From positions 1-64,000 of the IMG/VR virus record IMGVR_UViG_3300023184_000025: a DNA stretch of 64,000 nt; one strand, written 5' to 3'. The notes beneath the pieces were generated by a model that saw only the letters and a program-made list of their open reading frames with translations, was not told where the DNA came from and made no database searches. Both the position numbers and the translations under genes were made by a program. Shown piece after piece: positions 1 through 64,000 of the stretch; within the stretch, counting starts at the first letter, position 1; each line of letters starts with the position of its first letter.

Positions 1-706
1 CATTGAATGGTAATTTATGTAGATACACATATTCACCTTTTCTAATCTTGCCACTGAACAAAACCATTTGTGGATCATTGGGGAACATACCTGTATCTGA
101 CCCAGCAGTAGTTAGACCCATTGCTATGGCAACTTTAGGATCAGAGGTAGCATAGATAGCATTTTGATTACTACCAGCCGCACCACCTGTATCTACCGAT
201 TGTCTTGGCTCTAGCATAGGAATCTTTTGTCTTGACCCATGCCAAAGATAGGTATTAATAACTTTGCCTTCCGCCACACCTTGCTGTATGGTGCTTAGTC
301 TAGCAAGTTCTTGTTCACCTTCGGGAGTCAGTAACCAATAGCCGTCGGCATCTACAATCCAACCAGCGTCATATAAACTGTCATACACTCTACTTTGGGC
401 ACGGCTTAGACTCTGACTATCTTCTTGAAATCCCAAACCATGATCATTTGCAACTTCAATGGCTTTAAGTAACAAGGCTTTGCCATAACCTTTGCCGCGT
501 ACATCGTCAGTTACTTCTGCCTGATTGTGTACGTCTTCAGTCTCAGGATCCCTATAGAATGAAAAATGTCCAACATTTTTTCCATCAGCGATTGCAGTAA
601 CAGTAAAACTACTTTGATAGTTGTCTGTGGATGCTGTGCGGAATTGTACTGCCGATGCGTCTGCTTCGCCAAGGAAGCCTTCAGTGATAAACTCTTGTGC
701 TCTCAT
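1..706 (-). CDS. Partial polyprotein (runs off the window edge): capsid-targeting-like leader + GNAT acetyltransferase domain + ADP-ribosyltransferase-like domain
   Basis: Not in the ORF track; translated by hand from the ATG at 706. MRAQEFITE|G...; GNAT acetyl-CoA motif VRGKGYGKALL; linker QQGVAE|G; then YLWHGS...LEPR...AIYATSDPKVAIAMG (H-G-S and Y-x-T/S pattern of Arr/ART-like folds). No stop codon down to base 2. Confidence 0.75.
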   Translation of the reverse strand, partial: MRAQEFITEGFLGEADASAVQFRTASTDNYQSSFTVTAIADGKNVGHFSFYRDPETEDVHNQAEVTDDVRGKGYGKALLLKAIEVANDHGLGFQEDSQSLSRAQSRVYDSLYDAGWIVDADGYWLLTPEGEQELARLSTIQQGVAEGKVINTYLWHGSRQKIPMLEPRQSVDTGGAAGSNQNAIYATSDPKVAIAMGLTTAGSDTGMFPNDPQMVLFSGKIRKGEYVYLHKLPFN

Positions 707-1375
707 TTAATACACCAAACTATCTATACGTTTATATTTTATATTAAACGCATTCATTAATAATTCTACTTCACGCAGGCATTCGTCTCTGCCGCCACCA
801 ACCAAGTATGCACCATTAAAACGCTTTAGTTGACCAACACTGGCCCAGCCCACAGTCATTGGATCATCTTCCATTTCTTCTATGGCACCTTGAATCAAAC
901 TTTGTGTAGTAGTACGACGATTAAAGGCAGGGAACTCTAGGTCTCTAGTGTCAGAAACTTGTTGTGCGTACATTTCACGTATGGTTGCAATGATGGTACT
1001 TGGTTCTATTCCGTGATCCATCCAGCTACGGAGGTAGCCATAACCTTTGTCTACTATTTGAAAGCGACGCCAATCTACGGGACTTTTGGGCTCGTTGTAA
1101 TAGTCATCACCATTCTCGTCTTCGCCTTCTTCGCCTTCGGTTCCTAGTGTTTCGTCCCAGAATTGTTGTATCTGTTGAACGGAATCCCCACTCAGGCCTT
1201 GATCTTCAGCATTGACAAAGAACAGCACAGGACCAGTTTGCTTTTGTACAAAATTCATTATTTGAATAAACTTTGGATTGGCAGGTGGCCAGGGTCCGCC
1301 ATTGTATTCAGGTTGAACATCAACACAAATAACTGGCTGACTTAGGCCTTCAACAATAAAATCCTGTGCTCTCAT
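707..1375 (-). CDS. Cysteine hydrolase (isochorismatase/nicotinamidase-like) with capsid-targeting-like leader
   Basis: VICVDVQ (catalytic Asp), IVDKG (Lys) and LVGGGRDECL (Cys) match the D-K-C triad layout; N-terminus is MRAQDFIVE|G. Confidence 0.6.
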   Translation of the reverse strand: MRAQDFIVEGLSQPVICVDVQPEYNGGPWPPANPKFIQIMNFVQKQTGPVLFFVNAEDQGLSGDSVQQIQQFWDETLGTEGEEGEDENGDDYYNEPKSPVDWRRFQIVDKGYGYLRSWMDHGIEPSTIIATIREMYAQQVSDTRDLEFPAFNRRTTTQSLIQGAIEEMEDDPMTVGWASVGQLKRFNGAYLVGGGRDECLREVELLMNAFNIKYKRIDSLVY

Positions 1376-3462
1376 TACATTTTACCTGATGTCTTTAATG
1401 TAGGTGGTGTGCCAGCGGCAGTGGTATGCCAGCCCATTTTTTTGGCTTGGCGTTGTACTTCTCCGGGCTTGATGTCCACAGTTAAGGCCATACTGTAACG
1501 TGGATCACGAGCTTCCTGGTCATTAATGGGGATGTAGCCTGATGCTTCTGCTATTGGTTTTATTCTACTTAATTCGTACATGACTTTGTTGCCGGTGTCA
1601 GCACGGAAAGCACGGAAGCCCAAAGCCTTTGCATAACGCTGAACCAAACTGTCATACAGTCTTGCCCTGGTCATTGCTTTTCTTTGATCCTCATCTGGGT
1701 TAACTTCTTTTGAAGCCGAAAAGTATATTTTGTTGGGCTTGTATCTTCCCTTGGCGCCAGGCACCCTGTCAGAAACAAATGTTTGAACAGCACTTAACAC
1801 AGTGGCAAACACACGCTGTTGATCACCCTCGCCTGTTTTTTCTTGACTGTTGTTTCTATAAAACTCAACACTCCATGCTTCCTCTTTTGTATCTTGACTA
1901 AATCCCTTGGTAAACATGACACTTAGAAAGGTATTGTCATCTAATCGTGCTATTGCGTCTACATCACCATGGTCACCCTTTTCCCATCGAAGTATTTTAT
2001 AGGGTTGGTCTAATGATTCATTAACATCTTCGGGTACTACTTGCCCTTGGCGACGACGCAGATCATCTTTCATGCGCTGTAATAATTCTTCGCGAGCACC
2101 GGCAACGCCCATGTGCTTGATGGTCTGCGACGCACGCCCTATGGTTTGTATATCCTTGACTGTTTGTCCAACACCATTGGTGGTGGCGCAACCAGGTGTG
2201 CCGGCTATGCATGCTGCCGCAGCCACGGCTGCTAGTCGGTCTTTGACAGATTCCTCTAGTGGCATATCTTTAAAGAATTCTGGATACTGATCAACCCAGT
2301 GACGCATAATGCGGCCTGCCATGGCATTGGCTTCGTCTTCGTAAGGGGATCCTGTTTCACCTGCGTCCACAGGCATGTCAGCTAGTTCGTCTTGGCGAGC
2401 GTGTGTGAGCTCATGTGCTAGAGTACGCAAAATATCTAGCACATGACGGCCACTTACTGCCAGTGTAACTGAACGTGTTTCATGATCAAATTGACCGAAT
2501 GTGCCGTTTCTACGTGTCCATTCCGGGTCACGTTTTAATATGATTTTTGGGGCTTGTTCAATTCCGAGATACTCAACACAACTATCAATGAATGGTTGTA
2601 GTACTTGCTTAATGTCTTGATTAATGTCTGGAGATTCTGTGTTTTCTTGTACACTTTCGCCGCCACCATCGCCACCCTCGCTGTTGCCAAACGAGAATCC
2701 AGGCATCCAGTACCCACCATATCCGTAGCGTACTTTCTTTTTCTTGCGTTCTTGTAAACTTAGTTCATGATCTTTTGCGGCAAGCCTAGCTTCACGCAGT
2801 CGGTCAATCAAGCCGCTGGCCCTCAACAGTTTAAATGCTAGATTTTCTGGACCAAATTCTCCAGTATTGGCCAGGCCGGTTGTGCGCATTTCACGTATCT
2901 TTTTAGCCAGCAATTCCATGCGCTGTCTATCACCATCGGCAATGGCTGACTCAATTCTGCGTCCTAGATCTTCGTACTTGCTACGTGTGCTCATGTCATC
3001 AACCACAGCTTGTTGACGTTTTGGAACTTGTAGCCAGTCATTGTTCAACACTGAATACTCTCCTTGGCTTACTGGAGGTTGGTTGGCATTCTGTACATAT
3101 AACTCAACATCGTAGCCGCCAATTTTAAAATTGTGCTGATCGTTATACTGATATTTTTTAGCATCAAACAGTTCACGATAAACTTCGCTGGCATCAGCCT
3201 TGGGTAAATCTACTACCAAGTGTAGATCAATGTCTGAGTGTGGTGTATATGTGTAGGCGGCGTTTGAACCAGATATTGTGACGTCTTTTAGTTCAATGTC
3301 TGTTAGGCCAAGGAATTCACGGAAGTCATCCGCAATTGCCAATAGATGTTCACGAACATCAGGGAGAAGATTTTCGTCCTCTCCCCAAATGCGTGGGTTT
3401 AACTTGTCGTTAAACTTGATTGCGTTGCTTAAACGATAGGAATCTAGTTCATGAATGTTCAT
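1375..3462 (-). CDS. Multi-module polyprotein: Pol-beta-type nucleotidyltransferase + HExxH zinc metallopeptidase + further unknown modules
   Basis: ISGSNAAYTYTPHSDIDLH...VELY (GS, DxD, third acidic residue); LAHELTH...EDEANAMAG (zincin); modules separated by VQE|N, LEE|S, VNE|S and IAE|A. Confidence 0.75.
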   Translation of the reverse strand: MNIHELDSYRLSNAIKFNDKLNPRIWGEDENLLPDVREHLLAIADDFREFLGLTDIELKDVTISGSNAAYTYTPHSDIDLHLVVDLPKADASEVYRELFDAKKYQYNDQHNFKIGGYDVELYVQNANQPPVSQGEYSVLNNDWLQVPKRQQAVVDDMSTRSKYEDLGRRIESAIADGDRQRMELLAKKIREMRTTGLANTGEFGPENLAFKLLRASGLIDRLREARLAAKDHELSLQERKKKKVRYGYGGYWMPGFSFGNSEGGDGGGESVQENTESPDINQDIKQVLQPFIDSCVEYLGIEQAPKIILKRDPEWTRRNGTFGQFDHETRSVTLAVSGRHVLDILRTLAHELTHARQDELADMPVDAGETGSPYEDEANAMAGRIMRHWVDQYPEFFKDMPLEESVKDRLAAVAAAACIAGTPGCATTNGVGQTVKDIQTIGRASQTIKHMGVAGAREELLQRMKDDLRRRQGQVVPEDVNESLDQPYKILRWEKGDHGDVDAIARLDDNTFLSVMFTKGFSQDTKEEAWSVEFYRNNSQEKTGEGDQQRVFATVLSAVQTFVSDRVPGAKGRYKPNKIYFSASKEVNPDEDQRKAMTRARLYDSLVQRYAKALGFRAFRADTGNKVMYELSRIKPIAEASGYIPINDQEARDPRYSMALTVDIKPGEVQRQAKKMGWHTTAAGTPPTLKTSGKM

Positions 3463-3483
3463 AAACTATATTTACCGCTTTGA

Positions 3484-4428
3484 TTACTTAGATGCTTTTG
3501 TTTTCTTTTTAGCTAGAGCAGGCGTTTCTATTGCCTTGACTGATTTAGCCACTGCTTTAACTGGCTTGGCTTCTGTCTTGCCTTGTTTGGCTGTTTCTGT
3601 AACAGGTGATTCATTACTGGCAATAACTCGAGAAGTTGCAGACACCTCTTGTTGAGCTAACTGTGCATCTGCTAGTTTCTTAGCTTCAACATTTGCCTTG
3701 GCAATAACACTAAGGTCTTCGTACAATTTGTCCTGTGTGTTAAAATCAAACACATAGGTGCCGGTGTGCTTGAGCAATACCCGCTTGTCAATCCAGACTT
3801 TACCACCAATATCGCGCCAGTTTTCGCAGAATGTCCAGTCTTCTGAATAGTAGCGACCTTCGCGTACTGCTGTGTCGTAATATGTCTTCATGTATGGATC
3901 TAATTCTACTGGTAATCCAATGTCGTTTTTAAAGGGTTTGACTGCTTGATGTACATTGAGTTTATCAAATACATTGCGTTTTACCAACATAAAACCTGTG
4001 CCTGTTTTGCTAACTTCTTGAAGGTTGCCGTCTTCGCTGACTTCTGCATTTTCAAAACCATTAACTACCCACTTGATTGGCAAAGTTTTCATTGGATATA
4101 ATCCGCCAACAACATCTTTTTGTGAATCAAGAAGTACTAGTAAATGCCAAGGTTCCCAACCAATGTCTGCATCAATGAACATCAGGTGTGTTGAGTCTGG
4201 GTTGTTTAAGAATTTAGCAACCAGTGTATTTCTAGCACGGCTAATTAATGATTCATTGGTCATGGTTTCCATGGTCCACTCAATGCCAAGTTGTCGGCAA
4301 GTGTTGGCCCATTTGATATAACTCATGAATGTGCTTTCAGTTAACATGCCACCGTAGCAGGGCATACAGATATGCACTCTAGTGGTGCGCAGGTAGTCAA
4401 CGTTGACTTGGATTTGTTGTTCAGCCAT
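3484..4428 (-). CDS. GT-A fold glycosyltransferase-like protein with Lys/Ala-rich C-terminal tail
   Basis: SLISRARN, LMFIDADIGW (DxD), GTGFMLVKR and SEDWTFC motifs. Confidence 0.75.
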   Translation of the reverse strand: MAEQQIQVNVDYLRTTRVHICMPCYGGMLTESTFMSYIKWANTCRQLGIEWTMETMTNESLISRARNTLVAKFLNNPDSTHLMFIDADIGWEPWHLLVLLDSQKDVVGGLYPMKTLPIKWVVNGFENAEVSEDGNLQEVSKTGTGFMLVKRNVFDKLNVHQAVKPFKNDIGLPVELDPYMKTYYDTAVREGRYYSEDWTFCENWRDIGGKVWIDKRVLLKHTGTYVFDFNTQDKLYEDLSVIAKANVEAKKLADAQLAQQEVSATSRVIASNESPVTETAKQGKTEAKPVKAVAKSVKAIETPALAKKKTKASK

Positions 4429-4629
4429 ATGTTCCTCGTAAAAATATGTACTTCTATTTAACTACGTACAAAACCCTGGCTATTTTTTTACTGGCGAAGT
4501 TATGATGCTATTTTTAATCCAACGCCTAAAACCATTACCTTACTGCAATTTCTTAGTGGAGTCATCAATACATTAGGAGATCCATGCTGTACTGTCTTGA
4601 CAGGTAACTTTGGCGGATGAACGCGACGT

Positions 4630-5622
4630 TTACTTGTTTGTTTCATCAATATAGTCATTGTTTTCGCCAATGTCAATTTCTCGACCACGTGCAATTGGAC
4701 GTCTGCCTTGCTTGTCTGAGAAATCCTCCAACCTTGCCAACGCTTGAACTTTACTTTGCATGGCACCGGCTTTGTACATTAAATGTTCAACTCCTCGATA
4801 GTTACCAACTTTGAGCATTTCTGCTAACTCAACTAATTGTTTTACTAAACTGTTTTTAAGACTGCCTTCGTTCCAGGTTCCAAGTCCACCAGTGGGACGA
4901 ATTTGAACTCCGTCATCAGGATCATTGACCAGGGTAGCTTCGTCAACTTCTTTATCAGGACCGTTTGGCATTGGCATTCCTGCATTCAATCCTCCGGCTC
5001 CTACACCAAAGGCTGGGCCTTGTAGTGCTTCTTTTACATCATTGCCCATGCCTGCATCAATTAGTTTAGTTGTTACATTGGTTAACTTTTCGTTACCTTG
5101 GGTCTGTGGATACAGTGAATTAACCAATGAGGCTTTTTGTTCTGACGACATTGCAGGCCATTTAGCACGAATTTCTGTGGCACTGGTCATGCCTGAGCCA
5201 AACTGTACCACAGGCAAATATGCTATGTAAGCATGCTGAGTCATTGGCTGTAGACCTGTGCGCTTGTATGGTTGTAAGTAGCCAGCACTACCATCCTTTT
5301 TTACATCGCCTGGCACGGGCTGTTCGTTACGATCCTTTTCACTGCGTACAAAAATTAATTGTGTGCTACCAGGATCATAATGCTGTGTAATTTCATTGGC
5401 ACGGAAAGGACTTTTAACCTGAATAAATCTGTGTGCAGGAATGCCGGCTAATTTTGCTAGTTTTTGTTTGACTGCAAAAGGAAAAGGTCTTGTTGAAGTA
5501 TCTGCTGTGGCGGCAATATAAACGTCGGCACTAGGGAAAGCCGCTTGGGCCGAATCGTATAGAGCTTTATGGCCTGCGTGAAAGGGGTGGAAACCACCGG
5601 GCATAATGACTAGTTTTTTCAT
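4630..5622 (-). CDS. HxGH (cytidylyl/adenylyltransferase-like, NadD/CoaD superfamily) protein with C-terminal extension
   Basis: PGGFHPFHAGH and TSATEIR motifs; the C-terminal part is set off by VKE|A and VDE|A. Confidence 0.7.
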   Translation of the reverse strand: MKKLVIMPGGFHPFHAGHKALYDSAQAAFPSADVYIAATADTSTRPFPFAVKQKLAKLAGIPAHRFIQVKSPFRANEITQHYDPGSTQLIFVRSEKDRNEQPVPGDVKKDGSAGYLQPYKRTGLQPMTQHAYIAYLPVVQFGSGMTSATEIRAKWPAMSSEQKASLVNSLYPQTQGNEKLTNVTTKLIDAGMGNDVKEALQGPAFGVGAGGLNAGMPMPNGPDKEVDEATLVNDPDDGVQIRPTGGLGTWNEGSLKNSLVKQLVELAEMLKVGNYRGVEHLMYKAGAMQSKVQALARLEDFSDKQGRRPIARGREIDIGENNDYIDETNK

Positions 5623-5636
5623 ACCTTATATTTAGC

Positions 5637-6065
5637 CTACATGTTCTCTAAGAGCCAAAGGTATGATGGTGCTTGAAATTTAAAAATTACTTGACCGTTA
5701 CAACCAATTGCACCATAGAAAGAGTCAACAATGTTGTCTTGAGTCCCATTAAAATTATGGTGATATGCGGCTTGTTGGAATACTATCTTGCTAACGTCAA
5801 TGTCTTCAAGTTTAAAATCAGTAACAGTAACCAATACATCTTTTATAATATTTCCAAATTCATCTACTTTGGTATGATCAATGGTTTTGCCAGACATTTT
5901 AATAGTCAATGTGTATTCCTGATCAGTGTCATCAAATTCGTGGTTAATAGTTATAGGATCAACGCTGGGTTTTCCTTGAAAAATATTAACATTGTTTAAA
6001 TGAATTGACACGTCAAGCTCGGGTTCTGTAGCAGAAACCCGCAGGCTTAATGTTGAATTGTCCAT
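5637..6065 (-). CDS. Hypothetical protein (beta-rich)
   Basis: 142-aa ORF translationally coupled to the upstream gene. Confidence 0.6.
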   Translation of the reverse strand: MDNSTLSLRVSATEPELDVSIHLNNVNIFQGKPSVDPITINHEFDDTDQEYTLTIKMSGKTIDHTKVDEFGNIIKDVLVTVTDFKLEDIDVSKIVFQQAAYHHNFNGTQDNIVDSFYGAIGCNGQVIFKFQAPSYLWLLENM

Positions 6066-6433
6066 TAATAACTTAACATTAACTTAGTGATTGTTCCAGC
6101 GGAAAATCCCTCTACATTGGCTCTGATCCATGTAAAGTTTCCGGTGACGTTAACACTAAAATTGTTGGTGGTTGTGGTAGTTAAAGAATCAAATTCGTAT
6201 ACTTTGAACCAGTCGGCGTCCGTTGCTGGTACTGAATCAACGGTGGCTTCAATTTTAATCAATCCTTCAAATCCATTCAGATAAAAAGCCAGCGTCTGCA
6301 GGGAACCAAAGCCACCGTAATAATTAGACGCTTGTTGATTTTCTCCAGACCAGTCTAAACTGCTACCATCGTAGTTACCCGAGGGTGTGCCATATGAGGT
6401 AGTTGGCAATAGCTGGAGAGTTGTAGTTTTCAT
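6065..6433 (-). CDS. Hypothetical protein, possibly virion-associated beta-sandwich
   Basis: Thr/Ser/Gly-rich with a GNFTWIRA motif; lies in a late operon. Confidence 0.55.
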   Translation of the reverse strand: MKTTTLQLLPTTSYGTPSGNYDGSSLDWSGENQQASNYYGGFGSLQTLAFYLNGFEGLIKIEATVDSVPATDADWFKVYEFDSLTTTTTNNFSVNVTGNFTWIRANVEGFSAGTITKLMLSY

Positions 6434-6609
6434 TGCTCTTGACCAACTCGTTCAATTTCTACAACAACACCGTTTCCGCCAAGTTCTTCAGCCACAGCCG
6501 CTAAACTTTCTACCAGTTCTACTGTAGCGATTGTACCTTGATTTGGTGCATCATCCTTGATCAATTTTGAAAGTTTGATCACAACTATTTCTTCGTGTAT
6601 TTTTGCCAT
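6430..6609 (-). CDS. Small hypothetical protein (59 aa)
   Basis: Hand-translated MAKIHEEIVVIKLSKLIKD...GVVVEIERVGQEQ*; fills the gap, overlaps the next gene by ATGA, and is preceded by TAAATA. Confidence 0.65.
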   Translation of the reverse strand: MAKIHEEIVVIKLSKLIKDDAPNQGTIATVELVESLAAVAEELGGNGVVVEIERVGQEQ

Positions 6610-6619
6610 GGTAATCTAT

Positions 6620-7354
6620 TTATGCTTTTATTAAGGTTACAGTTTTTCTGACTGTGCTTGGACTCACAAGACTAAGCATACTTACAAAAGATTCGTGATC
6701 GTATTCTACAAAAAAGTTTCCATACAAATAACAGTACTCGTCTTTTTTTACCCAATGTGTAAGTGCAGGCCCTAATCTTATTTGCCCTTCGTAGTTTTTT
6801 AAGAAATTAACCAAATAACTTTTTTGTTGTTTGGTTATTTTTCTATCTTTAAAATATAAACGATAAGAATGCTTTGGATTTTTTAATCTAATGGTACCTT
6901 TTGCAAACGCTACATTAATCTGATATACGTGTACATTTTTTATAAACGGTAATTTGGATAATTCTTCTATATATTTTTTATTGTTGGTGTATAGATATCC
7001 ATAGCCGCCTGACTGTATTATTAGTCTTTTGGTATCCGATTCTAACGTATAAAAATTATAGAACGACAATAAATTTTCTTCTACTTCATCACCAATGGGC
7101 AATCCCTCTGATCGGCTGTGCCAGTTTCCTCCCCAATTAACGTGTCTTAGGTGATCTTTGAATTTTTTTCGTTGAGACAAGTTCCAAGAAATCATCTTAC
7201 GATCTTTATCAGGATCATTTTTTAAATTTCTTAGACAAGGTAATTCTTGAAGATAGAAAACAGCCCTATACTCAAATTGATCAAAGTATAGCTGGCTTGA
7301 ATTAACTACTTCAAACTCTGGGTTTGAATTGATCAAGGATAATGTATCCATCAC
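6620..7354 (-). CDS. Hypothetical protein
   Basis: 244-aa ORF downstream of clpA. Confidence 0.6.
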   Translation of the reverse strand: MMDTLSLINSNPEFEVVNSSQLYFDQFEYRAVFYLQELPCLRNLKNDPDKDRKMISWNLSQRKKFKDHLRHVNWGGNWHSRSEGLPIGDEVEENLLSFYNFYTLESDTKRLIIQSGGYGYLYTNNKKYIEELSKLPFIKNVHVYQINVAFAKGTIRLKNPKHSYRLYFKDRKITKQQKSYLVNFLKNYEGQIRLGPALTHWVKKDEYCYLYGNFFVEYDHESFVSMLSLVSPSTVRKTVTLIKA

Positions 7355-9602
7355 TATTAACTGTAGGTTGAGTTGTTTCTTGCACAGGCACGTTTATGTT
7401 TGTTTCAAAGTAAATTTCTCCATCCTTTACAACAACATTTATATTGCAATCAGCAAGACGGTCAAATAAAATTTTTCTACTTAACGGAACACGAATCAGC
7501 TCGTCAATTTTTCTACCCAATGGTCGAGCTCCCATTAATGGATCATATCCACGGTCAGCCAATAGTTCAACTGCTGGCTCTGTTAAAGTTAGTTTAATAT
7601 TTTTATTAACCAAACTAGTTTTTAGTTCATCGACAAATTTGATAACAATTTTCTTAATTGCTAGTTTATCAAGCTTGCCAAATTTACAGACTGCATCCAA
7701 GCGATTTCGTAATTCAGGTTTAAAAAACTCTTTAAAGGCACGATCATCTTCGCCAGTTTTTGCCATGTCTCCAAAGCCAATGTTATTACGTTCACTGTCA
7801 GCACTACCAAGATTACTGGTCATAATAACAATGGTATTTTTACAATCAACTGTTTTTCCGTTGCTACCTGTAATTTTTCCTTCATCAAGCAATTGTAGAA
7901 AGATGTTACTTACATCAGGGTGCGCTTTTTCTACTTCGTCAAATAATAATATCGAAAATGGGTGCTTGCTCAAGTCGCTAATTAATTTGCCACCACCAAG
8001 ATTGCCATCCTCAAACCCAACATAGCCTGGCGGTGCACCAATCAAACTTGATACAGTATGCTTTTCCTGATACTCACTCATGTCGTACTTGAGTAATGTC
8101 ATATCAAGGTATTCAGCCAACATACGTGCCAATTCAGTTTTACCTGTACCAGTTGGCCCCAAGAACAAGAAACTAGACATTGGTTTTCTTGTTGTATTAA
8201 TGCCAGCAAAACTTACATAGATACGATCTAGTACTGTGTCAATGACCTGGTCTTGACCGTATACTCGTTGTTTGATATTACTTTCAAGATCAATAATACG
8301 TGTGCTCTGTTGATTGGCCAAGTGATCCATTGGTACACCGGCAACACGACTGACCTGTTGCATAATTAACTCTTTTGTGACTGTTAATGTACCTGCATCC
8401 TTGACCCTTTCACGAGCACAGGCAGCATCAATTAAATCAATGCTTTTGTCGGGATTCTTTTTGTCATGAATGTAACGACCACTTAGTTCAACTGCTGATA
8501 TAATAGCATCTGTGTCAATCATCACATTGTGAAACTTTTCCAGTCGCGGACTGAGTCCAATAAGAATTTTTTCTGTAGTTTCTTTGTTTGGTTCGTCGAT
8601 ACTGAGTCGATAGAATCTACGCATCAACGCACGATCTTTTTCAAAGCTTTCGTAGTACTCTTCCCAGGTTGTGCTGGCCACAACTTTAAGTACACCTTTG
8701 GTAATTGCTGGCTTGATCATATTAGCAAAATCAAGCTGGCTTTGTCCTGAACTGCCTGCTCCACGCATGGTGTGTGCTTCGTCAATAAACAGCACACAAT
8801 TCTTTTTACTTTCTAATGCATCAATTACCTGTTTGAGTTTTTCTTCAAACTCGCCGCGATACTTTGATCCAGCTAGTAAACTTCCGATTTCCAAACTCCA
8901 CACTTCATGATCTCTAAGGAAACTAGGAACATCATTGTTGACAATTCGCTGTGCCAGGCCTTCAATGATGGCAGTTTTGCCCACACCCGGATCTCCTACC
9001 ATTAGCACGTTGGCTTTAAATCTACGTGCTAACACAGTGACCATTTCTTCAATGTCTTTTTCTCTGCCAATCACTGGTTCAAGTTGATCTTTTTTTGCCT
9101 GATCGGTAATGTTGGTACAATGTTCTTCAAGTATCTCTGTGGCCTGTTGATTGGTGATTTTAACATCGCCGTGTTTGTAATTCTGTTCCCAAAATTTTAC
9201 AAACTCTGCTTTTGTTACACCATATTTGAGCAAGAAGTAATGTGCATGACTATTGTTTTCACTCATAAGAGCAAGATAAAGATCAATGGTGGTAATTACT
9301 CGTCGACCGGTGAACAATACTTGTGTCAGCGCACGATTAAAAATACGTTCTAGTGCATTTGTTTTTCGAGGTTGTATATCTTCTTTACTACTGCGTAAGT
9401 TTGTCAAACTTTCTAGATACGCATTAAGTTCTGACTCAAGCATGTCTATTTCTAAACCAAAATTAATTAATACAGTTCTAAATGGATTGTATTGTAGCAA
9501 CGACAGTAGCAAATGCTCAGTTAACACATACTCGTGTTTTTTGTCTCGAGCAATTCTAACTGCCGCATCAATAATTTGTTCAATTTCGGGATTATTTTGC
9601 AT
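7311..9602 (-). CDS. clpA: ClpA-like Hsp100 AAA+ unfoldase
   Basis: Clp N-domain (EHLLL), two Walker A motifs (GDPGVGKT, GPTGTGKT), LFIDEAH, DMSEYQEKH, LIGAPPGYVG and a ClpP-docking IGF loop; no ClpB coiled-coil M-domain. Confidence 0.92.
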   Translation of the reverse strand: MQNNPEIEQIIDAAVRIARDKKHEYVLTEHLLLSLLQYNPFRTVLINFGLEIDMLESELNAYLESLTNLRSSKEDIQPRKTNALERIFNRALTQVLFTGRRVITTIDLYLALMSENNSHAHYFLLKYGVTKAEFVKFWEQNYKHGDVKITNQQATEILEEHCTNITDQAKKDQLEPVIGREKDIEEMVTVLARRFKANVLMVGDPGVGKTAIIEGLAQRIVNNDVPSFLRDHEVWSLEIGSLLAGSKYRGEFEEKLKQVIDALESKKNCVLFIDEAHTMRGAGSSGQSQLDFANMIKPAITKGVLKVVASTTWEEYYESFEKDRALMRRFYRLSIDEPNKETTEKILIGLSPRLEKFHNVMIDTDAIISAVELSGRYIHDKKNPDKSIDLIDAACARERVKDAGTLTVTKELIMQQVSRVAGVPMDHLANQQSTRIIDLESNIKQRVYGQDQVIDTVLDRIYVSFAGINTTRKPMSSFLFLGPTGTGKTELARMLAEYLDMTLLKYDMSEYQEKHTVSSLIGAPPGYVGFEDGNLGGGKLISDLSKHPFSILLFDEVEKAHPDVSNIFLQLLDEGKITGSNGKTVDCKNTIVIMTSNLGSADSERNNIGFGDMAKTGEDDRAFKEFFKPELRNRLDAVCKFGKLDKLAIKKIVIKFVDELKTSLVNKNIKLTLTEPAVELLADRGYDPLMGARPLGRKIDELIRVPLSRKILFDRLADCNINVVVKDGEIYFETNINVPVQETTQPTVNSDGYIILDQFKPRV

Positions 9603-9678
9603 AGGTTTCCTATTAGGTACTGCGATAATTCTTTAATTATAAACTCAATATGTTAAAAACACAAGCAGTACGGTTAAA

Positions 9679-10470
9679 TTATTTATTTGACTGATCTTTA
9701 AGGATATCTATTATTTCATCTGGAATATGGTCGGGCATGACTGCATTTAATTTAATCATGATATCTCCTGTTGTTCCATTGTTTGAACGCAGACCTAGTC
9801 CTCGTAATCTCAATGTGGTGTTTGGATTAGTCATCGGAGGAACAGTCACTGACATTTCTCTACCTCTAAGGTCTTGTACTACTGCGTCAGTACCGATAAT
9901 TAATTCCCAAAAAGATGCATTGTGTTTGGCATAAAGATCATTGCCTTGTCTTGACCAAATTGGGTGTGGATGGATTCTAAACTGCACAACAAGATCGGAG
10001 TTACCCGGTCCGATACCCGGATAACGTATGTTAGATCCGTCTTCAACGCCTTCGGGTATGTGTATTTCAATTGCTGACGTGCCTAAATTTGATGTCACTG
10101 CTACAGTTCTTGCGCCACCAGTGACTACGTCGTCGAGCTTGATCCATAATGTCATACGTTGAAACGACTGTCTCGGTTGATTAACATTCATCCTAGCGCC
10201 AAACATATTAAAAATAGCATCCATATCAAATGGGTCCTGGCCGGCACCCGGACCACTAGATCTAAAATTAAAATTAGTCTGTGGAGTATCGTATTGTGCT
10301 CGTTTTTCTGGATCACTTAGTGTTCTGTATGCTTCTTCTACTTCTTGAAACTTTTTTGTATCACCACCCTTATCTGGATGGTGCTGGCTGGCCAGCTTAC
10401 GATAAGCTTTTTTAATTTCATCAGCGGCAGCAGTTTTGGGCACACCTAATGTGGCATAGTGATCTGTCAT
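9679..10470 (-). CDS. DnaJ class B (CbpA-like) co-chaperone
   Basis: J-domain with HPD motif, G/F-rich region and DnaJ C-terminal domain; no zinc finger. Confidence 0.9.
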   Translation of the reverse strand: MTDHYATLGVPKTAAADEIKKAYRKLASQHHPDKGGDTKKFQEVEEAYRTLSDPEKRAQYDTPQTNFNFRSSGPGAGQDPFDMDAIFNMFGARMNVNQPRQSFQRMTLWIKLDDVVTGGARTVAVTSNLGTSAIEIHIPEGVEDGSNIRYPGIGPGNSDLVVQFRIHPHPIWSRQGNDLYAKHNASFWELIIGTDAVVQDLRGREMSVTVPPMTNPNTTLRLRGLGLRSNNGTTGDIMIKLNAVMPDHIPDEIIDILKDQSNK

Positions 10471-10518
10471 AAAAAATCCTGTACAGTTAATTATACAGGA
10501 TTGTTAGCCAAGTGTTAA
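10471..10518 (-). promoter_or_regulatory. Terminator-like hairpin overlapping a sigma70-type promoter upstream of the dnaJ-like gene
   Basis: AATCCTGTA-N10-TACAGGATT followed by a T-run on the minus strand; TTAACA (10518-10513)-N17-TATAAT (10495-10490). Confidence 0.55.
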
Positions 10519-10521
10519 TAA

Positions 10522-10731
10522 TTATTTCTTGCCATCTGGGACTTTTTCACCTTCAAATTTCTTGTGTACTTTGATTTTTTTACAAGTTTGTTTTGGTGTT
10601 CCGTCGGCCTTTTTGATCACATTGCCCTTGGCGTCCTTGACGTCTGTGCAAACTTGTTTTTCTTCTCCACCAGCTACTGATGGGCCGGATAATACCAAAC
10701 ATAGACCTGCTACAAATATAACATTTTTCAT
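10522..10731 (-). CDS. Small secreted basic protein (2 Cys)
   Basis: Likely start MKNVIFVAGLCLVLS (signal peptide) at 10731 rather than 10839. Confidence 0.6.
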   Translation of the reverse strand: MKNVIFVAGLCLVLSGPSVAGGEEKQVCTDVKDAKGNVIKKADGTPKQTCKKIKVHKKFEGEKVPDGKK

Positions 10732-10733
10732 TT

Positions 10734-10856
10734 TTATGTTTCTTTCTTGGCCAACATAGCTTGAATTTTTTCCTGAATGATCTTTGCCCAAAACGGTTGT
10801 GGGAAATTCCATCCTACAAATGCTCCTAGTGCTATCCAAAATAATGTATCTAACAT
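10734..10856 (-). CDS. Small membrane protein (40 aa)
   Basis: Hand-translated MLDTLFWIALGAFVGWNFPQPFWAKIIQEKIQAMLAKKET*; AGGA Shine-Dalgarno upstream. Confidence 0.6.
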   Translation of the reverse strand: MLDTLFWIALGAFVGWNFPQPFWAKIIQEKIQAMLAKKET

Positions 10857-10868
10857 AACTTATTCCTA

Positions 10869-11459
10869 TTAAATTTCTGGGTTAACCTGAGGCGGCGGTG
10901 CTTTCTTTCCACCAAACCCAATGGTAATTGGCGCTGGATTACTGGCAGTCACTGCTGGTGAGCCAAAGTCGCTGCCAAATCCTGCTGGCGCTGGGGGTAC
11001 TGCTCCAAATCCAGGTGCTGAACTTCCGAACCCACCACCAATGGGTGCGGTGCCCCAGGACTGTGTGACTGTTGTTGCTGTTGGTGCACCAAATGCACCG
11101 GGTCCGGACTGTTGTACTGCGCCCGGCGTTTGATATGTTGTTCCGACATTTGGTGGTAAGTTGATTCCGCCATTATTTGCTCCTGCTAATTTTTCTTGTG
11201 TACGACCGTATGCAGCCAGACCAAGTACAGCACCCATACTAATGTGAAATAGTCCTGCGCCTTGTAGCGTCAACGGTTGCCATTGGACATTTACTCCGCC
11301 ATGAAATAATGCTTGTGTCAGACTCCATAATACTGGAGCAATCACAAAGTCAAATATGCACACGCCCATGTACATCCATCCCATCATAGGGCGCCACTTT
11401 GAGTTCATCCAGTCTTCTTTTTTCTTTTCTGACTCGCTTATTTTTTCTGACATTGTCAA
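10869..11459 (-). CDS. Holin-like protein (GTA 3TM holin family) with Gly/Pro-rich tail
   Basis: WRPMMGWMY motif, hydrophobic helices and GLAAYGRTQEK; lies in the lysis cassette. Confidence 0.7.
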   Translation of the reverse strand: MTMSEKISESEKKKEDWMNSKWRPMMGWMYMGVCIFDFVIAPVLWSLTQALFHGGVNVQWQPLTLQGAGLFHISMGAVLGLAAYGRTQEKLAGANNGGINLPPNVGTTYQTPGAVQQSGPGAFGAPTATTVTQSWGTAPIGGGFGSSAPGFGAVPPAPAGFGSDFGSPAVTASNPAPITIGFGGKKAPPPQVNPEI

Positions 11460-11471
11460 CTCCGTTTTATA

Positions 11472-12416
11472 TTAATTTGGATTAGCAAAATAAATGGTAG
11501 CACCCTGTGGCTGTACAGCACGGGCATTGCCATCAGGGAATACTGTTTTAAATTGTGCTACTTGTGCCACTGACAACTGGATGGGTTGTCTAAACAGTAC
11601 CCAAGAAACAATTTGTGGATATGCTTGTTGAGTCAATTGACGCTGTGGATTGCCCCACCATGGACGACTGTTGGCAGGGTTAGTGGTGGCAACACAGGTG
11701 CTATTGGCACCCAGCGTACCAATTGAAATTGGTGCAGTTAATCCGCCACTGTATCTATAACTTGGTGCTGTGTTGAAGTTGGCCATGCCCATCATTGATG
11801 CAATGTTGAAACTGACAGTCTGACCAGAATTTGCACCGCTGGCGTTGGCAGCCGGAATTGCATTAAACACACTGGCCCAGGCAGCATTTGGTGTATTACC
11901 ATTGCCCACCATGCGTTGACCTAATACCAACAAACTGTCAGAGTTACACAATCCATAAGGACCAGTAAAATCTGCCAATTTGAAATAAACAAAGTGTACT
12001 TCTAAATCAGTAACTGAATTATTAATCCAATGCTCTGCTGGTCCATGAAAGTGAAACTCTAGCAAGCAGTATTGAGCACCCCCAAATACAATACCAGGAG
12101 CACATGAACCTGCATTGGGATTGTTGAGTTTGTAGGTACCCCAACGTGTGTTGGCAATAGGATATGCGTTTGCACCAGCAGATGCTGTGGGTAAAGTACA
12201 CACATCACCTGCGCCACTGTTGCAAAATGCGGAATTTAGTGTGTTTTGAGTTGCAAAAGTAAATGTGGCATTTAACCCACTGTAACTGGTAAACTGGGCT
12301 GGGCTACCTTGTGGAGTAGTTGCTGTGATGTTTACTGGTGTTTGGCTCTGAGAATTGACCTGCAATGAAGTTAATCCAAGAATAAAAATTGTAGTTAATA
12401 TTCTAATATATTTCAT
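11472..12416 (-). CDS. Secreted alpha-carbonic anhydrase-like protein
   Basis: Signal peptide; EFHFH..AEH and LEVHFV (three Zn-binding His); YRYSGGLTAP, VSWVLFRQPIQLS and NARAVQP motifs. Confidence 0.82.
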   Translation of the reverse strand: MKYIRILTTIFILGLTSLQVNSQSQTPVNITATTPQGSPAQFTSYSGLNATFTFATQNTLNSAFCNSGAGDVCTLPTASAGANAYPIANTRWGTYKLNNPNAGSCAPGIVFGGAQYCLLEFHFHGPAEHWINNSVTDLEVHFVYFKLADFTGPYGLCNSDSLLVLGQRMVGNGNTPNAAWASVFNAIPAANASGANSGQTVSFNIASMMGMANFNTAPSYRYSGGLTAPISIGTLGANSTCVATTNPANSRPWWGNPQRQLTQQAYPQIVSWVLFRQPIQLSVAQVAQFKTVFPDGNARAVQPQGATIYFANPN

Positions 12417-12417
12417 T

Positions 12418-13029
12418 TTATTTTCCTTTTGTTTTGTATTCTGCTTTGTCTTGCGCCTTAATTGGAAGACTCACAGGATATTTAGCACATGCATCAGGAT
12501 CACCCTGACCGGCTTCGGTCAAAAATGATGTTGCTGGTGGTACTTGACCTGTAGGACATGAACATACTGCTATACCGTCAGCACCTTTGACACAATTCCA
12601 ACTAAAACAGTTGCTTGATTGTGCGCCAAGATTTAAACTAGCATCACACTTTTGTACTGTGGCCTTTTGTTTCCAAGGCAATGGGCTAAAGTTGTTGGCT
12701 TCCTGTGGATAAAAGATTTTAGGTGCAAACAAACTCCAGACATGATTGCTATCTGTTGCGGCACAGCTTCCCTTCATATTACCAGCACTAGTATCAGCAA
12801 TAGAAACACCATTAAGAATAGGACAACGACATTCTACTTCAGGGTAAGGTACGCCATTGTTACCAGTGATCATTTTTGATGTTCCATCTTTGTTCAGGAC
12901 TGGTTTACAAGTACTTGCGGCACATAGTGCATATTCTCCTGTACAAGTCGTAATGCCAGCTGGAGATGGTTGAGCAAATACCGAGGTTGATAGCATTAAG
13001 AATGCCAGGATTGTTAATAGTTTTTTCAT
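12418..13029 (-). CDS. Secreted Cys-rich protein
   Basis: Signal peptide (…SVFA|Q) and about 12 Cys in the mature part. Confidence 0.7.
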   Translation of the reverse strand: MKKLLTILAFLMLSTSVFAQPSPAGITTCTGEYALCAASTCKPVLNKDGTSKMITGNNGVPYPEVECRCPILNGVSIADTSAGNMKGSCAATDSNHVWSLFAPKIFYPQEANNFSPLPWKQKATVQKCDASLNLGAQSSNCFSWNCVKGADGIAVCSCPTGQVPPATSFLTEAGQGDPDACAKYPVSLPIKAQDKAEYKTKGK

Positions 13030-13039
13030 TTGTTTCCTT

Positions 13040-13228
13040 TTATACTAATTTCATTGCTATGTTGCAAGCTTGCACAACATAGCGGAATAATTCTTCGTTG
13101 CCAGCGCATTCTTGAGCGGCACGAATGTCACGTATCTCGGTAAGAAGATAATTGTGTTCATCTTCTGAGATGTTGCCCATCTGGCATTGTTCAACAATGG
13201 CCTGAATTTCTTGTTCTAGTGTGTGCAT
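13040..13228 (-). CDS. Small hypothetical protein
   Basis: 62-aa ORF coupled to the upstream lipoprotein gene. Confidence 0.55.
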   Translation of the reverse strand: MHTLEQEIQAIVEQCQMGNISEDEHNYLLTEIRDIRAAQECAGNEELFRYVVQACNIAMKLV

Positions 13229-13581
13229 TATCTTCCTTGCCAGGCCAGCTTGGCAGCCTGTATACGTTGTGCGGCAGTTTTTTTTCCTAATTCGCAGAAC
13301 ATTTTACTACCGCCTTGACTCATACGCTCTGTATGTGTTTGTAGACCTTTTAAGTTTGGAGCCTGTGGATCTCCACGCCAGTCACTAAAACGTGCTAGAC
13401 GAGTTGCTAGATCAACCGCCTTTGACCAGTCTGGTAACTCACAATTAATACGCTCGACAGCAATATCTGTGTCAACTAATGCACCAAACATTTCAGGATC
13501 GTGTTCTCTGGGCCAGTACTCTTTGATAGTACTGCATCCTGTTAATGTAACAATTGCAACTAGTAATAAAACACGCTTCAT
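13228..13581 (-). CDS. Lipoprotein
   Basis: Start MKRVLLLVAIVTLTG|C (lipobox) at 13581. Confidence 0.7.
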   Translation of the reverse strand: MKRVLLLVAIVTLTGCSTIKEYWPREHDPEMFGALVDTDIAVERINCELPDWSKAVDLATRLARFSDWRGDPQAPNLKGLQTHTERMSQGGSKMFCELGKKTAAQRIQAAKLAWQGR

Positions 13582-13841
13582 TTTATGTCCTCGTATATTT
13601 TCTTCTGCACATGATACCATTCAATCCACATGTCAACCTTTACAGCACATTCGTAATAGGTTCCATAGTTTTCAGCTATAGTTTTAGACACATCACTGAG
13701 CACAGGATCTTCTTTTAACTTTTTTAAATTAGGGCAACGTTCTAGTGTATTTTTGCCCGGTGTGTTGGGAAAACTAGGAACAACAGGCACAGACGTACAA
13801 GCCGACAAGAACATAACTAGTGAGATAATAATATATTTCAT
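13578..13841 (-). CDS. Outer-membrane spanin (Rz1-like lipoprotein)
   Basis: Lipobox LSA|C, Pro-rich, C...Y.EC pattern; follows the i-spanin gene. Confidence 0.72.
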   Translation of the reverse strand: MKYIIISLVMFLSACTSVPVVPSFPNTPGKNTLERCPNLKKLKEDPVLSDVSKTIAENYGTYYECAVKVDMWIEWYHVQKKIYEDIK

Positions 13842-14299
13842 TTCTTGGGTACCTCTGCTGAATCATTATGTGCTCGAATAAATTCTGTTGGTATTTCGCA
13901 CTGGCCTCCTGGCATAAATTTAGTATCGTATTTTATAATCTCTTTGTCTATGTAACGTGTGACATATTCGGTGCGTCCTTTAATATATCTAACTTTGTCT
14001 TCACCTTTTTTGGCCAATGCTTCGTTGGCTTTGTTGGATTCTTGTTCTGCTTTTGCTACCTGTGCCTGCGCTTCATCAACCTTGGCACGCCAGGCCATTT
14101 CAGTGTCATATCCGCCACGTAACCATACGCCCAACAATAGAATAACAACACCAGTTGGTTTTAATATATGTGCATAGCTTCCATAAAATGGAATAAATTT
14201 ACCTAACCAACCTAACACAATGCTGATTACGCCAACTGCAATAATTGTCCAGTACACCCAGTTTAGCATTGCATCAGGTATGAGGTTTAGTATCCACAT
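13838..14299 (-). CDS. Inner-membrane spanin (Rz-like)
   Basis: N-terminal TM helices, coiled coil and C-terminal Cys; directly follows the endolysin. Confidence 0.72.
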   Translation of the reverse strand: MWILNLIPDAMLNWVYWTIIAVGVISIVLGWLGKFIPFYGSYAHILKPTGVVILLLGVWLRGGYDTEMAWRAKVDEAQAQVAKAEQESNKANEALAKKGEDKVRYIKGRTEYVTRYIDKEIIKYDTKFMPGGQCEIPTEFIRAHNDSAEVPKK

Positions 14300-14300
14300 A

Positions 14301-14936
14301 TCAATCTCCTAATATGTGCAGAGCATGATTGTAGTGTTTAATACGATCGTCTAAGCCAATGGTACCACCGTTGATGCGTTTGGTGGCAGTGAGCACATCA
14401 CCTTTGTCGGCCCACTGATTTAGATTGTTGGTTTCCCAAAACCAACAGGCTGATTGTACAGCACCTTCAAAGGTTGCTAGATATTCAGGCACATCCTCTA
14501 CAGCGGTTTCAATGCTCATGGCAAAATTTTCATAGTTGGACTTGCCAGTTAACTGAATTAGTCCCCGGCCACAATAACGATAACCATCTCCGGATTCTTC
14601 TGGACCGTTGCCCATTCTATTAGCATATATTCTATTGGCAATTGCTTCTTGTTTGTTGGGCAAACTGGCATATTGAGTGGCCATTGCATCATTGGGGAAA
14701 TATTTTGGAAATATCTTGCGTAAACTTGCTGCCTTGTAATTTAAATTTTCTTTAATGGCTCGAAAACCTCCAGATTCGTGTGCGCATTGTGCAATAAACA
14801 TTGCCACACGAGATTTAGTATTGATGTCGTAATCGGGTAATATTTCTGCCACTGCTTCGTACCAATGATCAATATAGGGATTACCAGGAACCATTTGATT
14901 TAATTGTTGCTGTGTAAATTCAAAGTCAAAACTCAT
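14301..14936 (-). CDS. Glycoside hydrolase family 19 endolysin
   Basis: FIAQCAHESGGF, ENLNY, YCGRGLIQLTG..NY and TKRINGG motifs. Confidence 0.92.
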   Translation of the reverse strand: MSFDFEFTQQQLNQMVPGNPYIDHWYEAVAEILPDYDINTKSRVAMFIAQCAHESGGFRAIKENLNYKAASLRKIFPKYFPNDAMATQYASLPNKQEAIANRIYANRMGNGPEESGDGYRYCGRGLIQLTGKSNYENFAMSIETAVEDVPEYLATFEGAVQSACWFWETNNLNQWADKGDVLTATKRINGGTIGLDDRIKHYNHALHILGD

Positions 14937-14993
14937 AATATTGTCCTATTTGAAAAGTATTTATGGAATTCAGAATTTTATAAGTATATTATA

Positions 14994-16127
14994 ATGAATG
15001 TTTTGATTCTCACTCCCGACCGTGTTGGCAGTACTCTACTACAACGATTAATCACTGTTTACATGAATGCACACGCATTTGATCAGCCTGTGATTAATTT
15101 ACATGAATTAACCAACGGCATTATGAAGTATTATAGCCCTACATTCAATCAAGAAGTGCTGGGCAAGTTTGAAGACCGACAAAAATGGGGGTATTATCAA
15201 ACTCTTGAAGAAATCACAGAACTTCTTGGCTCAGTTGAACATTATAAAACCACAAGACTAGCACATTATCATATTAAAAAACGACAGGACACTATTGCTA
15301 GTCAAGTTCCTTTTTACGAATACCTAAATCAAAATTTCTACATCATCAGTGCCCAACGAGACAATTTGTTTGAGCATGGACTCAGTTGGTGTATATCAAA
15401 CGAGTCAAAGAAATTAAATGTGTTTAGCCATCAAGAAAAAGTTGATGCATTTTCTAACATTTATAAAAATAAAATCAACGTTGATCCATTGGCGCTGATA
15501 AAATACCTTGACCAGTATGTTGAGTATCTGGCCTGGGTAGACAATCACTTTGACGTTAACTCGTATTTTAAATACGACAAAGATATGTCAAGACTTGAAG
15601 AGTACATACTTGGGCTGTCTATCTTTAGCCAGCAACCAAACAAAAGGTCCTGGAAAGACATCTTTGAACTAGAGTTTGCTGACTGGAACAAGTGTCATTA
15701 CCTAATCAGCGATCTAAGCGGAATCAGCACACAACTACCATCTGTTGACCATCCAAAGTTGACCTATGACGGAAAAGAATCCAACTTTGATAATGTGCAA
15801 CTACAAAGCCTGGCAAGAACAGAGATACCAAAGTCTTTGTCTGTGGTCGATCAACGGTTCTTAATAAAAAATGGCCCAGGGTATCAAAAAGCACACAATG
15901 CTATCAACCAGCTGGTAGAAAACAAAGTACTAGTTACGCCTGTGCCAATAAAACTGCAAACAATGCTGGAAAAGAAGTTATTAATTAATAATTTTTCTCA
16001 GTGTGTTGATGTGTATAACAAATGGTCAGAGTCAACAGGCATGGGTATTCAGTACTCTGATGAAGATATTGAGTTGTCAATAAAAGAAGAAATCAAAACC
16101 TGGCATGCTACTGCTTTGTTAAAGTAA
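14994..16127 (+). CDS. Sulfotransferase-like protein
   Basis: Likely start MNVLIL at 14994; TPDRVGSTLL resembles the 5'-PSB loop; R.NLFE..LSW resembles Stf0-type proteins. Confidence 0.5.
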   Translation: MNVLILTPDRVGSTLLQRLITVYMNAHAFDQPVINLHELTNGIMKYYSPTFNQEVLGKFEDRQKWGYYQTLEEITELLGSVEHYKTTRLAHYHIKKRQDTIASQVPFYEYLNQNFYIISAQRDNLFEHGLSWCISNESKKLNVFSHQEKVDAFSNIYKNKINVDPLALIKYLDQYVEYLAWVDNHFDVNSYFKYDKDMSRLEEYILGLSIFSQQPNKRSWKDIFELEFADWNKCHYLISDLSGISTQLPSVDHPKLTYDGKESNFDNVQLQSLARTEIPKSLSVVDQRFLIKNGPGYQKAHNAINQLVENKVLVTPVPIKLQTMLEKKLLINNFSQCVDVYNKWSESTGMGIQYSDEDIELSIKEEIKTWHATALLK

Positions 16128-16964
16128 CTCTGTAATTTTGTCCACAAAGGCAGAGGCAGTTTTGATATCATAATGATATCCGTCCCGGGCAAGATCTAAT
16201 TTTTCAAATTCAGGAATAAATTGTACATCTGGCAATTGCTCTTGAAACATTGATTTAAAACCAGACGCACAGAAATTTGGAATAACGCTGTGAATTATGT
16301 TGCAGTTGCCTTTGTTTTCTTCTATCTTGTTAATACAATCAATAGTTAATGCTATGTCTGCTTCATCTGTGCTTTTGACAAAATGCAGTTTTAAATCCTC
16401 GTCACTGACGTTTGTCCAAGATTGATCAGAATTTTTTAATTCTTCTTGAATAAAGTTGGGTAGGATATCTATATCAATGACGTTGGGACATGCGGGCCAG
16501 GAAGAATCTTTTACATTGTTATAAAAGTCCTTCCACTTTTTATTTAAGACTGTTTGATATTCATTTTCTCTACGATGCAGATAACTCCAGTGTATGATCA
16601 CCATTTCAGGAACAATTTCTTCAATAACTGTTAATGCTTTTCTTGTAATCCATGAATTACTACCACCGTCCATGCTTACATTTACAATTCTTTGTTTCAA
16701 CTGAGACTGTAGTATATTTGGCCAAGTGTGAGATAACGGGCTTCCAATGCCCACAGTAAAGCTATCACCAATGCACCAAATTGATCTTTTTAAATCTACT
16801 GGCCATTCAGAATCTCTGAAGCCTCGACTGTTGTGTTTGTAATCTACAACAAATTTATATCTAGTAAAATGATTTTTATCTAGTGCCAATTTAATGTTGT
16901 CAATGCCACTGTATTCCCAACGTTGATTTATCCTACTAGGTAAAATAAAATCAGGTAAAATCAC
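16119..16964 (-). CDS. SGNH/GDSL-hydrolase-like protein
   Basis: NSRGFR, CIGDSFTVG, NVSMDGGSN and RDGYH motifs. Confidence 0.65.
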   Translation of the reverse strand: MILPDFILPSRINQRWEYSGIDNIKLALDKNHFTRYKFVVDYKHNSRGFRDSEWPVDLKRSIWCIGDSFTVGIGSPLSHTWPNILQSQLKQRIVNVSMDGGSNSWITRKALTVIEEIVPEMVIIHWSYLHRRENEYQTVLNKKWKDFYNNVKDSSWPACPNVIDIDILPNFIQEELKNSDQSWTNVSDEDLKLHFVKSTDEADIALTIDCINKIEENKGNCNIIHSVIPNFCASGFKSMFQEQLPDVQFIPEFEKLDLARDGYHYDIKTASAFVDKITELL

Positions 16965-17830
16965 TCAAGACCCATGCTCTTACGAATTTTAGTTGCGCTG
17001 ATATCAGTTATTGATGAGTCAAATGACTCTTGTTCAATCTTATAGCCAACATCTCTACCATAGGTAATGTTTACAATGTTAGGTACAACCTGTATTTCAT
17101 ACTGTCCTTGATACAAAGTATCTAAGTCACGCCGTATGAAAGATTTGACTTTTTCAATTTCAAATGGGTTAGAGCCTTGCCACCCTTGACAGTCACGTAT
17201 TTGAATTACCACTTGCCCTGTCTTGGCAATAGCACGTTCAAACAAAGCTCGATGGCCAGCATGCCAGGGCTGCCAACGACCTAACATTTGTACAGTTTCT
17301 TTTTGCCAATCAAACACTGGCCGACGGCGATTTTCTAATATATGCGATCCAATAAACTCAGCCCATTTTTCAGCATTTTGTTCTGTAATTCTAAAGTCAT
17401 ATACTTCAGGCGGAACAAAGGCCTTGTTGGTATCTTCGTAACGGCCTTTATCAATGGTGTCAACCCAGATGGTCCAATCAGCTTTGAAATTGTTGCGCAT
17501 CTCTACCAATGGTGCAACAAAGTCACAGATCACATATTCTCCTGAGCACTCTATGGCAAATTGGAACATACGCAAACTTTGACGAATACGTCCAGCATCA
17601 GAAAAATCCCAATCGTTATACTTTTTACGAATGTCGTCGGCATTGAACCAATCAACACCTACATTCATAAAGTTGGGACCGGGTATTCCTTCATAATTCA
17701 TTACTCGACTGGGATTAATTTTCATTAAATCCCCATTGGTTTCAATATATTGTTTTAGTGCCTGTGCTAGATATGTTTTGCCTGCACCGGGCAAGCCCAT
17801 TATTAAAATACGTTGTGTGCTCATTTCCAT
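16961..17830 (-). CDS. Adenylylsulfate (APS) kinase-like domain fused to an HxGH nucleotidyltransferase domain
   Basis: GLPGAGKT, NADDIR, DFS..GR and DFVAP (CysC-like); C-terminal GRWQPWHAGH and ISATKIR. Confidence 0.78.
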   Translation of the reverse strand: MEMSTQRILIMGLPGAGKTYLAQALKQYIETNGDLMKINPSRVMNYEGIPGPNFMNVGVDWFNADDIRKKYNDWDFSDAGRIRQSLRMFQFAIECSGEYVICDFVAPLVEMRNNFKADWTIWVDTIDKGRYEDTNKAFVPPEVYDFRITEQNAEKWAEFIGSHILENRRRPVFDWQKETVQMLGRWQPWHAGHRALFERAIAKTGQVVIQIRDCQGWQGSNPFEIEKVKSFIRRDLDTLYQGQYEIQVVPNIVNITYGRDVGYKIEQESFDSSITDISATKIRKSMGLE

Positions 17831-18447
17831 TTCCTTGAAGAGTGTTTTGCTAAATCATCTGTGGGATGATAATCCACAGGTTGAAAGTATTTACGATTGG
17901 TATCATCTTGTAAAATTTTATTTAATACTGGGTCTTTAAAATCTATTGGGAATTCCAATTGCTTTGAAATTTGCCGCAAATAATTTTCTTTATAAAGATG
18001 CAGTAACTCATAACTTAGGAATACAGGACTCCATGTTGTTAATTTTTCATATTCTGCCAGTGCTATATCAAATGTGGGTTCGCCGCGCACACGAGTTTCT
18101 TGACAGTTTAATACATTACGATCTCTACCAATGATAGCAATCTTTACCTGTATGCCCAGACCCATTGCAGTGGCAGCAAAACGCACAATATTGGGCACAG
18201 TACGCTCACCGTTCATCATGTACGGTGTACTTACACTGGTCACAAAGTACTTGCATTCACCCCAGACAAACTCTTTTAATAGATCGGGGTTCTCCCAACA
18301 GGCCGCAAAGGGTTCTTGATCATGCCCTATCCAGTATTCGTGTAACAAGGCATGCCATGCATACACATCAGGGTGTAAGGCAAAGATCTTGCTCCATAAA
18401 TGATTTCCCGAACCCTGCGGTCCTGTCAGGATTAACAGAGTTTTCAT
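17821..18447 (-). CDS. Sulfotransferase-like P-loop protein
   Basis: ILTGPQGSGNHLW, IIGRD and LSYELL motifs. Confidence 0.5.
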   Translation of the reverse strand: MKTLLILTGPQGSGNHLWSKIFALHPDVYAWHALLHEYWIGHDQEPFAACWENPDLLKEFVWGECKYFVTSVSTPYMMNGERTVPNIVRFAATAMGLGIQVKIAIIGRDRNVLNCQETRVRGEPTFDIALAEYEKLTTWSPVFLSYELLHLYKENYLRQISKQLEFPIDFKDPVLNKILQDDTNRKYFQPVDYHPTDDLAKHSSRKWK

Positions 18448-19109
18448 CTTGGCAAATGAGCTAGAAATTCTTGTGTGCGATCAGTTATAACGCCTGTTAA
18501 TTGTAGCGTTACTCGGGGATGGTGCCCAGCATTAGCAGTCGAGTGTGGCATGTTGACCCAGTCAAATGTGCTGACATCACCGGAACGCCATTGATTCCAG
18601 TGATGGTTACCATATTCCCAGAACTGTCCAGGTTGCCAGTCTGTGAGCTGAACAAATATACGCATCACACGTGAGGGATCTTCAGGATTCCATTTCTGTA
18701 ATTTATCCATGTGTAGGTTCCAAACTTCCCCAGGCTGTTGCACATGAATACGTTCCATGCAGTCGTCTAGCGCAAACTGGTTGGAAATCTTTTTGAGCGA
18801 CTCGGGCATGTTCCAGTTTAAATGAGTGATAATTATTTTGGGGTCTACACCCACACGCTCTAGATCATATTCTTCTGCCACCAGGTCCTCACGTGGAGGC
18901 AACACACCCTCGCCTTTGTAACCACGTGTTTCCCAGGTGGCCGGCTTGGAATTGGCCACTATGTCAGCAACATCAGCTGACCACGTGGGTTCAATGTGTC
19001 CTAGATGTGCAATTACATCTTCAAAACGATCCAATCTTTTACTATCAAAATGGTATGTGCTGGTGCTTTTGGTGAAATCCCAACTGCTTTTAAATTCGTC
19101 TGTTATCAT
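18444..19109 (-). CDS. 2OG-Fe(II) oxygenase / cupin-fold protein
   Basis: Q.PG...LHMD...PHSTANAG..PR.TLQ (HxD...H, R). Confidence 0.72.
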   Translation of the reverse strand: MITDEFKSSWDFTKSTSTYHFDSKRLDRFEDVIAHLGHIEPTWSADVADIVANSKPATWETRGYKGEGVLPPREDLVAEEYDLERVGVDPKIIITHLNWNMPESLKKISNQFALDDCMERIHVQQPGEVWNLHMDKLQKWNPEDPSRVMRIFVQLTDWQPGQFWEYGNHHWNQWRSGDVSTFDWVNMPHSTANAGHHPRVTLQLTGVITDRTQEFLAHLPR

Positions 19110-19735
19110 ATTACTTTTACCCTTATGTCGTTTACTGCGTACTCTTGTGTGTATTCTGCGGGAGGTGCATCTATGCCCAGGGCCGCAGCCAGTCGTAGAT
19201 TGTTGTCCATTACAGGTTTATCATTGTATTTCCACCATGCGGCCAATATGTCTCGATTCTGGCTGCAAATGATCTGTGCCATGTTCTTTAAGTCTCGAAA
19301 ATACTCATGATAGTCAGGATATGTTATATCAAAATGCCCGCATTTGACCCACCAGCCCAGGCATGCGTCATCATTTCGATGCACAATTACAATGGGTGTT
19401 TCGGGGAATAGGTCGCGCAAATAGTCAATGTGATTTGAGAACACATGACTTTTGATAATACGCACACCCTTGGATTCTTTAAATTGAAATGGCTCAGCAA
19501 ATATTTCTTCTAGTTGCTGTCTGTTTAATGTTGTCAAATCCTCAGGCAGTGGGCTAATCATGCCTGGATCAAAGTACGCACCCAGATGCATGAGTTCCAT
19601 TTTGCCCGATGCATCATGATAGTAAGTCCATTCATCTCTATAGTCCGAACGATCAATGTCAGGACTATAGTAGATGTTTTTGACTACACTACTCCATTTT
19701 GAGCCCGGAGCACCGGCTACAAAGATATATTTCAT
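19106..19735 (-). CDS. Sulfotransferase-like protein
   Basis: FVAGAPGSKWSSV, IIKSH and IVIVHR motifs. Confidence 0.5.
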   Translation of the reverse strand: MKYIFVAGAPGSKWSSVVKNIYYSPDIDRSDYRDEWTYYHDASGKMELMHLGAYFDPGMISPLPEDLTTLNRQQLEEIFAEPFQFKESKGVRIIKSHVFSNHIDYLRDLFPETPIVIVHRNDDACLGWWVKCGHFDITYPDYHEYFRDLKNMAQIICSQNRDILAAWWKYNDKPVMDNNLRLAAALGIDAPPAEYTQEYAVNDIRVKVI

Positions 19736-20715
19736 TCTTTACTTAAATCAATTCGACTCAACACAGGAATAAATGCCGCACGTAATTCGTCCATTTGCTT
19801 TCGAAGCCCTGCAGGAGTCAACTCATCTTCAGCATAGAAAATAACATTGGCTTCTCTGTATTCTGCATATTCTCGGCTACGAACCGCGGCACTAAATTGT
19901 TGTTGATACCAGGCAACAATTTCTCGATCTGTCCCAGGAGGCAATTGTATACTCCAGGCCGCATATACATTGATGCCAGGGGCAATGGTGTTCAACAACG
20001 GGACACCAGGAAACTGTGCCATCTTTTGTGTGCCTGTGAACCCAATAGGCTTTACCTTGCCTGCGTCAACCAGAGATTTGGCCACTGTAATCGGTATAAT
20101 AGCAAATTCAGTACCTGTTTTGCCGTCATAACTTGCGGCACTGGTTACTGCTGGCATAGGGCCGTTGAACCTTACAGGATTAACCATGTCTCTATTGCCT
20201 TTTCCTTTGTCCATCAAGTATTCATATGCTGTGCGATGTGCTCCACCGCCGACTGCAATATTAATTGTTCTGCCTGACTGAATATACTTCACAAACTCCT
20301 GTGGAGTATTAACACCGCTCTTGACACCGGCCACTAATACCAATGGTGATTTGCCCATGGTCAACACATCAATGAATGAGTCGTAATTGTATTTCTTTAT
20401 ATTCTTTTCCCAAATATCATTTGTTACATAACTGCTCATGTGGCTGGGCAAGTTAATAGTATGGCCGTCATTGACTGCTTCCAAAAACCGGTTGTTGGCA
20501 ATAACCGAATCGGCTCCGGGAATGTTTTGCACAACATAAACAAATTTAGGGTTTTGTTTCTGTACAATATCCGCCAGTTTACGAAAGGCCATTTCATTGC
20601 CAGCACCGGGTGTGTTACCAATATACACAGTGACAGGCTTAGTTGGTTCCCATGCGTGAACTAGTGTGCTTGCAGTAACAAGCAATAAAGCAACAAACTT
20701 TTTTAATGTACTCAT
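19732..20715 (-). CDS. Bug/TctC tripartite tricarboxylate transporter substrate-binding protein
   Basis: Signal peptide (AHA-like) then WEPTKPVT...PGAG, V.N.PGA, DGHT and P.VP...PG...W....PPGT. Confidence 0.85.
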   Translation of the reverse strand: MSTLKKFVALLLVTASTLVHAWEPTKPVTVYIGNTPGAGNEMAFRKLADIVQKQNPKFVYVVQNIPGADSVIANNRFLEAVNDGHTINLPSHMSSYVTNDIWEKNIKKYNYDSFIDVLTMGKSPLVLVAGVKSGVNTPQEFVKYIQSGRTINIAVGGGAHRTAYEYLMDKGKGNRDMVNPVRFNGPMPAVTSAASYDGKTGTEFAIIPITVAKSLVDAGKVKPIGFTGTQKMAQFPGVPLLNTIAPGINVYAAWSIQLPPGTDREIVAWYQQQFSAAVRSREYAEYREANVIFYAEDELTPAGLRKQMDELRAAFIPVLSRIDLSKE

Positions 20716-20746
20716 ATTATCTCCTTAAATATACTTAATTAAAAAA

Positions 20747-20777
20747 ACAAGACCAGTAAAATTTTTACAGGTCTTGT
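20747..20777. promoter_or_regulatory. Inverted repeat between the divergent tctC-like and methyltransferase genes
   Basis: ACAAGACC-AGTAAAATTTTTACA-GGTCTTGT. Confidence 0.45.
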
Positions 20778-20808
20778 AAAATTATTTATCTCAAAGGTAA
20801 AATTTTAT

Positions 20809-21534
20809 ATGAATACCAAAATTTTTGACTTATTAACTAAAAATTTGCAGGCCGCCTTTAATTTACCCAAGTATCAGAGAATTCTTGACACCATTGGGCC
20901 GGACACAGAAGTTGACAAACTTCCTTGGACTCCGGCTAGATATCGTAAATTCAAAGACGCTGTGGATGCTGAATTGCAGTTGTCCTGCGATTATGTTGGT
21001 ACATTAAAGAACATAACAGCTGATCTCAGCGAACGTTATATCAATCACTTTTTTGGCGAAATCTGGAAACCCAGAACTGGCGACTATGACTACACAGGCT
21101 GGCAGTTGGCTGAAGAAATTAATCAACTCAATCCACATAGTGTACTAGATGTTGGTTGTGGATATCATCCTTTTAAAGGTCGTATTAACAACGTTGTTGG
21201 TATTGATCCCTATAACAACTGCGCCGATTACATGGTTGACATTCTGGACTATGCTGGTAGTCACGATGTTATTATTGCTTTGGGATCAATTAACTTTAAT
21301 AGTCGTGATGAGATTGAATCACGCTTTGCTAAGTGTGTTGATCTATTAGAATCAGGCGGCAAATTTTATCTACGAGCAAACCCTGGAATCACACACAAAA
21401 CAGGACCATATGTTGACATATTCCCCTGGAGTTTTGAAATAGTCAAAGAGTTTGCTGACAAGTACAAGTTAAAGTTGTTAGAGTTTAAAAAAGACAACAA
21501 CGATAGACTGTACTTTGTGTATTCTAAACCTTGA
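20809..21534 (+). CDS. Class I SAM-dependent methyltransferase with N-terminal ACP-like domain
   Basis: VLDVGCG, VVGIDP and DVIIALGSINF motifs; the N-terminal ~75 aa resemble an acyl carrier protein pattern. Confidence 0.72.
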   Translation: MNTKIFDLLTKNLQAAFNLPKYQRILDTIGPDTEVDKLPWTPARYRKFKDAVDAELQLSCDYVGTLKNITADLSERYINHFFGEIWKPRTGDYDYTGWQLAEEINQLNPHSVLDVGCGYHPFKGRINNVVGIDPYNNCADYMVDILDYAGSHDVIIALGSINFNSRDEIESRFAKCVDLLESGGKFYLRANPGITHKTGPYVDIFPWSFEIVKEFADKYKLKLLEFKKDNNDRLYFVYSKP

Positions 21535-22165
21535 TATCTTTGATTAAATCAAAGGCAGCCAAATGAGCTTGTTCTAAAGGGTGTAGTGTGTTGCTAATAG
21601 GATATCCTTTGACCTGGCTCCACTCTAAGAAATTCTTATCTTCAAACTTGGTCATGTAAGGACGTACATAGTTTTGTAGGTCCATAATTCCTGGCGGTGC
21701 ATGATATTTACTGTCAAAGGTTAAGTCGTCCATGTAGGTCATTATAAATGGACAGTTCTTTTCTTTAAGTGTGTCTATGGCCAAGCGCATACACATTAGA
21801 GTATTGAGTTTATCTCTGTACTCAGAGTGTAGGTTTTTAAAATAAAAAGTAGAATTGGTATCTTTTTCAATAGGGCGTAGTGTTAGCCAATCATCTTTGT
21901 GATCAGTGTGATCAAATCGATCAATCCAGGTCCATCCGATCACAAACAAGCTGTGTTCATTGCAGCCTGCTTGATTTAGCACACGGTCAAGTATGCTGAG
22001 ATTGCCAATGCCTGGGCGGGCATAACAAATATATTGGTAATCTAAATGATTAGCAAGATGTGCGGGCCAGGTTAGTTTACTGGGTGTGGCCCAAAGAGCA
22101 CCATTTCCGTCGTCAGATAAATCTGTTCCAAAAATGAAACTGCACCCAAAGCTTTTGAGTTTCAT
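21524..22165 (-). CDS. SGNH-hydrolase-like protein
   Basis: FGCSFIFG, TWPAHLA, PGIGN and HPLEQAH motifs. Confidence 0.65.
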   Translation of the reverse strand: MKLKSFGCSFIFGTDLSDDGNGALWATPSKLTWPAHLANHLDYQYICYARPGIGNLSILDRVLNQAGCNEHSLFVIGWTWIDRFDHTDHKDDWLTLRPIEKDTNSTFYFKNLHSEYRDKLNTLMCMRLAIDTLKEKNCPFIMTYMDDLTFDSKYHAPPGIMDLQNYVRPYMTKFEDKNFLEWSQVKGYPISNTLHPLEQAHLAAFDLIKDIKV

Positions 22166-22173
22166 AGGTATAG

Positions 22174-22728
22174 TTATATACCAGCGGCGGCCTGTAGACT
22201 GCGAATATCTTTTTCGCGTTCAAAAATTTGTTTTGGTTGAATACCTGCGGCTATGCGCATTTCGTTTAGTCCTGACTCTTTTTCTTTACGATACAGTTTA
22301 GGACTTAGCGGAACTAAGCTATCAAATATTTCTTCAGTAAAAGGGTGCTCTTTTCCTTCGTAGCGCATGGTCCAGTCGTCAGGGCCAAACTCGGTGAGTG
22401 TACTTAAATCGTCAACTAACTCTGCTGTGTGCTTGCCAGAAGTACTACGTCTACGCATTTCTACGTAGACCAGATATCTACCGGCTTTGATTTCTCCTGG
22501 ACTGGTGTCTGAATCCAACACAAAGTCATAGCCTTTTTCAAACCAATTCACAAGATCCTTTGCGGCTTGTTTACTGCGAACAAAAAAGCTTAGTACAATA
22601 ATTTCGTCGTCGTCGCCCATTTTACTAGCAAATTCGTCCACGTGAATTGTGGGCTTCATCATGCCCTCTAGGTCCTTGTACTCAAGGCCTTCAAACAGCG
22701 GCTGGTTGTTGTGCATCTTGTCCTCCAA
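22174..22728 (-). CDS. Hypothetical phage late protein
   Basis: Acidic ORF coupled to the upstream gene; LFE|G near the N-terminus. Confidence 0.6.
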   Translation of the reverse strand: MEDKMHNNQPLFEGLEYKDLEGMMKPTIHVDEFASKMGDDDEIIVLSFFVRSKQAAKDLVNWFEKGYDFVLDSDTSPGEIKAGRYLVYVEMRRRSTSGKHTAELVDDLSTLTEFGPDDWTMRYEGKEHPFTEEIFDSLVPLSPKLYRKEKESGLNEMRIAAGIQPKQIFEREKDIRSLQAAAGI

Positions 22729-23281
22729 TTGCTGGTTGTTGTACGTCGTCTTGCCGGAATTCTTCTTGGTCTAGATCTTCTTCGTAGGCGCTGTCTAGAT
22801 CTTCTAGGTCAATTTGTTCGCCTTCCATCTCAATGGAGCCTGTGCGAATATCAGACATCAATGTCTTGGGCATGACTATTTCAACCAGCCATACTTTTTT
22901 ATCGATTAATCGTGCTTTGTGTGTACCAGGAATGAAATCATCGGGATCCTCAATTTTAATTGGAATCTTTATGTTTTTCTTCATGTATTTTACTTCGCAG
23001 TCAAAGGGAAGTAAACGACGAGCCCCACGTGGGTCGGGCATGAGTTTTTCAGGCCACATAAAAATACAGCCAACTTTGTATTTTCCGATAGTTGGACCTT
23101 GTACTAGTTCACCCAAAATCCAATTTTTAAATGCATAGATATCTAGCTCATCCAGCACACGTTCAAAGTCCAACAGGCTCAACAGACTACCTTCAGACAT
23201 GTAGATGTTTTTAATATTGTCGGCTACCAGCCAGTAATCACTGTGGTCTTTGAAGATATCTTTATCAAGTTTATTGCTCAT
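22691..23281 (-). CDS. Hypothetical phage late protein
   Basis: 196 aa with an MPDPRG motif and acidic tail; TAAATA 5 nt before the ATG. Confidence 0.65.
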   Translation of the reverse strand: MSNKLDKDIFKDHSDYWLVADNIKNIYMSEGSLLSLLDFERVLDELDIYAFKNWILGELVQGPTIGKYKVGCIFMWPEKLMPDPRGARRLLPFDCEVKYMKKNIKIPIKIEDPDDFIPGTHKARLIDKKVWLVEIVMPKTLMSDIRTGSIEMEGEQIDLEDLDSAYEEDLDQEEFRQDDVQQPAIGGQDAQQPAAV

Positions 23282-23436
23282 ACTATTATTTATTGTTCTT
23301 TAGAAACTAGTTGGTTTTTGCTTTATTGTCAGGATCCGGACAGCCTAATACTTATGACATAATTTACCGAAATACAGATACACTAAACTTATTTTTATAA
23401 TGCCTAAATACCTGTGCCCAGGAAAGGGAGTTAACT

Positions 23437-24189
23437 ATGTTCAAAGGAGAACCGAACTTGAGTAGAAACCGAGGCGCCAAGGCGCAAAAACGCATCCAAA
23501 CAGTTACTGAAAATACCATTCAATTTAACTTACAACCCAACTTAAAACAACGAGCAATAGAACTTATACCCAAAACTAAAAACCAAGAAAACCTTATATT
23601 AAATCTACTCGACGTAGATCAGCACATCATAGTAACAGCAGGGCCAGCAGGAACTGGTAAAACTTATCTAGCCATGCTGGCAGCGGTCAAAGCATTTAGA
23701 AGTGGAGAAGCCAAGCGTATCGTTCTAACTCGTCCCGCCATTGGCGTGGAGGATGAACAACATGGCTTTTTACCCGGCAATCTAGTGGCCAAAATGGAAC
23801 CCTGGACAAGACCCCTGCTTGATGTACTGCGTGAATACTACCGACCCACTGAGATCACTGCAATGATTGAAGATGGTACTATTGAAATTTCACCCTTAGC
23901 CTACATGCGTGGACGCACGTTCAAGCATTCCTGGATTATTGCAGATGAAATGCAAAACGCTACTCCTGCACAGATGAAAATGCTATTAAGCCGTATAGGC
24001 ACAGGCAGTCGTATTGTGGTCACCGGAGATGTGGAACAAGCAGATCGACAACAGGATAACAATGGGTTGTTGGATCTATGCTTAAAATTAGAAGCAAGAC
24101 CCATCAACGGAATGGCTGTGTGCAGAATGACCGGCCGAGATATACAAAGACACCCAATAATTGGAGAGGTACTACAATTATATCAATAA
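23437..24189 (+). CDS. phoH: PhoH-family ATPase
   Basis: GPAGTGKT, LTRPA, GFLPG, YMRGRTF, DEMQN and VTGD..Q.D motifs; alternative TTG start at 23458. Confidence 0.93.
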   Translation: MFKGEPNLSRNRGAKAQKRIQTVTENTIQFNLQPNLKQRAIELIPKTKNQENLILNLLDVDQHIIVTAGPAGTGKTYLAMLAAVKAFRSGEAKRIVLTRPAIGVEDEQHGFLPGNLVAKMEPWTRPLLDVLREYYRPTEITAMIEDGTIEISPLAYMRGRTFKHSWIIADEMQNATPAQMKMLLSRIGTGSRIVVTGDVEQADRQQDNNGLLDLCLKLEARPINGMAVCRMTGRDIQRHPIIGEVLQLYQ

Positions 24190-24225
24190 ACATTTAACAA
24201 CAAAGGGCAGACTATAAATATTTGA

Positions 24226-25212
24226 ATGATTAAAATAGACCAAATCCGTGCATTACACATTGAACTTAGTTCTCGTTGCAATGCACGATGTCCCATGTGT
24301 ATGCGTAACTACCGGGGCGTGGATTTTAATGGAGGGTATCCGTTGACTGAGTTGTCACTCAGTGATATTCAACACATATTCCCTTCACACTTTTTAAAAC
24401 AAATTAACCGTATTAACTTTAACGGAAATCTTGGAGATTTTAGTCTGGCCAGCGATGCGTTGGAAATAGTTGACTACTTTTTATCTAATAGTACTGCTCA
24501 AATACAGATTGAAACAAATGGTAGTACACGTTCTACTGCCTGGTGGCAGAAATTAAACAACCATCGAATTAAAGTATTATTTGCATTAGACGGACTCAAA
24601 GACACACACAATCTGTACCGTCAGAACACTGATTGGGAAAAAATAATAGATAATGCTGTGGCGTTAATCCAATCAGGCGGAAATGCTGTTTGGAAATTTA
24701 TTCCGTTTAAACATAACCAACATCAATTTAATAGTTGTCAGACACTGAGCCGTCAGTTGGGATTTTCAGATTTTACAGTACGAGATCAGGGACGTAATCA
24801 AGGACCGGTATTTACAAGAAACGGCGAGTTTAGTCATTGGCTTGGCGATGCACAATCTGACATACCCGATTCTAATGCTTTAATTGAAGATCATTTGACC
24901 TGGTTTGATTATAAAAAGAAAATTCCCTGGGTTAATGATAATGCACAAATAGATTGTGGCCATATAAAACAAAAAGAGATTTATATAGCTGCCGACGGAT
25001 CTGTGTATCCTTGTTGTTATCTGGGATATTTTCCAAAGACAATGCATCAACCAGGAAACAGTCAATTTAAAGATCTTGTCAAAGAAAACAATGCATTAGA
25101 ATACAGTCTAGAGCATTGCATTGATTGGTTTGACCAGGTAGAAAAAACCTGGACTTTACCCAGTGTGGCACAGGGTAAGTTGTATACGTGTGTTAGTGCC
25201 TGCGGACACTAA
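24226..25212 (+). CDS. Radical SAM protein with SPASM/twitch-like C-terminus
   Basis: CNARCPMC, ETNG, FALDG and ADGSVYPCC...C..ACG motifs. Confidence 0.88.
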   Translation: MIKIDQIRALHIELSSRCNARCPMCMRNYRGVDFNGGYPLTELSLSDIQHIFPSHFLKQINRINFNGNLGDFSLASDALEIVDYFLSNSTAQIQIETNGSTRSTAWWQKLNNHRIKVLFALDGLKDTHNLYRQNTDWEKIIDNAVALIQSGGNAVWKFIPFKHNQHQFNSCQTLSRQLGFSDFTVRDQGRNQGPVFTRNGEFSHWLGDAQSDIPDSNALIEDHLTWFDYKKKIPWVNDNAQIDCGHIKQKEIYIAADGSVYPCCYLGYFPKTMHQPGNSQFKDLVKENNALEYSLEHCIDWFDQVEKTWTLPSVAQGKLYTCVSACGH

Positions 25213-25219
25213 CACTTTT

Positions 25220-25843
25220 CTATTCACCAATGATAATATTGTAGAGTTCTTTCCAATTTTTTACTATTGGAATTGATTCATGGTAATGGTTCATGTTATG
25301 CCCGTGTTCAATGAGAATTGATTTGAGTCCAATATCAAACCCAACTTTGGCATTTTCGGGTTTGTCTTCTACCCACCAGCACCCTGAGTTTCTATAAGGC
25401 TCAAGTGCTTCGTGTTTGTCAGCACCTGTAGGCAAACAAACAATCTCTTCAAATACTGTATCGCCAAACAATTTGTCAAGATTCATTCTGCGTAATTTTT
25501 GTGCGTTGGGATCTGTACTAAGGCTAGTAATACAATGAAACACATAGCCATGTTCTTCATGAAGACGTTTTACATAGTACATGGCATCACGCAGGGGTGG
25601 CAAGAATCCAATTGCGGCGCTTTCATTGAACATCTTGATCAGTTTGCGACCTTGTTCGTAAGAGATATTGTAACGTTCCCCAATATCGTAGTTTAACTCG
25701 CCGCCGGGTACCTTTGTAAATCCATGTTCGTCCATCCAGATAGCAAAGGCGTACTCCCAATTAAGCAGTACTCCGTCACAGTCAACTAGGATTACCTGAC
25801 TGTTCACCTGGCTGAGAGATCGGTTCTTGTTTAGTAATTTCAT
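25220..25843 (-). CDS. HAD-superfamily phosphatase (5'-nucleotidase-like)
   Basis: LVDCDGVL, ITS, K and WVEDK motifs. Confidence 0.82.
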   Translation of the reverse strand: MKLLNKNRSLSQVNSQVILVDCDGVLLNWEYAFAIWMDEHGFTKVPGGELNYDIGERYNISYEQGRKLIKMFNESAAIGFLPPLRDAMYYVKRLHEEHGYVFHCITSLSTDPNAQKLRRMNLDKLFGDTVFEEIVCLPTGADKHEALEPYRNSGCWWVEDKPENAKVGFDIGLKSILIEHGHNMNHYHESIPIVKNWKELYNIIIGE

Positions 25844-26843
25844 ATCCGTTTTCTTTAAATAATCGTGTAATGGTCAATATAATATTAAGTCAATGTAAAC
25901 GAGCAGTGATTGTATTGTATAGATAATCAGCCCAAATCTCATGACCAAGTTCAGTTGGATGTTTTGTGGCTTTTTGGTAATTTAACTTGCTTTTTTCTAA
26001 CCATGAGATTGCCAATTCACTGCTGGCATATAGACTCATAAATTGGAATTTATATTTTTTATACAGGTCAATATCTTTGAGTAGCTTGTGCAATGGTACC
26101 AGCGCAATGCCAGAAAGAAATCTAACATCTGTAGGATAATCTTGATTACTCTGATACTCAGCCAAACAATCGACCCAGATTTTTTTAGTTAGATAATCTT
26201 CAAGCACTGAAATATTACTATCAAAACTGTAGGTAAAGTTTCTAGAAATTACAAATTGAACCAAACTATGTTGCTTGCATGTTTGAGCAAGATTCTCAAA
26301 CATATTTTTTTCGTATTCACACAAATATTCTTCAAGACTGGGTTGTTCTTCAGGAACCCAAACTCTGTCCCAATATGATTCTCGGCAGTTTTCAGTTAGA
26401 GTAATTGTCACAATAATCTTTTTATATTTTGTCTCAACTATAGGTAAAAGACTTTTTACCCAATCACAAAACTCTATATTGGCACCACCACACTTGGCAA
26501 GATTGATAAAATCAGCATCTAGTTTTTTTGCCAGCAATGCACCATATATTTTGTTGACTCTGTTGGGATGGTCATGCTTACCAGCTTCAGCATCAATATC
26601 AAGAAGACTATCTCCCCAGGTCCAGCTGTCCCCAGCTGTGATCAACAAAGTATCTTTGTTGTGTAGTGATTCATGATACCACGATCTTGCTGGAGATGAA
26701 AGATTGTTGTGTATTTCAGCTAATAAATTAAAATAACCCATTGATCTAAGTTGTTAGGGCAACAGCGTTGCCGATTGTTTGTTCATTGGCTTTTCTTCTT
26801 TTTTAATTTCGTACCCGTTTTCTTTAAGTAATCGTGTAATGGT
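25835..26843. repeat. 40-bp imperfect direct repeat (25835-25874 / 26804-26843) bracketing an SGNH gene
   Basis: taatttcatatccgttttctttaaataatcgtgtaatggt vs taatttcgtacccgttttctttaagtaatcgtgtaatggt (37/40 identical). Confidence 0.85.
25890..26741 (-). CDS. SGNH-hydrolase-like protein
   Basis: AGDSWTWG, NLAKCGGAN and HPTELGH motifs. Confidence 0.68.
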   Translation of the reverse strand: MGYFNLLAEIHNNLSSPARSWYHESLHNKDTLLITAGDSWTWGDSLLDIDAEAGKHDHPNRVNKIYGALLAKKLDADFINLAKCGGANIEFCDWVKSLLPIVETKYKKIIVTITLTENCRESYWDRVWVPEEQPSLEEYLCEYEKNMFENLAQTCKQHSLVQFVISRNFTYSFDSNISVLEDYLTKKIWVDCLAEYQSNQDYPTDVRFLSGIALVPLHKLLKDIDLYKKYKFQFMSLYASSELAISWLEKSKLNYQKATKHPTELGHEIWADYLYNTITARLH

Positions 26844-27059
26844 TGACTCGTAGTACTGATAAAAATAAGTGATAATTTTGTCCCAGTCCTTGGGTAAATT
26901 TTGACCTTCCAGGGTGCATTTTACCACCTCAAGTTTTTTAAAGTCTAAGATAACACTACAGGTCTGGATGTCTTTGGTTTTGACATTTTTAGATACAGTC
27001 ATGACTTCGTCAATTTTGCCATCAGCTTTTCTAAAGTATGTAATAAGCATGTATCTCAT
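26754..27059 (-). CDS. Hypothetical protein
   Basis: 101 aa, coupled to the clamp loader gene. Confidence 0.6.
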   Translation of the reverse strand: MRYMLITYFRKADGKIDEVMTVSKNVKTKDIQTCSVILDFKKLEVVKCTLEGQNLPKDWDKIITYFYQYYESTITRLLKENGYEIKKEEKPMNKQSATLLP

Positions 27060-27976
27060 AGCTGACTTAACTCTACTAGTGTCGCTGACAAATTAATTTC
27101 TTGGTCTGCCATCATTGGAATGTTTACAATTCCTTGTCTAATGATAACAATGGCCTGATCTTGCTTTGCAGGATTATCACTCCATAAATCAAGATTATCA
27201 TACATCCAACGATACACTTCTTCCATTTCTTCTGGACGCACACTTGAACATAGCAAAATACGTGCTTCTTTAACTCGACCAGCTTTGAATAAATTGACTA
27301 CATCCAATTTCCAGTCTTTGATTGCACCGCCTTCGTCGCCCCTAGGAGAAGTAAGTTGTCCACTAGTGGAATTCATCTGACACATGTTAAGACATTTACG
27401 CAGATCAGGATACGTTGCTTTTACATAAGTATCCAAGGTATCCAAGTCAAACTCCATGCCTTCTGTGACCAACACAGTGGCAACACGAGCAGTAAACTCA
27501 GTGACGTCCACACGTTCAATGTGAAAACCCTGGCACCTAGAATGTAGCGCAGGAATAATACGGTTAGGGTAGTTACAAGTAAGAATGAAACGAGCACTGG
27601 CATGATATGTTTCCATGACACCGCGCAATGCAGCCTGCCCATTTGGAGTGATATAGTCTGCTTCGTCTAACAGTACAACTTTAAATTCACCAAACGGCAT
27701 TGTTTGCACAAAGCCAGTGATCTTATCTCTGATTGTTTCTACAGAGTTTTCTCTCGATGCGTTAATTTCTAACACATCATATTCGTCAATGCCCAATTGA
27801 TGTATCAGGATTTTGGCCAAGGTAGTTTTGCCCACACCCGGAGCTCCACTAAACAACAAGTGAGGTATTGAAGCCGACTTGACCCATCCTGCTACCTGTT
27901 CCTTTTGTGCATTGTCTCTAAATACATAACCATCCAAATCTATAGGGCGGTATTTTTCTGTCCAAAGTTCTTTCAT
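27056..27976 (-). CDS. Clamp loader ATPase subunit (RFC small subunit / T4 gp44-like)
   Basis: WTEKYRP, PHLLFSGAPGVGKTT, EINAS, LDEAD, AALR and SRC motifs. Confidence 0.92.
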   Translation of the reverse strand: MKELWTEKYRPIDLDGYVFRDNAQKEQVAGWVKSASIPHLLFSGAPGVGKTTLAKILIHQLGIDEYDVLEINASRENSVETIRDKITGFVQTMPFGEFKVVLLDEADYITPNGQAALRGVMETYHASARFILTCNYPNRIIPALHSRCQGFHIERVDVTEFTARVATVLVTEGMEFDLDTLDTYVKATYPDLRKCLNMCQMNSTSGQLTSPRGDEGGAIKDWKLDVVNLFKAGRVKEARILLCSSVRPEEMEEVYRWMYDNLDLWSDNPAKQDQAIVIIRQGIVNIPMMADQEINLSATLVELSQL

Positions 27977-27977
27977 G

Positions 27978-28160
27978 TTACCAACTCTCCACGTCTGTTA
28001 TATCTAATTTAATTGTTGACTTAGGATCAAACTCAATGCTAACATTGGGTCCAATGCCGCTGGTAGATTCTTCAGACCACGTTACTGTATCAATATCATA
28101 CATTTCAAAAACTTCTTTGAGTTTTTGAAATTGCGTTTTAGTAATTACGATTGTTTTCAT
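27978..28160 (-). CDS. Small hypothetical protein
   Basis: 60 aa with an SGIG motif, ending DITDVESW; in operon. Confidence 0.6.
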   Translation of the reverse strand: MKTIVITKTQFQKLKEVFEMYDIDTVTWSEESTSGIGPNVSIEFDPKSTIKLDITDVESW

Positions 28161-28383
28161 TTCTTTTTAATACCTCAATCATTCTGTCTTGTTCCCACCG
28201 ATCTTCATCAGTGAATTTGGGCAAGTCTGCATACAAATCTTCTATAAAACATTTTACACGATATAAGTCTTGTTTGCAACAGGAAGAGGTAAAACCGTCA
28301 TTGTACGGAGAACGAACTTGGCTGGCAATAGAACGCAGTTGCTGAAAGATATCAGCAATGTCCCAGTTTTGTTTAAAACCCAT
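28138..28383 (-). CDS. Hypothetical protein
   Basis: SPYNDGFT motif; in operon. Confidence 0.6.
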   Translation of the reverse strand: MGFKQNWDIADIFQQLRSIASQVRSPYNDGFTSSCCKQDLYRVKCFIEDLYADLPKFTDEDRWEQDRMIEVLKRNENNRNY

Positions 28384-28757
28384 TAACGGCGTGAGGATGC
28401 TTGAATAGCGTCTGACAGAGTGTCATCGGACGGCTGTGTTTTAGATATCAATAAAATGTCTTTTGGGTCAACTTTTCGGATTGTTTTTGCTCCAACGTCA
28501 TCTTCAATTTCAACACCACGTGTCCAACGACCATGTGCCACGCAAATCCATTGTCCAACAGTGACATCTTTTTGTTCTGGACCAACGGCATAAACTTCAC
28601 CCCAGCGTGGTCTTATTCCGGCTGTGGTACCATTGTCGTTTAGTAGTAAAATACCGCTTTGTAGTTTGCGGCCTGAAAACTCCATTTCGGCAACAATCAC
28701 TGTGTCACCTAGTGGTCTTAGTTTGGAAATTCTATGCGGTGCAAAAGCTAATTTCAT
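28383..28757 (-). CDS. GroES-like co-chaperonin (phage gp31-type role likely)
   Basis: LRPLGDTVIV, SGILL and GEVYAVGP...V.VG motifs. Confidence 0.85.
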   Translation of the reverse strand: MKLAFAPHRISKLRPLGDTVIVAEMEFSGRKLQSGILLLNDNGTTAGIRPRWGEVYAVGPEQKDVTVGQWICVAHGRWTRGVEIEDDVGAKTIRKVDPKDILLISKTQPSDDTLSDAIQASSRR

Positions 28758-28758
28758 C

Positions 28759-29184
28759 TTAAATTTTCCTGTTTTCTTCCTGTGCCATCTGACGTGCTGT
28801 TTTTAATGGTTCTTGTTTGACCTGTCTTGCTCTGGCAATGGCCGCGGCTAAACCAACAACTTCCTGAGCCTCGGGCACATCAATTGGTTTAACAAAATCA
28901 TCGTTGAAGTCTTCCGGTGCATCAGGTATGTCAACCACAGGAGTTGATGCTTCTGCTGATTTGGCACTAGAATAAATCTTTGTATCTTGTACATTTGTTT
29001 GACGTCCATATTGTTTGTTTACTCGATTGTTTCGAGAATCAATAGGACGATTCATACTGTCAATTAAATCACCACGAGCATTTACGCCCATATTACCTAC
29101 AGCACGTACTTCTTCGTTCTGAAGTTGTAGTGCCCCAAGGTCAACGGTTTTTCCGTTGGCAGTTTTATAAATTTTGCGTGTCAT
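28759..29184 (-). CDS. Hypothetical phage protein
   Basis: 141 aa with AVGNMGVNARGD motif. Confidence 0.65.
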   Translation of the reverse strand: MTRKIYKTANGKTVDLGALQLQNEEVRAVGNMGVNARGDLIDSMNRPIDSRNNRVNKQYGRQTNVQDTKIYSSAKSAEASTPVVDIPDAPEDFNDDFVKPIDVPEAQEVVGLAAAIARARQVKQEPLKTARQMAQEENRKI

Positions 29185-29207
29185 TGTCTATCCTCTTAAA
29201 ATTTTAT

Positions 29208-29732
29208 TTAACGTAAAAACTCGGTAGGGTCTAAATCATAGTGTAGACTGTCTACTTGATGTACTTCTAACAAGTACAACACATAACTGGCCACGCTAGA
29301 TCCTCGACCCACTCCCCAAATTACACGATTTTCCTTCATTACATCTACTAAGTATTTCAGATAACGCAGTAGTCCAAATAAATTACGTGCTTGAAATAAT
29401 AATAATTCTTGCCCTACTCTTTGTAGTTCTGTATCAGTTTTACAAAGAGTTAACACATGTTCAGCAATATCTAAATTTTTATAAGCATCGGGCATATACC
29501 AAGTGTCTTGTTTAAATCTGTCCCAATCTGGAATAGAAACATCACTGTTATCCGGAAATGTCCAGGTGGTCAACGACTCCGGCGCTTCCTCTAAGATTGA
29601 TACCAATTGTTCAATGTTTACAGATTCGTCAACTATGATTCCAGGCATTGAACAAACATTATACCCTTGCATGGTAAGGTCACATAGATCATGGTCGGAG
29701 AATATTAATTCTCCAAATTTATTTTTTTTCAT
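29208..29732 (-). CDS. Stand-alone fragment of DNA polymerase III alpha (DnaE) catalytic region
   Basis: R...EL......L..L..LVD......V.WGVGRGSSVASYVLYLL....D...Y.L...F; ends before the PDID motif. Confidence 0.8.
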   Translation of the reverse strand: MKKNKFGELIFSDHDLCDLTMQGYNVCSMPGIIVDESVNIEQLVSILEEAPESLTTWTFPDNSDVSIPDWDRFKQDTWYMPDAYKNLDIAEHVLTLCKTDTELQRVGQELLLFQARNLFGLLRYLKYLVDVMKENRVIWGVGRGSSVASYVLYLLEVHQVDSLHYDLDPTEFLR

Positions 29733-30330
29733 CTTTTAAAAAATCTGCAAATAACACAGTACTATGATCTTTGTCGTTTGTCAACTCGGTATTTCCCCAG
29801 TCTAGATCTAACTCTTTCCATTCAGGCATTCTATCCAATGTAATGACTTTGCTAGTTCCACGTTTCTTTTTGGAGTTATTTGCCCAACAAGGTTTAGAGT
29901 CGTTCCACCAACCTGTGTATTCAAATCCATTGATAGATTCATTTTCGTTGTGTGCATAAATCATACTGTCGCCGTGTCCACTGGATATTTCTAGGTCTGT
30001 AATAATCAGTCTAGACTCTGTGATTGCATTAAATTTTGAAAATAACACAAATCCAATCACTTGGTCAACAGGTTCACTTGGTAGGGCAATTAATCGTTGT
30101 CCAGTTTCCCTATAAGCTGTGATTATTTCGCTGTCATCAGCAATCAATACACCGTCATTCAATACTGAATCAATCCAGTAACGTATTCTTTCGTAGGCAA
30201 TATTTTGCTCATCGGGGTCACTGGTTGCTGTAATCATTTTTAATTCTATGGAATACAAGTTAATTAAAAACTTTTTTTGATAGACCATGCCTGCGGCAAA
30301 GTCAAATGTTTTTCTTAATTTAACATTCAT
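29719..30330 (-). CDS. Hypothetical protein
   Basis: 203 aa, in operon. Confidence 0.6.
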   Translation of the reverse strand: MNVKLRKTFDFAAGMVYQKKFLINLYSIELKMITATSDPDEQNIAYERIRYWIDSVLNDGVLIADDSEIITAYRETGQRLIALPSEPVDQVIGFVLFSKFNAITESRLIITDLEISSGHGDSMIYAHNENESINGFEYTGWWNDSKPCWANNSKKKRGTSKVITLDRMPEWKELDLDWGNTELTNDKDHSTVLFADFLKDEKK

Positions 30331-30566
30331 GATATATCTATTTTATCTGAAAAATCAGGACCTGATTTTTTATTTGCATCATACATTTTTTGTGTTTTTT
30401 CTCGATATTTGTTGGTGTATGTTTCTATGGCCATTCTTATTTGACCAGACAAAAATGCATTTCCTGTACGATGTGCAAAACTTAATTTTTTGTTCAAGTC
30501 GGATATCTTAGATTGTAATTCTTCTAAGCTCAGTCCGTCAATGTTGTTTATTAGTGGATGTTCCAT
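30327..30566 (-). CDS. Hypothetical coiled-coil protein
   Basis: Likely start MEHPLI at 30566, downstream of the promoter/hairpin. Confidence 0.6.
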   Translation of the reverse strand: MEHPLINNIDGLSLEELQSKISDLNKKLSFAHRTGNAFLSGQIRMAIETYTNKYREKTQKMYDANKKSGPDFSDKIDIS

Positions 30567-30570
30567 GAAT

Positions 30571-30617
30571 AAAAAAGCCCTTGATGCTATTATAGCAATA
30601 AGGGCCTGTGAGGTCAA
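30571..30617 (-). terminator. Rho-independent terminator of the structural operon, overlapping a sigma70 promoter
   Basis: GCCCTT..TGCTA-N3-TAGCA..AAGGGC followed by T6 on the minus strand; TTGACC (30617-30612)-N17-TATAAT (30594-30589). Confidence 0.7.
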
Positions 30618-30626
30618 GTGTTTTGG

Positions 30627-31508
30627 TTAAGCAAATGTCACACCGTTTGCACCAATTGCAAACCATTTTGAGTTAATATACATCAGTGTACATGCATCGC
30701 CAATGTCGTTGAATGTAATTGTGCCTGTGCCTGATGACTTCCATCCTGCATTGGTTACAGTGATAACCATATCCCCGGCGTCAGCGTACATGGCAAATAC
30801 CTTGACCTGACCAGTGTAACCGGCTGCCAGGGTAGCAGTTTCGGCAGCTGACGTGCTGAAATATGATGTAGTCAACAATATGTTTGCGGCGCCACCAGAT
30901 GCCAAGTCTTCTGAACTTGGCAAGTAAATTGGATCTAAGTTTCTGTTTTGGTCAATGATGGTAATTGTACTTCCACCATCACCAGTTTCAAATTCAAATT
31001 CATAGGTACCTGTTTTGTTAAATGTAATAATATTGCTGGCAAGGCCTTGAATGTTACTAATGCCCAGGCTAACGGCAGCAGGCAACGTCAGCGTGTGGCC
31101 GGTACTGGCCACTGTTATTTGCAAACGTAAACGTGCCACTGATCCTGCGGCTGGAAAATTAGTAAAAGAAAGAGTAATAGCGCCAGATGTTGTCAGTGTA
31201 TAGTATGGTCCGGCGGCATAGTTAATTGTTTGTGATCCAGTAACTGTTCCTAGTGCAACACGAGTTTCACTCATGTCTTGTAACTGGGCATTTTGCAATA
31301 TGCTGCCTCCCATGTTATTATCCAAGGTTGATCCGGTTAGCGCCGCTTTTAAAATTACCTTGCTCTGTAGGTCGCTGATTTCAGCCGACGCATAAGCAAA
31401 ATTGGTTTTTGTGTTGGTAAAGTTGTCACGAAAACCTTGACTGTCGTTGTCCTGACCAGCAACTGGGTAGGTGCCGTCGATGTTGTTTGGGTTGATATTA
31501 CTTGCCAT
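30627..31508 (-). CDS. Virion structural protein (baseplate/tail-fibre associated)
   Basis: YPVAGQDNDSQGFRDNF N-terminus, Thr/Gly-rich; follows the wedge gene. Confidence 0.7.
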   Translation of the reverse strand: MASNINPNNIDGTYPVAGQDNDSQGFRDNFTNTKTNFAYASAEISDLQSKVILKAALTGSTLDNNMGGSILQNAQLQDMSETRVALGTVTGSQTINYAAGPYYTLTTSGAITLSFTNFPAAGSVARLRLQITVASTGHTLTLPAAVSLGISNIQGLASNIITFNKTGTYEFEFETGDGGSTITIIDQNRNLDPIYLPSSEDLASGGAANILLTTSYFSTSAAETATLAAGYTGQVKVFAMYADAGDMVITVTNAGWKSSGTGTITFNDIGDACTLMYINSKWFAIGANGVTFA

Positions 31509-31511
31509 ATT

Positions 31512-34500
31512 TTATCCTAAAATTGTCCTCTTTGGAAATACCAGATATTTATCGTACACATCGGTGTTTGTTAATATATTAACTGGTGATATAAATCTAG
31601 TACTATTACCATCAAAGATGGTAGGAGTTGTTGGTCTTTCTGGAATATAAGTCCAGGCTCGGTAGGTTAATCCGGGTGGCGCCGCGTAAGGAACATACAG
31701 CTCTTGTCCCCTGTAGGTATTTCCATGTACAATTTTAACATAGTCATCGGCCATTACAGGCAATACTTCAGTTAAAAATACCACATTTTCAGCAGTGATA
31801 GAGATTCTATAAACACTCAAACGTTCAAGTGGAGGTATTATCACTGACTCATCATAGGTGTCATCATCGTAGGGAACTATAGCCGGTTGTGTGGGATCGT
31901 ACCCCCCTAGATAATTGCTAAAGGCTTCATCTATAGTCATTCCACCAAAGTTTTCTTGCTTCTTTAAGATAAGAGTTTCGCCGTTCAAATAACGTCCTGA
32001 TGCTCCATCTATACCACCTAGAGTTCTAATGTAATCTAACGTTTGATTATTAATTTGTGAGTACGCTAGTGTAGTAGCATACCCAACTTGTCCAATGTAT
32101 CTTAATCCCAGCGGGCGTTCTACAGTATCAAATGTGGTGGCCGCTGGTGGATACGGAATCCACTTGCCACCAAATACACTATCTTCATAAGGGAACCAGT
32201 TATAAGTCAGCGAGCGGTCTAGTTCATATCTATCAACTTCAAAGTCAATGATATTAAGCTCTTGACCAAACAGTTCTTTGATGTTATAGGCAATTCTGCC
32301 AGAACTGCCTGGGTTAACATACGCAATTACCCAGGCGGTTGTAAATCCTAAAATTTTCCCATTTGATTGTTTTGATGTCATCCACAATGGTAATACTGGA
32401 CTAATTTGTCCAACAACGTCAATCACTTGATCTCGCATGTCAACTAAACTATTTGGATACACTACTGATATCTCAGTTGAATCACCAGCATTAACAGGGT
32501 AAGCAAGGGTTACAGACTTGCCAACGCTTTGTCCTTCGTTGTTGACCAAATTGTCAATGACTTCACTGTAGACAACTTCATAGATAACCTTGCCATTGTT
32601 GTCAAGTGCTTGTGCAGTTTTAATGTCGCCAAGTGTTAGATTTTTCCAATAGTGGTTGATGTCTAAGCTAGAAATATATTTTTCTAAACTTGATGCAGTT
32701 AATCCATATGCGTGATCATATACCACATTCTGTGATATTCCAAAATTAGCATCATCCGAGCGATATATCAACTCTGCAGGAATAATATCCTGATTTTGTA
32801 CCAATTGTCCAATGATTGCACGGTCATTAAGCGGTGGCATGGCCTTGATATATAATCTTTCGTAAGGCTCGTTGTATGCACGATTCACTGTGATAGAAAA
32901 TCTACGGAACACAGACACGAGATTTATATTTGCTGTATCTTCAACTTGTACTGTGGCTGTTGCTCCAACGCCGCCACCGCCAGTGATGGTAACAGTTGGC
33001 GGAGTTACGTATCCAAATCCGCCGTTGCCCAGAGCAATACTAGTAATAACTCCGCCAACTATGGTCACTACGCCAGCACTTGCACGTTCTGACTTTGAAG
33101 TGCTTGGGGGAGCGGAAATAGTCACAGTTGGGGCGGATACATATCCTGATCCGCCGTTGGTAATCTGAATTGCCGAAACTCTATAACCCGAAACTGCTGT
33201 CTGGGGACTATATGCATTGACAGTAAAATCAAACTTTAAGTCAAATGTGGTTGGATCAGCAACAACTCGGGTACTAGGATCTGTATCAAACGTGGTTGTT
33301 CCGCTGTCCAAGGCAAATGTATTAAAACTGACTTTACCTACTATATTCCCCGAAGGCAATAATCTAAGACCCTGCGGAAGTTTGCTGTCGGAACCTGACA
33401 CCAGTTGATATTCCAAAGGACGACCCCCGGTGTTGTATGCTTCCACAGAGTAGAGACTAATAGCACCATTATCTATAATGCCTAAATCTGGGTCAGTCAA
33501 CCAAATAACATCTGTTTCCACATTGCCAATGATGGTCATTGTGTAATAGTAAAACTCAGAAATGATTGTGGGGTCGTTGGCTTTTAATACACGGATTGCA
33601 AACTTGTAGGTATTTTCTGTTGCTCCAATTGCTGGAATATACCCATAGAACCAACCAGTTGTGGGATTTAGTGAAAGACCAGGTGGGAGACTAAATGTTC
33701 CACGGTCAAAACCAACACCGTCTTCGTCGTATACTGTTCCGCTGGCGTCAAATCCAATGCCGGCGCCCACAGTTAAACTGTATTCAATTGGATCCCCGTC
33801 AAAGTCTATGGCGTCAAATTTAAATGCAAAGAAATTGTCAGCTCTGATCCTGCCTAGGTCGCCAGGAGGGGTAATCATCACTGGAGTACGTATAGGAACA
33901 ACGTCGGCAGTGATAAATGTGTTGTCTGCTGTGAAATCTGTGGTGTCGGCACTCATTGAATCTTTGCTGTATACAAATATTTCAAAAGTGCGTATGTTAC
34001 TGTCTTTGCCATCACTGAGTTCTAGGCTAAATTGATAATTTTTACTGGTACTACGTGTTGAAAAATCAAAAGGATATTGTTCATACTGAGACATATCGTA
34101 GCCGGGTTCGGCTGTGCCTGGCACCCCAGTCAATGGTTTAATAATTCCAGTTATTAATCCTGAAGAAGTAACAATTAATCCAGGAGGAAGTGTGCCCGAC
34201 AAGTAACTGACTTTTACAGTATCACCAGGATCAGTGTCTATGTACTGAATCTGGATGTGTACTTCTGTACCGTCATAGAATGTGCCAATGTTGCCTGGTG
34301 GAGTAATAAAGTCAGGAGCATCTTGCCCTGTAACTGTTAGCTCAAAGGTGCGGTCAGTCAGGCGGTCTACAACTTCTTTTCCGTTGACTAATTTTTCAGT
34401 GTATGCTCGGACTGCAAATCTATAGGTAACATCTCTAGAAACCTCTGCAGGAACACCTTGTAGACTGGCAATTGCTTTTGGGACGCCTTCAATAATACCA

Positions 34501-34661
34501 GTTTTACGACATTGGATTCCATCGGGCAGTTGTCCGGCAATCATTCGGTAATAAACGTCTTCGCCGTATGTTTCAGCCAAAATTGGAACTTGGTAAAATA
34601 TACCCTCGGGTATAGTACCTAAGTTGCCAGCCGCGGTGATCCAAGTTGGTTGGATTGACAT
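31512..34661 (-). CDS. Large baseplate wedge-like structural protein with Ig-like repeats
   Basis: Repeated W.T..G.LG...LP.GL.....G.I.G units; I.I.NGG.GY...PTVTI repeats. Confidence 0.72.
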   Translation of the reverse strand: MSIQPTWITAAGNLGTIPEGIFYQVPILAETYGEDVYYRMIAGQLPDGIQCRKTGIIEGVPKAIASLQGVPAEVSRDVTYRFAVRAYTEKLVNGKEVVDRLTDRTFELTVTGQDAPDFITPPGNIGTFYDGTEVHIQIQYIDTDPGDTVKVSYLSGTLPPGLIVTSSGLITGIIKPLTGVPGTAEPGYDMSQYEQYPFDFSTRSTSKNYQFSLELSDGKDSNIRTFEIFVYSKDSMSADTTDFTADNTFITADVVPIRTPVMITPPGDLGRIRADNFFAFKFDAIDFDGDPIEYSLTVGAGIGFDASGTVYDEDGVGFDRGTFSLPPGLSLNPTTGWFYGYIPAIGATENTYKFAIRVLKANDPTIISEFYYYTMTIIGNVETDVIWLTDPDLGIIDNGAISLYSVEAYNTGGRPLEYQLVSGSDSKLPQGLRLLPSGNIVGKVSFNTFALDSGTTTFDTDPSTRVVADPTTFDLKFDFTVNAYSPQTAVSGYRVSAIQITNGGSGYVSAPTVTISAPPSTSKSERASAGVVTIVGGVITSIALGNGGFGYVTPPTVTITGGGGVGATATVQVEDTANINLVSVFRRFSITVNRAYNEPYERLYIKAMPPLNDRAIIGQLVQNQDIIPAELIYRSDDANFGISQNVVYDHAYGLTASSLEKYISSLDINHYWKNLTLGDIKTAQALDNNGKVIYEVVYSEVIDNLVNNEGQSVGKSVTLAYPVNAGDSTEISVVYPNSLVDMRDQVIDVVGQISPVLPLWMTSKQSNGKILGFTTAWVIAYVNPGSSGRIAYNIKELFGQELNIIDFEVDRYELDRSLTYNWFPYEDSVFGGKWIPYPPAATTFDTVERPLGLRYIGQVGYATTLAYSQINNQTLDYIRTLGGIDGASGRYLNGETLILKKQENFGGMTIDEAFSNYLGGYDPTQPAIVPYDDDTYDESVIIPPLERLSVYRISITAENVVFLTEVLPVMADDYVKIVHGNTYRGQELYVPYAAPPGLTYRAWTYIPERPTTPTIFDGNSTRFISPVNILTNTDVYDKYLVFPKRTILG

Positions 34662-34662
34662 A

Positions 34663-34923
34663 TTAGAAAGTTGATCCGGCTACTCTTTTCCAAACATTAC
34701 TGCTGCCGTCGTAGTCTTGATAGCAGTAATAAAAATATTGATCATCGTAGGCAATCATTCCAGCTAGATCGCCAGTGGTGCCCACGGACGTTCCTGGAGG
34801 AATATCTTGTACACGACTATATAATTCGCCAAAATTATTGTTACATTTTGTGTATGCTGTGCGTAGAGGATCGCCAGTGCCATCGTTTGGCGAGGTTCCT
34901 ACGTTGATAATTTCTCTTGACAT
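34663..34923 (-). CDS. Short structural protein with T4 gp9/gp10-like N-terminus
   Basis: INVGTSPNDGTGDPLRTAYTKCNNNF; likely start MSREII at 34923. Confidence 0.7.
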   Translation of the reverse strand: MSREIINVGTSPNDGTGDPLRTAYTKCNNNFGELYSRVQDIPPGTSVGTTGDLAGMIAYDDQYFYYCYQDYDGSSNVWKRVAGSTF

Positions 34924-34954
34924 GCTAATCCTTGTTCTCAATATTTATGGCGTT

Positions 34955-35686
34955 TTACAATCCGTAGTCCAGTGCTAGAGCATTGTAGTTTTGTTTTATT
35001 TGGTCAGCATTTAAGGCTCGTCCATAAATGGCACATACACCCATGTCACCACGCCAGTAGTTGTCTGACCGAGCCACTGCTTCTATTCCACTGTTTATAA
35101 ATTGAGTAAATGTTATGCCGGTTGCTGGTGTGCCTATCTGTTGTCCGTTGACGTAATAAGTCACTACTCCACCGGTGGTTTGTGTAACAGCTACCACTAT
35201 CCACTGGTTATCTGTCACTGTGAAAGATGAAGATATTGGGCCTGCCCATGGACTATTGGGACCGGTGCTAAACTGCATTTGCCAAGTGCTTCCCGACACG
35301 TGATACATGTAGGTATTGAAGTTACGAGCGTTACCGCTGCCACCAAACAAGTTACGATAAATGGCATTGCCGGTGTTGGCACTAACAGTTCTAATTGCAA
35401 ACATTGTGGTTTTACCTGTATAGACCACATTCATTTTAGATGTTGTCACAGGAGCATACTGACTAGTACCATTGAAACTGAAGTAACTGGCTGTGCCAGC
35501 ATTGGTAAAGGTTGGACTGCCAGTCAGGGTAGCATTGTTTTGATAAATGCTAAGGTCTGTCCAGGTAGTTCCTGAACCTGAATAACTGGCGCTGTTACCA
35601 GCGTCTAGGTATAGCAGGGCACCGTTGCTGTTAAACGATGCATCGTACGCTGATATTCCTGTTAATGTTACACCTTGTATGATCAT
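34955..35686 (-). CDS. Concanavalin A/LamG-like domain virion protein
   Basis: LYLDAG...SYSGSGTTW.DLS, YVNG and IYGRAL..QI.QNY motifs. Confidence 0.8.
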   Translation of the reverse strand: MIIQGVTLTGISAYDASFNSNGALLYLDAGNSASYSGSGTTWTDLSIYQNNATLTGSPTFTNAGTASYFSFNGTSQYAPVTTSKMNVVYTGKTTMFAIRTVSANTGNAIYRNLFGGSGNARNFNTYMYHVSGSTWQMQFSTGPNSPWAGPISSSFTVTDNQWIVVAVTQTTGGVVTYYVNGQQIGTPATGITFTQFINSGIEAVARSDNYWRGDMGVCAIYGRALNADQIKQNYNALALDYGL

Positions 35687-36403
35687 TTAGACTCCGTACC
35701 TTGTTCGTATTGTTGTGTAGTTGTCTTGTATTTCAGTTGATGTCAAGGCACGGTTGTATATCAATGCCTGCCCAATTTTACCATTTAAATATTCAGCACC
35801 AGATGTTTTTGCTATTTGTATTGCACTAGATGTTACATTGTGCCCACTTGTAGTTTGTGTACCAATTTGTACTCCGTTGACCCAAATACTTCTATTAGTT
35901 CCATCATACTGTGCCACAGCATTAAACCACTGAGTAGCAGGTGATAGTGTTGCAGTTGCAGAAAAATCATTGGCCCACCAATAATTTAACAAAACATTAG
36001 TACCGCTAGCTCTAAAAGCATTTGATTGATTGCTAGAACCAAATGGTCCAACGCTTATCATGCCACTACTGCCCCAACTTGAGCCTAGTTGTATCCACAC
36101 GCTTAGTGTATAGTTACTGTTGCCAGTCGGAAGATTTGTTCCGGTAGCATTGGTAAACCAACCGCTGGATCCAGTAGTAAAGTATGCTCCGTTCGACCTG
36201 GTAAATGAGATACTGCCCGAGTTTTGCATCGCAACATCGTTGCTGTTGCCGCTTAAATCATACCAGGTAGTACCCGAACCGGAATAACTTGAGGAACTGG
36301 CCGCATCTAGATACAGTTGTAATCCCGATGTCACTGGCACAGGATCAAATGGAACAGTGACCGCAACATTATTATTGATCAGGGCCATCATTGCTCCACT
36401 CAT
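35687..36403 (-). CDS. Concanavalin A/LamG-like domain virion protein (paralog of the adjacent gene)
   Basis: GLQLYLDA...SYSGSGTTWYDLSGN and IYNRALT..EI..NY motifs. Confidence 0.8.
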   Translation of the reverse strand: MSGAMMALINNNVAVTVPFDPVPVTSGLQLYLDAASSSSYSGSGTTWYDLSGNSNDVAMQNSGSISFTRSNGAYFTTGSSGWFTNATGTNLPTGNSNYTLSVWIQLGSSWGSSGMISVGPFGSSNQSNAFRASGTNVLLNYWWANDFSATATLSPATQWFNAVAQYDGTNRSIWVNGVQIGTQTTSGHNVTSSAIQIAKTSGAEYLNGKIGQALIYNRALTSTEIQDNYTTIRTRYGV

Positions 36404-37035
36404 TATGCCACTCCAGTGCCGTTAATGAACCAAGTATTGGTGGCAACTTTTATCAGAGTGGCCATGCCAAATGTGGATACGGTTCTGTTGCCAGCAGTGG
36501 CATTGCCAGCTAGATATAGTGTAACGCCGGACCCTTGTGCCACTGTGATATTACCGGTACCTTGATTGATAACAGTCACTGCCGATCCAGTCTGAAATGC
36601 TTGACTGGCATTGTTGGCAATGGTCAGTATGTAGTTGATGCTCTGTGTAGAATAGAAATGCTTGCCAGCGTCAGCAGTAGCTACAGTGGCATTGCCTGTG
36701 AATGCCACCTGCGGTATGTCTCGATAACCCAGAGAAAAGCCGCTGACATTGCCAGTCACGTTGCCACCAGTAACCAAGTTGTCACCTGTGACATTTCCTG
36801 ACGCTAAAATTTCACCAGTGACTGCTAACCCATCTTCTATGTTCACATAAGATGAATCATCACTAACAATATTGTTAATTACAAGATTAACTGCTGATAA
36901 ATTTCCACCAGTGATATTGCCTGTGGCTGTCAGCGTGTTTGTTTTGATATCGTCAAGTGCTACATCACCAATAGAGCCCTCTAATGGATTGCGTATTGTT
37001 CTTGCTATGCCATCTGTGCCTTTTAAAAATCCCAT
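36403..37035 (-). CDS. Tail-fibre-related protein
   Basis: GNITGGN repeats, GYRDIPQ, and C-terminal G.ATLIKVATNTW.I.G. Confidence 0.7.
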   Translation of the reverse strand: MGFLKGTDGIARTIRNPLEGSIGDVALDDIKTNTLTATGNITGGNLSAVNLVINNIVSDDSSYVNIEDGLAVTGEILASGNVTGDNLVTGGNVTGNVSGFSLGYRDIPQVAFTGNATVATADAGKHFYSTQSINYILTIANNASQAFQTGSAVTVINQGTGNITVAQGSGVTLYLAGNATAGNRTVSTFGMATLIKVATNTWFINGTGVA

Positions 37036-37106
37036 AACTGTTCCTTTGTTTTTTGTGTTATTTTGATATAATCATTAGATCAATCTTTCAATCATTGATC
37101 GATACA

Positions 37107-40100
37107 TTAACTGATTGCGATCCAACCGTAACGCACAGTTTGAGCACTACCGCTGGTGTTATTGATACCAAAGTCAAATCTATTGGTTGTTGCACTTGGC
37201 GCGGTATTACTGCGAACTATGGCATTTGCTGTACCTACAAACTGATTGGGTATGCTGGTAAAGTCAATGGGTGTGCCGCCGCCGTTGTAGACCCAGGCAT
37301 ACTGATAACCCACAACAGGCACATTGGTATTAGTAACAGTAGCCGTGGCGTTCCAAACCAAGATACCATTGGGAATATTGCAATCAACCCACATTTGATA
37401 GGTCTCGTTGATACCCACAGTGAAACTTTGAGTGCTGTTGCCTGTAGGCACAGTCCAAGTGCTTGAAAACCTTGTGACCGCATCCACTGGTGTGTTGTTG
37501 GCATAGTTTACGGCAAATGTGTTGCCGGGCAAAGTCAAGTTGCCGGTGTTGTTAAATGTCCAATTGTATGAACCGGCTACTAGGGTCACATTGGCGCTGG
37601 TTCCTTGAACATTGCCTGTGATACTAATATTACCAATCAAGTTGCCGGCTGTGATGTTGCCTGTAGTACTAATAGTATTGCTACCATATGCAGCCAAGAA
37701 TGTGGCCACATTGGCATTGCCGTAACTTGCGGCTATACCAGTTAGTTGTGATCCGTTACCAATAAAAAAGTTACCAGAAACATTGGCGGTTGTTGTAATA
37801 TTACCAGTTGAGCTGATTGGATTTGAGCCAAGTGCAGCCAAGTTGGCTACCACATTAGCATTGCCATATGTGGCTGGTAATCCAGTAAGTTGACTGCCGT
37901 TACCAATAAAGTAGTTGCCAGTGACGTTGCCTGTGGCCGAGATCAAACCATTTGTTAATATGTTACCACCAGTGATGTTGCCAGAGGAGGGCTCAACAGT
38001 GGCATAGTTTACATACTTTATGACGCCATCATAGGTCATTATACTCATGGCACCGTTGGAGGTGATATCTTGTGTGACTACAGGAGCCGGCAAGTTAGTC
38101 AATTCACTGCCGTTGCCTTTAATGTAAGCACCGGTGACATTGCCTGTAGCACTGATGTTGCCAGGCGCTGCCAAGTTACCACTAGCACCAAACACCCAAG
38201 TGTTGCCACCGGTTTCAATATTGACATGGCCTTCGTTGGCTTGACCATTGCCTGAAGCACCGCCCCAGATATTGACATTGCCACCGGTTGCGGTACCATA
38301 CCCACCGTATATTTTTACATCGCCACCTATGGTGTTACCTTGACCGCCGGTTACATTAACATATCCACCCACAGTATTACTGTAACCGCCGGTGATATCA
38401 ATATAACCTGGGTTGCCACCGGTAGTGGCTGCATCGCCTGCTTCCATACGAATGTATCCGCCTGAACCACCTGCACCACCTACTGTGTTTGCACCACCTT
38501 GACCACCACGAATTTTAATGTCTCCGCCTGAACCACTAGCATTGCCACCACGTCCGGCCCATAAGTAGATGTCACCACCTTCACCACCTTGATAACCTTC
38601 GCCTGGATTAATTACTAGTCGCTGACTACTATCACCATTAATACCGAGTACACCATCCGGTGTTGAAATGATTGCTTCTTGTGTGGCATTGCCAAACAAT
38701 AATGTTTGGCCGCTAATTGTGCCACTTGGATTGTCACCGCGCTGTGTAGTTAATGTTGGGAATATGGTTTCACCAGCCGCACCAAATGTCCAGTTGGACT
38801 CTACAAAGTTGTTGTTGCCTTGATTGCCCAGTACATTATATTGGGTCAGTCTAAATGTTGCCGCACCATTGCCAGCAGTCATGGTGATCACATCACCGTC
38901 CTGATAGTTTCCATCACCTGGATTGATAACTGAAGCATTGACCACCTGACCACTTAGGCCATAACCATACGCCACTGTGAGTCCTGTACCCGAACCGCCA
39001 GTGGTGGCTGAAAAACTGCCACCACCACCATAACCACTGCCACCGGTCAGTATGGTGCAGATGTTGAATTGTCCACCGGCTGTTAAGGTCAATCCTTCTA
39101 GGTTGACTACCCTGCCAGTGGTGTCAAATGTCCACTGCGCTGAGTTGCCCACATTATCATTGCTGTTGATCACAACATTGCCGGTGTTGGCCAGCTTGAC
39201 ATACAAGTTATCGTTGCCCAGGAACAGTTCAGTGTTGTACAAGTTACCCGAGGTCAAGTGCAAGTGATTGGCATCAGCGGTAGGATCAGCCGTTGGATAA
39301 ATCAACAACTGTTGATCAGTACTGGTTCCGCCCTGTGGTGTTAAGGCAATGGTATTGCCAGACAATACACCTCCAGGAATATTGGTTTCATAAACTATGC
39401 CACCCCGTGGTAGAGTTAAATTACCGTCGTATTCAAACGTCCAAGTATAAGGGGTTCCCGCATCAGATTGTATAGAAACCTTGCCATCAACATTGACAGC
39501 GACATTGGCACCTGTATCACGGCCAATGATGACATTTTCACCGTTGCCGGCAATATGAATGTCTGGGCCTGCACCACCCGTTAAGAAGATATCTAAATAA
39601 GCACTGGCATTAGCAGGATCTGGCTGTAAACGCAAGTTACCATCACCAATGATGTTGACGTCATCAAAGGTCACATTGCCGGTGTCGGCAGTTGAGATGC
39701 CAGTGAGTTGACTACCGTTGCCAAGGAAATAATCCGCAGTGACGTTGCCTCGAGTCTCTATGTCCCCGATCACATTGAGTCCGTCTTGGATGGTCACAAA
39801 CGAACTGTCATCACTGCTGATGTTATTGGTAATGATAGTGGATGCAGTAACGGTACCATCTGTGCTGATTACCAAAGGAATAGTACTTGCTGTTCTGTTC
39901 CGGACACTGAAGTCGTTGCTGCCATTGCCTAGGATACCAAAGTCCCATTGTTGGGTTGCATTTGCTTGGTCCTGAACTGACATGTAAGCACTACGGGGTG
40001 TGTTGTAGTTGTCATCATAGCCAACCACTGTTATACCCGGTCCGGCAACGATATCAAAATCTGTACTTTCCACTCTTGGTGTGTTGACTGTCACATAAGA

Positions 40101-40766
40101 CGTGTAGTCAACTCTTGGTTGATAAGCTGTGGTGCCGTTGACGTTCAATAAACCATCACTGTCAAATTGCATAGTGCTATAGGTATCGCCCGGTGTGCCG
40201 CCTTGGTTACTAAACCCCTCCAGCCAGTTTATCTGTACTGCTCCGTTGTTTCCAGTAGGAACTCCATACGGACTACCATTGGCATAGAAATAGTCATCTG
40301 TATAAATTGCCCCGGCTCGTAGTACATTGTCAATGGCATCAACCATTATGGTGCTGTCATCTGCAAACACACTACCTTTTAAATCCCCAACAAAAACGTT
40401 GCTGGTGTAACTGATATTTCCTGCTGACAAGTTTCCTGTAATTGTCACGTTGCCGTCAATGTTTAGGCCGGTAAAATAACCTGTACGATATCGTAGATTT
40501 GCGCTGCCAATGTCATACACCTGTGACACACCAGGGCGAACATGATTTCTAGTAGAAATTACACCTGTGCCGTTGGTGGCCAACTCTAAATTACCGTTGG
40601 TATTGGTAACTTGTATGGTGTTGTTGAGTATGGTAATGTTTGAGCCAACAGGACCGGTGGCCCAGATTTGGTCAAAATTATTGTCGGTTTTTATGAATGC
40701 TACACGTAACGGATCACCTGTGCCGTCGTTGGGTGCGGCTCCGTAATTGATAATTTCTTGGGACAT
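37107..40766 (-). CDS. Long tail fibre / adhesin
   Basis: gp9/10-like N-terminus (PNDGTGDPLR.AF.K..NNF); repeats GNGSQLTG, YGNANV, WTF..G and Gly-rich GG.v.I.GG. Confidence 0.82.
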   Translation of the reverse strand: MSQEIINYGAAPNDGTGDPLRVAFIKTDNNFDQIWATGPVGSNITILNNTIQVTNTNGNLELATNGTGVISTRNHVRPGVSQVYDIGSANLRYRTGYFTGLNIDGNVTITGNLSAGNISYTSNVFVGDLKGSVFADDSTIMVDAIDNVLRAGAIYTDDYFYANGSPYGVPTGNNGAVQINWLEGFSNQGGTPGDTYSTMQFDSDGLLNVNGTTAYQPRVDYTSYVTVNTPRVESTDFDIVAGPGITVVGYDDNYNTPRSAYMSVQDQANATQQWDFGILGNGSNDFSVRNRTASTIPLVISTDGTVTASTIITNNISSDDSSFVTIQDGLNVIGDIETRGNVTADYFLGNGSQLTGISTADTGNVTFDDVNIIGDGNLRLQPDPANASAYLDIFLTGGAGPDIHIAGNGENVIIGRDTGANVAVNVDGKVSIQSDAGTPYTWTFEYDGNLTLPRGGIVYETNIPGGVLSGNTIALTPQGGTSTDQQLLIYPTADPTADANHLHLTSGNLYNTELFLGNDNLYVKLANTGNVVINSNDNVGNSAQWTFDTTGRVVNLEGLTLTAGGQFNICTILTGGSGYGGGGSFSATTGGSGTGLTVAYGYGLSGQVVNASVINPGDGNYQDGDVITMTAGNGAATFRLTQYNVLGNQGNNNFVESNWTFGAAGETIFPTLTTQRGDNPSGTISGQTLLFGNATQEAIISTPDGVLGINGDSSQRLVINPGEGYQGGEGGDIYLWAGRGGNASGSGGDIKIRGGQGGANTVGGAGGSGGYIRMEAGDAATTGGNPGYIDITGGYSNTVGGYVNVTGGQGNTIGGDVKIYGGYGTATGGNVNIWGGASGNGQANEGHVNIETGGNTWVFGASGNLAAPGNISATGNVTGAYIKGNGSELTNLPAPVVTQDITSNGAMSIMTYDGVIKYVNYATVEPSSGNITGGNILTNGLISATGNVTGNYFIGNGSQLTGLPATYGNANVVANLAALGSNPISSTGNITTTANVSGNFFIGNGSQLTGIAASYGNANVATFLAAYGSNTISTTGNITAGNLIGNISITGNVQGTSANVTLVAGSYNWTFNNTGNLTLPGNTFAVNYANNTPVDAVTRFSSTWTVPTGNSTQSFTVGINETYQMWVDCNIPNGILVWNATATVTNTNVPVVGYQYAWVYNGGGTPIDFTSIPNQFVGTANAIVRSNTAPSATTNRFDFGINNTSGSAQTVRYGWIAIS

Positions 40767-40826
40767 GCGCCTAGATCCTTTTGGTTTGAAGTATTTACCG
40801 CAAACCTGCGCATGTTAGAGTTACAG

Positions 40827-41147
40827 TTAAACGCTAAAACTTGACCCGCATCCACAGGTTGTAGCGGCCTGTGGGTTATTGATCACAAAACTACTGCCCC
40901 ATTCGTTTTCATCAAAGCGAATTTCGCATTCTTGCATGTAGGTCATTGACATAGAGTCAACCACAATAGTTAAATCGTCAAACTTGAAATCAAAATCGTC
41001 TTCATTTTGTTCTTCATCAAAGGTAAATCCGTATTGAAAACCCGAGCATCCTCCACCTTGCACAAACACACGGAATTTGAGGTTGGGATTGTTTTCTTCT
41101 AGTTTTAACTCTTTGAGCCGAGTAACTGCTGATTCTGATATGTTCAT
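40827..41147 (-). CDS. erpA: A-type Fe-S cluster carrier (ErpA/IscA)
   Basis: GGGCSGFQYGF and NP.A.TTCGCGSSF motifs. Confidence 0.9.
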   Translation of the reverse strand: MNISESAVTRLKELKLEENNPNLKFRVFVQGGGCSGFQYGFTFDEEQNEDDFDFKFDDLTIVVDSMSMTYMQECEIRFDENEWGSSFVINNPQAATTCGCGSSFSV

Positions 41148-41159
41148 AATGTATGTATA

Positions 41160-41708
41160 TTATAGGCGTTGGTTGCAAACGTCCCAGTCAATGATCTTCC
41201 AGATATTGTCTAGGTACTTTTCTTTATCACTTTGATAGTCCAGAGCCCAAACATGCTCCCACCAATCCACCAACACACAGATGTCTGTGCGTACTGCATG
41301 ATTGGCAATGGTCTTGATATCTCCCCCAGTGCTCAAGTAGACCCAACCAGATCCTTGAATCTTCATTGCAGTTTCCTTAAAAGCTTCTCGAAAATCTTCA
41401 TAGGTTTTAAACTTTTCTTCTATCAGCGCAAGCACAGCGCCACGAGGGCGGTTGGCACCTTTTGGAGCTCGAAGCTGAGGGAAAAACTTGTTGTGTAAAA
41501 AACTGCCAGCACGATTAAAATCCGCATTACCTTCTCCTGCGTTGTAACGCTTGGCGTAGCCTCGGGCCAGGTGTCCATAATGGTATTCTAAGCTTTCTTT
41601 ACTCAGCACTGGCTCAAGGTCTTTTTCGCCGTAAGGTAAAGGAGTAGTTTCCAGCTTGGCCGGACGGGTGCTGGCTTCCACAAGATTGATGTGATCACGT
41701 AATTCCAT
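41160..41708 (-). CDS. Fe/Mn superoxide dismutase (compact) with extra N-terminal leader
   Basis: LPY..LEP, EYH, LHN, QGSGW and DWWEH (all four metal ligands present). Confidence 0.88.
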   Translation of the reverse strand: MELRDHINLVEASTRPAKLETTPLPYGEKDLEPVLSKESLEYHYGHLARGYAKRYNAGEGNADFNRAGSFLHNKFFPQLRAPKGANRPRGAVLALIEEKFKTYEDFREAFKETAMKIQGSGWVYLSTGGDIKTIANHAVRTDICVLVDWWEHVWALDYQSDKEKYLDNIWKIIDWDVCNQRL

Positions 41709-41716
41709 ATATGTAT

Positions 41717-41965
41717 TTACCGGCGTCGAGTGATACGCCCACGTGTGAGATCATATGGACTAAACTCTACTTCTACTGTGTCGCCTAGTAGAATTTTAAT
41801 GTTATGTTGTCGCATTTTTCCTGAAATTACGCCTGTTACAGGCTGTTCCATGTGTGCAAGTTTTACTCTAAACATTGCATTGGGCAACACGTCGATCACT
41901 TGCCCATCTATTTTAAAACCTTCTTCTTTAGCCACTTTTTGAAATATTTCCTTTTTAGTAAACAA
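41717..41965 (-). CDS. infA: Translation initiation factor IF-1
   Basis: KEE....G.V...LPNAMFRV.L...[24 protein letters not shown]. Confidence 0.93.
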
Positions 41966-41973
41966 TTACTTAT

Positions 41974-42807
41974 TCAAATTTCCACCAGCATTGGTTTCCA
42001 ATGCTCAGCTCTATCTTCGTAGTCAATATATCCACGTGGGTTACACACAACTCTAGTAGACCCAATCATGTAGTCAAAATCTTCATGAGTATGCCCATGT
42101 GTCCACAGTTTAATCTGCGGATGATCCAGGATAAACTCATCTAGACTACTGCTATAGGCTCCATTCATGAGAGTCTGATCAGCGTATTTTTCATGTGTGC
42201 TCATGCGACTGGGTGCCATGTGTCCCACAACTACAAATTTTGTGTCATGTTTTTCTGCCACAACTGATCTAATGTAGCCCACACTTTTTTTGTGTGCCTG
42301 TGCCACGTGTGCAGGGCGCAAGGTAGTAAATCCAAGATCACTGTTGCGAATGATCTTAAAATCGTTCATCATGTCAGCTACAGCATGCAAGGTAAGAGGA
42401 TCTCCGTTGTTCATGTCAGTCCACAATGTGGCACCAATAAAGGTAACATCGTTGATGGTTTTGCAGTCGTTTTCCATAAAGTACACATTGGGAAACTTGG
42501 CACATTCTTCTCGTAGGTATTGTAGACCAATGGGCCACTTGCCATGATAGAATTCGTGGTTACCTGCAATGTAGACCACATGCGGAAACTGAAAACTGCA
42601 ACGCTTTAAGAAGTCACGAAACCGTTGTGCGGCCACTTGCCTGCTTCCCAGTGACACTAGTGGATTGATACTATCTTCGGGATGATCATGTAGATCCTGC
42701 GCTAACATGATGTCGCCACCGAGGATCAGAACTTCAGCATTGTGCTCATTCTTGATCATACAATCACCAAACTCAAGATGAATATCGCTGGTTACATAAA
42801 TTTTCAT
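41974..42807 (-). CDS. Calcineurin-like metallophosphoesterase
   Basis: SDIHLE, GGDI, AGNHE, H..P, HGHTH and NPRGY motifs. Confidence 0.9.
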   Translation of the reverse strand: MKIYVTSDIHLEFGDCMIKNEHNAEVLILGGDIMLAQDLHDHPEDSINPLVSLGSRQVAAQRFRDFLKRCSFQFPHVVYIAGNHEFYHGKWPIGLQYLREECAKFPNVYFMENDCKTINDVTFIGATLWTDMNNGDPLTLHAVADMMNDFKIIRNSDLGFTTLRPAHVAQAHKKSVGYIRSVVAEKHDTKFVVVGHMAPSRMSTHEKYADQTLMNGAYSSSLDEFILDHPQIKLWTHGHTHEDFDYMIGSTRVVCNPRGYIDYEDRAEHWKPMLVEI

Positions 42808-43043
42808 TTGAATGCCTTTAATTCAGCTGGCTTAACAATTATAATATTATGCACAGTATCTTTATATTTGATTGGTAAGTCCAAGTGTACGCTCACCCTG
42901 GGACCTTCAACCAGGTTAATCACAGTATCATTGCCAACTGTGCCAACAAAGGGAATTCGGTTCCATTTGCCCGTTACACGATCGCCAATAAACCAAGTTG
43001 GCTTATAAGCATTACGCTCAAAATAGTCAGTGAGATTGCCCAT
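42804..43043 (-). CDS. Hypothetical protein (SH3-like)
   Basis: IGDRV.G.W..IPFVGTV pattern. Confidence 0.55.
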   Translation of the reverse strand: MGNLTDYFERNAYKPTWFIGDRVTGKWNRIPFVGTVGNDTVINLVEGPRVSVHLDLPIKYKDTVHNIIIVKPAELKAFK

Positions 43044-43176
43044 CGCCCCGCCATTGTTTTTTGGCTAGTTTAAATTCTTCAATTATTTTTAGAATTAACT
43101 TATAAAATAATGGACCAAATAATCCAAGAATAAATCCTGCCAAGAACAAATTTATTGCGTTAACTAATTCTGTCAT
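43027..43176 (-). CDS. Small membrane protein (49 aa)
   Basis: Hand-translated MTELVNAINLFLAGFILGLFGPLFYKLIL...; fills the gap between genes. Confidence 0.45.
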   Translation of the reverse strand: MTELVNAINLFLAGFILGLFGPLFYKLILKIIEEFKLAKKQWRGDGQSH

Positions 43177-43432
43177 AATCAAAGTCCTTGCTGTGATGTT
43201 TTTTTAGTTCAAAATCCATGTGTAATTTGTCAATTGATTTTTCCAAAGTACATTTTACAATGCTCAGGTCATAGGTAGTATATGCACAATGTGTTGGAGT
43301 TTGATTAATAGATTCGATACATTCTCTAACTGTGAGTTCGATTAGTTTTTCTACATCCATAGTGCTCATCCAACGTCCACTGACATCTGTTCCTACTTTT
43401 TTAATTAATTTTTCTACAATTTCTTTGTTCAT
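43160..43432 (-). CDS. Hypothetical protein
   Basis: ELTVRECI motif, shared with 51165..51344. Confidence 0.55.
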   Translation of the reverse strand: MNKEIVEKLIKKVGTDVSGRWMSTMDVEKLIELTVRECIESINQTPTHCAYTTYDLSIVKCTLEKSIDKLHMDFELKKHHSKDFDYDRIS

Positions 43433-43825
43433 TTATCGTCTCATTGTTGAAATTGCAATGGCCTCCTCATCACTGAAGATGGGGACAGCATTGCTTTTAT
43501 GCATGGTACCAATGCCTTTGACTTTGGTACCAGTATATTGTGGCGACGCCTTGTACGTTGCAACACCAACTTCTCCTGTATTAAGAGAAGGAATATTAGA
43601 AGTAGACCTACCTGGGGGTGGGTCTAATTTATAAACCAAAGTCTCAGCTGACATAGCACGACGACGACGTCGTTCTTCCTGCTCAATACCTTGAGACTTC
43701 AACAGCTCTCGCCAGGACTCTTCAAGTTCGCGGGCACGTTGTGCTTCAGCGGCATTACGGAATTTGACCTTGCCACGCTTCTTGCCGTTGAGGCTCAAGC
43801 TAGGGTGATGTAAGTGCATGCTCAT
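43433..43825 (-). CDS. Hypothetical phage protein
   Basis: Likely start MSMHLH; C-terminal YTGT...GIGTMHKSNAVPIF motif typical of T4-like phages. Confidence 0.65.
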   Translation of the reverse strand: MSMHLHHPSLSLNGKKRGKVKFRNAAEAQRARELEESWRELLKSQGIEQEERRRRRAMSAETLVYKLDPPPGRSTSNIPSLNTGEVGVATYKASPQYTGTKVKGIGTMHKSNAVPIFSDEEAIAISTMRR

Positions 43826-44085
43826 TTTTTTATTCCTAATACAAATGCAGTGGCAATACCGCCTGACAAAAAACGAAAGCCTTGTTTGCAGGGCCAGTAG
43901 TGTCGCCCTGCTTGGTAACCATGTTGTGCTAGCCACCGGATCCAACGTTCTCGACGGGCGGACAGTTCGTTGCGAGCTTCAAGGAAGTCGCCTATTTTGT
44001 GCCGGCCTTCAAGTATGTCCATGAGATCCTGTACCCATGGACCAGTGTCCACAACAACATTACAGTGAGAATGTACAAGTTTCAT
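43822..44085 (-). CDS. Small hypothetical protein (probably leaderless mRNA)
   Basis: ATG lies 7 nt downstream of a consensus -10 box. Confidence 0.55.
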   Translation of the reverse strand: MKLVHSHCNVVVDTGPWVQDLMDILEGRHKIGDFLEARNELSARRERWIRWLAQHGYQAGRHYWPCKQGFRFLSGGIATAFVLGIKK

Positions 44086-44109
44086 GCTAGTATTATAGCA
44101 CGAGTAAAA

Positions 44110-44943
44110 TTACTGGTCAACTGGTATTTTACAAACCGGAATTGGTTCCATTTTGTGCAAATTTCGGGCACGTATAGCACGGTATGCTTTGAGCTTTTTC
44201 TTTTCTTGTGTATTATCAACACCTGAATTGGTTTCTGCCTGTGTCATAGCCAACTCTAATTCCGGATAAGTCATGCCCAATTGATCTTCATCTGTGCGGC
44301 CATCTGTCCATAATCCGTCTGTGGGTGCCGCATCAATAATTTCCTGAGGCAAACCAAATTCACGACCCATGTCCCACACCGCAGTTTTCATGCAGTCACC
44401 AATTGGGCTGATATCCACTCCACCATCGCCGTATTTGGTAAAGAATCCCACACCAAAGTCTTCTACACGATTACCTGTGCCCACTACAATACCACCATGG
44501 CTTTGTGCAATTTGGTACAAGGTCATCATGCGCAGTCTAGCACGTGAGTTGGCAAATGCAAGATTAACCCTTTGTTCATCTACATTTTCTCTACAGTAGG
44601 GTATGAGATTTTTTTCAAATGAATCAAAAACTTTGGTCAAGTCCATGCTCATGTGTGTGACTGTTTCCTTGTGGCGTTCCAGCAACCAATCTGCCTGCAT
44701 TGAGCTACAATTATCTAGTTTCTTGTTTTGCCTAATTGGCATTTGTACCACAATGGTTCGGAGTCCGGTGTTGGCACAAAGTGCGCTGACAACTGAGCTG
44801 TCAATGCCTCCTGAAATACCAACAACTAAAGTATCAACTTTGGCACTACGAGCGTAGTCTTTGATCCACTTGGTAATGTGTTTAATGCGTTGCTTGGGTG
44901 TCATTCGATCTCCGGTGGTGGCATGCTCTTGAGTGTATCCCAC
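44110..44943 (-). CDS. nadE: NH3-dependent NAD+ synthetase
   Basis: VGISGGIDS, N.RARLRM, VVGTGN, GFFTKYGDGGVD, PTDGLW and DEDQLG motifs. Confidence 0.92.
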   Translation of the reverse strand: MGYTQEHATTGDRMTPKQRIKHITKWIKDYARSAKVDTLVVGISGGIDSSVVSALCANTGLRTIVVQMPIRQNKKLDNCSSMQADWLLERHKETVTHMSMDLTKVFDSFEKNLIPYCRENVDEQRVNLAFANSRARLRMMTLYQIAQSHGGIVVGTGNRVEDFGVGFFTKYGDGGVDISPIGDCMKTAVWDMGREFGLPQEIIDAAPTDGLWTDGRTDEDQLGMTYPELELAMTQAETNSGVDNTQEKKKLKAYRAIRARNLHKMEPIPVCKIPVDQ

Positions 44944-45482
44944 ATTTTGGTTTTTTCTTTAAACTCAGCTTCAAGTTTTCTATACTGGTCGCCTACTTCA
45001 CGTAGTTGGTCCCATTCAGCTTCTAATTCAGGATTGGGTTGAAGTAAATTAAGACGGTCTTGAATTACTTTTAGTGTGTCACAGAGACTGACTCCGTTGA
45101 TTTTGATATCAGCGTTTTCACCCTTGACATCAATAACACCACTGCCTTGATTGGAGTTAATATTCACAGCAGATGGCTGTTGAGTGGTATTGATATTACT
45201 CCAGTTAAATCCTGGTCCAGAGCCGCTGGTTGTTATTGGCCCAATTGTATATACTGGACTTCCACCTGTTATTGTCATTGATCCGTATCCTGACCCCAGT
45301 GTGATTGTATCCACAGTAGCAGAGGACGCCATGGTATTTTGATCAAGCCACGAATTGTCAACTGTTGAATCTGTCAGATCTAAACTTAGTGTATCATGTA
45401 TAGAGGACATACTATTAAACAAATCTAATTGTTCTGTATAATCTTTTTTAATTCCCATGATCCATCCTTTAAGTCTGTCCAA
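44901..45482 (-). CDS. Hypothetical protein (start uncertain)
   Basis: Low-complexity N-terminal half and coiled-coil C-terminus. Confidence 0.55.
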   Translation of the reverse strand: MDRLKGWIMGIKKDYTEQLDLFNSMSSIHDTLSLDLTDSTVDNSWLDQNTMASSATVDTITLGSGYGSMTITGGSPVYTIGPITTSGSGPGFNWSNINTTQQPSAVNINSNQGSGVIDVKGENADIKINGVSLCDTLKVIQDRLNLLQPNPELEAEWDQLREVGDQYRKLEAEFKEKTKMWDTLKSMPPPEIE

Positions 45483-45598
45483 TTAAGTACATCACCTTCT
45501 TGCCAACCGGCAGCTTCTAACAATTCCTCAGGGAACTTAAGAATAGCATCACCGGTTTCTGGGTCTTCTTCAACTGTGAGAGTCCAGGACTGAGTCAT
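45425..45598 (-). CDS. AbrB/MazE-like small DNA-binding protein (57 aa)
   Basis: Hand-translated MTQSWTLTVEEDPETGDAILKFPEELLEAAGWQEGDVLNW... Confidence 0.65.
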   Translation of the reverse strand: MTQSWTLTVEEDPETGDAILKFPEELLEAAGWQEGDVLNWTDLKDGSWELKKIIQNN

Positions 45599-45599
45599 T

Positions 45600-45785
45600 T
45601 TATTTTGTTGCCAAAGCTTCTTTTTCTGCTGTGATTTCTTTACGGCGCTCTTTGATGCCTTTGCTCATTTCTTGCAAGGCCTTGCGAGCACGGGCGGCGG
45701 CTGCCTTAACACCCTTTTGGGTAAACTTCTCATTTTCTGCCAGGTAGCTTTCGTAAGCGGCTACGATTTGTTCATGTTGTGTCAT
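45600..45785 (-). CDS. Histone H1-like (Hc1-type) basic protein
   Basis: KF..KGVKAAAARARKALQE......RRKEI; strong Shine-Dalgarno (AAGGAG) and own promoter. Confidence 0.7.
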   Translation of the reverse strand: MTQHEQIVAAYESYLAENEKFTQKGVKAAAARARKALQEMSKGIKERRKEITAEKEALATK

Positions 45786-45855
45786 TGTAATCTCCTTAAG
45801 TTGACTTTAGTATTTTATGATTAAATGCCACCAATGTCAATAGTTTTTGGCACTC

Positions 45856-46092
45856 TTAGTCTATATGTCTTTTGTTCCAGCAATCCCAGATTGTGACATT
45901 GTCCCAATCATGAGACCAATTAAGATGGAATACAGATAATCCTCTTTGCTCAAATATTTTCATACGATTGTTTTCTATGGAGACCTGAACATTTGAATCT
46001 TTGGCCCATTGTTTGAGCAGTTGCTCTGCATTCTTATCTCGCAGAATAACTATGTACAGAGCTTCTTGAGCTCTGAAATTACTTATACTCAT
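45856..46092 (-). CDS. Hypothetical protein
   Basis: 78-aa ORF. Confidence 0.5.
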   Translation of the reverse strand: MSISNFRAQEALYIVILRDKNAEQLLKQWAKDSNVQVSIENNRMKIFEQRGLSVFHLNWSHDWDNVTIWDCWNKRHID

Positions 46093-46093
46093 T

Positions 46094-46348
46094 TTAATGT
46101 ATGGTTGTACCGATTGGTATTGTTATATCGTTCAACAGAGATTGATCAGTTTCGTGAATCAACTCTTCAAACGCATGGTTAAGTTCTATGTAGTCTTCAT
46201 CATATTTACTAGCAGACTTAGAATCCATTCCTAAAAGACGCATTATGTTTCCCATGCGTATTTTTTTATAACCATATGAGTGCATTACTTTGCATAAATC
46301 AAGAAGTAATAATTTTATTGTGTCCTCAGAGACTTTGTCATCTAGCAT
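46094..46348 (-). CDS. Hypothetical protein
   Basis: 84-aa ORF. Confidence 0.5.
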   Translation of the reverse strand: MLDDKVSEDTIKLLLLDLCKVMHSYGYKKIRMGNIMRLLGMDSKSASKYDEDYIELNHAFEELIHETDQSLLNDITIPIGTTIH

Positions 46349-46425
46349 ATTTTTAATTATGATTGAAACAAAGATATGGCGTTTTTGGCACTCTAATAAT
46401 TTATGGTTTAAGATTAAGAGGCCAT

Positions 46426-46450
46426 AAAAAAGCGGCCTCTAGGGCCGCTT
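46426..46450 (-). terminator. Rho-independent terminator
   Basis: AAGCGGCC-N5-GGCCGCTT followed by a T-run on the minus strand, downstream of 46470..46829. Confidence 0.8.
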
Positions 46451-46469
46451 GTTAATACAAGCATTGCGC

Positions 46470-46829
46470 TTATACTTGGGCTTCAGGAGCCTTTGCTTCT
46501 GTTTTTGCAACAGGAGCCTTGGTTGCCACAGTCTTTGCAGACTTTGCAGTTACCTTGATCTCGCCTTTCTTGGCAAGCTTGGTCTTCTCAGACAGCTTGT
46601 TAGCTACAGCATAGCTGGCATCACCAGTATAGCCTTGCGTGTCTTGCAAGAACTGCAGAGCTTGCAGTTTTGTCATGGGCAAGGGCAGTTCCATCAAATT
46701 GATGTTAGTGCATCCTGCCTTGTTGAGGATCTTGATGCGAGCGACCAAGTCGTTAGCAAAGCGAGCCTTTGTGGTACCGTCTGCGTTAGTTGCGGTACCT
46801 GCTACTGTAAAAAGTTTAGATTCTGACAT
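46470..46829 (-). CDS. Hypothetical basic protein, possibly DNA-binding
   Basis: K.RFAND..R.K.L.K.G...I.L.ELP..MTK with Lys/Ala-rich tail; own promoter and terminator. Confidence 0.7.
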   Translation of the reverse strand: MSESKLFTVAGTATNADGTTKARFANDLVARIKILNKAGCTNINLMELPLPMTKLQALQFLQDTQGYTGDASYAVANKLSEKTKLAKKGEIKVTAKSAKTVATKAPVAKTEAKAPEAQV

Positions 46830-46936
46830 TGTGTTGCCTTTCGGAGTTGCCTGTTAAGTTAAAGTTTGTATGCTGTTTTATCAGCATATCATTAGTATAG
46901 CAAAAAAGGGTTTTTGTGTCAACCTTTTCTGCTACA

Positions 46937-46986
46937 TTTGAGCAAGTAAATGTGTTGTTTTTTTGCAACACATTTACCCGCTCAAA
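46937..46986. repeat. Long inverted repeat containing a TGTTG-N8-CAACA box
   Basis: TTTGAGC-AA-GTAAATGTGTTG-N8-CAACACATTTAC-CC-GCTCAAA. Confidence 0.8.
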
Positions 46987-47047
46987 ACTGGTTAATTTTT
47001 TGTCCATGTATGTATTATAGCACGAATCAATTAATTGGTCAACCATT

Positions 47048-47467
47048 TTATTGGTAGTCTTTGTCCAATTTGACATTGGTTAAACCTGCAATGGTTTGGA
47101 AACGATCCCAGGCATCCTGGGCCGCAGGGTTACGGGTTAGTTCACTGCTGGGAAGTACTGCTTCTAACCAAATCTCTGGGCGACGGCTTGGATGCGCACC
47201 AAACTTGCGAGGTTGGTGTAACTTGCCTTGTTCCCAAAGTTCAATGCTAACACTACGAAATTTAGCTTCATCTTCGTCTGAATAGTGCGCCCATTCAGGA
47301 TTGCTCCACCCACTTCTCAAATGGTATCCTGACCAAATACCTGTCCATTGTTCATCATCATGAGGATCAAAATCCGTGCGACTGATGATAATCAAAACGT
47401 CGTTGATGTCTACTCGACCGTCTACAATATCTCGAACACAACGACTATAACTAAGTCCAATTTTCAT
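47048..47467 (-). CDS. Hypothetical phage protein
   Basis: IGLSYSRCVRDI and GKLHQPR motifs. Confidence 0.65.
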   Translation of the reverse strand: MKIGLSYSRCVRDIVDGRVDINDVLIIISRTDFDPHDDEQWTGIWSGYHLRSGWSNPEWAHYSDEDEAKFRSVSIELWEQGKLHQPRKFGAHPSRRPEIWLEAVLPSSELTRNPAAQDAWDRFQTIAGLTNVKLDKDYQ

Positions 47468-47473
47468 AATATG

Positions 47474-47896
47474 TTACCAACTAGAATTATAAAATACTTT
47501 GAGTCCCATGAACAACTCAGCTCGAGCGTTCCGTATAAATTCAAGATCAAGATCTTGATAGTGGTCATCTGCGTCGTTGCCAAAAAAGAATCCTGATGTA
47601 CCCGGTAATGTACCTGCAATGACATCAAGCTCAAGTCGTTCTAAATCATCATAAGTTAACTCAAGTTCAATACCATTAAAGGTGTTGCCATCCTGATTGC
47701 CACCGTTGCGTTGATTCCATAACTGTTCCATCCAACCATGCAGGTTAGGGTGCTTGCGCCAGTAGGCAAGTTCACGTGGTTTAGATACCACCTTGTTGAC
47801 AAAATCCCTAGAATCTTGGTCAAATTCGGCACCCTCGTAAAACTCACTTTGTTGGCCAGCCCTTGCGGCCACGTATGCGTACATATCAAGTCCCAT
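47474..47896 (-). CDS. Hypothetical phage protein (MGLD...YWRK family)
   Basis: MGLDMY, YWRKH..LHGW, GFFFG and Y.SSW motifs. Confidence 0.7.
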   Translation of the reverse strand: MGLDMYAYVAARAGQQSEFYEGAEFDQDSRDFVNKVVSKPRELAYWRKHPNLHGWMEQLWNQRNGGNQDGNTFNGIELELTYDDLERLELDVIAGTLPGTSGFFFGNDADDHYQDLDLEFIRNARAELFMGLKVFYNSSW

Positions 47897-47907
47897 GCTG
47901 GTGCTCC

Positions 47908-48249
47908 TTATCTAATTGCAATTGCATTTTCGTCACGTCGATTGCTGTAATAACGATGACCGATTCTGCGAATGGTATCTGCGGCCATCTGCGGATCAGC
48001 ATCAAACATATCCTGAACGTCATCTTTGGTAATGCCTTCTTGAGCATTAAAAATATAAATTTCGTAGTGTCGTTGACTATTATAACGTGCTCTGAGTTCA
48101 AGGTGCATTAGATTGGGAATCCTTACAGTATCGGGTTCACCTTTTAGTGCGGCCCAAACTTTAGCGCCTTGTGTTTCCGTAATGTCAATCAAAGTTTCAA
48201 GACCATAACAGTCCCACATGGCTAGAAATTGATGATCTTTGGGATTCAT
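47908..48249 (-). CDS. Hypothetical phage protein
   Basis: WDCYGLE and LRARYNSQRHYEIY motifs. Confidence 0.65.
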   Translation of the reverse strand: MNPKDHQFLAMWDCYGLETLIDITETQGAKVWAALKGEPDTVRIPNLMHLELRARYNSQRHYEIYIFNAQEGITKDDVQDMFDADPQMAADTIRRIGHRYYSNRRDENAIAIR

Positions 48250-48494
48250 AGATGAAACTTTTTCAAATAGTTTTTGGCCAAGGTCAAATCTTCTTTGTTA
48301 ATGGTATTGATGGTTTCATCAACTAGTTCTAGTAGAATTAGGCGCATGAGTGTTTCGCTCATTTCTCGTTCTTCAAGATCCAAAGTTGCCTGCCAAGCTT
48401 CTATGTCCTCATAGTGTTCAAGGCTCCACATTATGTCCAGCATTTCAACCTGACGACCAGTGAGATTACTAATATTAATATCTTTATCAAACAT
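48246..48494 (-). CDS. Hypothetical protein
   Basis: 82 aa, coupled to neighbouring genes. Confidence 0.6.
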   Translation of the reverse strand: MFDKDINISNLTGRQVEMLDIMWSLEHYEDIEAWQATLDLEEREMSETLMRLILLELVDETINTINKEDLTLAKNYLKKFHL

Positions 48495-49225
48495 TATAAC
48501 ACCTTGACACGATTGAGTTGGGTTTTGTTGTCACGGTGAGCTTTTACAGTACCAACCAATTTGATTTGGATGCCCGAATTCAGCTGAGATTTGTAGCTGA
48601 AAAACAAGGCTCGATTATCTTGAGTAATTGCAGTAACCCAAAAAATGTTGTATGTGTTGCTCCAATTGGCACTTACAACTTCTGCGTCCAATGCTACTTT
48701 GTCGCTGACATTGCCAACATAGCCGCCGCTGGCATTGCGTACACGATCCTGGATTGATTGGCGCACCAATGCACGTTGGTGGCTCTGTGGCAAACATGCA
48801 ACCACAGCCAGTTCCAGGCGATGTTGTACTGAGTCAAATTCTTCTTCAACAGCTACAACTTTACTGACGCTTGCATCAAATGCACTTAGCTGACCTTTGA
48901 GCGCACGGAAGGTAAGGTCATTTTGCAAGAACCTACGGCACTCCTGCCCAATCACACGATCCTCGTCGGTGATGGAGCCGGGTACAGCCAGGAAGTCCAT
49001 CATAATGTCACGATTGCGCTTCTTGATAGTTTCATGAGTACCATCTTCAGTGATATTAATTTTATCTTCTTTGAGATATTCTCCGTTGACACGTTGTGCC
49101 GCTACAGCCGCACCCCAAACATCATCAACAGAATACTTAAATGAATTCACTGTGGCTTTGGTGCGACGAACACCATAACGAGGATTGTAACCATTTGCTG
49201 GGGTAAAATAAGTCTTGGGATTCAC
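48494..49225 (-). CDS. Hypothetical protein with C-terminal OB-fold-like domain
   Basis: C-terminal VG.V..K...GTVKAH...TQLNRVK pattern. Confidence 0.55.
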   Translation of the reverse strand: MNPKTYFTPANGYNPRYGVRRTKATVNSFKYSVDDVWGAAVAAQRVNGEYLKEDKINITEDGTHETIKKRNRDIMMDFLAVPGSITDEDRVIGQECRRFLQNDLTFRALKGQLSAFDASVSKVVAVEEEFDSVQHRLELAVVACLPQSHQRALVRQSIQDRVRNASGGYVGNVSDKVALDAEVVSANWSNTYNIFWVTAITQDNRALFFSYKSQLNSGIQIKLVGTVKAHRDNKTQLNRVKVL

Positions 49226-49237
49226 GGTGTCTCCTGT

Positions 49238-49645
49238 TTACTTAACTAATACGTAGGGCTTGCTCCACTCACCAATATTCAAGTGAATGTAAAAAGCGGT
49301 GTCAAAATAATCTGTCATTGCATCACTGCGGTCGTACCACTGACGCTCGGGTGAAGTTTTAATGATACGCAAGAACTGATCGATTGCGTCCTTGGCTTCG
49401 CCAGTAAAATGATCTTGGAACCAGTAGGGGTTAATCTGCATGTAACCTTCTGCAAGACGACTGTCAACATGACGGTGATCTATGGTCTGATTGTGATTTT
49501 CAAAGAAATCAATAGGACCAGATTTAACAGTGACTTCAACGCTGAGCGAACCACTGCCTTTACGGGCACTGAATTTAAACTTGGGGAATTGTGCTTTGAG
49601 TGCTTCGCGAATTGACTTGACTTCTTGTGCTCCGATGTATGCCAT
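49238..49645 (-). CDS. Hypothetical early protein (LPD29-like)
   Basis: IR.ALK..FP..KFS.R and DRSDAMTDYFD motifs. Confidence 0.6.
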   Translation of the reverse strand: MAYIGAQEVKSIREALKAQFPKFKFSARKGSGSLSVEVTVKSGPIDFFENHNQTIDHRHVDSRLAEGYMQINPYWFQDHFTGEAKDAIDQFLRIIKTSPERQWYDRSDAMTDYFDTAFYIHLNIGEWSKPYVLVK

Positions 49646-49712
49646 TTTCTGCTCCTGTTTTGTTAGTGTATGTGTATATTATAGCAAATTGGGAATTATT
49701 GGTCAACCAAAA

Positions 49713-49964
49713 TCAATTGGCCATCAAATTGATTTGGACCTGGTGACCTTCGTGTGTAATCACGGTGCCCACTGGCCGGCCTTCGCCCAGAACTGGACTA
49801 CGACGACGAATTTCCGCCAGATACTCCACAGCATATCGCAGAGCCGCACCATGTGATACTGTGGCTGTTTTTGTAAAAACATCGTTGATGGTTGCGTACA
49901 TACCAAATCCGTCAATGATAAAACGAATTCGGGTGCTGTTGCTAAAACCAGATACATGACGCAT
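49713..49964 (-). CDS. Hypothetical protein
   Basis: 83 aa with Shine-Dalgarno (GAAAGGA). Confidence 0.55.
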   Translation of the reverse strand: MRHVSGFSNSTRIRFIIDGFGMYATINDVFTKTATVSHGAALRYAVEYLAEIRRRSPVLGEGRPVGTVITHEGHQVQINLMAN

Positions 49965-49976
49965 TTTGCTTTCCTT

Positions 49977-50240
49977 TCAGCGGCTGAGATTCATAACACG
50001 GGCATCAAATTCCATGAAGCTGACTTCAAATGGAACCGATACTTCTTTGCCAACACGGCCAGCATCTTCGGCATCGCTCCAGCTGTCTTTGGTTACTACA
50101 ATCACAAAACAATCGTAGCCACGGTTGTCAATTTTTTGAACAACACCTTCAACAAAACAATCTTCGCGGCCTACCATGGGTTTGAAGTCATATGCACGGA
50201 TTGTGTCGCCAACTCGGGCAATTTTTGCAAATTTTAACAT
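49977..50240 (-). CDS. Hypothetical protein
   Basis: Likely start MLKF after AGGAG; VGD.IRAYDF motif. Confidence 0.6.
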   Translation of the reverse strand: MLKFAKIARVGDTIRAYDFKPMVGREDCFVEGVVQKIDNRGYDCFVIVVTKDSWSDAEDAGRVGKEVSVPFEVSFMEFDARVMNLSR

Positions 50241-50302
50241 ACCAGCTCCTTTTTGTTTACTATACAAGTATTATAGCAAAATGGGCAATTCTGGTCAACC
50301 AG

Positions 50303-50551
50303 CTATTTCTGCGACTTTTTTAAGCAGAAAAACGTGGCATCTACTGTGTTGCGAAAATACAACAGAACTTTTAACTCTGATTTTCTGCCTTTTCTGCGCC
50401 ATTCTTCGTTGAGAAATTGCACACGATAAAACCAACGTCGACCTGCTTGGGTACCCGGGAGGCCAAACATCTCGGTGGCTGTTGCCACAGCACCAACCTT
50501 CCAATCATCGGTCCAACTAATTTTACCGCCATCAACTCGTGTGGTTTTCAT
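50303..50551 (-). CDS. Small hypothetical protein
   Basis: W..A.E.FGLPG...RW...F....DA..F pattern. Confidence 0.5.
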   Translation of the reverse strand: MKTTRVDGGKISWTDDWKVGAVATATEMFGLPGTQAGRRWFYRVQFLNEEWRRKGRKSELKVLLYFRNTVDATFFCLKKSQK

Positions 50552-50847
50552 TAGTCACCTGAATCAATTTGATAACGATCGCCACAGTGGACACAATCAT
50601 AATTGGTCAAACATCGCCCGGCATTACTGCTTTGATAATGGTGGGTGCATGGATCACCTTGTGAGTTCAATCGGACTTTGCCACGTGGAGTGCCAAACAT
50701 GTACTGACCGCCACAATTAGAACAGCCCAGGGTGTCTGTGTCTTTGTCGTATCCAGAGTATACGTGTTTGTATTTTTGTTGCTCGAGACTCGGTGTCACA
50801 CGACCGGAGCCGTTGCACACAGGACAAGTTCTGTATTCTACTGTCAT
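50551..50847 (-). CDS. Zinc-finger-like protein
   Basis: CPVCNGSG, CSNCGG, C.H and CVHC motifs. Confidence 0.65.
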   Translation of the reverse strand: MTVEYRTCPVCNGSGRVTPSLEQQKYKHVYSGYDKDTDTLGCSNCGGQYMFGTPRGKVRLNSQGDPCTHHYQSSNAGRCLTNYDCVHCGDRYQIDSGD

Positions 50848-50856
50848 TTTATTTCC

Positions 50857-51165
50857 TTACGCAACCAACCACAACAGTTCTTCTTTGACTTCAATGCTTT
50901 CGCTACCGTCGTACTCGTGTATTCTAAATTCAGCACCTACGTCAAGCCAGGCAATTTCTAGATCTCTCATGCCACCATCATAGATGTCAGGATATTTGAG
51001 GCTAACATAAACTGCTAATTCATCCCATTGTTCTTTTTCTACAAAATCTACAATCACAGGATTAAACAACAGCTCGGGCAACTCTTGATTCCAAGTTGAC
51101 CAACCAGCACCAAAGCCGGGTGAGTATAATACTGCTACTTTACCGTCTCTGATTATTTTTTTCAT
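50857..51165 (-). CDS. Hypothetical phage protein
   Basis: VAVLYSPGFGAGWSTW and EYDGSE motifs. Confidence 0.7.
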   Translation of the reverse strand: MKKIIRDGKVAVLYSPGFGAGWSTWNQELPELLFNPVIVDFVEKEQWDELAVYVSLKYPDIYDGGMRDLEIAWLDVGAEFRIHEYDGSESIEVKEELLWLVA

Positions 51166-51344
51166 TATTTGACTCCAAAATGTTCTTTGATCTGCATCAT
51201 AGCATCGTCATAGCCATTTAGATACAAGTTAGACATGCATTCTCTCACAATCAACTCGGCAAACTGTTCATAATCAAAATATAGTACAGTACCTTTATCA
51301 CAAACCTTGCATTGACTGTGCAATTGTCGAATTCGGTCGTTCAT
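51165..51344 (-). CDS. Small hypothetical protein (59 aa)
   Basis: Hand-translated MNDRIRQL...FAELIVREC...IKEHFGVK*. Confidence 0.6.
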   Translation of the reverse strand: MNDRIRQLHSQCKVCDKGTVLYFDYEQFAELIVRECMSNLYLNGYDDAMMQIKEHFGVK

Positions 51345-51574
51345 TCTACAATTCCTACACTTTTCTTAATCTCATAACGAGCAATCTTCTCGTCAAAGTA
51401 CATGCGAGTACCTTCATTGAAAGGGCTCGCTACCACAATCTCGCCTAGCTCTGTGGCTAATAATTGTGCAAAGCGAGCAAGAATACTCTGAGTGTCTTCC
51501 ATCTGGTCCATGGGGTCTCGGTCCAGAATCACTTGGTAATCATTAATGAGTTTTTGTACGTTCTGATGAATCAT
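51341..51574 (-). CDS. Hypothetical protein
   Basis: Likely start MIHQNVQKL with GGAG upstream. Confidence 0.5.
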   Translation of the reverse strand: MIHQNVQKLINDYQVILDRDPMDQMEDTQSILARFAQLLATELGEIVVASPFNEGTRMYFDEKIARYEIKKSVGIVE

Positions 51575-51715
51575 TTTAGACTCCGGTATGCAAAGGGTTA
51601 CGTCGACGCAGGTGGGCCAGTGCCCCTTCCTTGGTTTCAAAACGTCCTGAGATGGGCGTTTGATGTGCGCCACGCACAATGTACCAACCACCTAGCAAAG
51701 CATTATATACGACTT

Positions 51716-51976
51716 TCATACTGCCTCCGCTGTTTTAGGAAAACGATCATAAGCCTCACTGGCTCCGTCACATGAGAATTTGCTAGAGCCAAACTGATTG
51801 ATCACATGCACAAGGATGTCATCATAAGCGGCCCACTCAATGCACTCTTTGCGAGCTGTTTGATAGTTATTTGTTGTCAACAAAATTTGACGCCCGAATA
51901 CATCTATGACAGCATCTTCCTTGGATGATACTTTAGTTACTACTCGATATTTGTAAGGCATGTTACCGTATCGCAT
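51716..51976 (-). CDS. Hypothetical protein
   Basis: Likely start MRYGNM after GGAG. Confidence 0.5.
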   Translation of the reverse strand: MRYGNMPYKYRVVTKVSSKEDAVIDVFGRQILLTTNNYQTARKECIEWAAYDDILVHVINQFGSSKFSCDGASEAYDRFPKTAEAV

Positions 51977-51977
51977 A

Positions 51978-52256
51978 TCAATTGCTCCAAAATGCTTCGC
52001 TGTCAACTCGGCAAGCCCAAGGTGTATCAGCGTCGATTTCCACAGGAACACCTGTCATTAAATTACGAACAGTGATCTTGGGTGCGGTGTAAGTGTCACG
52101 GCTCACAATGTTCAATTGGCTTTCGTTCCAACCTGCTTTGTTGCAAAGACGGGTGCGAGTTGCTTTGGCGGCACCAAAAGTTTTGTATGCACGGGTTCGG
52201 TTGGGACCGTCAGTAACAATTAAACCAGTACCTTTTGAGACGATTACGTATGACAT
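51978..52256 (-). CDS. Hypothetical early protein
   Basis: Own promoter and AGGAG; V.NLMTG...I..DTP..C motif. Confidence 0.65.
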   Translation of the reverse strand: MSYVIVSKGTGLIVTDGPNRTRAYKTFGAAKATRTRLCNKAGWNESQLNIVSRDTYTAPKITVRNLMTGVPVEIDADTPWACRVDSEAFWSN

Positions 52257-52311
52257 ATCTAACTCCTTTTTAATTACTATACAAGTATTATAACAGATCG
52301 GAATTTATTGG

Positions 52312-52665
52312 TCAATCTAACCGTGAACCTGCGTAAACACGATCCAGACCCAGCTTGTTCTTCAGTACTTCGGCATAGGCTTCTGCACCCGCTTCCAAGA
52401 TGCTGATGCTTTGGGTAGGATAACCGCTGGGATTCCACATGCACAAGGAGCCGGTGTAGTCTTTACGGAAGCCGTGAGCCTGAAGTGCTTTGCCAATCTT
52501 GCTGTTAGAACGAACACCCCAAACGTTGACCCAGGCAAACCCACAGGCATCACGATCACCGTGTTTTGCATAAAACGCCTTGGCGGCTGTACGGGCGGCC
52601 ATTGCGGCTTCGTTGCAAGCGTCCTGGACTGCTTCTACATTTACTACTGTTGCGATTGCCTTCAT
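52312..52665 (-). CDS. Hypothetical early protein
   Basis: CGFAWV, QS....EAGA.AYA..L and SRLD motifs; own promoter. Confidence 0.7.
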   Translation of the reverse strand: MKAIATVVNVEAVQDACNEAAMAARTAAKAFYAKHGDRDACGFAWVNVWGVRSNSKIGKALQAHGFRKDYTGSLCMWNPSGYPTQSISILEAGAEAYAEVLKNKLGLDRVYAGSRLD

Positions 52666-52801
52666 TTCAAACTCCTTTTTAATTACTATGCTGTTATTAT
52701 AACAAATTGGGTATTTTTGGTCAACCGTTTTGTGTGTTGTGAAAAAACAACACTTTCTGTCTATTTTTTAAGCAGATTTAGTGTTGTTTTTACGCAACAG
52801 T

Positions 52802-53203
52802 TTAAAGCTCAATGGCTCTGCGGAACAGGATTTCTTGCTTGGAAAATGCTTGGATTTCCCAAGGCTGTTCCAGATACGGAACCCGGCGTCCGTAGTACTT
52901 GCCTTTCCACAGTTTGCCACGTGGAGTTAACTGTAGTGTGCCTTTGGCAAATTGTGCAACATGGGTGAGCTCGTGTGCTAGAGTGGCGCCCATGGCCTGC
53001 AGATCTTTAACAGGCTTGAGCACAACCAAATAGGTGTCCAGACCTTTGAGAGGAACTGTGGTACCCAGGTCTTCAAGATCAGGGTCTAATATGATGTGCA
53101 GGAGTTTTTTATGTTTTGTGAGCTTCAACTGCTCTATCATAGAAGGTAGAAGTGATTCTACGTATTTTCTAGATTTAGTGGTGCCTTCAACATAAAATTC
53201 CAT
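52802..53203 (-). CDS. HExxH zinc metallopeptidase-like protein
   Basis: TLAHELTHVAQ...Y.EQPWE.QA. Confidence 0.75.
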   Translation of the reverse strand: MEFYVEGTTKSRKYVESLLPSMIEQLKLTKHKKLLHIILDPDLEDLGTTVPLKGLDTYLVVLKPVKDLQAMGATLAHELTHVAQFAKGTLQLTPRGKLWKGKYYGRRVPYLEQPWEIQAFSKQEILFRRAIEL

Positions 53204-53304
53204 GCATTACTCCTTGTTGCTATAACTTCTATTATAACAAACCAGGGAATTCCAGTCAACCAGCTATTTCTGCTTAATTTTTAAGCAGTTTTTGGGTGTT
53301 GTTT

Positions 53305-54006
53305 TTACGCAACAAAATCTATGTAACCAGATTCAGCAGTCCAGTCCATAGTTGACAATTTCTTTGCAATAGCAGTCAGTGTTTCTTCTTTAGAAAACTC
53401 TGAATTCTTTTTAATCCAACGTTGGTGGTTCTTTGCCAACACATCAATGTTGTTTGTCCAACCTTGTTGCTGTAGGTTGTTGACAAAATTTTCTTTAAAC
53501 AACAAATTAAAATTAATGTTTTTACCGTAGGTATTTGCAACACGATCGTACATGGTCTGCATCCATAATCTTTTTGATTGTTCAAACCAATACGAAGCGG
53601 CTTTTTCAAACTTTCCATTGAGGCAAAGAGTTTTAGCTATCTCAAACCAAGATTCGCCAGGTGCCACTTTAATTGCAAGTTTTTGTAGTTTCATTTGTCT
53701 TAGAACAACTTGTTCTTGCACTTGTGGATCAGTGACTATAATATTAATTAATGACCAGTTGCTGTTGATAATTGGCTCAAATAAATGTGTGCTAACAAAT
53801 CCATTTGGGGGTGTTGGCAATTGTTGAACAGCATCTTCCACAGACATTTCGTTGTCTTGTATTTTTCTTTCAAACTTTTTTAAAGAATAGTCAGAGGGAA
53901 CACTGATACCAGACATGCGAGTTAACAAAATACCATTGCAACTGGTCACAAATAAATCACCGGCGGTGCCTCCGTTGTAGGAAACAAAAGTATAATCAGT
54001 ATTCAT
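53305..54006 (-). CDS. Hypothetical protein, weakly sulfotransferase-like
   Basis: Likely start MNTDY; FVSYNGGTAGDLF...STH. Confidence 0.4.
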   Translation of the reverse strand: MNTDYTFVSYNGGTAGDLFVTSCNGILLTRMSGISVPSDYSLKKFERKIQDNEMSVEDAVQQLPTPPNGFVSTHLFEPIINSNWSLINIIVTDPQVQEQVVLRQMKLQKLAIKVAPGESWFEIAKTLCLNGKFEKAASYWFEQSKRLWMQTMYDRVANTYGKNINFNLLFKENFVNNLQQQGWTNNIDVLAKNHQRWIKKNSEFSKEETLTAIAKKLSTMDWTAESGYIDFVA

Positions 54007-55027
54007 TTTTATGTTTGCAGATATGAGAAAGCCAACTGGGATTCCAGCGATCAATTAAATCCTTCTGTAACTGTCCTGTGGCCAGTTGTTTAATCAAATC
54101 CTCTGTGTCTAGACTGATCACCGTCAAAAACAATTCAGGGTCTCTGTAAGGATCTAGTATTTGAAAATCACCAAACCATTGCTGGAACGTTGGTCTCGAA
54201 TGCAATTTAACAATTGCTGATCTCAATAAATTAACATTGTCAAATGTATGCTCAGGGCCATATGTTGCAGTATCGTAACAGTCAAATTTTTGATCAACTA
54301 ATTTTGAAGATTGTGCGTACAGTTCACCGTGATGCAAGAGTGCCAGATCGCCGTAGTATCCTGTGACCAAGTTGTTAATATTGTAAAATGCCGGCTTGAC
54401 ATTGTCTATCTGACTATACGGATAATCTATTGTTTCTTGAGTGTCACTGTAGACCACGTCAAATGGAAGTTTGTTAAAATAAGACCTTGTGTGATTGGCC
54501 ACAACTCCAGTAAACTCAACCTGATGATGCAATGCCAAAAACGCAAGAGTACTGGAGTCAAGTCCGCCCGAGAATGCAATCTGTGTTTTATCACTGATGT
54601 TTGCGCAAGTTTGTAAATTAGACAACAACCTTAGCTCAATGTCAACAAGTACCTGTTCCCAAGTTTTAATTTCAGGAACAATAGCAGATTTGATTTTTTT
54701 ATACTGTAACCAATTGATTCCCAGCTCGTCGTGACAATTAAATTTAACCGTCAACGGAGATATTGCTGTGTCTATGTACTTGTTAATATTGGTAAGAATA
54801 ATGCCTTTGCCAAACCCAAGATTAAAATCTTTATAAAAACTAAACTCAACTGTGACTTCTTCGTCACCAAACTCAAACTCAACAAAGTTTCCACCGTGCT
54901 CGCCTAAACGATAACCAAAAAATTTATCTTGATTAATATTATAGTAGGCATTAACCCAAAGATGAGGGGCTAGTTGATGACGATATGGGAACTCTGTGAG
55001 CTCTTGTTCAGCGATGCAAAAGTACAT
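53996..55027 (-). CDS. Asparagine-synthetase-like (PP-loop) protein
   Basis: IAFSGGLDSS, VTGYYGD and PYRD motifs. Confidence 0.65.
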   Translation of the reverse strand: MYFCIAEQELTEFPYRHQLAPHLWVNAYYNINQDKFFGYRLGEHGGNFVEFEFGDEEVTVEFSFYKDFNLGFGKGIILTNINKYIDTAISPLTVKFNCHDELGINWLQYKKIKSAIVPEIKTWEQVLVDIELRLLSNLQTCANISDKTQIAFSGGLDSSTLAFLALHHQVEFTGVVANHTRSYFNKLPFDVVYSDTQETIDYPYSQIDNVKPAFYNINNLVTGYYGDLALLHHGELYAQSSKLVDQKFDCYDTATYGPEHTFDNVNLLRSAIVKLHSRPTFQQWFGDFQILDPYRDPELFLTVISLDTEDLIKQLATGQLQKDLIDRWNPSWLSHICKHKNEY

Positions 55028-55590
55028 TAAGGTTGTTGAATAAGATAGTTATAATACTCGTAGTGCTTGTCTAACGTCCAGGCGGCTAGATCAACGTCGG
55101 TGCCATCGTGAGTTCGAAATCTTGCATTAAAAATATCAGTATAACGTTGCCACGGATTCCAAACACTTGGAGTATGACTGCCCCAACCCGATTCCTTAAG
55201 CAAATGATGTTTTTCTCTGCTGAGTTTTACAGTGGGACAATTAAGGGCTTGATCAATAGTAATTAGTCCTACAATCATTAAGTCCCGAATTCTCGCGGCA
55301 GGAATCAAGTGTTCAAAGTCTGTTTCAACGTCGGCGCCAATTTCGTGATAATGAGCACCCATGCCGTCACGTTGTTTAATGCAGTACTCATGACACCTTC
55401 TTAGCAAATTGTCCATGTCATCTCTGACCTGGCTCAGAGTCTGTTGGTCATTGGTACTGTTGCGATATATGTCTAGCACAGAAACTAAACGATCATGACA
55501 GTAGCGATAAGTGGCTCGGTATGCTTCTTGGTTACGGGGCGTCTTTGAATACACTGGCGCAACAAAGTTTTCAAGTAGTTGTTGATTCAT
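55027..55590 (-). CDS. Hypothetical protein, possible HNH-like nuclease
   Basis: DFEHLIP...LS.E.H..L...RY pattern. Confidence 0.4.
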   Translation of the reverse strand: MNQQLLENFVAPVYSKTPRNQEAYRATYRYCHDRLVSVLDIYRNSTNDQQTLSQVRDDMDNLLRRCHEYCIKQRDGMGAHYHEIGADVETDFEHLIPAARIRDLMIVGLITIDQALNCPTVKLSREKHHLLKESGWGSHTPSVWNPWQRYTDIFNARFRTHDGTDVDLAAWTLDKHYEYYNYLIQQP

Positions 55591-56158
55591 CTATTAATCC
55601 TATCAAGCGTTTGGCCCATTGTGCATGACAGTTGGCGCTGTGATGCATTCCATCACTGCCTTTGCTATCTACTATCCAAGATAGTCCTGGTAGTTTTTCA
55701 TCAACATGCAAAATAATATTTTGATTGTTTAATACTGTATGGTATTGTTGATTGATGTTTTCAATCATGATGTTAACAATTGGAACCTTGGCAAGATTAC
55801 ACAATAAATTACAAGTGATGATTGTTTGTAGCCAAGGATTATAAAAGTTTTCTTCACCTGATGTCAATAGCTGTTTAAAAACAGCGCCATTACTTTGAAT
55901 GTTTTCGTTTGCGGCATAGCCATTGATCCAGGTGGTACGTCTAAAAACATTAGGCCACTGGCATATTACAAAATCAGGTAAATTTATTTTTAGTTCATGA
56001 ACTAAATGTTTTTCTACATGAAAACAATTACCGCCGGGTGTTCCTAAATTTTTTACAGAAAGTTGATAATGTTTGCTTAGTAAGCTTACATAGCATTCGT
56101 CAGGATTTACACCCACACCTGCGGTATGGCTACACCCTAGTGCAAGTGCGTGGTTCAT
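55571..56158 (-). CDS. SGNH-hydrolase-like protein
   Basis: LGCSHTAG, NLG.PGG and DGMH....H motifs. Confidence 0.65.
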   Translation of the reverse strand: MNHALALGCSHTAGVGVNPDECYVSLLSKHYQLSVKNLGTPGGNCFHVEKHLVHELKINLPDFVICQWPNVFRRTTWINGYAANENIQSNGAVFKQLLTSGEENFYNPWLQTIITCNLLCNLAKVPIVNIMIENINQQYHTVLNNQNIILHVDEKLPGLSWIVDSKGSDGMHHSANCHAQWAKRLIGLIDESTTT

Positions 56159-57195
56159 TGCATTAGTCCCGGAGCAACAACACCTTCTTCAACGCCCATC
56201 TTGGAACCGTCACCGTGGAATGGTAGTTCCAGTTTGCCGCCACCAATGATGTGTACTTCTCGCAGGAAGTTGCTCATTGCAGTTGGCGCAGTCCAAGTGG
56301 CGCCATCACCTTTGTAAAAGGCCCATTGTTGGCGTCCTTTGGCATGCACTACACCGGAGTCATTCCATACATCTGAAATGCTGACACACAATTTACGCAT
56401 CCAGCCATCGGGCATGGTCAATCCTGCACTACCAGCCAGGCGGAATAGCTCGTACAAGCCAATAAAGCAACCTTGATCAATTTCTTCTTGATCAGGCCAT
56501 GTGTGTTGAATTGCATCAAGTACATTAAACAACACTCGACCCGTTGGGTCTGCGTCAATTACTTTTTGTGCATACTTAAAGTGACTGAAGAAGTAGTCAC
56601 TGTCGCCACGCAAGGCCACGCTCTTACGAGTGTTTTTATCTTCAAGGTCAATACCCAGTGCATCAAATTGATCTTGCATTTTACGGGCACGAACAGTTTT
56701 GGTTTCTCTACTGCCATTTTTGTAACGCACCAACGCATTGCGATGAAGGTCGCCAGGGTTAAGGCGTTTGACTCCGGTGTCGTTGAGCATTTCAAATGCA
56801 TAGCTGGGGAAGTTAGGGTCGTCTGTTTCTACCACAGCACAAGGTACTTCCGTGTAGCCCAGAATGGCCGCGGCCAGGGTACGGTGCTGTCCATCGTATG
56901 TTTCCACCCTGTCACGACCCAACACACGACATGCGCTCACCGGGGAGCAGATGCGAGGATCCCATTTTTTCATGATGCTAAGAATGTGCTTGTGAATTAC
57001 ATCACGCTGGACTTCATAGTCAATCCATAAAATATCAATTTTTTCTTGGTTGCTGGTTGGAAAATGCACAGCCAAAGCCTGGACTCGATTGCGCATTGCA
57101 TCAATCTGTCCTTTGGTGATATTTAATTCTTTGATGATTGTAGCTTCAACTTCTGATGCTACTTCGGTGAGTTTACGTGTGAGGCGTTTAGACAT
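56155..57195 (-). CDS. ParB/Srx-like domain protein (DGQHR)
   Basis: IDYEVQR...YDGQHR..AA..G...VPC; own promoter. Confidence 0.7.
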   Translation of the reverse strand: MSKRLTRKLTEVASEVEATIIKELNITKGQIDAMRNRVQALAVHFPTSNQEKIDILWIDYEVQRDVIHKHILSIMKKWDPRICSPVSACRVLGRDRVETYDGQHRTLAAAILGYTEVPCAVVETDDPNFPSYAFEMLNDTGVKRLNPGDLHRNALVRYKNGSRETKTVRARKMQDQFDALGIDLEDKNTRKSVALRGDSDYFFSHFKYAQKVIDADPTGRVLFNVLDAIQHTWPDQEEIDQGCFIGLYELFRLAGSAGLTMPDGWMRKLCVSISDVWNDSGVVHAKGRQQWAFYKGDGATWTAPTAMSNFLREVHIIGGGKLELPFHGDGSKMGVEEGVVAPGLMQ

Positions 57196-57314
57196 AGTAT
57201 CTTTCTTTCGGTGTTAATGAAAGTATCATCGTTACAAGCACCATGCTCGATCTGTTTGATACCGTTCAAGTGTTAGTATAACAAAGTGTCAATTATTTGT
57301 CAACCTAGTACTTT

Positions 57315-57620
57315 TTACTTAAAAAAGATCAAGACCATTAGACTACTTTGAATAATAAACCCAAGTGCAATGGTAACAATGTTGAGGAAGTTGCGTTGTA
57401 CCACTGCTTGTGCAAACATAGCAGTTAGTCCTGACCAAGTCAACAACACCATGTCTACACTGGGCATCCGATCACTGAGTCCAGTTAACACAGCAATCAG
57501 TGTTGGCAATGTAGCAGAGTGTAATAGTACAACTGCCAACCAACTTAGCGTGGCTGCCGAGATTGGAGCAACCCATTCTTGTAGCCAGGCCACAGTTTTT
57601 TCAATATCAAAGTTTTTCAT
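57315..57620 (-). CDS. Membrane protein
   Basis: Three hydrophobic helices. Confidence 0.65.
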   Translation of the reverse strand: MKNFDIEKTVAWLQEWVAPISAATLSWLAVVLLHSATLPTLIAVLTGLSDRMPSVDMVLLTWSGLTAMFAQAVVQRNFLNIVTIALGFIIQSSLMVLIFFK

Positions 57621-58187
57621 TTAAATGTCCTTGTAAAAGATATGACGTCCAATTTTTGTTACACGTTTTTTGTTCCACTGCGGGTTTACATAGTCTGCAT
57701 GATAGTAAAGTGCATCTTTAAGTTCAGGCAGTCGGAATCCATCAATCATGACCATCTTGGCGGCTTCAGCACTCTCATCCCATAGCTTTTTATGAACAGG
57801 CTTGGTTTTGAAATTCTGCTCACAGTACCATGAGAATTGGCAAAGCACTCGTTCATAAATTACGTTCTTTTGGTGAACTACCTGACACGGATCACTAGGA
57901 AATTTTCCGCTTTCTACACGATTCATAACCACCTGTGCTACTGCCAGCTTTCCTTCTGCTGGTTCGCTGGCAGCTTCCCAGTAGACATTCTGTGTCATAC
58001 ATTGTAGTTTGCGTTCTTTTTCTTTAAGAGCTGTTTTAAAAGCCCCAATTGAGCCTACTTCTCCAAAATTAACATTGGTCAGGCTATCGAGTTTGTTTTG
58101 GACCACTGTAGTAACTAGTCCTATGCCAAATAAGGCAATTATCAAAAATATTGACAAATTAACTGTCATTTTGATATATTTTGTCAT
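57621..58187 (-). CDS. Cell wall hydrolase (SleB / Hydrolase_2 family), membrane-anchored
   Basis: C...NVYWEA..E...G..AVAQVVMNRV, CQFSW, YYHADYVNP.W and IGRHIFY motifs. Confidence 0.9.
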   Translation of the reverse strand: MTKYIKMTVNLSIFLIIALFGIGLVTTVVQNKLDSLTNVNFGEVGSIGAFKTALKEKERKLQCMTQNVYWEAASEPAEGKLAVAQVVMNRVESGKFPSDPCQVVHQKNVIYERVLCQFSWYCEQNFKTKPVHKKLWDESAEAAKMVMIDGFRLPELKDALYYHADYVNPQWNKKRVTKIGRHIFYKDI

Positions 58188-58351
58188 TGGTTTCTCCTTT
58201 GGTTATAGTGCGCAGTTGCCTGTGCACCAAGAGCCTGAAAATATACAAAAGCTCTTGATTTTCCATACTCTAAATTTCCGAGGACGTAAGTTTATATATG
58301 GGATATGTATATTATATAAACTATACTTTATTGTGTCAACTAATTTGATAA

Positions 58352-58609
58352 CTATGCCCATTTTAACAGAAACGCACAGCAATCTCGGTCAGAATCAAAA
58401 TAAAATCGATAACGTCCCGGGCGCTGATCCGAGCTTACCTCTACCAATTGCCAGCGCCACTCATTGATTAATTCAGATTTGGACCAAGAAATTATATCAT
58501 CAATTGCGCCGTGTGGTTTGGAAATCTCCTTGACATAAGGAAAGGTGTCCCCGGCTCTGCTGACATAGGATTCGTATTCCGGAACAGGGGTAAGTTGTAT
58601 TGTGCCCAT
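58352..58609 (-). CDS. Small hypothetical protein (…F.F….D…F.LKW family)
   Basis: YRFYFDSDRDCCAFLLKW. Confidence 0.6.
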   Translation of the reverse strand: MGTIQLTPVPEYESYVSRAGDTFPYVKEISKPHGAIDDIISWSKSELINEWRWQLVEVSSDQRPGRYRFYFDSDRDCCAFLLKWA

Positions 58610-58857
58610 TAGACCTTTATATAGTTCTTGTGAATATACTGGTCTGCACTTTCTGCGGAGGGTTTGTAAAACAATACATGATCTGTTATGTTAAAATAAT
58701 TGCAGAACGACTGCCCCAATCTTGTTCCATATTTCAAAGACTCAAATGTATATTCTTTTTTAAATTGCTCGTATTGCTGTGATTCTAGAAACGTTTCTCG
58801 AACAACTGGATTAATGTCTTTGATTAGTGGTTGAAACCACGGTTGTTTAATAGTCAA
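58609..58857 (-). CDS. Hypothetical protein
   Basis: RLGQSFCNYF motif. Confidence 0.55.
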   Translation of the reverse strand: MTIKQPWFQPLIKDINPVVRETFLESQQYEQFKKEYTFESLKYGTRLGQSFCNYFNITDHVLFYKPSAESADQYIHKNYIKV

Positions 58858-59597
58858 AAGATTACCTCGGCATTACCAAGTTGGTAGTAGGCACGTGCTC
58901 GATGGTATCCACGATGTTGTTTGGGAAACAAATAAGATCGTAGACGTATATTATCTTGCGCCAATACACCAGTAAGCATGTACAACAATGGATTCTGATG
59001 ATCTACTGATATCAAGCAAGGAGATCTACAGAGGTCTGACATGAGCCAAAAATCCATTGACTCCTTGGATCGACGACTCTTAAAGACACGCTCAATCAAT
59101 CGATAGGTTCCATCTATTTGGCCTAGATTTATTCCAATAATTTTATTCTTAGTTACATCATCAGAAGTTTGTTCTATTACACGATCCATGGCACAATCCT
59201 CGGCATAAAAATAAGGAAGTCGGTAAATCATGCCAAGCTCATTTTTAGTAATATTTAAATCACCGCAGACTAATTTTCCAAGTGTGGCACGAAAGTCACT
59301 TAGAGTCCCGCCATACTTGAGTTGGTCCCAAGTGATACGACCTCTGTAGTATTCTCTAATTTTACTGGCTGTGTTCCGGTCCTCAACGGTGGCAGTTACA
59401 GCATCAAGGTCAAGCCAGCGTGTACCAGGATGACTCAACCAATGTCGATAGCTTGCACATGATAGTGCAATTGGGTCGTCTTTAAAAGATATACAGGGCA
59501 GAGTTGGATTGAGCAGAGATTCAAGTGCGGTTAACGCATTATTTTCAGAAAGATTCATAGTATTTTCCAATATCAAATCAGTCATAGTTGCAGTCAT
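58854..59597 (-). CDS. Hypothetical protein (distant paralog of 48494..49225)
   Basis: EDR..A..IR.YY...L....LS.F...L...LP pattern. Confidence 0.6.
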   Translation of the reverse strand: MTATMTDLILENTMNLSENNALTALESLLNPTLPCISFKDDPIALSCASYRHWLSHPGTRWLDLDAVTATVEDRNTASKIREYYRGRITWDQLKYGGTLSDFRATLGKLVCGDLNITKNELGMIYRLPYFYAEDCAMDRVIEQTSDDVTKNKIIGINLGQIDGTYRLIERVFKSRRSKESMDFWLMSDLCRSPCLISVDHQNPLLYMLTGVLAQDNIRLRSYLFPKQHRGYHRARAYYQLGNAEVIF

Positions 59598-59617
59598 TCA
59601 TTATAGCACAAGTTGTA

Positions 59618-60097
59618 TTATTTGTCAATTTCCATCCAGGTATGGTCGCCCATGTATTTTACTTGAGTAATATACTCATAATCAACTGGTGCACCGGTAT
59701 TCCAATCATTGGGTCCGTGATGTGTTAGTAACATCTTTTTTTTTCGTTTGTCCCATGCTAGCCAATAACATTGTCCCATTACAACTTGAAATTGATATTC
59801 AGCCGCATGTACAGCATCTGTAACATCTAGCCTACGTTTGATATCCTGTGCTTGTTTTTCTAATACTGCAACCAGTTCCATGATTCTATCATATTCTTGC
59901 TGGGCATATATCCTAGCATGATTGATCATTATATCTTTTTGTTTGGTAACAGGTACTAGATCAAATTTAGGTCCACCAGATTCAGTTGCGTAAGGAGTTA
60001 CGTTCCTATTAAAGAAATGAATCAGTGTGTTGCCTGTGGCAACGTCAAAACTGGTTCGGCCTTTGGCAGAGTTTGGCTGGTCTTCCATTAATCCCAT
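59618..60097 (-). CDS. DUF2452-like hypothetical protein
   Basis: PY....G.PKF, coiled coil, F..V.G..Y.L and D.TW patterns. Confidence 0.55.
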   Translation of the reverse strand: MGLMEDQPNSAKGRTSFDVATGNTLIHFFNRNVTPYATESGGPKFDLVPVTKQKDIMINHARIYAQQEYDRIMELVAVLEKQAQDIKRRLDVTDAVHAAEYQFQVVMGQCYWLAWDKRKKKMLLTHHGPNDWNTGAPVDYEYITQVKYMGDHTWMEIDK

Positions 60098-60813
60098 AGA
60101 CCCTGGTAGTACTTGCCAAATAAGCTGAAGCCGTTTTGAATACGTGCTTCTACTACCTTCATGCCTTCATAATCACATTTATATGTATTTTTAGGACCGT
60201 CCTTCATTTGAAAGAACTTGTGCTCACCCTTGGGTACTTCGTTACCATCCTTGTCCACAGGAACACTAATCCAATCAATATCACCTGAACGATAAGCATC
60301 CTGCCAGGAGTCATCCATCTTGCACTCAAACGCAAAGATCATTTCGTCCATGACCCAATCCCAGCGTTTGAAGTGATTGTCATCAATGTCCCACTCGTTT
60401 TCTTTGGGTGGTGCGGCTGTGCTACGTAGGTGTTCAGGCACATCCTCATCTTCCACTAGCGGGCTACCATGTTTGGTTGCTTTGAGCTGTCGCAACATGG
60501 GCAACACAATATGAGCCAAGGTATGATCCATGCTCCAAGTATCGTAGCGATCAATTTTAACATATTCAATCTTTGGATGCACTCGATCCAACACCCACAT
60601 GATACCTTTGCTAATAGGCTCAAGACGATCACTCCACTTTTCACACCACTCGGGCCGCTCTACGTATGTGGACTTTTCTTGGCGTTCGTCTTCTAGTGTT
60701 TGCAGAAGTTTCCAACGAGCACATTTTGACCAGTCAGTCCAGAAGAACATGTAGTCCAGCATGGTATAAGGTGAGATCCAATGATCTCGATATCCGCTGA
60801 TATAAACTTTCAT
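60088..60813 (-). CDS. Hypothetical phage protein
   Basis: Likely start MKVYI; DTWSMD.TLA.I..PML.QL, W..V.DEMI.AF and G..LFGKYY..LWD motifs. Confidence 0.7.
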   Translation of the reverse strand: MKVYISGYRDHWISPYTMLDYMFFWTDWSKCARWKLLQTLEDERQEKSTYVERPEWCEKWSDRLEPISKGIMWVLDRVHPKIEYVKIDRYDTWSMDHTLAHIVLPMLRQLKATKHGSPLVEDEDVPEHLRSTAAPPKENEWDIDDNHFKRWDWVMDEMIFAFECKMDDSWQDAYRSGDIDWISVPVDKDGNEVPKGEHKFFQMKDGPKNTYKCDYEGMKVVEARIQNGFSLFGKYYQGLWD

Positions 60814-60991
60814 TTTATTTCTTTCCACTTTAACATTGCTACCAGTTCCTTTTTTGTGTCTTTAAATTCAATAGCCCAGGAATCGTTGTACCAAGCCCAA
60901 CAATAATCTTGACCTGTTTCAAACCCAATACTAGATAACCAATTGGAAATTTCTAGTAGTCTCCAGGAATCAAATACCATCATTTGTCTGA

Positions 60992-61315
60992 TTAACCAGT
61001 AGACTTAAATCGCTGAATAACAGCGTCATCACCGTCGGTGATCTTGATTTGTAATTGCTTACTCGACAGTTTGTCCTGAATCTCTTTAACTGACCGTCCT
61101 TGTACTACAAATTCATTGGTAGCGGTGTTCCAAACGTAAAACATTCCGCCAACTTCTTCTATTCGTGCTCCGATAATTAATTCTGATATACGAAGAGTTT
61201 CTTGACTGTTTGCATCAATTAGCATGTCTGCAAGTCTCCCTAGCACAATATATGCTAGCCATATACAAACAATAATTCCAACCAACAATCCTAATAAAAA
61301 ATCAGCTAATTCCAT
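60992..61315 (-). CDS. Membrane-anchored hypothetical protein
   Basis: Likely start MELADFLLG after AAGGA. Confidence 0.55.
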   Translation of the reverse strand: MELADFLLGLLVGIIVCIWLAYIVLGRLADMLIDANSQETLRISELIIGARIEEVGGMFYVWNTATNEFVVQGRSVKEIQDKLSSKQLQIKITDGDDAVIQRFKSTG

Positions 61316-61316
61316 T

Positions 61317-62045
61317 TTATTCCTTGCGCTTTCTACAATTCCAATACAACTCATGAATCTCTGCGGCAGACTCGTAGTGTTTTTTAAATTCAAAGTACTC
61401 AACACATTTTGTATATAGCCCTTTATTTAAATCAATATTGTGTAAGGACTCTGCGTCGACAACACAATATTCTTCAGGTACAGGACGAACATGTTTTATT
61501 AAATTATGAACTTCTACTGCTTCTGCAATTACTGTTGTGGGTGCTGTTTCATAAAATTCTTTAGCAGAATCATACCAGGTCCAGTTTTCTTCTTTGATTC
61601 CTTGATAGAATTCTCTCCAGTCGTTGCCTTGAACGCTGGACTTAAAGGCATTGAAATCATCTATGTATTGTTGTACCGGTCTACCACCCAGTGTTGGATG
61701 AACATTTAAGTAATGTGCTAAACAACTTTTTTCATCGTCAAAATTCAATATCAATAGTTTATCATAATCGTAGGCTGGCCAATCATGTGTGTGTAATATC
61801 TGCATAAAAGAATCTAATTTTTCTCTATGTAAAAATTCACTTTTCAACCAATTTTTTTGACTACGGTTTGAGCTATAAACTTCTCTGCGAATAAATTCAA
61901 GTTTGGCATCAACAGTATTATCAATGTCAATATCAAAAATATCAGCATAGTTACATTTGTCATCAAGAGACAGCAACCATCTCAAATGATTGCCACAGCC
62001 GCCCCTGGGGAAAATTATACCTCTACGCAAGTTTTTATTTGGCAC
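61317..62045 (-). CDS. Hypothetical protein, weakly sulfotransferase-like
   Basis: IIFPRGGCGNHLRWLL...HTH. Confidence 0.45.
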   Translation of the reverse strand: MPNKNLRRGIIFPRGGCGNHLRWLLSLDDKCNYADIFDIDIDNTVDAKLEFIRREVYSSNRSQKNWLKSEFLHREKLDSFMQILHTHDWPAYDYDKLLILNFDDEKSCLAHYLNVHPTLGGRPVQQYIDDFNAFKSSVQGNDWREFYQGIKEENWTWYDSAKEFYETAPTTVIAEAVEVHNLIKHVRPVPEEYCVVDAESLHNIDLNKGLYTKCVEYFEFKKHYESAAEIHELYWNCRKRKE

Positions 62046-62484
62046 GATTGTTAAGATATTGTTCGTGTTGTATCCATTTATTTTTTACCAAGAATCCCCA
62101 TTCACGTTTCTGTGTACCGGGCATGAACATGGTCCAACATTCTACACTAGGGTCTAGTTCAATGCGATGAAAACTATTAGCACTACAAGTGCGAAAATGA
62201 CCAGGCTTCCGCCAATGTGCAATTTCTCCAACTTTCTCTCCTTGGTTATTAAACTGTGGAATCCATTCCCAGTAGCCACCTTTTAAAATGAGAGTGGCAT
62301 AAGGCCAAGGATGGTCATGCACATCATCAGGATCTGATTTGAGAAACTTGTGTATAAAGATGTTAAATGGAAACCATTTCCTATCTTTGAGAAAAACATA
62401 GTATCGTTCCAGATATGGTTCGTTGCTTTGTCGATCCAGAATCAATCGATACCGTCCTAGTCGATGCATGAGTGTTTTAATCAT
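62035..62484 (-). CDS. Cupin-fold protein
   Basis: HDHPW...LKGGY.E...HRIEL...WGF; start MIKT at 62484. Confidence 0.75.
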   Translation of the reverse strand: MIKTLMHRLGRYRLILDRQSNEPYLERYYVFLKDRKWFPFNIFIHKFLKSDPDDVHDHPWPYATLILKGGYWEWIPQFNNQGEKVGEIAHWRKPGHFRTCSANSFHRIELDPSVECWTMFMPGTQKREWGFLVKNKWIQHEQYLNNRAK

Positions 62485-62546
62485 ATATGTATTATACACT
62501 AAAATAATTTATTAGTCAAGTTTAATGTAGAGTTAAATATTGCACT

Positions 62547-63206
62547 ATGGAATTCTCCGCTACTAATTGGTTGACTTGGCAACGTGCTTCTAATGCTGTT
62601 AATTTTTTGGATCCACCATTTAGATTAGGCAACTATTATCCAGATTGGTTCAAAAATCTTAAAGCTGACGTTAGACATTACTTGCCCCAAGGTCATATGC
62701 AAAATAACACAGCCCGGGTATGTTTAGGCTTACGTGGTATCAATAGTGTGGGATGGACCATCATTGATCCAAAGTACCCATACATTGGCGGCGCCGTGGT
62801 ATTCCATCCTGAGCAGTTACATGGTACCAAGTGGTGCGAAAAAGATTCTTCTGGTGAATATGTTTGGAAAATAGTCCTTAATGCATTACCCTGGAGAGCA
62901 AAAATGGCTCCAGGATGGAGATTGATTGTTGGAGATTATCCATTGGCATTCAGTGAGGATTGGCATACATTTTCAGGTTGTGTGGATGCAAACTACAAGA
63001 TCAATGATGATGGCCAATTGGGATCCTTTTACAAATATGATGAGCCCATTGACCCCAACTTTAACTATTACAATATTGAATCAGTGATGGCTGTTAAACA
63101 GCACATGGTTGCTACTCCATCAGGAGCTGTGACTTTTTCAATCATTCCATATTATGATCCTGATTATCAGGCACCGATGTTCAAAGGCTATCCAAGTCTT
63201 GATTAA
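62547..63206 (+). CDS. Hypothetical protein
   Basis: 219 aa; PDWFK...C.G pattern; TAAATA 7 nt before the ATG. Confidence 0.6.
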   Translation: MEFSATNWLTWQRASNAVNFLDPPFRLGNYYPDWFKNLKADVRHYLPQGHMQNNTARVCLGLRGINSVGWTIIDPKYPYIGGAVVFHPEQLHGTKWCEKDSSGEYVWKIVLNALPWRAKMAPGWRLIVGDYPLAFSEDWHTFSGCVDANYKINDDGQLGSFYKYDEPIDPNFNYYNIESVMAVKQHMVATPSGAVTFSIIPYYDPDYQAPMFKGYPSLD

Positions 63207-63215
63207 TCAGTCAAG

Positions 63216-63242
63216 CAAAAGCCCTACTTGGTAGGGCTTTTG
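63216..63242. terminator. Bidirectional rho-independent terminator
   Basis: CAAAAGCCCTAC-TTG-GTAGGGCTTTTG between convergent genes. Confidence 0.85.
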
Positions 63243-63287
63243 GCAAATGTGTCCAGTTTGGGCTGGACAGCGAATCTAGATTCTAGA

Positions 63288-63557
63288 TTAGACTAAACCA
63301 AGGGCCAGAGCCTTGTAACCAGCGGCAACAATCTTGCGGCTTGGCTTGCCGAGTGCGTACTCGGTAACACGAATGCCATTACCGGCTGTGCGGCTGTTGG
63401 CATAAACAGCAAAGCCGTTTTGGCGGATGCGGCTTACTTCAGCACCCAAGTTACCAACGCCAAAGCGTTTCTTGGCCTCAGCTGGGCTGAGTGTTTCACC
63501 GCTTTGCAAGGCGCGGAAGACCTTGTAAGTTTTAGTAGTTTCGTTAAAATGTTTCAT
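63288..63557 (-). CDS. Winged helix-turn-helix DNA-binding protein
   Basis: L..G..LS...A..RFGV.N..A.VS.IR..G..VY pattern. Confidence 0.72.
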   Translation of the reverse strand: MKHFNETTKTYKVFRALQSGETLSPAEAKKRFGVGNLGAEVSRIRQNGFAVYANSRTAGNGIRVTEYALGKPSRKIVAAGYKALALGLV

Positions 63558-63697
63558 AGTTTTTACCTTTCAGATTTAAAATAATGATGTTTTGTTTTTG
63601 CATCATGTGCTTATTATAATATGTTTAGCGTAGATATGCAATAGCGTTTGGCAAACTAAGTTAAAACAGTTTGCCGATTACATGGACAATGTTTATT

Positions 63698-63931
63698 TTA
63701 TGTCCACTTCAACAACGATATAGTGTAATCTTTTGGATCTGACCATGTAACCCATTCTATTTCGGCATCAACATTGAATCCGTTGATCTGCAAAAACTTG
63801 AGAGCTTCTTCTCGGGCCTGTAGTCGTTTGGTCTGATCAAAGTTGGCTAATCTTGCGCCAAATCTCTGATCCAACTCGGTGCGAAGTCTAGCAAAATTGT
63901 TAAGTTGGTGAAATCTAATGCGTTTGGTCAT
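63698..63931 (-). CDS. Small hypothetical protein (…LKW family)
   Basis: Ends ...D..DYT...LKWT. Confidence 0.55.
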   Translation of the reverse strand: MTKRIRFHQLNNFARLRTELDQRFGARLANFDQTKRLQAREEALKFLQINGFNVDAEIEWVTWSDPKDYTISLLKWT

Positions 63932-64000
63932 ACTGTGATTTTAACGTGTTTACAGTCGCCGCGAAATCTAAAACCACTACAAGTACAAGAATAGGTTCCG

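Follow-up and report, generated by a model that had tools for sequence, protein, structure and literature searches.

What is encoded by a reading frame that runs off the end of a metagenomic phage sequence, and is its product an ordinary enzyme of the infected cell or part of the cargo carried in the phage head? The question arises at the left edge of the window, by which is meant the whole stretch of 64,000 nucleotides that was analysed (G000:C1:137947-201946, from a virus record of 262,308 bp that is 76% complete by CheckV). An earlier note on this DNA had described the edge frame as the fusion of a GNAT acetyltransferase with a domain resembling the ADP-ribosyltransferases (ARTs), and had likened it to Alt, the packaged ART of phage T4. 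The reading that we favour, at a probability of roughly 0.55, is that the full-length protein, P0001, is a capsid-targeted polyvalent cargo polyprotein which would be cut after glutamate residues into three injected enzymes.

The full-length protein and its distribution

The left edge of the window leaves the frame open at its C-terminal end and not at its start. Extension into the flanking DNA adds 217 further codons, such that the immediate stop which the earlier note had allowed for is not seen, and the whole ORF (L001:848-2206:-) encodes 452 amino acids. The sequence elements recognised in that note are confirmed in the translation, with VRGKGYGKALL at aa 69-79, QQGVAEG at aa 141-147, YLWHGS at aa 153-158 and AIYATSD at aa 183-189. 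Its description of the protein as a fusion holds in that the GNAT and the ART-like domains are both present, but P0001 has three modules, the third having a ParB/sulfiredoxin (Srx) fold. This third module, the second linker and the N-terminal leader do not figure in that note. From the N-terminus the order is leader, GNAT, linker QQGVAE/G, ART-fold module, linker KKQGVAE/G and ParB/sulfiredoxin-fold module, where the slash marks a putative cleavage point (Table 1).

Table 1. Coordinates of P0001, its parts and its two upstream neighbours (window positions unless stated otherwise).
Feature	Residues or size	Position	Strand	Remarks
Edge ORF	first 235 codons of P0001	1..706 (listed as 2..706)	minus	ATG at 706
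Remainder of P0001 ORF		left of window, genome 137294-137946 = L001:848-1500	minus	
Leader MRAQEFITE	aa 1-9	680..706	minus	CTS-like putative capsid-targeting propeptide; predicted cleavage after E9
GNAT acetyltransferase module	aa 10-141	284..679	minus	Pfam PF00583 and acetyl-CoA motif
Linker 1, QQGVAEGK	aa 141-148	263..286	minus	putative protease site VAE/G; 23-nt exact repeat with linker 2
ART-fold module	aa 148-295, N-terminal part aa 149-235	2..262 (N-terminal part)	minus	H156 codon 239-241, Y185 codon 152-154
Linker 2, KKQGVAEGK	aa 294-302	L001:1301-1324 = genome 137747-137770	minus	23 bases identical to linker 1
ParB/sulfiredoxin-fold module	aa 301-452 of P0001	left of window	minus	predicted model and GNHR motif
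Upstream neighbour, leader MRAQDFIVE/G	222 aa	707..1375	minus	stop codon abuts P0001 start
Next neighbour, apparently multi-module	695 aa	1375..3462	minus	...IAE/A junction near C-terminus

In metagenome protein collections, P0001 is represented by one identical 452-aa protein and by more than 500 partial relatives, and the DNA of the locus is present in the runs of 12 studies, mainly of freshwater or lake metagenomes. Among 50,697 cultured-phage records, a tblastn search with P0001 gave 0 matches.

The GNAT and ParB/sulfiredoxin modules

That the N-terminal domain is a GNAT acetyltransferase, as had been proposed, is borne out by a match of P0001 aa 29-91 to PF00583 which lies above the curated cut-off (E 3.2e-6; 27.8 bits against 20.7). 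The acetyl-CoA pyrophosphate-binding motif, R/Q-x-x-G-x-G/A, can be read in the sequence as RGKGYG at aa 70-75, and the module also matches an IAA acetyltransferase of known structure (PDB 1y9k, E 0.0095).

The ParB/Srx module at the other end of the protein was modelled from 59 sequences with a pLDDT of 96, and Foldseek relates the model, with probabilities of up to 1.00, to sulfiredoxin, ParB N-domains, Noc, SbnI/SerK and Osa. The G-x-x-R nucleotide-binding motif takes the form GNHR at aa 411-414 (G111-N-H-R114 in the numbering of the module) and is invariant in the 59 sequences. Against PHROG, the module gives a weak match (E 0.0058).

The ART-fold module

The second module is, with high probability, an ART fold of the H-Y-E clade that falls in no curated family, as judged from a predicted structure. 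The AF2 model, built from 68 sequences (mean pLDDT 84, pTM 0.78), retrieves Arr first when compared with the PDB by Foldseek (probability 0.98, E 8e-3), followed by the A chains of cholera and pertussis toxins, Tpt1/KptA, Rhs ART toxins and RES. A VIA search, which is independent of Foldseek and covered 48,161 chains, places KptA at the top (Z 8.5, rmsd 2.4 over 80 residues). In this search, approximately 45 of the 50 best matches are chains of the ART superfamily, including Rhs TreX, pertussis S1, diphtheria toxin and its homologues, Arr, ParT, DarT, MbcT/RES and PARPs. Since the individual Z-scores are moderate, with 8.5 as the maximum and 5-7 for most matches, it is the almost exclusively ART composition of the match list which leads to the assignment. 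The expectation in the earlier note that the protein from aa 148 onward would adopt an ART fold is thus supported by both searches.

The histidine and the tyrosine picked out in that note are indeed the conserved ones, H156 being present in 68/68 and Y185 in 67/68 sequences of the 68-sequence alignment. Position 251 is E or Q in 66/68 (E in 50, Q in 16), and E251 of P0001 falls outside the window. Each of the three residues lies on a predicted strand, H156 on strand 1, Y185 on strand 2 and E251 on a later strand, in keeping with the H-Y-[EDQ] arrangement. The module has its fold in common with the H-Y-E ARTs (Arr, Tpt1/KptA, diphtheria toxin, PARPs and DarT) and with DUF6886. With the H-Y-E ARTs it also has in common the placing of the tyrosine on strand 2, with a helix next, and a later strand that opens with an E or Q and then an aromatic side chain. 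The hhWHGS motif on strand 1 is that of the PARPs. It differs from the H-Y-E ARTs in being without an accessory lobe and in falling below the cut-off of every curated family.

Membership of the Arr or Alt family, both of which the earlier note had named, is not upheld, there being no Pfam match and the triad being H-Y-E rather than R-S-E. Indeed, the isolated ART piece gave no Pfam match (aa 146-322, E up to 10) and no PHROG match, and phmmer and profile searches against PDB sequences returned nothing meaningful for either the ART or the ParB module. Several named families were considered and rejected. Arr (PF12120) gives no profile match at E up to 10, and the TM-score to the Arr-ms cluster is 0.48. 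In the two-lobe type represented by Tpt1/KptA, only the NAD lobe (chain residues 91-180) aligns with a module that is about 150 aa in length. To the T4 enzymes Alt, ModA and ModB, from whose R-S-E triad that of the module differs, no sequence similarity was found in the tblastn search of 50,697 phage records. ART-PolyVal (PF18760) gives no Pfam match, with a TM-score of 0.38 to its cluster.

The nearest named structural clusters are DUF6886 and Arr-ms. P0001 is itself without a match to DUF6886 (PF21820), and 9/10 stand-alone distant homologues match this family below its cut-off, the best at 23.6 bits as against 27; a literature search for DUF6886 found no paper. A search of BFVD with the ART module retrieved uncharacterised viral proteins alone, and an exhaustive HMMER search retrieved 153 relatives. 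At one extreme these are 99%-identical modules within longer or shorter chains (80-1622 aa), and at the other they are stand-alone proteins, 140-190 aa in length, with an identity of 30-45%. The overall picture is of a DUF6886-like ART-fold family with an H-Y-[EQ] triad, whose members occur widely among phages, giant viruses and bacteria.

The leader and the head protease

The capsid-targeting sequence (CTS) of phage T4 is MKTYQEFIAE, in which residues 4 and 7 (F7) govern targeting and residues 8 and 10 (I8, E10) govern processing by the prohead protease gp21. Proteases of the gp21 family all cleave after Glu in a short x-X-E motif. The internal proteins of the T-even phages have this leader alone in common, are injected, and constitute a diverse anti-restriction arsenal; T4 Alt is an ADP-ribosyltransferase that is packaged and trimmed by gp21, and head-packaged ARTs are regarded as common among the myoviruses.

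P0001 begins with a peptide which follows the CTS pattern, having an [I/L]-x-E end and the targeting Phe, with the core QEFIxE in common with T4. A start of the form M-R-A-x-[ED]-F is present in 96 of 247 retrieved proteins, for which the logo is M-R-A-x-E-F-[IL]-x-E, with F6 in 96/96, E9 in 79/96 and either I or L at position 7. Beyond position 9 the 96 leader-bearing proteins diverge. The codons of the leader vary synonymously in ordinary fashion while the peptide is kept, which suggests that selection acts on the peptide rather than on the DNA. In the genome as a whole, starts of the form M[RK]xx[ED][FILV] are found in 13 ORFs, 6/13 of them within a cluster at 134-139 kb.

The phage itself is a jumbo myophage from fresh water that belongs to the T4 superfamily, though its kinship to T4 is distant; the baseplate wedge shares ~35% identity with the wedges of the jumbo phages GAP32, fHe-Yen9-04 and CBB. 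Peptidase_S77 (the protease) and Gp23 (the capsid protein) are absent from the window's own, 76% complete, record, which counts against packaged cargo. A sister record of 345 kb, G002, which is 99% complete and matches it at 100% identity over 6 kb either side of the P0001 gene, encodes both a gp21-type Peptidase_S77 and Gp23, and the two genes are likewise found in two other relatives. It is on the strength of the identical sister assembly that the protease and capsid genes are assigned to this phage. In the relative G001, the capsid propeptide contains ALLE, VILE and MLAE sites, which fits an aliphatic-x-Glu specificity. With regard to the assemblies, contig ends of G002 fall inside the P0001 gene, with identity extending to genome position 137898 and resuming at 137947, such that 48 nt within the ART module are unassembled in G002 and its first base is the first base of the window.

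The idea that P0001 is a packaged enzyme in the manner of T4 Alt is strengthened by the CTS-like leader and by the gp21-type protease in the same phage, although kinship with the Alt family forms no part of it. The likeness to T4 IPI-III and Alt extends over several features: a short N-terminal leader with a QEFIxE core is followed by unrelated cargo, proteins that are otherwise unrelated have the leader in common, a gp21-type protease and a gp23-type capsid occur in the same phage, an ART is found among the cargo (Alt in the case of T4), and the locus is hypervariable. There are also differences. The cargo domains are here chained in one ORF by the internal junction QGVAE/G, the ART is of the H-Y-E type and bears no sequence relation to Alt, and the P3 residue of the linkers is Val, as against Ile in the T4 CTS, which counts against packaged cargo. 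Unlike Alt, for which packaging and trimming are established, P0001 is a case in which we infer loading by the leader, cutting by the protease and injection, from the likeness to the CTS, the gp21-type protease of the phage and the propeptide sites.

Linkers and joints

The linker peptides conform to the logo [KQE]-Q-G-V-A-E-G, and varied forms of them (GVTE, GISE, GLAE, GVVE and NVAE) keep the Glu and an aliphatic residue two positions earlier. Indeed, [ILV]-x-E stands just before the start of a module in nearly all contexts. Leader and linker are equivalent as junctions, each preceding the identical first residue of a module: stand-alone ParB-like proteins begin MRAQEFIVE-GKLSVDVPNE where the fused copy has KKQGVAE-GKLSVDVPNE, and the ART module start GKVINTYLWHGS comes after GVAE or after MRAQEFVTE. 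Some proteins have the leader immediately followed by the linker, giving MRAxEFIxE-GVAE-G.

The linker DNA, CAAGGTGTGGCGGAAGGCAAA, is the same in both linkers of P0001, and is fixed in rare codons across 41 related loci. In the 52 non-identical ORFs from these loci that were used for codon counts, Gln is encoded by CAA in 52/52 (background share 75%), Gly by GGT in 52/52 (46%), Val by GTG in 42/52 (16%) and Ala by GCG in 48/51 (6%). The word GGTGTGGCGGA occurs in 4 copies in the 262-kb genome, all of them at 132-138 kb, on the coding strand and in frame as G-V-A-E. Peptide cleavage alone does not account for this rare-codon conservation, which therefore counts against packaged cargo; the fixation could be due to homogenisation by recombination, to a recombination signal or to a translational pause.

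Contigs from four lake metagenomes, belonging to four studies, were placed on the locus. Of the loose contig ends listed, 17/24 are no more than 5 nt away from either the two linkers or two leaders, elements which together make up about 3% of the mapped stretch. Such a concentration of contig ends means that the joints are break-points of natural variants. Two back-joints (1322->833 and 1784->833 in L001) read in frame, as MRAQEF-T-QGVAEGK and then the ParB or the ART module. Two skip joints (1324->1766 and 1326->1764) were not taken as proof of an ART-deletion variant, since their short side, at 20-23 letters, is no longer than the linker repeat itself. Across the ART module and its two linkers (L001:1241-1860), contig depth in run X4 sums to ~5-fold that of the flanking modules, and in run X11 depth is greatest in the two linker-containing bins; this pattern fits an ART module and linkers which are common to several phage genomes in one lake.

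Exchange of modules among relatives

BLAST mapping reveals that relatives each match one module of P0001, at 80-100% identity, and that the module lies elsewhere in a different architecture or position. Among the 164 proteins with the ART module, 159 are without the GNAT and ParB modules, 3 combine ART with ParB, 1 combines ART with GNAT, and 1, which is P0001 itself, has all three. The pairing of GNAT and ART, which the earlier note had taken to suggest two activities delivered together, accordingly finds no support as a conserved functional unit, the architecture of P0001 being present in 1/164 and the great majority of ART proteins (159/164) being without GNAT or ParB modules; joint delivery as such is something that we too would propose. 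Among the partner modules are other GNATs, ParB_N, nucleotidyltransferases and a cytidylyltransferase-like domain, along with many unknowns; on single-linkage clustering, most partner segments fall in one cluster and many are singletons.

On this sequence evidence, the modules recombine freely, and related phages exchange them at the leader and linker joints. A partial precedent is found in the PeSLs of T4-type genomes, which are described as short conserved cassettes at module boundaries that accompany the insertion, deletion or replacement of variable genes in related phages (PMC2839356, PMC4122927). The likeness is that conserved short cassettes at boundaries accompany module exchange here too, and the difference is that PeSLs are intergenic promoter-terminator motifs which move whole genes, whereas the present joints are in frame and move domains (PMC2839356, PMC4122927).

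Gene neighbourhood

The P0001 gene lies in a tight co-directional array with overlaps of 0-4 nt, whose members carry identical or similar leaders and GVAE-type junctions. The flanks of the array are DNA polymerase and ClpP, and replication and chaperone genes surround it, with no adjacent head genes, which counts against packaged cargo. For the 222-aa protein encoded immediately upstream, no family was found. The 695-aa protein that follows has a weak match to Pol-beta nucleotidyltransferase (NTase) at aa 58-109 (PF01909, E 0.0059, below the cut-off), as well as an HExxH motif that was recognised by eye (AHELTH), and its C-terminal part resembles the N-terminus of P0048. These sequence features are reminiscent of two domains known from polyvalent proteins, the NTase and the MPTase.

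Array genes at genome 131427-136168 (L054, L055 and L057) also have GVAE- or GVSE-type junctions, with KKGVAEA and PQGVSEA in a 552-aa protein, and with NGVAEA and a Pfam GP88 domain in a 456-aa protein. Small ORFs in the same interval begin MRLREITES, MRYKEIKP and MRFNELQE, and the whole looks, by its sequences, like an island of leader-bearing cargo genes. A possible second, small group lies to the right of the window at genome 249993-255924, where leader-like ORF starts read MRLDEIEQG, MKLQELDAR and MQIHELTKL.

Elsewhere in the phage there are a full ClpP (genome 128645-129238, Pfam E 5e-81), a Clp/Hsp100-type ATPase and a DnaJ-like protein (window 7311-9602 and 9679-10470) and a GroEL-like protein (genome 96867-98486), the last three of these having been recognised by eye from N-terminal sequence only. 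Many ORFs in the genome have CxxxCxxC-type starts, and one ORF, at genome 20559-34841, is of 4,760 aa. Of the T4 late-promoter word TATAAATA, the whole genome, G000, contains 10 copies where base composition would predict ~30, and none of them falls between 125 and 150 kb, around the P0001 gene, which again counts against packaged cargo.

How P0001 may act, and the alternatives

Under the favoured reading, the leader would act as does the T4 CTS and carry the whole P0001 chain into the core of the prohead, where a gp21-type prohead protease would cleave after Glu at the [I/V]-x-E of the leader and of both linkers. Three separate enzymes would then remain in the head and enter the host with the DNA. 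Once there, they might modify components of the host or of its defences by acetyl transfer, by NAD-dependent ADP-ribosylation and by a ParB/Srx-type NTP-dependent or nuclease activity. The leader and the linkers would double as joints for the swapping of modules between related phages.

P0001 might instead be an ordinary cytoplasmic multidomain enzyme, made after infection and neither packaged nor cleaved, in which the leader and linkers persist only as short homology tracts through which paralogous cassettes recombine, and as flexible spacers. The attraction of such a view lies in the DNA, in that the nucleotide conservation of the linkers far exceeds any need of the peptide (see the GCG, GTG and GGT counts above), the two linkers have 23 identical bases, the joints coincide with contig break-points, and the gene is outside any head-gene cluster. 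We nevertheless consider it unlikely, since the leader peptide is kept despite synonymous variation, indicating selection on the peptide, and since the P1 Glu and the P3 aliphatic residue are the best kept positions even in GVTE, GISE, GLAE and GVVE. Moreover, it would have to be a coincidence that the leader agrees so closely with the T4 CTS at the residues that matter for function, and does so in a phage with a gp21-type protease. The same DNA evidence can be taken in another direction, in which the linker DNA CAAGGTGTGGCGGAAGG is a functional nucleic-acid signal, be it a shufflon-like recombinase site, a Chi-like stimulator or a Shine-Dalgarno-like or rare-codon pause, and the peptide is secondary. 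The extreme fixation in rare codons would be explained in this way, as would the confinement of all four GGTGTGGCGGA copies to 132-138 kb, on the coding strand and in frame, and the linker contains AGGTG, which we take to be akin to the Shine-Dalgarno core. Set against these points, every copy is in the one reading frame that gives G-V-A-E, no recombinase was found beside the cluster, no inverted copies were seen, and variant linkers retain the peptide pattern, all of which make a primary role for the nucleic acid improbable.

A further set of alternatives bears on the substrate of the ART module and not on its fold. Rather than ADP-ribosylating proteins, the module could have as its target the ends or bases of nucleic acids, as do Tpt1/KptA and DarT, or a small molecule, as does Arr, or it could hydrolyse NAD+ and thereby blunt NAD-dependent defence. 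It is consistent with this that the NAD-binding lobe of KptA comes out as the closest structure, that Arr tops the Foldseek results, that Q replaces E at the third position in about a quarter of the family (16/68), and that the ART domain is a minimal one of ~150 aa with no recognisable target-binding extension. The module is, however, without the N-terminal RNA-binding lobe of Tpt1, and the Arr, DarT and Tpt1 families give no sequence match at E up to 10. A target other than protein is a real prospect, yet one to which we give somewhat less than even odds.

Comparison with polyvalent proteins

The chaining of effector domains is a known property of the polyvalent proteins of phages and conjugative elements, for which delivery with the DNA and processing into units have been predicted (Iyer et al. 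2017, PMC5512222). The domains most often met in polyvalent proteins include GNAT, ART and ParB-like ones, and one GNAT family typically adjoins an ART (PMC5512222). P0001 resembles these proteins in having at least two unrelated effector domains in one polypeptide and in the variability of its architectures, and differs from them in being much smaller and in having an ART that is not ART-PolyVal (PMC5512222). Searches of Pfam and PHROGs found no MuF, portal or MPTase domain in P0001. Where the polyvalent proteins have an in-built metallopeptidase, processing would here fall to the prohead protease, at defined linkers (PMC5512222).

The occurrence of chained GNAT, ART and ParB domains in phage-delivered polyvalent proteins is already published (PMC5512222). 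What differs here is an uncharacterised ART family, the small size of a protein without MuF, MPTase or portal anchor, and a leader-linker grammar with nucleotide-fixed, in-frame joints. This grammar, as it appears from the sequences, would tie the polyvalent architecture to capsid targeting and processing of the T4 type.

Implications for jumbo phages

In its general form, the proposal is that, in one clade of jumbo phages from fresh water, the injected arsenal follows a grammar of two parts, namely a CTS-like leader and a nucleotide-fixed linker that is both protease site and recombination joint, such that cassettes are swapped and fused in any order and number, one leader loads them all, and separate enzymes are released. 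This generalisation is put forward tentatively, and is rather more doubtful to us than the favoured reading of P0001 itself. If true, it would amount to a domain-level shuffling system for packaged effectors, in which T4-style capsid targeting reaches polyproteins and domain shuffling is inherent in the coding sequence. If the roles proposed for leader and linkers are right, the two would provide a simple sequence rule for the injected first-strike proteins of a large group of uncultured jumbo phages, and modules that follow MRAxEF[IL]xE or QGVAE/G would be candidate effectors or anti-defence enzymes, of which hundreds, uncharacterised in function, are already visible. The leader-plus-linker design could also be reused so that a single ORF supplies several foreign proteins for packaging in T4-type capsids.

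Follow-up and report, generated by a model that had tools for sequence, protein, structure and literature searches.

Organization of the locus

We analysed a stretch of 64,000 nucleotides from an IMG/VR viral contig (IMGVR_UViG_3300023184_000025:1-64000), referred to here as the window. Its first 5622 nucleotides carry the genes g1 to g5, described in an initial annotation as a block of enzyme polyproteins packaged in the phage head. The block (1-5622) is real but incomplete here, as it crosses the window edge and runs on beyond it for at least 7 kb. Its features are as follows, a slash marking each candidate cut.

5629..5634, minus strand: TAAATA box upstream of g1, at position -12 to -7
5029..5622, minus strand: g1 module 1 (aa 1-198), cytidylyltransferase-like, with an HxGH motif (GGFHPFHAGH); leaderless, ending GNDVKE198/A
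4633..5028, minus strand: g1 linker (aa 199-228, ending KEVDE228/A) and C-terminal module (aa 229-330)
4455..4460, minus strand: TAAATA box upstream of g2, at position -32
3484..4428, minus strand: g2, glycosyltransferase-like with a low-complexity tail (phrog_1574, E 2e-39)
3469..3474, minus strand: TAAATA box upstream of g3, at position -12 to -7
2749..3462, minus strand: g3 module 1 (aa 1-238), Pol-beta/ANT-like nucleotidyltransferase, ending LSLQE238/R
2644..2748, minus strand: g3 spacer (aa 239-273), basic and Gly/Tyr-rich, RKKKKVRYGYGGYWMPGF..GGESVQE273/N
2251..2643, minus strand: g3 module 2 (aa 274-404), putative metallopeptidase with an HExxH motif (HELTH 350-354), ending PLEE404/S
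2017..2250, minus strand: g3 segment (aa 405-482), beginning SVKDRLAAVAAAACIAGTPGC and ending EDVNE482/S
1546..2016, minus strand: g3 module 3 (aa 483-639), DUF6934-type, SLDQPYKILRWEKGD.., ending KPIAE639/A
1378..1545, minus strand: g3 module 4 (aa 640-695), ASGYIPINDQEARDPRYS..
1375..707, minus strand: g4, 222 aa, starting MRAQDFIVEG
1349..1375, minus strand: g4 leader MRAQDFIVE
707..1348, minus strand: g4 cargo (aa 10-222), with invariant D19, K110 and C199 and core motif IVVDVQP
706..<1, minus strand: g5, cut by the window edge; 452 aa and complete on contig L001 (L001:10670-12028)
680..706, minus strand: g5 leader MRAQEFITE, from the translation, with a predicted cut after Glu9
269..679, minus strand: g5 module 1 (aa 10-146), GNAT acetyltransferase, ending QQGVAE146/G
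1..268, minus strand: g5 module 2 (aa 147-300, of which 147-235 lie in the window), beginning GKVINTYLWHGS
outside the window: g5 module 3 (aa 301-452), ParB/sulfiredoxin-like

The TAAATA boxes said to precede the genes of this block stand ahead of g1, g2 and g3, while g3, g4 and g5 are contiguous without gaps. Across the window, 11 of 66 minus-strand genes have TAAATA on the coding strand at most 60 nt upstream of the start, against about 1.4 by chance. The box also precedes large structural-type genes, lies unusually near the ATG and is nowhere part of a full TATAAATA. The g3 stop and the g4 start share the sequence TAATG, a hint that the two genes are translationally coupled; many genes are coupled in this way.

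Not every gene of the block fits the description of a cargo polyprotein. The ordinary, conserved glycosyltransferase-like g2, without leader and without module shuffling, is a neighbour gene and probably no cargo; g1 is leaderless, and g3 has at most a minimal MNIHE/ leader. The g1-g2-g3 trio is kept together in five related loci (L122, L093, L057, L040 and L111).

A short leader peptide heads unrelated proteins

The two near-identical leaders reported for this block are confirmed (MRAQDFIVE/G at 1375 and MRAQEFITE/G at 706, both on the minus strand). A motif scan of the 64 kb window found leader-type starts at g4 and g5 only. A third leader, MRAQEFIVSE, heads the adjoining gene just past the edge; MRAQ[ED]FI[VT].E is common to g4, g5 and g6. 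Outside these nine residues BLASTP finds no similarity between g4 and g5. Both leaders end in an aliphatic-x-Glu triplet (I-T-E9/G in g5, I-V-E9/G in g4), and AlphaFold gives g5 residues 1-16 a pLDDT below 50.

The 9-residue leader is found at ORF starts on at least 120 IMG/VR viral contigs and, among the matches listed, heads 41 unrelated first-module families. It is kept at the amino-acid level only, with synonymous codons free to vary, and comparison of the IMG/VR leader contigs found no conserved DNA upstream of the leader ORFs. Selection thus acts on the peptide, and a DNA-level repeat or promoter cassette is ruled out as the source of its conservation.

The proposed likeness to the T4 capsid-targeting leader is borne out by T4 IPII and IPIII, whose N-termini, MKTYQEFIAE/A, resemble MRAQEFIxE and have QEFIxE in common with it. 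Relatives of g4 also carry MKTYKEYLTE/ (P0312) and MKTFSEFLIE/ leaders. Among cultured phages, GenBank records gave no near-identity DNA match to the block, and tblastn with a 121-aa leader family and g5 returned nothing useful; by these searches none of the cultured phages in GenBank carries these modules.

Modules of the candidate cargo

Pfam (Acetyltransf_1, E 1e-6) and Foldseek both confirm the GNAT assignment of g5 module 1, which is seen elsewhere with different partners and in a different order. Module 2 had been called ART-like, a label that we rejected, as neither Pfam, PDB sequence search nor Foldseek supports it; we read by eye only a resemblance of motifs (HGS .. IYA .. EYVY), and the module has no Pfam or PDB match. 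In 47 homologous proteins with 36 distinct upstream contexts it is always preceded by ..[VIL]-x-E/. The ParB/sulfiredoxin-like module 3 (301-452) had been missed earlier. Glu300 is the sole invariant column of the g5 alignment.

The g4 cargo belongs to a family with 464 representative relatives, in which the domain is preceded by [LIVF]-x-E/, as an N-terminal leader in some and internal to a polyprotein in others (for example P0201, ..QGVAE/GSLNE/GLAHPIIVVDVQP). Its earlier designation as a cysteine hydrolase finds no confirmation: D19, K110 and C199 are invariant, but neither Pfam nor a profile search against the PDB gave a match.

In g3, the Pol-beta nucleotidyltransferase label of module 1 holds firmly (phrog_36119, E 3e-41; Foldseek ANT(9)/AadA, prob 0.98). 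In cyanophages and Maribacter phages homologues form a gene of their own, and 58 homologue HSPs stop at residue 236 or 237. The spacer that follows (pLDDT below 50 over residues 241-281) lies as a mini-module directly behind the leader in two related loci (L099 and L111). For the HExxH peptidase, the motif stands, with E351 and H354 nearly invariant and residues 282-398 folded in the AlphaFold model, whereas the Pfam match is weak (DUF6782, E 0.07) and Foldseek returned no peptidase. The segment after LEE404/ has low pLDDT at 399-460 and 473-483, and its start may be a lipoprotein signal. Module 3 matches PA5oct gp135 (hhalign prob 97.5, E 5e-12). At S483, which begins this module, P1 is Glu in 44 of 44 distinct upstream contexts, the leader MRAQDFIKE/AFDKPYK included, and at A640, which begins module 4, in 21 of 22.

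The HxGH transferase label of g1 module 1 finds weak support (Pfam CTP_transf_like, E 0.01; PHROG cytidyltransferase, E 9e-4). Three homologues (P0035, P0025 and P0165) diverge from g1 directly after ..GVAE/ at E198, and the VDE/A site is kept in the homologue in L093; the linker and C-terminal module have no family match.

Leader and internal joints are interchangeable

All seven linkers originally listed are present (GVAE146/G in g5; VQE273/N, LEE404/S, VNE482/S and IAE639/A in g3; VKE198/A and VDE228/A in g1). Homologue breakpoints and AlphaFold together place module borders at E146 and E300 in g5, E482 and E639 in g3 and E198 in g1, and add an unlisted border in g3, LQE238/R. LEE404 has weak homologue support as a border, and VQE273, within the Gly/Tyr-rich spacer, does not coincide with any breakpoint among homologues. 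In the AlphaFold models, which are of moderate confidence (mean pLDDT 60 and 67), stretches of low pLDDT coincide exactly with the leader and with every candidate site, with confident domains on either side, so that the sites fall between domains and not within them.

By itself the [ILV]-x-E motif, found at 1.7% of positions, is too common to carry significance; what is significant is that it does not vary at junctions. Upstream of two g5 modules, 49 of 61 distinct 6-mers end in [VILM]-x-E against the 1.7% background, and GVAE was observed 145 times with 2.7 expected. The P-side sequences are diverse, yet P1 Glu and an aliphatic P3 (V, I or L at nearly all junctions) are kept. Part of this conservation could reflect co-inherited module ends.

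Comparison of module order across homologues revealed rapid shuffling exactly at these junctions, with modules 85-99% identical inside wholly different architectures. The polyproteins of relatives have 2 to 6 or more modules, reach at least 1862 aa and include NUDIX, deaminase and amidoligase modules. Across hundreds of homologues the 9-aa leader and the internal [VIL]-x-E joints are interchangeable, the first cargo residue after the leader being the first residue after the internal joints. Thus MRAQEFIIE/GKLSVDVPNEEW in L106 corresponds to ..KQGVAE/GKLSVDVPNEEW in g5, MRAQDFIKE/AFDKPYKLL in L106 to ..EDVNE/SLDQPYKIL in g3, MRAQEFITE/NFADG in L082 to ..VMKE/NFADG in g6, and MRAQEFITE/SWSQKYK in L045 to ..SVAE/QWSQKYK in a 552-aa protein. 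Signal-peptide-like sequences also lie directly after internal sites, Tat-like after GVSE/ in the 552-aa neighbour and lipoprotein-like after LEE404/ in g3, the latter read from the sequence by eye.

Such very active recombination between near-identical modules is also what one would expect if nothing were cleaved and the proteins were ordinary multidomain fusions, with Q-G-V-A-E-G a favoured flexible linker and recombination joint that promotes shuffling, and with the leader a cassette for translation initiation or folding that this recombination has also spread. The translational coupling of many genes fits such a cassette, and the motif may partly travel with its module. We nevertheless regard this as unlikely: selection acts on the leader peptide and not on its codons or upstream DNA, P1 Glu and the aliphatic P3 persist despite widely differing P-side sequences, the same first cargo residue abuts leaders and internal joints, and internal signal-like segments make sense only if released.

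Phage lineage and candidate protease

By gene content and order, we assign the uncultured, T4-related window phage to the PA5oct/Phosso clade of jumbo phages. Leader contigs carry T4-type TerL (51% identical to PA5oct), sheath, tube, a gp4-like protein and PolB. ClpA, ClpP, the clamp loader and PhoH have the same order in the window phage and in PA5oct, as do PolB, two ClpP-like genes, ClpS and Hsp20 on the window phage's contigs; its PolB is closest to that of Phosso. The block is best explained as one end of a hypervariable cargo locus in a jumbo myovirus whose relatives include Pseudomonas phage PA5oct and Sinorhizobium phage Phosso.

The head module of this clade is ordered Portal_T4, a small protein, Peptidase_S77, scaffold and Gp23, and the S77 protease (PF03420) is found in 75 of 78 related head loci. 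The small protein between portal and protease starts M[KR]A[KRST][DE][LM]LVE/, and the capsid proteins have R[FY]L[AV]E/ directly before the mature N-terminus; the propeptide of T4 gp23 ends SFLTE65/A. Among GenBank phage records, nearly equal numbers matched T4-type TerL (2591), gp21 (2574) and PolB (2535). PA5oct, the nearest relative in culture, encodes a true gp21 homologue (gp331, 38% identical to T4 gp21); because of this we rejected as prohead protease its gp212, a ClpP homologue named 'head maturation protease' in RefSeq.

No Peptidase_S77 gene was found in the approximately 115 kb read of the window phage's contigs; the head module should lie about 90 kb beyond. A candidate protease from the same lake series proved, on exact look-up, to belong to another phage. 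T4 head proteins gave no tblastn match in the window or the leader loci. Of about 240 IMG/VR head loci, retrieved with three capsid-protein queries and one DNA motif, none was on a leader-bearing contig or had an MRAxEF gene nearby, and the 10 kb around each of about 200 head modules contained no MRAxEF gene. PA5oct gp333 (MKINDIITE/G) and gp135, the homologue of g3 module 3, are flagged as virion proteins detected by mass spectrometry, which is weak evidence since the same list holds obvious non-structural enzymes.

Processing might instead be the work of another enzyme. The polyproteins may be self-processed, the embedded zincin-like HExxH module, or another dedicated phage or host peptidase, cutting the linkers before packaging or after injection, with the leader as its recognition tag. 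The folded HExxH domain of g3 with its near-invariant E351 and H354 is consistent with this, as are a DUF6782 putative metallopeptidase and an LPD29 domain encoded in the window, the linkers of g1-type and g3-type polyproteins that lack a canonical leader, and the proposal that zincin-like MPTases process injected polyvalent proteins (Iyer et al. 2017). Against it, the cut motif, P1 Glu with P3 Val, Ile or Leu, is of the T4 gp21 type and matches both the site at which the clade's capsid proteins mature and the leader of its head-core protein; g4-family leaders track the T4-like leaders of other lineages; and leader genes are far commoner than the HExxH module, g3-like genes occurring in 9 of about 120 leader loci among the matches listed. 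We judge this explanation improbable.

The leader could also direct proteins elsewhere than the capsid, for instance to the phage ClpA/ClpS/ClpP system, tagging them for degradation or activation, or to some other site within the cell, with cleavage after Glu in the cytoplasm during infection. The window phage does encode ClpA and DnaJ besides ClpS, Hsp20 and the two ClpP-like genes, one of them about 8 kb from the block, and the RefSeq name of the PA5oct ClpP homologue points the same way. ClpP, however, has no defined cut motifs, PA5oct has its separate gp21 homologue, and the same type of leader, resembling the T4 capsid-targeting sequence, stands on the small protein between portal and S77 protease; we give this possibility very little weight.

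Proposed mechanism and significance

We favour, as the probable reading, T4-style capsid-targeting leaders and prohead-protease sites that have been concatenated into polyvalent cargo. It is supported by the interchangeability of leader and junctions, by the inter-domain position of the sites and by the likeness to T4 IPII and IPIII and to the head proteins of the clade. Of the original proposal, what stands on comparative evidence and on sites between folded domains is a T4-like leader with protease-type linkers that make the modules separable. A propeptide of nine residues at the N-terminus, M-R-A-x-[ED]-F-[ILV]-x-E, would serve the clade as its counterpart of the T4 capsid-targeting sequence of internal proteins, carrying proteins of the locus into the scaffolding core of the prohead. 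A T4 gp21-type prohead protease (Peptidase_S77) would then cut after Glu in [VIL]-x-E, removing the leader and, in concatenated proteins, cutting the same motif between modules, typically at Q-G-V-A-E/G. A single gene product would thereby release a number of separate enzymes or small proteins in the head, here among them GNAT, ParB/sulfiredoxin-like, ANT-like nucleotidyltransferase, DUF6934 and D-K-C hydrolase-like domains, which may be ejected with the DNA and act early on the host. As a counterpoint, g1-type and g3-type polyproteins have no canonical leader, yet carry the same linkers.

A bolder extension, which we offer tentatively and consider rather doubtful, is that an abundant, wholly uncultured clade of freshwater and marine jumbo phages uses a simple two-part code, in which MRAxEF[ILV]xE is the leader and Q-G-V-A-E/G the joint, for shuffled, co-packaged and cleavable enzyme cocktails, and that cleavage unmasks Tat- or lipoprotein-type signals so that some ejected cargo is re-exported to the host periplasm.

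Phage proteins that travel in the head and enter the cell are hard to predict from sequence and are known for few model phages. Being common to hundreds of related environmental phage contigs, the leader-and-linker code could predict such proteins. Were the bolder reading true, injected effectors would be readable directly from metagenomic sequence. If the code works as in T4, a sequence rule would flag hundreds of candidates in uncultured jumbo phages, among them acetyltransferase, nucleotidyltransferase, ParB-like, NUDIX, deaminase and hydrolase modules, a rich source of early anti-defence enzymes. One gene would deliver several enzymes in fixed proportion, the extreme domain-shuffling hotspot would be explained, and alternative targeting tags and cleavable linkers would become available for protein packaging in T4-type capsids.

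Comparison with known systems

One close parallel is with the gp21-processed internal proteins of T4 and the T-even phages (IPI, IPII, IPIII and Alt). There, as here, a short leader ending in aliphatic-x-Glu is the sole feature common to unrelated proteins in hypervariable loci, the head module of the clade is T4-type (portal, S77 protease, scaffold and Gp23), and the cargo is plausibly anti-host; in T4, GmrSD enzymes are blocked by Ip1-3, and Alt acts as an ADP-ribosyltransferase. Unlike the T4 proteins, many cargoes here are enzyme polyproteins with internal copies of the cut motif, packaging and cleavage being predicted from sequence; Val predominates at P3 over Leu and Ile, the leader has a sequence peculiar to one uncultured clade of jumbo phages, and some polyproteins are leaderless.

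Polyvalent proteins of phages and conjugative elements (Iyer, Burroughs, Anand, de Souza and Aravind 2017, PMC5512222), likewise predicted to be head-packaged and injected, also join unrelated enzymatic domains in one polypeptide (here GNAT, nucleotidyltransferase, ParB-like and putative peptidase), with a zincin-like module, putative in this block, and highly variable domain combinations. In this block, g5 combines GNAT, an unassigned module and a ParB/Srx-like domain, and g3 an ANT-like nucleotidyltransferase, HExxH, DUF6934 and a C-terminal module; none of the polyvalent hallmark anchors (MuF, a DarB-like helicase or methylase) was seen in it. In that work processing is proposed to fall to zincin-like peptidases within the polypeptide, and neither a capsid-targeting leader nor a linker code for a prohead protease is described, whereas the modules here are bounded by an invariant cut motif interchangeable with the N-terminal leader.

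In the phiKZ-like giant phages (phiKZ, 201phi2-1 and SPN3US), inner-body and ejection proteins are cut by an S80 prohead protease. They too have many head-internal proteins cut after Glu in a three-residue motif, sometimes at several sites, and paralogues with conserved N-termini, and their proteins are ejected into the host. Their motifs, however, are S/A/G-x-E or A-x-E, their propeptides exceed 100 aa, their protease is of another family and the phages are of another lineage, where we find V, I or L at P3 of nearly all junctions, a 9-aa leader and a clade with an S77 protease; and their cleavage mostly strips propeptides instead of separating strings of unrelated enzymes. The Dar system of phage P1 (DarA, DarB, DdrB and Hdf) also packages anti-restriction proteins in the head, some of them processed and one with a ParB-like domain, but P1 is of a different phage family, and its proteins are incorporated in order through partner proteins, with no common short leader.

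A truncated locus of leader-bearing genes

Five genes, all on the minus strand, occupy the first 5.6 kb of the window and are here called g1 to g5 (an arrow marks a candidate cut after glutamate):

5622..4630, minus strand: g1, 330 aa, HxGH nucleotidyltransferase motif at its start, without leader
4428..3484, minus strand: g2, 314 aa, glycosyltransferase-like (phrog_1574)
3462..1375, minus strand: g3, 695 aa, leader at most MNIHE↓
1375..707, minus strand: g4, 222 aa, N-terminus MRAQDFIVE↓G
706 to past the window edge, minus strand: g5, N-terminus MRAQEFITE↓G, 452 aa in leftward assemblies

The initial annotation read positions 1-5622 as a cartridge of head-packaged effector enzymes. Its starting observation holds, in that the adjacent g4 and g5 carry near-identical leaders, to which the similarity between the two proteins is confined. 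The cartridge itself is supported in part: g1 is leaderless, g3 has at most the short start MNIHE↓, and g2, conserved in a g1-g2-g3 trio, resembles an ordinary enzyme. Within the 64-kb window only g4 and g5 have leaders of the MRAQ[ED]FIxE type; far from the main block, a 247-aa ORF (58854-59597) begins MTATMTDLILE↓NTMNL, possibly a divergent aliphatic-x-Glu leader.

The window opens a 345-kb JGI contig, and its leftward continuation was located in other assemblies by exact-protein look-up. There g5 is followed by a 139-aa gene (g6, N-terminus MRAQEFIVSE) and, further left, by genes with kindred starts (MRFNELQE↓T, MRLREITE↓S, MNLNTLFE↓N..SVAE↓Q) and recurrent GVAE↓[GA] joints. Because leader genes and joints go on past the window edge, the block is the truncated end of a bigger locus.

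Spread and conservation of the leader

A degenerate DNA pattern for MRAQ[ED]FIxE matches at least 120 IMG/VR stretches, where a rough estimate from the information content of the pattern gives about one chance match. Among the matches listed, the leader nearly always stands at an ORF start, and 100 distinct leader proteins fall into 41 families by first module. Its codons vary synonymously at every position (AGA/CGA, GCN, CAA/CAG, GAA/GAG, TTT/TTC, ATH) and the DNA upstream of the leader ORFs is not conserved, which excludes a DNA repeat or regulatory cassette as the source of the conservation.

Leaders and internal joints are interchangeable

Behind the leader, other phages directly place modules that in this phage stand after an internal [VIL]-x-E, and some proteins carry leader and joint in tandem (MRAQEFIVE↓GVAE↓GK). 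Read at the sequence level, leader and internal linkers are equivalent.

Table. Modules behind joints in this phage and behind leaders elsewhere (L numbers, retrieved IMG/VR stretches)
g5 ..KQGVAE↓GKLSVDVPNEEW; in L106, MRAQEFIIE↓GKLSVDVPNEEW
g3 ..EDVNE↓SLDQPYKIL; in L106, MRAQDFIKE↓AFDKPYKLL
g6 ..VMKE↓NFADGKKPG; in L082, MRAQEFITE↓NFADGRHPE
552-aa protein ..SVAE↓QWSQKYKSSINCS; in L045, MRAQEFITE↓SWSQKYKNSINCS

In database searches the three g5 modules recur, 85-99% identical, across hundreds of proteins, with differing partners and orders and, in most of them, the leader at the N-terminus; the g3 modules and the g4 domain likewise recur in varied company and order. The motif [VILM]-x-E closes 49 of the 61 distinct 6-mers upstream of g5 modules 2 and 3 (background 1.7% per position), and E300 is the sole invariant column of the g5 alignment. 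The residue before the candidate cut (P1) is Glu in 44/44 distinct contexts preceding g3 S483 and in 21/22 preceding A640. Across the g4 family (464 representatives at 50% identity), [LIVF]-x-E↓ precedes the IVVDVQP domain, in 52 cases as an embedded joint and in about 60 as an N-terminal leader; T4-like MKTYKEYLTE↓ and MKTFSEFLIE↓ are among the leaders. P0201, a g3-like polyprotein, has the g4 domain internally, flanked by QGVAE↓G joints.

Such a pattern might also arise if nothing were cleaved and the motif served as linker and recombination joint. We consider this unlikely, since P1 Glu and the aliphatic P3 persist in very different contexts, which argues for selection on the peptide, and since signal-peptide-like segments lie directly behind internal sites. 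The 552-aa protein, encoded left of the window edge (L001:16237-17895), has a Tat-like segment at residues 417-445 (..PQGVSE↓ADMNRRGFLRGLGAAALAGAAGGAMAQSS; Pfam TAT_signal E 0.01), a twin-arginine signal that would be N-terminal only after cleavage at GVSE or an internal start at that Met. Right after LEE404↓, g3 residues 405-425 (window 2188-2250, beginning SVKDRLAAVAAAACIAGTPGC) appear to resemble a lipoprotein signal peptide with a lipobox-like AAAC, and the segment is conserved in the homologue consensus.

Predicted structure and identity of the modules

AlphaFold models of g5 and g3 are of moderate confidence (mean pLDDT 60 and 67). Their low-confidence segments (g5: 1-16, 136-151, 295-308; g3: 1-17, 241-281, 399-460, 473-483, 636-642) coincide with the leader and with E146, E300, E238, E273, E404, E482 and E639; confident domains (21-240, 282-398, 484-635) flank the sites, and the remaining [VILM]-x-E triplets of g3 lie within helices. 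Sites inside folded domains had been named as grounds for rejecting the polyprotein reading; in these two models they lie between domains, in its favour. One proposed linker, VQE273, falls in a low-confidence segment but has no homologue breakpoint, and sits in a basic Gly/Tyr-rich spacer that acts as a mini-module. The real end of the NTase module is LQE238↓R, because 58 HSPs stop at residue 236 or 237.

Table. Module labels and the matches obtained
g5 module 1: GNAT, confirmed (Pfam E 1e-6; Foldseek GNAT matches)
g5 module 2: 'ART-like' from a motif reading, not confirmed (no match in any search)
g5 module 3: ParB/sulfiredoxin-like (Pfam PF02195 in relatives; Foldseek Srx, prob 0.99)
g3 module 1: Pol-beta NTase, confirmed (phrog_36119 E 3e-41; Foldseek ANT(9)/AadA prob 0.98; stand-alone in cyanophages)
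g3 module 2: putative HExxH peptidase (E351/H354 conserved; DUF6782 match weak)
g3 module 3: DUF6934 (Foldseek matches GNAT-like)
g1: candidate HxGH transferase (weak cytidylyltransferase matches)
g4: 'cysteine hydrolase', not confirmed (invariant D19, K110 and C199, yet no relative in Pfam or PDB)

The embedded HExxH peptidase might itself do the processing, as has been proposed for polyvalent proteins (PMC5512222); here we judge this improbable.

Phage lineage, head module and protease

In the leader loci a T4-type terminase (best cultured match PA5oct, 51%) is accompanied by a gp4-like head-closure gene, tail sheath, tube and PolB, arranged as in PA5oct, with two conserved small leader proteins inserted ahead of the terminase. 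These two are paralogues, one of 121 aa (MRAQEFITE..) and one of 127 aa (MRAREFITE..), which share the ending ..SPVKGFKGY (L034, L044, L013, L100, L110; e.g. L034:6631-7376). Within the structural module they have a 650-920-aa virion-type protein on one side and the terminase on the other, where PA5oct has nothing. The window phage matches PA5oct in the same order (ClpA 40%, ClpP 53%, clamp loader 54%, PhoH 50%); its PolB is closest to Phosso (51%).

PA5oct has a T4-like head module (portal gp334, gp333, gp332, protease gp331, scaffold, capsid protein), gp331 being 38% identical to T4 gp21 (E 1e-22). About 200 related environmental head loci have the order Portal_T4, small protein, Peptidase_S77, scaffold, Gp23. 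Their small post-portal protein starts M[KR]A[KRST][DE][LM]LVE↓[FY]YDP, which belongs with the cargo leader to one leader family. PA5oct gp333 (73 aa, MS-detected) starts MKINDIITE↓GYYN. Capsid proteins of the clade have ..R[FY]L[AV]E↓(N/T/S)A(S/T)AGAT at the position equivalent to SFLTE65↓A of T4 gp23. A 66-aa leader family (MRAQEFIKE↓NASVGATSSGS..) aligns across this maturation site. A very common leader family of 55-67 aa (MRAQEFIKE↓NASVGATSSGSVATV..; L012:11641-11838, L029:3148-3342, L089:4168-4368, L001:15040-15204) mimics the mature major capsid protein N-terminus directly behind the site, and could be a decoy, competitor or internal peptide. The MS-flagged PA5oct protein gp135, which begins MHLFE↓LFDQ, is homologous to module 3 of g3 (hhalign prob 97.5, E 5e-12).

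T4 IPII and IPIII begin MKTYQEFIAE↓A. In T4, gp21 strips gp23, gp24, Alt and the internal proteins of their propeptides, and the leader by itself suffices to direct packaging (literature). The best-supported proposal, which we hold to be probable, is that the leader would likewise target cargo to the capsid, an S77 prohead protease would cut leader and joints, and the cuts would set several enzymes free within the head for ejection. That the leader directs proteins to the Clp machinery of the phage seems very improbable.

No Peptidase_S77 gene was found in the roughly 115 kb read of this phage's sequence; collinearity with PA5oct would put the head module about 90 kb past the end of that stretch. 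None of the contigs retrieved held leader cargo and protease together, no MRAxEF gene lay within 10 kb of the head modules fetched, and no cultured phage in GenBank was found to carry the cargo modules.

Other genes and promoters

A chaperone/protease suite (ClpA-like, DnaJ, two ClpP-like genes, ClpS, Hsp20) follows PA5oct order (window 7311-10470; L001:20084-20669; L132:17777-18352; L289:1-612). The RefSeq label 'head maturation protease' on the PA5oct ClpP homologue gp212 looks like a mis-annotation, because PA5oct holds a true gp21 homologue, gp331. Window 10800-63200 encodes PhoH, NAD synthase, Fe/Mn superoxide dismutase, a eukaryotic-type carbonic anhydrase, a TctC-like binding protein, Cpn10, a radical-SAM enzyme and chitinase- or endolysin-like proteins. 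Also encoded there are a domain of type LPD29 ('large polyvalent protein associated') and a putative metallopeptidase matching DUF6782. The capsid gene of a related marine or estuarine phage is followed, 3 kb downstream, by a gene of at least 2530 aa (L369:16109-20624).

The coding strand has 23 copies of TAAATA, and 11 of the 66 minus-strand genes carry one no more than 60 nt upstream of the start (about 1.4 expected), among them g1, g2, g3 and a 1219-aa gene. This fits a distinct T4-late-like promoter class, as first annotated, but full TATAAATA is absent and the box lies very near the ATG, ending 6 nt before it in g1 and g3 and standing 5-7 nt from the start codon in several genes (boxes 5629-5634 and 3469-3474; starts 6609, 23281, 41708). 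Were TAAATA a -10-like element, transcripts would be near-leaderless. TATAAT-type boxes occur instead at 49-60 kb (window 49600-59700; e.g. before starts 49645, 52665, 53203, 55027 and 59597), which suggests a separate, putative host-sigma70-like early class.

Comparison with known systems

T-even internal proteins with a common leader (literature), injected polyvalent proteins (PMC5512222) and giant-phage ejection proteins processed at multiple sites (literature) are already known. The literature searched gave no description of this leader or of how widely it has spread through a clade of uncultured PA5oct/Phosso-like jumbo phages, or of the same candidate cut motif doubling as an internal joint, turning leader cargoes into shuffled polyproteins.

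What the first reader, a model, noticed from the sequence alone, without database searches (positions are those of the whole stretch)
11472..13029. Secreted alpha-carbonic anhydrase and Cys-rich secreted protein inside the lysis cassette
Between the spanin/lipoprotein genes and the holin is a signal-peptide protein retaining the alpha-CA zinc triad (HFH, E.H), the Glu of the EH motif and the gatekeeper Thr (GGLTAP vs canonical GSLTTP). It lacks an obvious proton-shuttle His. It is coupled to a disulfide-rich secreted protein. Alpha-CA is an unexpected phage gene. It could alter periplasmic pH or bicarbonate supply late in infection, or be a repurposed binding fold as in poxvirus D8.
Basis: partly seen in the sequence, partly recalled or inferred. 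Interest (0 to 1): 0.7.

Follow-up and report, generated by a model that had tools for sequence, protein, structure and literature searches.

The report
Secreted carbonic anhydrase in phage lysis operon
A ~345-kb freshwater jumbo phage carries an intact, export-signalled alpha-type carbonic anhydrase as an optional extra gene wedged directly in front of its holin; the enzyme family is ordinary, but this type has not been described in phages and its benefit to the phage is unknown.

Summary
ORF 11472-12416 (-) is a genuine alpha-carbonic anhydrase (CA). It scores 57.9 bits on Pfam PF00194, against a cut-off of 27. The AlphaFold model has pLDDT 90.8, and its best fold matches are bacterial alpha-CAs. 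The three zinc histidines (H122, H124, H141), E128, E139, T227 and the CO2-pocket residues are invariant across 23 relatives, and dN/dS is about 0.14. A signal peptide is present and there is no proton-shuttle His.

The gene sits in a tightly packed lysis cluster: endolysin, spanins, lipoprotein, Cys-rich protein, CA, holin. Independent lake metagenomes span its junctions, so it is not a chimera.

The proposed CA/Cys-rich pair is not supported. The closest relative (ClpA 97% identical) keeps the Cys-rich gene but lacks exactly the CA gene, a 981-bp indel. CA-bearing relatives lack the Cys-rich gene.

CA is a sporadic accessory gene, found in 3 of 54 syntenic lysis loci. It forms one phage clade, sister to bacterial (Acidobacteriota-like) alpha-CAs, and has been exchanged among related phages. 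It nearly always lands beside holin, endolysin, spanin or structural genes.

The best reading is an active periplasmic CO2/bicarbonate/proton equilibrating enzyme co-expressed with the lysis genes. Its physiological payoff is inferred, not shown. It is a new member of a known kind, of moderate interest.

The parts
11472..12416 (-). Alpha-carbonic anhydrase gene, 314 aa. The predicted mature protein starts at Q23.
   Evidence: PF00194 at 57.9 bits against a cut-off of 27. AF2 pLDDT 90.8. Foldseek against PDB gives alpha-CAs at E about 1e-13. 60 homologous clusters, all carrying PF00194. dN/dS 0.08-0.19.
12351..12416 (-). Sec-type signal peptide, residues 1-22. It has a basic N-region, a hydrophobic core, and V-N-S then Q23 (A-x-A then Q in relatives).
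   Evidence: Read from the sequence. The family alignment shows a variable hydrophobic leader ending in A-x-A-Q, followed by invariant Q23 and the T-P-x-N motif. No dedicated signal-peptide predictor was available.
11985..12065 (-). Catalytic core, residues 118-144: L-E-F-H122-F-H124 ... E128-H129 ... E139-V-H141-F-V143. It holds the zinc triad, the Glu106 and Glu117 equivalents and the Val121 equivalent.
   Evidence: Invariant columns in A1 and A3. Aligned to the FHFH...SEH...E-x-H-x-V motifs of solved bacterial alpha-CAs.
11730..11756 (-). Residues 221-229, R-Y-S-G-G-L-T227-A-P: the gatekeeper Thr199 loop, with Leu198 equivalent L226.
   Evidence: Invariant in the family. Paired with YRYSGSLTTP of 4c3t by a profile search.
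11616..11729 (-). Insertion of about 35-38 residues (230-267) between the Thr199 loop and the V-x-W272 strand. It contains invariant C241.
   Evidence: 38 residues here against 3 in 4c3t. A shorter version is shared with the bacterial sister group. pLDDT 85-92 in the model.
11458..12438 (-). 981-bp segment with no counterpart in the closest relative L029. It comprises the last 7 codons of the Cys-rich gene (which differ), the whole CA ORF and its spacer, and marks the boundaries of the CA indel.
   Evidence: blastn of the window against L029. Homology runs 13672-12439 (81%), resumes at 11457 and continues to 7002 (87%). In L029 the Cys-rich stop is 10 nt from the holin start.
12418..13029 (-). 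Secreted Cys-rich protein, 203 aa, with 12 invariant Cys. It is a virus-only family of unknown function. Its stop lies 1 nt before the CA start, and the CA's AAGGA ribosome-binding site lies inside its last codons.
   Evidence: More than 260 homologous clusters with no Pfam match. 12 invariant Cys. All Atlas hits are viral. Junction sequence. AF2 model poor, pLDDT 54.6.
10869..11453 (-). Holin, 194 aa from the ATG at 11453. Basic N-terminus, two hydrophobic helices, then a long Gly/Ala/Pro-rich tail. It starts 18 nt after the CA stop.
   Evidence: PF11351 GTA_holin_3TM at 1.3e-7 and phrog_3427 holin at 7e-9. Junction sequence.
14301..14936 (-). GH19-type endolysin, the first gene of the packed cluster.
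   Evidence: phrog_181 endolysin at 4.4e-77; PF00182 at 3.5e-8.
13578..14299 (-). Spanin pair. The i-spanin-like membrane protein is 13838-14299. The o-spanin-like lipoprotein is 13578-13841, with lipobox L-S-A-C.
   Evidence: phrog_2536 and phrog_1327 (weak) for the first. phrog_456 Rz-like spanin at 6.9e-6 and PF23793 LysC at 8e-4 for the second.
13040..13581 (-). A second lipoprotein (13228-13581, 117 aa, lipobox L-T-G-C) and a 62-aa ORF (13040-13228). With the Cys-rich gene they are lineage-specific insertions between the o-spanin and the holin.
   Evidence: Found only in L028-L031 among 80 relatives. LPAM_1 weak match. No family in NCBIfam or PADLOC.
10475..10731 (-). Small secreted Lys-rich protein (10522-10731, 69 aa), followed by the only terminator-like hairpin on this strand (10475-10502). 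This is the probable 3' end of the lysis transcription unit, just before DnaJ.
   Evidence: The small protein is conserved between the holin and DnaJ in most relatives. Terminator-like stem plus T-run (pattern match only).

Best explanation
**What is shown**
- The gene encodes a catalytically intact alpha-class carbonic anhydrase with an N-terminal Sec-type signal peptide and six conserved cysteines. It is therefore built for the oxidising periplasm of a Gram-negative host.
- It is an optional accessory gene, not a lysis component. It is a gene-sized indel relative to the nearest relative, and it is rare among syntenic loci.
- It belongs to a single phage clade whose nearest relatives are bacterial alpha-CAs, and it has been exchanged between related jumbo phages.
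- It has no room for its own promoter or terminator. There is 1 nt upstream and 18 nt downstream, so it must be expressed from the transcript that carries the endolysin, spanins and holin.

**What is inferred**
- The enzyme is made together with the lysis proteins and exported.
- In the periplasm it speeds the otherwise slow reaction CO2 + H2O <-> HCO3- + H+. Respiratory CO2 leaving the infected cell is then trapped as bicarbonate plus protons. This buffers or acidifies the periplasm and retains inorganic carbon, as cellular periplasmic alpha-CAs do.
- I think the payoff is to keep the envelope energised and supplied until the holin fires. That would be useful only under some water chemistries or in some hosts, which fits the patchy distribution.
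- Lacking a His64-type shuttle, turnover probably depends on buffer or on another residue.
For: **Identity**
- Pfam 57.9 bits. AF2 pLDDT 90.8, pTM 0.88. Top PDB folds are all alpha-CAs, with TM about 0.7 on the target. Profile against PDB gives 5e-14.

**Active site and selection**
- H122, H124, H141, E128, E139, T227, V143, V164, L226, W272 and R299 are invariant or nearly so.
- dN/dS is 0.08-0.19, median 0.14 over 82 pairs.

**Export**
- Every family member has a hydrophobic leader ending A-x-A then Q.
- Six conserved Cys.

**Accessory status**
- L029 has ClpA 97% and endolysin 96% identical, but lacks exactly the CA ORF.
- CA is present in 3 of the 54 relatives that show both endolysin and holin.
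- CA and ClpA identities are incongruent: L009 is 90% for CA and 68% for ClpA, L006 is 66% and 77%.
- Phage CAs are monophyletic (100/100) and sister (99/86) to a bacterial group that includes Terracidiphilus proteins, one of them on a 2.5-Mb contig.

**Linkage to late genes**
- CA lies within one or two genes of holin, endolysin or spanins in at least 12 of 17 IMG/VR loci, although gene order differs. Other copies sit next to capsid or fibre genes.

**Operon structure**
- Junction sequences. The only terminator-like site lies after the small secreted gene.

**Possible expression**
- Three lake metatranscriptomes from three studies contain pieces of the CA gene with zero differences. Two of them have contigs bridging the CA stop and the holin start.

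**Precedent**
- The periplasmic alpha-CA Caa of Ralstonia eutropha converts CO2 to bicarbonate for cell metabolism (PMC3904209).
Against: - No activity, zinc content, export or timing has been measured.
- There is no proton-shuttle His, Q92 is replaced by E120 and T200 by A228, so the rate could be low.
- RNA-library contigs may come from contaminating DNA, and the runs were selected on this gene.
- The host is unknown. A proteobacterial host is suggested only by distant similarity to PA5oct-, Phosso- and Atu_ph07-type jumbo phages.
- The CA-bearing genomes encode no SulP-type bicarbonate transporter and no PurE. This gives no phage-side partner for a carbon-supply role.
- Most relatives lyse without CA, so any benefit is conditional.
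- Linkage to lysis genes could simply reflect one ancestral insertion into a recombination hot spot.
Confidence: 0.6

Rival explanations
1. Biosynthetic auxiliary metabolic gene. The periplasmic CA exists to raise the bicarbonate supply for host carboxylations (carbamoyl phosphate, purine ring, anaplerosis) that feed replication of a ~345-kb genome. Its position in the lysis cluster is incidental.
For: - Periplasmic Caa of R. eutropha is needed for growth, and the paper ties it to bicarbonate supply for amino-acid and nucleotide synthesis.
- The active site is intact and under purifying selection.
- The patchy distribution is typical of metabolic accessory genes.
Against: - The gene is embedded among late-type genes (lysis, capsid, fibre) in nearly every context, not among nucleotide-metabolism genes.
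- No phage-encoded bicarbonate transporter or PurE was found in three CA-bearing genomes.
- Periplasmic bicarbonate still needs a host transporter to enter the cell.
Confidence: 0.25
2. Lysis-timing modulator. By controlling periplasmic proton and bicarbonate levels, the CA alters the proton-motive force that holds the holin in check, or the pH seen by the endolysin. This tunes when or how efficiently lysis happens.
For: - CA remains adjacent to the holin through at least six different gene orders.
- It is translationally close-coupled, with 18 nt to the holin start.
- RNA-library contigs bridge the CA-holin junction.
- It is established that holin triggering responds to loss of membrane energisation (own knowledge, lambda and T4 systems).
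Against: - 51 of 54 related lysis loci work without it.
- Some copies sit by capsid genes or alone.
- The holin appears to have only a short periplasmic loop (sequence), so direct contact is unlikely.
- No precedent is known to me or was found in the library.
Confidence: 0.12
3. CA and the Cys-rich protein form a two-gene secreted cassette that acts together.
For: In this phage the two ORFs are 1 nt apart, and the CA ribosome-binding site lies inside the Cys-rich gene. Both carry signal peptides.
Against: - L029-L031 have the Cys-rich gene (87% identical) in the same place without CA.
- The complete CA-bearing genomes G001 and G002 have no Cys-rich homologue.
- None of the other 16 CA loci has it within 8 kb.
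- In other phages the Cys-rich gene lies near ferritin and DNA polymerase B.
- The Cys-rich family has more than 260 clusters against 60 for CA.
Confidence: 0.04
4. A catalytically dead CA fold reused as a binding or exclusion protein, like poxvirus D8/OPG105.
For: Poxvirus OPG105 proteins are the nearest viral fold matches, at E about 1e-9. There is no His64. A large insertion lies next to the active-site loop.
Against: All three zinc ligands, both Glu residues, the gatekeeper Thr and the hydrophobic pocket are invariant over sequences down to 44% identity, with dN/dS about 0.14. Identity to OPG105 is only 12-16%.
Confidence: 0.04
5. Assembly chimera, or host DNA mis-joined into a phage contig.
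For: The nearest cellular homologues are bacterial. GC rises slightly over 11-12 kb, to 0.46 against about 0.41.
Against: - A 6,661-nt contig with zero differences spans 11403-15500 in run X2. Pieces from X3 tile the region.
- A 2025 run from another study (X5) crosses the CA/Cys-rich junction.
- The same locus is present in a 345,154-bp contig.
- 17 distinct viral contigs carry the gene among phage genes.
- A scan of 185,579 species genomes found no close relative.
Confidence: 0.01

Closest known systems
Bacterial periplasmic alpha-carbonic anhydrases (for example N. gonorrhoeae CA 1kop/1koq, Thermovibrio 4c3t, Sulfurihydrogenibium 4g7a, H. pylori 4ygf, R. eutropha Caa)
   Same: Same Pfam family and fold, signal peptide, zinc His triad, Glu106/Thr199 network and hydrophobic CO2 pocket. 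A periplasmic role in CO2/bicarbonate conversion is documented for Caa.
   Different: - Only about 17-20% identity over the fold alignment.
- An insertion of about 35 residues after the Thr199 loop.
- An extended, partly low-confidence segment at residues 60-90.
- Three probable disulfides rather than one (the single disulfide of bacterial alpha-CAs is own knowledge; six conserved Cys here).
- No His64. E replaces Q92 and A replaces T200.
- Encoded by a phage, inside a lysis cluster.
Unnamed bacterial alpha-CA subgroup that includes Terracidiphilus sp. (Acidobacteriota) 'carbonic anhydrase family protein' (P0188, P0189)
   Same: Sister group in the tree, 99/86. It shares the E-F-H-F-H motif, G-S-L-T-A-P and a Cys-containing insertion after it, and has a similar length of about 290-305 aa.
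   Different: Only 29-36% identity. The insertion is shorter. One member is chromosomal, on a 2.5-Mb contig, rather than phage-borne.
Phage and viral carbonic anhydrases reported from viromes (Metania sponge virome preprint, 10.64898/2026.01.21.700432; Nitrosospira phage roc1, 10.64898/2026.05.02.722434)
   Same: A CA carried by a bacterial virus and interpreted as an auxiliary gene acquired from bacteria.
   Different: The preprint states that the beta class was the only one found in its vOTUs and in other phages, and that the alpha class occurred only in MAGs and the sponge. The gene here is alpha-class, secreted, and linked to lysis genes.
Poxvirus cell-surface-binding protein D8/OPG105
   Same: A virus-encoded protein with the alpha-CA fold. 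These are the nearest hits in the viral structure library.
   Different: It belongs to a eukaryotic virus and shares 12-16% identity. It is known as a non-enzymatic attachment protein (own knowledge). The phage protein keeps the full catalytic set.
Morons and accessory genes embedded next to phage lysis cassettes (for example stx or bor beside the lambdoid S-R-Rz genes; own knowledge)
   Same: A gene-sized insertion, absent from the closest relative, riding on late or lysis transcription and encoding an exported protein.
   Different: No separate promoter or terminator is evident. The cargo is a housekeeping-type metalloenzyme rather than a toxin or surface protein. The host phage is probably lytic and a jumbo phage.

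Membership tests
Alpha-carbonic anhydrase (Pfam PF00194, EC 4.2.1.1) | Sequence match to the family model above its curated threshold | tested here: met
   57.9 bits against a cut-off of 27, E = 1.6e-15. All 60 homologous clusters carry PF00194.
Alpha-carbonic anhydrase (Pfam PF00194, EC 4.2.1.1) | Alpha-CA fold (central twisted beta-sheet) | tested here: met
   AF2 pLDDT 90.8. The 50 best PDB matches listed are all alpha-CAs, E about 1e-13, TM 0.62-0.73 normalised to the target.
Alpha-carbonic anhydrase (Pfam PF00194, EC 4.2.1.1) | Three zinc-binding histidines (His94, His96, His119 in human CA II numbering) | tested here: met
   H122, H124 and H141 are invariant in 23 phage sequences and in the 71-sequence alignment. 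They align to the FHFH and E-x-H motifs of solved enzymes.
Alpha-carbonic anhydrase (Pfam PF00194, EC 4.2.1.1) | Glu106-Thr199 gatekeeper pair and Glu117 | tested here: met
   E128, T227 and E139 are invariant in the phage family. The T227 loop pairs with YRYSGSLTTP of 4c3t.
Alpha-carbonic anhydrase (Pfam PF00194, EC 4.2.1.1) | Hydrophobic CO2 pocket (Val121, Val143, Leu198, Trp209) | tested here: met
   V143, V164, L226 and W272 are invariant or at least 90% conserved. The assignment is by motif alignment, not by inspecting coordinates.
Alpha-carbonic anhydrase (Pfam PF00194, EC 4.2.1.1) | His64-type proton shuttle (marks the fast isozymes; not required for membership) | tested here: not met
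   The aligned position is L60 and is variable. The protein has only four His, all accounted for.
Alpha-carbonic anhydrase (Pfam PF00194, EC 4.2.1.1) | Bound zinc and measurable CO2 hydration | not testable with these tools
   Needs purified protein.
Core phage lysis proteins (holin, antiholin, endolysin, spanin) | Present throughout the lysis cassettes of related phages | tested here: not met
   CA is present in only 3 of the 54 related loci that show both endolysin and holin. It is absent from the closest relative.
Core phage lysis proteins (holin, antiholin, endolysin, spanin) | Homology to a known lysis protein family | tested here: not met
   No PHROG match at all. The only Pfam match is Carb_anhydrase.
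Moron or accessory gene of cellular origin | Gene-sized presence/absence difference between otherwise collinear close relatives | tested here: met
   The 981-bp segment 11458-12438 has no counterpart in L029, whose flanks are 81-92% identical at the DNA level.
Moron or accessory gene of cellular origin | Own promoter and terminator | tested here: not met
   The spacers are 1 nt and 18 nt. No terminator-like site occurs until 10475-10502. The gene is operon-embedded.
Moron or accessory gene of cellular origin | Nested among or sister to cellular homologues | tested here: met
   The phage clade (100/100) is sister (99/86) to a bacterial group. The tree is rooted only at its midpoint, so the direction of transfer is inferred.
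Poxvirus D8/OPG105-like non-catalytic CA fold | Loss of catalytic or zinc-binding residues | tested here: not met
   All of them are retained and invariant.

The most novel reading that the evidence does not exclude
The periplasmic carbonic anhydrase is a conditional lysis-control factor. By catalysing CO2/bicarbonate/proton equilibration in the periplasm, it sets the local pH and the proton-motive force seen by the holin, and so couples the timing or completeness of lysis to the inorganic-carbon chemistry of the lake water. That would be a new kind of environmental input to phage lysis.
Probability: 0.12. Interest if true: 0.8.

Novelty: new member of a known kind. Interest (0 to 1): 0.5.

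Why it matters
- **New for phages.** Alpha-CAs are textbook enzymes, and virus-borne CAs have been noticed in viromes. A secreted alpha-class CA clade that circulates among freshwater jumbo phages and keeps landing beside the holin has not been described in the literature I could search.
- **What activity would mean.** If the enzyme is active, phages manipulate periplasmic inorganic carbon or pH during the last phase of infection. That is a compartment and a time point for which I know of no described auxiliary metabolic gene.
- **A natural experiment exists.** Two roughly 345-kb phages (the one in this window and the L029 contig) differ at this locus by exactly this gene. They form a ready CA-plus/CA-minus pair.
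- **An enzymology question.** The protein is a compact, disulfide-rich alpha-CA without a histidine shuttle and with a new insertion at the active-site rim.

Tried and rejected
**Searches that found nothing**
- Megablast of the locus and tblastn of the CA against 50,697 phage records: no match.
- Scan of 185,579 species genomes with CA family patterns: no close relative, so no host clue.
- NCBIfam and PADLOC on the CA, the Cys-rich protein, the lipoprotein, the 62-aa ORF and the small secreted protein (the holin in NCBIfam only): nothing.
- SulP (PF00916) and PurE (PF00731) in three CA-bearing genomes: none.
- tRNA scan of the window: none.

**Searches that were uninformative**
- The Pfam Gp23 search of the phage's own genome was uninformative because the control genomes were also silent. 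A capsid protein from L005 also found nothing in the 76%-complete record.

**Weak results**
- AF2 on the Cys-rich protein gave pLDDT 54.6, so no fold search was run on it. The Atlas returned only virus-only, unnamed clusters.
- A single-sequence phmmer run had aligned L-T-Q-Q-A-Y with the LTTPPC motif. I rejected this in favour of GGLTAP after the 71-sequence alignment and the profile search.

**Not attempted, or rejected**
- No complex prediction was run, because I do not claim that CA binds any neighbour.
- Rejected ideas:
  - a CA/Cys-rich cassette
  - a D8-like pseudoenzyme
  - a chimera
  - a cyanobacterial carbon-concentrating-mechanism target (nothing points to a cyanobacterial host; spanins, and a porin gene in a relative, indicate a Gram-negative host, and the nearest cultured phages infect Proteobacteria)
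Full report
**Where the window lies.** The window is bases 137947-201946 of a 262,308-bp IMG/VR virus record that CheckV rates 76% complete. The same locus occurs at 100% identity in a 345,154-bp contig. Relatives reach 346,856 bp with terminal repeats. This is therefore a freshwater jumbo phage of about 345 kb. Every sequencing run that holds the locus is a lake or freshwater metagenome. The nearest cultured phages are distant:
- PA5oct-like Pseudomonas phages, with clamp loader 54% and ClpA 40% identical.
- Sinorhizobium phage Phosso and Agrobacterium phage Atu_ph07.

The host is not identified. Spanins that include a lipoprotein, and a porin gene in one relative, point to a Gram-negative host, probably a proteobacterium. 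This is an inference.

**The observation.** All the genes listed here lie on the minus strand and are almost contiguous:
- GH19 endolysin, 14301-14936 (phrog_181, 4e-77)
- i-spanin-like protein, 13838-14299
- o-spanin-like lipoprotein, 13578-13841
- a second lipoprotein, 13228-13581
- a 62-aa ORF, 13040-13228
- the Cys-rich secreted protein, 12418-13029
- the carbonic anhydrase (CA), 11472-12416
- the holin, 10869-11453 (PF11351, phrog_3427)
- a small secreted Lys-rich protein, 10522-10731
- DnaJ and ClpA homologues downstream

The Cys-rich stop codon is 1 nt from the CA start codon, and an AAGGA ribosome-binding site lies inside the last Cys-rich codons. The CA stop is 18 nt from the holin ATG. 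The only terminator-like hairpin on this strand follows the small secreted gene, at 10475-10502 (a pattern match only). The layout reads as a single transcription unit.

**Is it an alpha-CA?** Yes.
- *Sequence.* Pfam Carb_anhydrase scores 57.9 bits against a curated cut-off of 27. A profile of the phage family hits solved bacterial alpha-CAs at 5e-14.
- *Fold.* An AlphaFold2 model built on a 71-sequence alignment has mean pLDDT 90.8 and pTM 0.88. Its 50 best listed matches in the PDB are all alpha-CAs, led by the Neisseria gonorrhoeae enzyme (E about 1e-13, TM 0.71 normalised to the target).
- *Catalytic residues.* In 23 family members 48-88% identical to the window protein, several positions are invariant. 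In human CA II numbering these are:
  - H122, H124 and H141, the zinc triad (His94, His96, His119)
  - E128-H129 (Glu106-His107)
  - E139 (Glu117)
  - V143 (Val121)
  - L226-T227 (Leu198-Thr199)
  - W272 (Trp209)
  - R299 (Arg246)
  - V164 (Val143) is nearly invariant.

  The numbering correspondences rest on the well-known alpha-CA motifs and on the alignments.
The profile search pairs YRYSGGLTAP with YRYSGSLTTP of 4c3t. There are then 38 residues before the V-x-W strand, where 4c3t has 3. This insertion of about 35 residues contains the invariant C241.
- *The missing shuttle.* No proton-shuttle histidine exists. The protein has four His in total, and the position aligned with His64 is a variable Leu. 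Q92 is replaced by an invariant Glu (E120) and T200 by Ala.
- *Selection.* Pairwise dN/dS against 14 orthologues is 0.08-0.19, with a median of 0.14 over 82 pairs. The gene is under strong purifying selection.
- *Export.* Every orthologue begins with a variable hydrophobic leader that ends A-x-A before an invariant Gln (V-N-S then Q23 here). Six Cys are conserved. Both features suit export to an oxidising periplasm. I had no dedicated signal-peptide predictor.

**Not an artefact.**
- A 6,661-nt contig from run X2 covers 11403-15500 with no differences.
- Contigs from X3 tile the region.
- A 2025 run from a different study (X5) crosses the CA/Cys-rich junction with no differences.
- Seventeen distinct IMG/VR contigs carry orthologues among phage genes.

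**The supposed pairing with the Cys-rich protein.** The pairing does not hold. The Cys-rich protein belongs to a large family:
- It has more than 260 clusters at 90% identity, all viral, with 12 invariant Cys and no Pfam, PHROG, NCBIfam or PADLOC family.
- No other CA locus has it within 8 kb.
- The complete CA-bearing genome G001 (346,856 bp) and the 95%-complete G002 have no homologue at all.
- In three other large phage contigs it follows a large ORF close to a ferritin gene; two of those loci also show DNA polymerase B. None shows a CA gene or, apart from an endolysin fragment 7 kb upstream in one, any lysis gene.
- Its AlphaFold model was poor (pLDDT 54.6), so its fold and function remain unknown.

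**CA is an optional, mobile gene.** I anchored on ClpA, which has 356 relatives in IMG/VR, and kept the best 80. The conserved backbone is endolysin, i-spanin, o-spanin, holin, small secreted protein, DnaJ, ClpA.
- CA is present in only 3 of the 54 loci that show both endolysin and holin.
- The closest relatives are L029-L031, one of them on a 341,990-bp contig. Their ClpA is 97%, endolysin 96% and DnaJ 90% identical. They carry the lipoprotein, the 62-aa ORF and the Cys-rich gene in the same order, but no CA.
- At the DNA level, homology runs up to window position 12439 and resumes at 11457. In L029 the Cys-rich stop lies 10 nt from the holin start. The CA ORF is therefore a clean indel of about 980 bp.
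- Between the same two phages the spanin genes have been swapped for divergent alleles (37% and 48% protein identity) inside flanks that are 92% and 81% identical at the DNA level. This region is a recombination hot spot.
- CA identity and backbone identity are incongruent. L009 has CA 90% but ClpA 68% identical; L006 has CA 66% but ClpA 77%. This indicates exchange of the gene among co-occurring phages.

**Origin.** A profile search of 1.84 billion representative proteins found 4,044 relatives. The phage family collapses into very few representatives there. The next best full-length hits are proteins of about 290-305 aa. Two of them are annotated as carbonic anhydrase family proteins of Terracidiphilus sp., one on a 2.5-Mb contig. 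In a maximum-likelihood tree of 71 sequences, the phage sequences are monophyletic (100/100) and sister (99/86) to this bacterial group. The bacterial group shares the E-F-H-F-H motif, G-S-L-T-A-P, and a shorter Cys-containing insertion. The root is only a midpoint. A single capture from bacteria is therefore the simplest reading, but it is not proven.

**Where the gene lands.** Gene order changes between phages, yet CA stays next to late-type genes. The arrangements seen are:
- Cys-rich, CA, holin (this phage)
- endolysin, CA, DUF4337-like protein, holin
- holin, CA, DnaJ
- holin, fibre-like protein, CA
- o-spanin, fibre-like protein, CA, holin
- endolysin, fibre-like protein, CA, spanins
- in a few contigs, major capsid protein, fibre-like protein, CA
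- baseplate-like genes, CA, a 1,079-aa fibre-like protein
- in two contigs, CA alone, in opposite orientation to its neighbours

A fibre-like protein of 245-290 aa sits directly upstream in eight loci. It has no signal peptide. It is homologous to a domain of the window ORF 37107-40766, and language-model leads point to tail-fibre families.

**Expression hints.** Three lake metatranscriptome runs from three different studies contain short contigs identical to parts of the CA gene. In two of them (X20 and X25) a contig of 151-167 nt bridges the CA stop and the holin start. These runs were selected with this gene, and DNA carry-over cannot be excluded. This is suggestive only.

**Mechanism.**
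- *Shown:* an intact alpha-CA active site, an export leader, purifying selection, operon embedding, and accessory status.
- *Inferred:* the enzyme is exported late in infection together with the lysis machinery. There it accelerates CO2 + H2O <-> HCO3- + H+ in the periplasm. The documented precedent is Caa of Ralstonia eutropha, a periplasmic alpha-CA proposed to convert diffusing CO2 into bicarbonate for metabolism (PMC3904209).

I rank the possible payoffs in this order:
1. General periplasmic pH and inorganic-carbon homeostasis that keeps the cell productive until the holin fires.
2. Bicarbonate supply for biosynthesis. This is weakened by the late-gene contexts and by the absence of a phage bicarbonate transporter or PurE.
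3. Direct tuning of lysis timing through the proton-motive force. This is attractive because of the persistent holin linkage, but 51 of 54 relatives lyse without the gene.

A non-catalytic, D8-like role is unlikely given the invariant catalytic residues.

**Novelty.**
- The phage gene-family library (PHROGs) has no model that matches the protein.
- No record in a 50,697-genome phage collection encodes a detectable homologue.
- In the viral structure library, only poxvirus and giant-virus proteins share the fold.
- The one paper in the searchable library that discusses viral carbonic anhydrases reports the beta class as the only class in its vOTUs and in other phages.
- JGI's automatic annotation already labels several orthologues 'carbonic anhydrase'.

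This is a new, phage-specific branch of a very well-known enzyme family. It has an unusual genomic habit and an unknown physiological role.

Noticed in passing
window 10869-13841, compared with L029, L009 and L006: The interval between the o-spanin and the holin is an insertion hot spot for genes of exported or membrane proteins. In this lineage it holds a lipoprotein, a 62-aa ORF, the Cys-rich protein and CA. In L009 and L006 it holds a DUF4337 membrane protein. In others it holds a fibre-like protein.
   Followed up: partly
window 13672-14305, against L029 5265-5922: The i-spanin and o-spanin genes have no DNA-level similarity to those of the closest relative (37% and 48% protein identity), although the flanks are 92% and 81% identical. 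This looks like an allelic replacement of the spanin pair.
   Followed up: partly
L003 7112-7978, L005 7233-7970, L006 7195-7980; window 39810-40274 inside ORF 37107-40766: A 245-290-aa protein without a signal peptide lies directly upstream of CA in eight loci. It is 65% identical over residues 63-217 to a domain of the window's 1,219-aa ORF. Language-model leads point to tail-fibre families (Mtd_N, PTL_trimer). Why a short fibre-like gene travels with CA is unexplained.
   Followed up: partly
window 10522-10731: A small secreted Lys-rich protein (69 aa after its probable start) is conserved between the holin and DnaJ in most of the 80 relatives. It has no family match. It is a candidate lysis accessory or regulator.
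   Followed up: no
window 7311-10470: A DnaJ (Hsp40) and ClpA/ClpB-type AAA+ chaperone pair lies immediately downstream of the lysis cluster. ClpA has 356 relatives in IMG/VR.
   Followed up: partly
window 10869-11160: The C-terminal half of the holin is a Gly/Ala/Pro-rich low-complexity tail of about 100 residues. It varies strongly between relatives: the holin is 69% identical in a phage whose ClpA is 97% identical.
   Followed up: no
window 12995-14305 (run X3): One low-depth metagenome contig joins 12995 to 14305, skipping 1,309 bp. This suggests a co-occurring variant in which the Cys-rich gene directly follows the endolysin, without the spanin, lipoprotein and 62-aa genes in between.
   Followed up: no
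L003/L004 1-4761: A CA-bearing relative (171,681-bp contig) encodes a Gram-negative porin homologue (Porin_4/Porin_1, 387 aa) and a 1,302-aa Laminin_G_3 protein a few genes from its lysis cluster.
   Followed up: no
P0185 and P0344: The phage CA profile scores highly on 1,690-aa proteins of the green algae Pseudoscourfieldia marina and Pycnococcus provasolii. HMMER matches these in 12 separate stretches, suggesting tandem alpha-CA domains.
   Followed up: no
L025 1305-1745, L026 3734-4174, L027 12285-12728: In other jumbo-phage contigs the Cys-rich gene lies a few genes from a phage-encoded ferritin gene, and directly after a large ORF of 338-715 aa.
   Followed up: no
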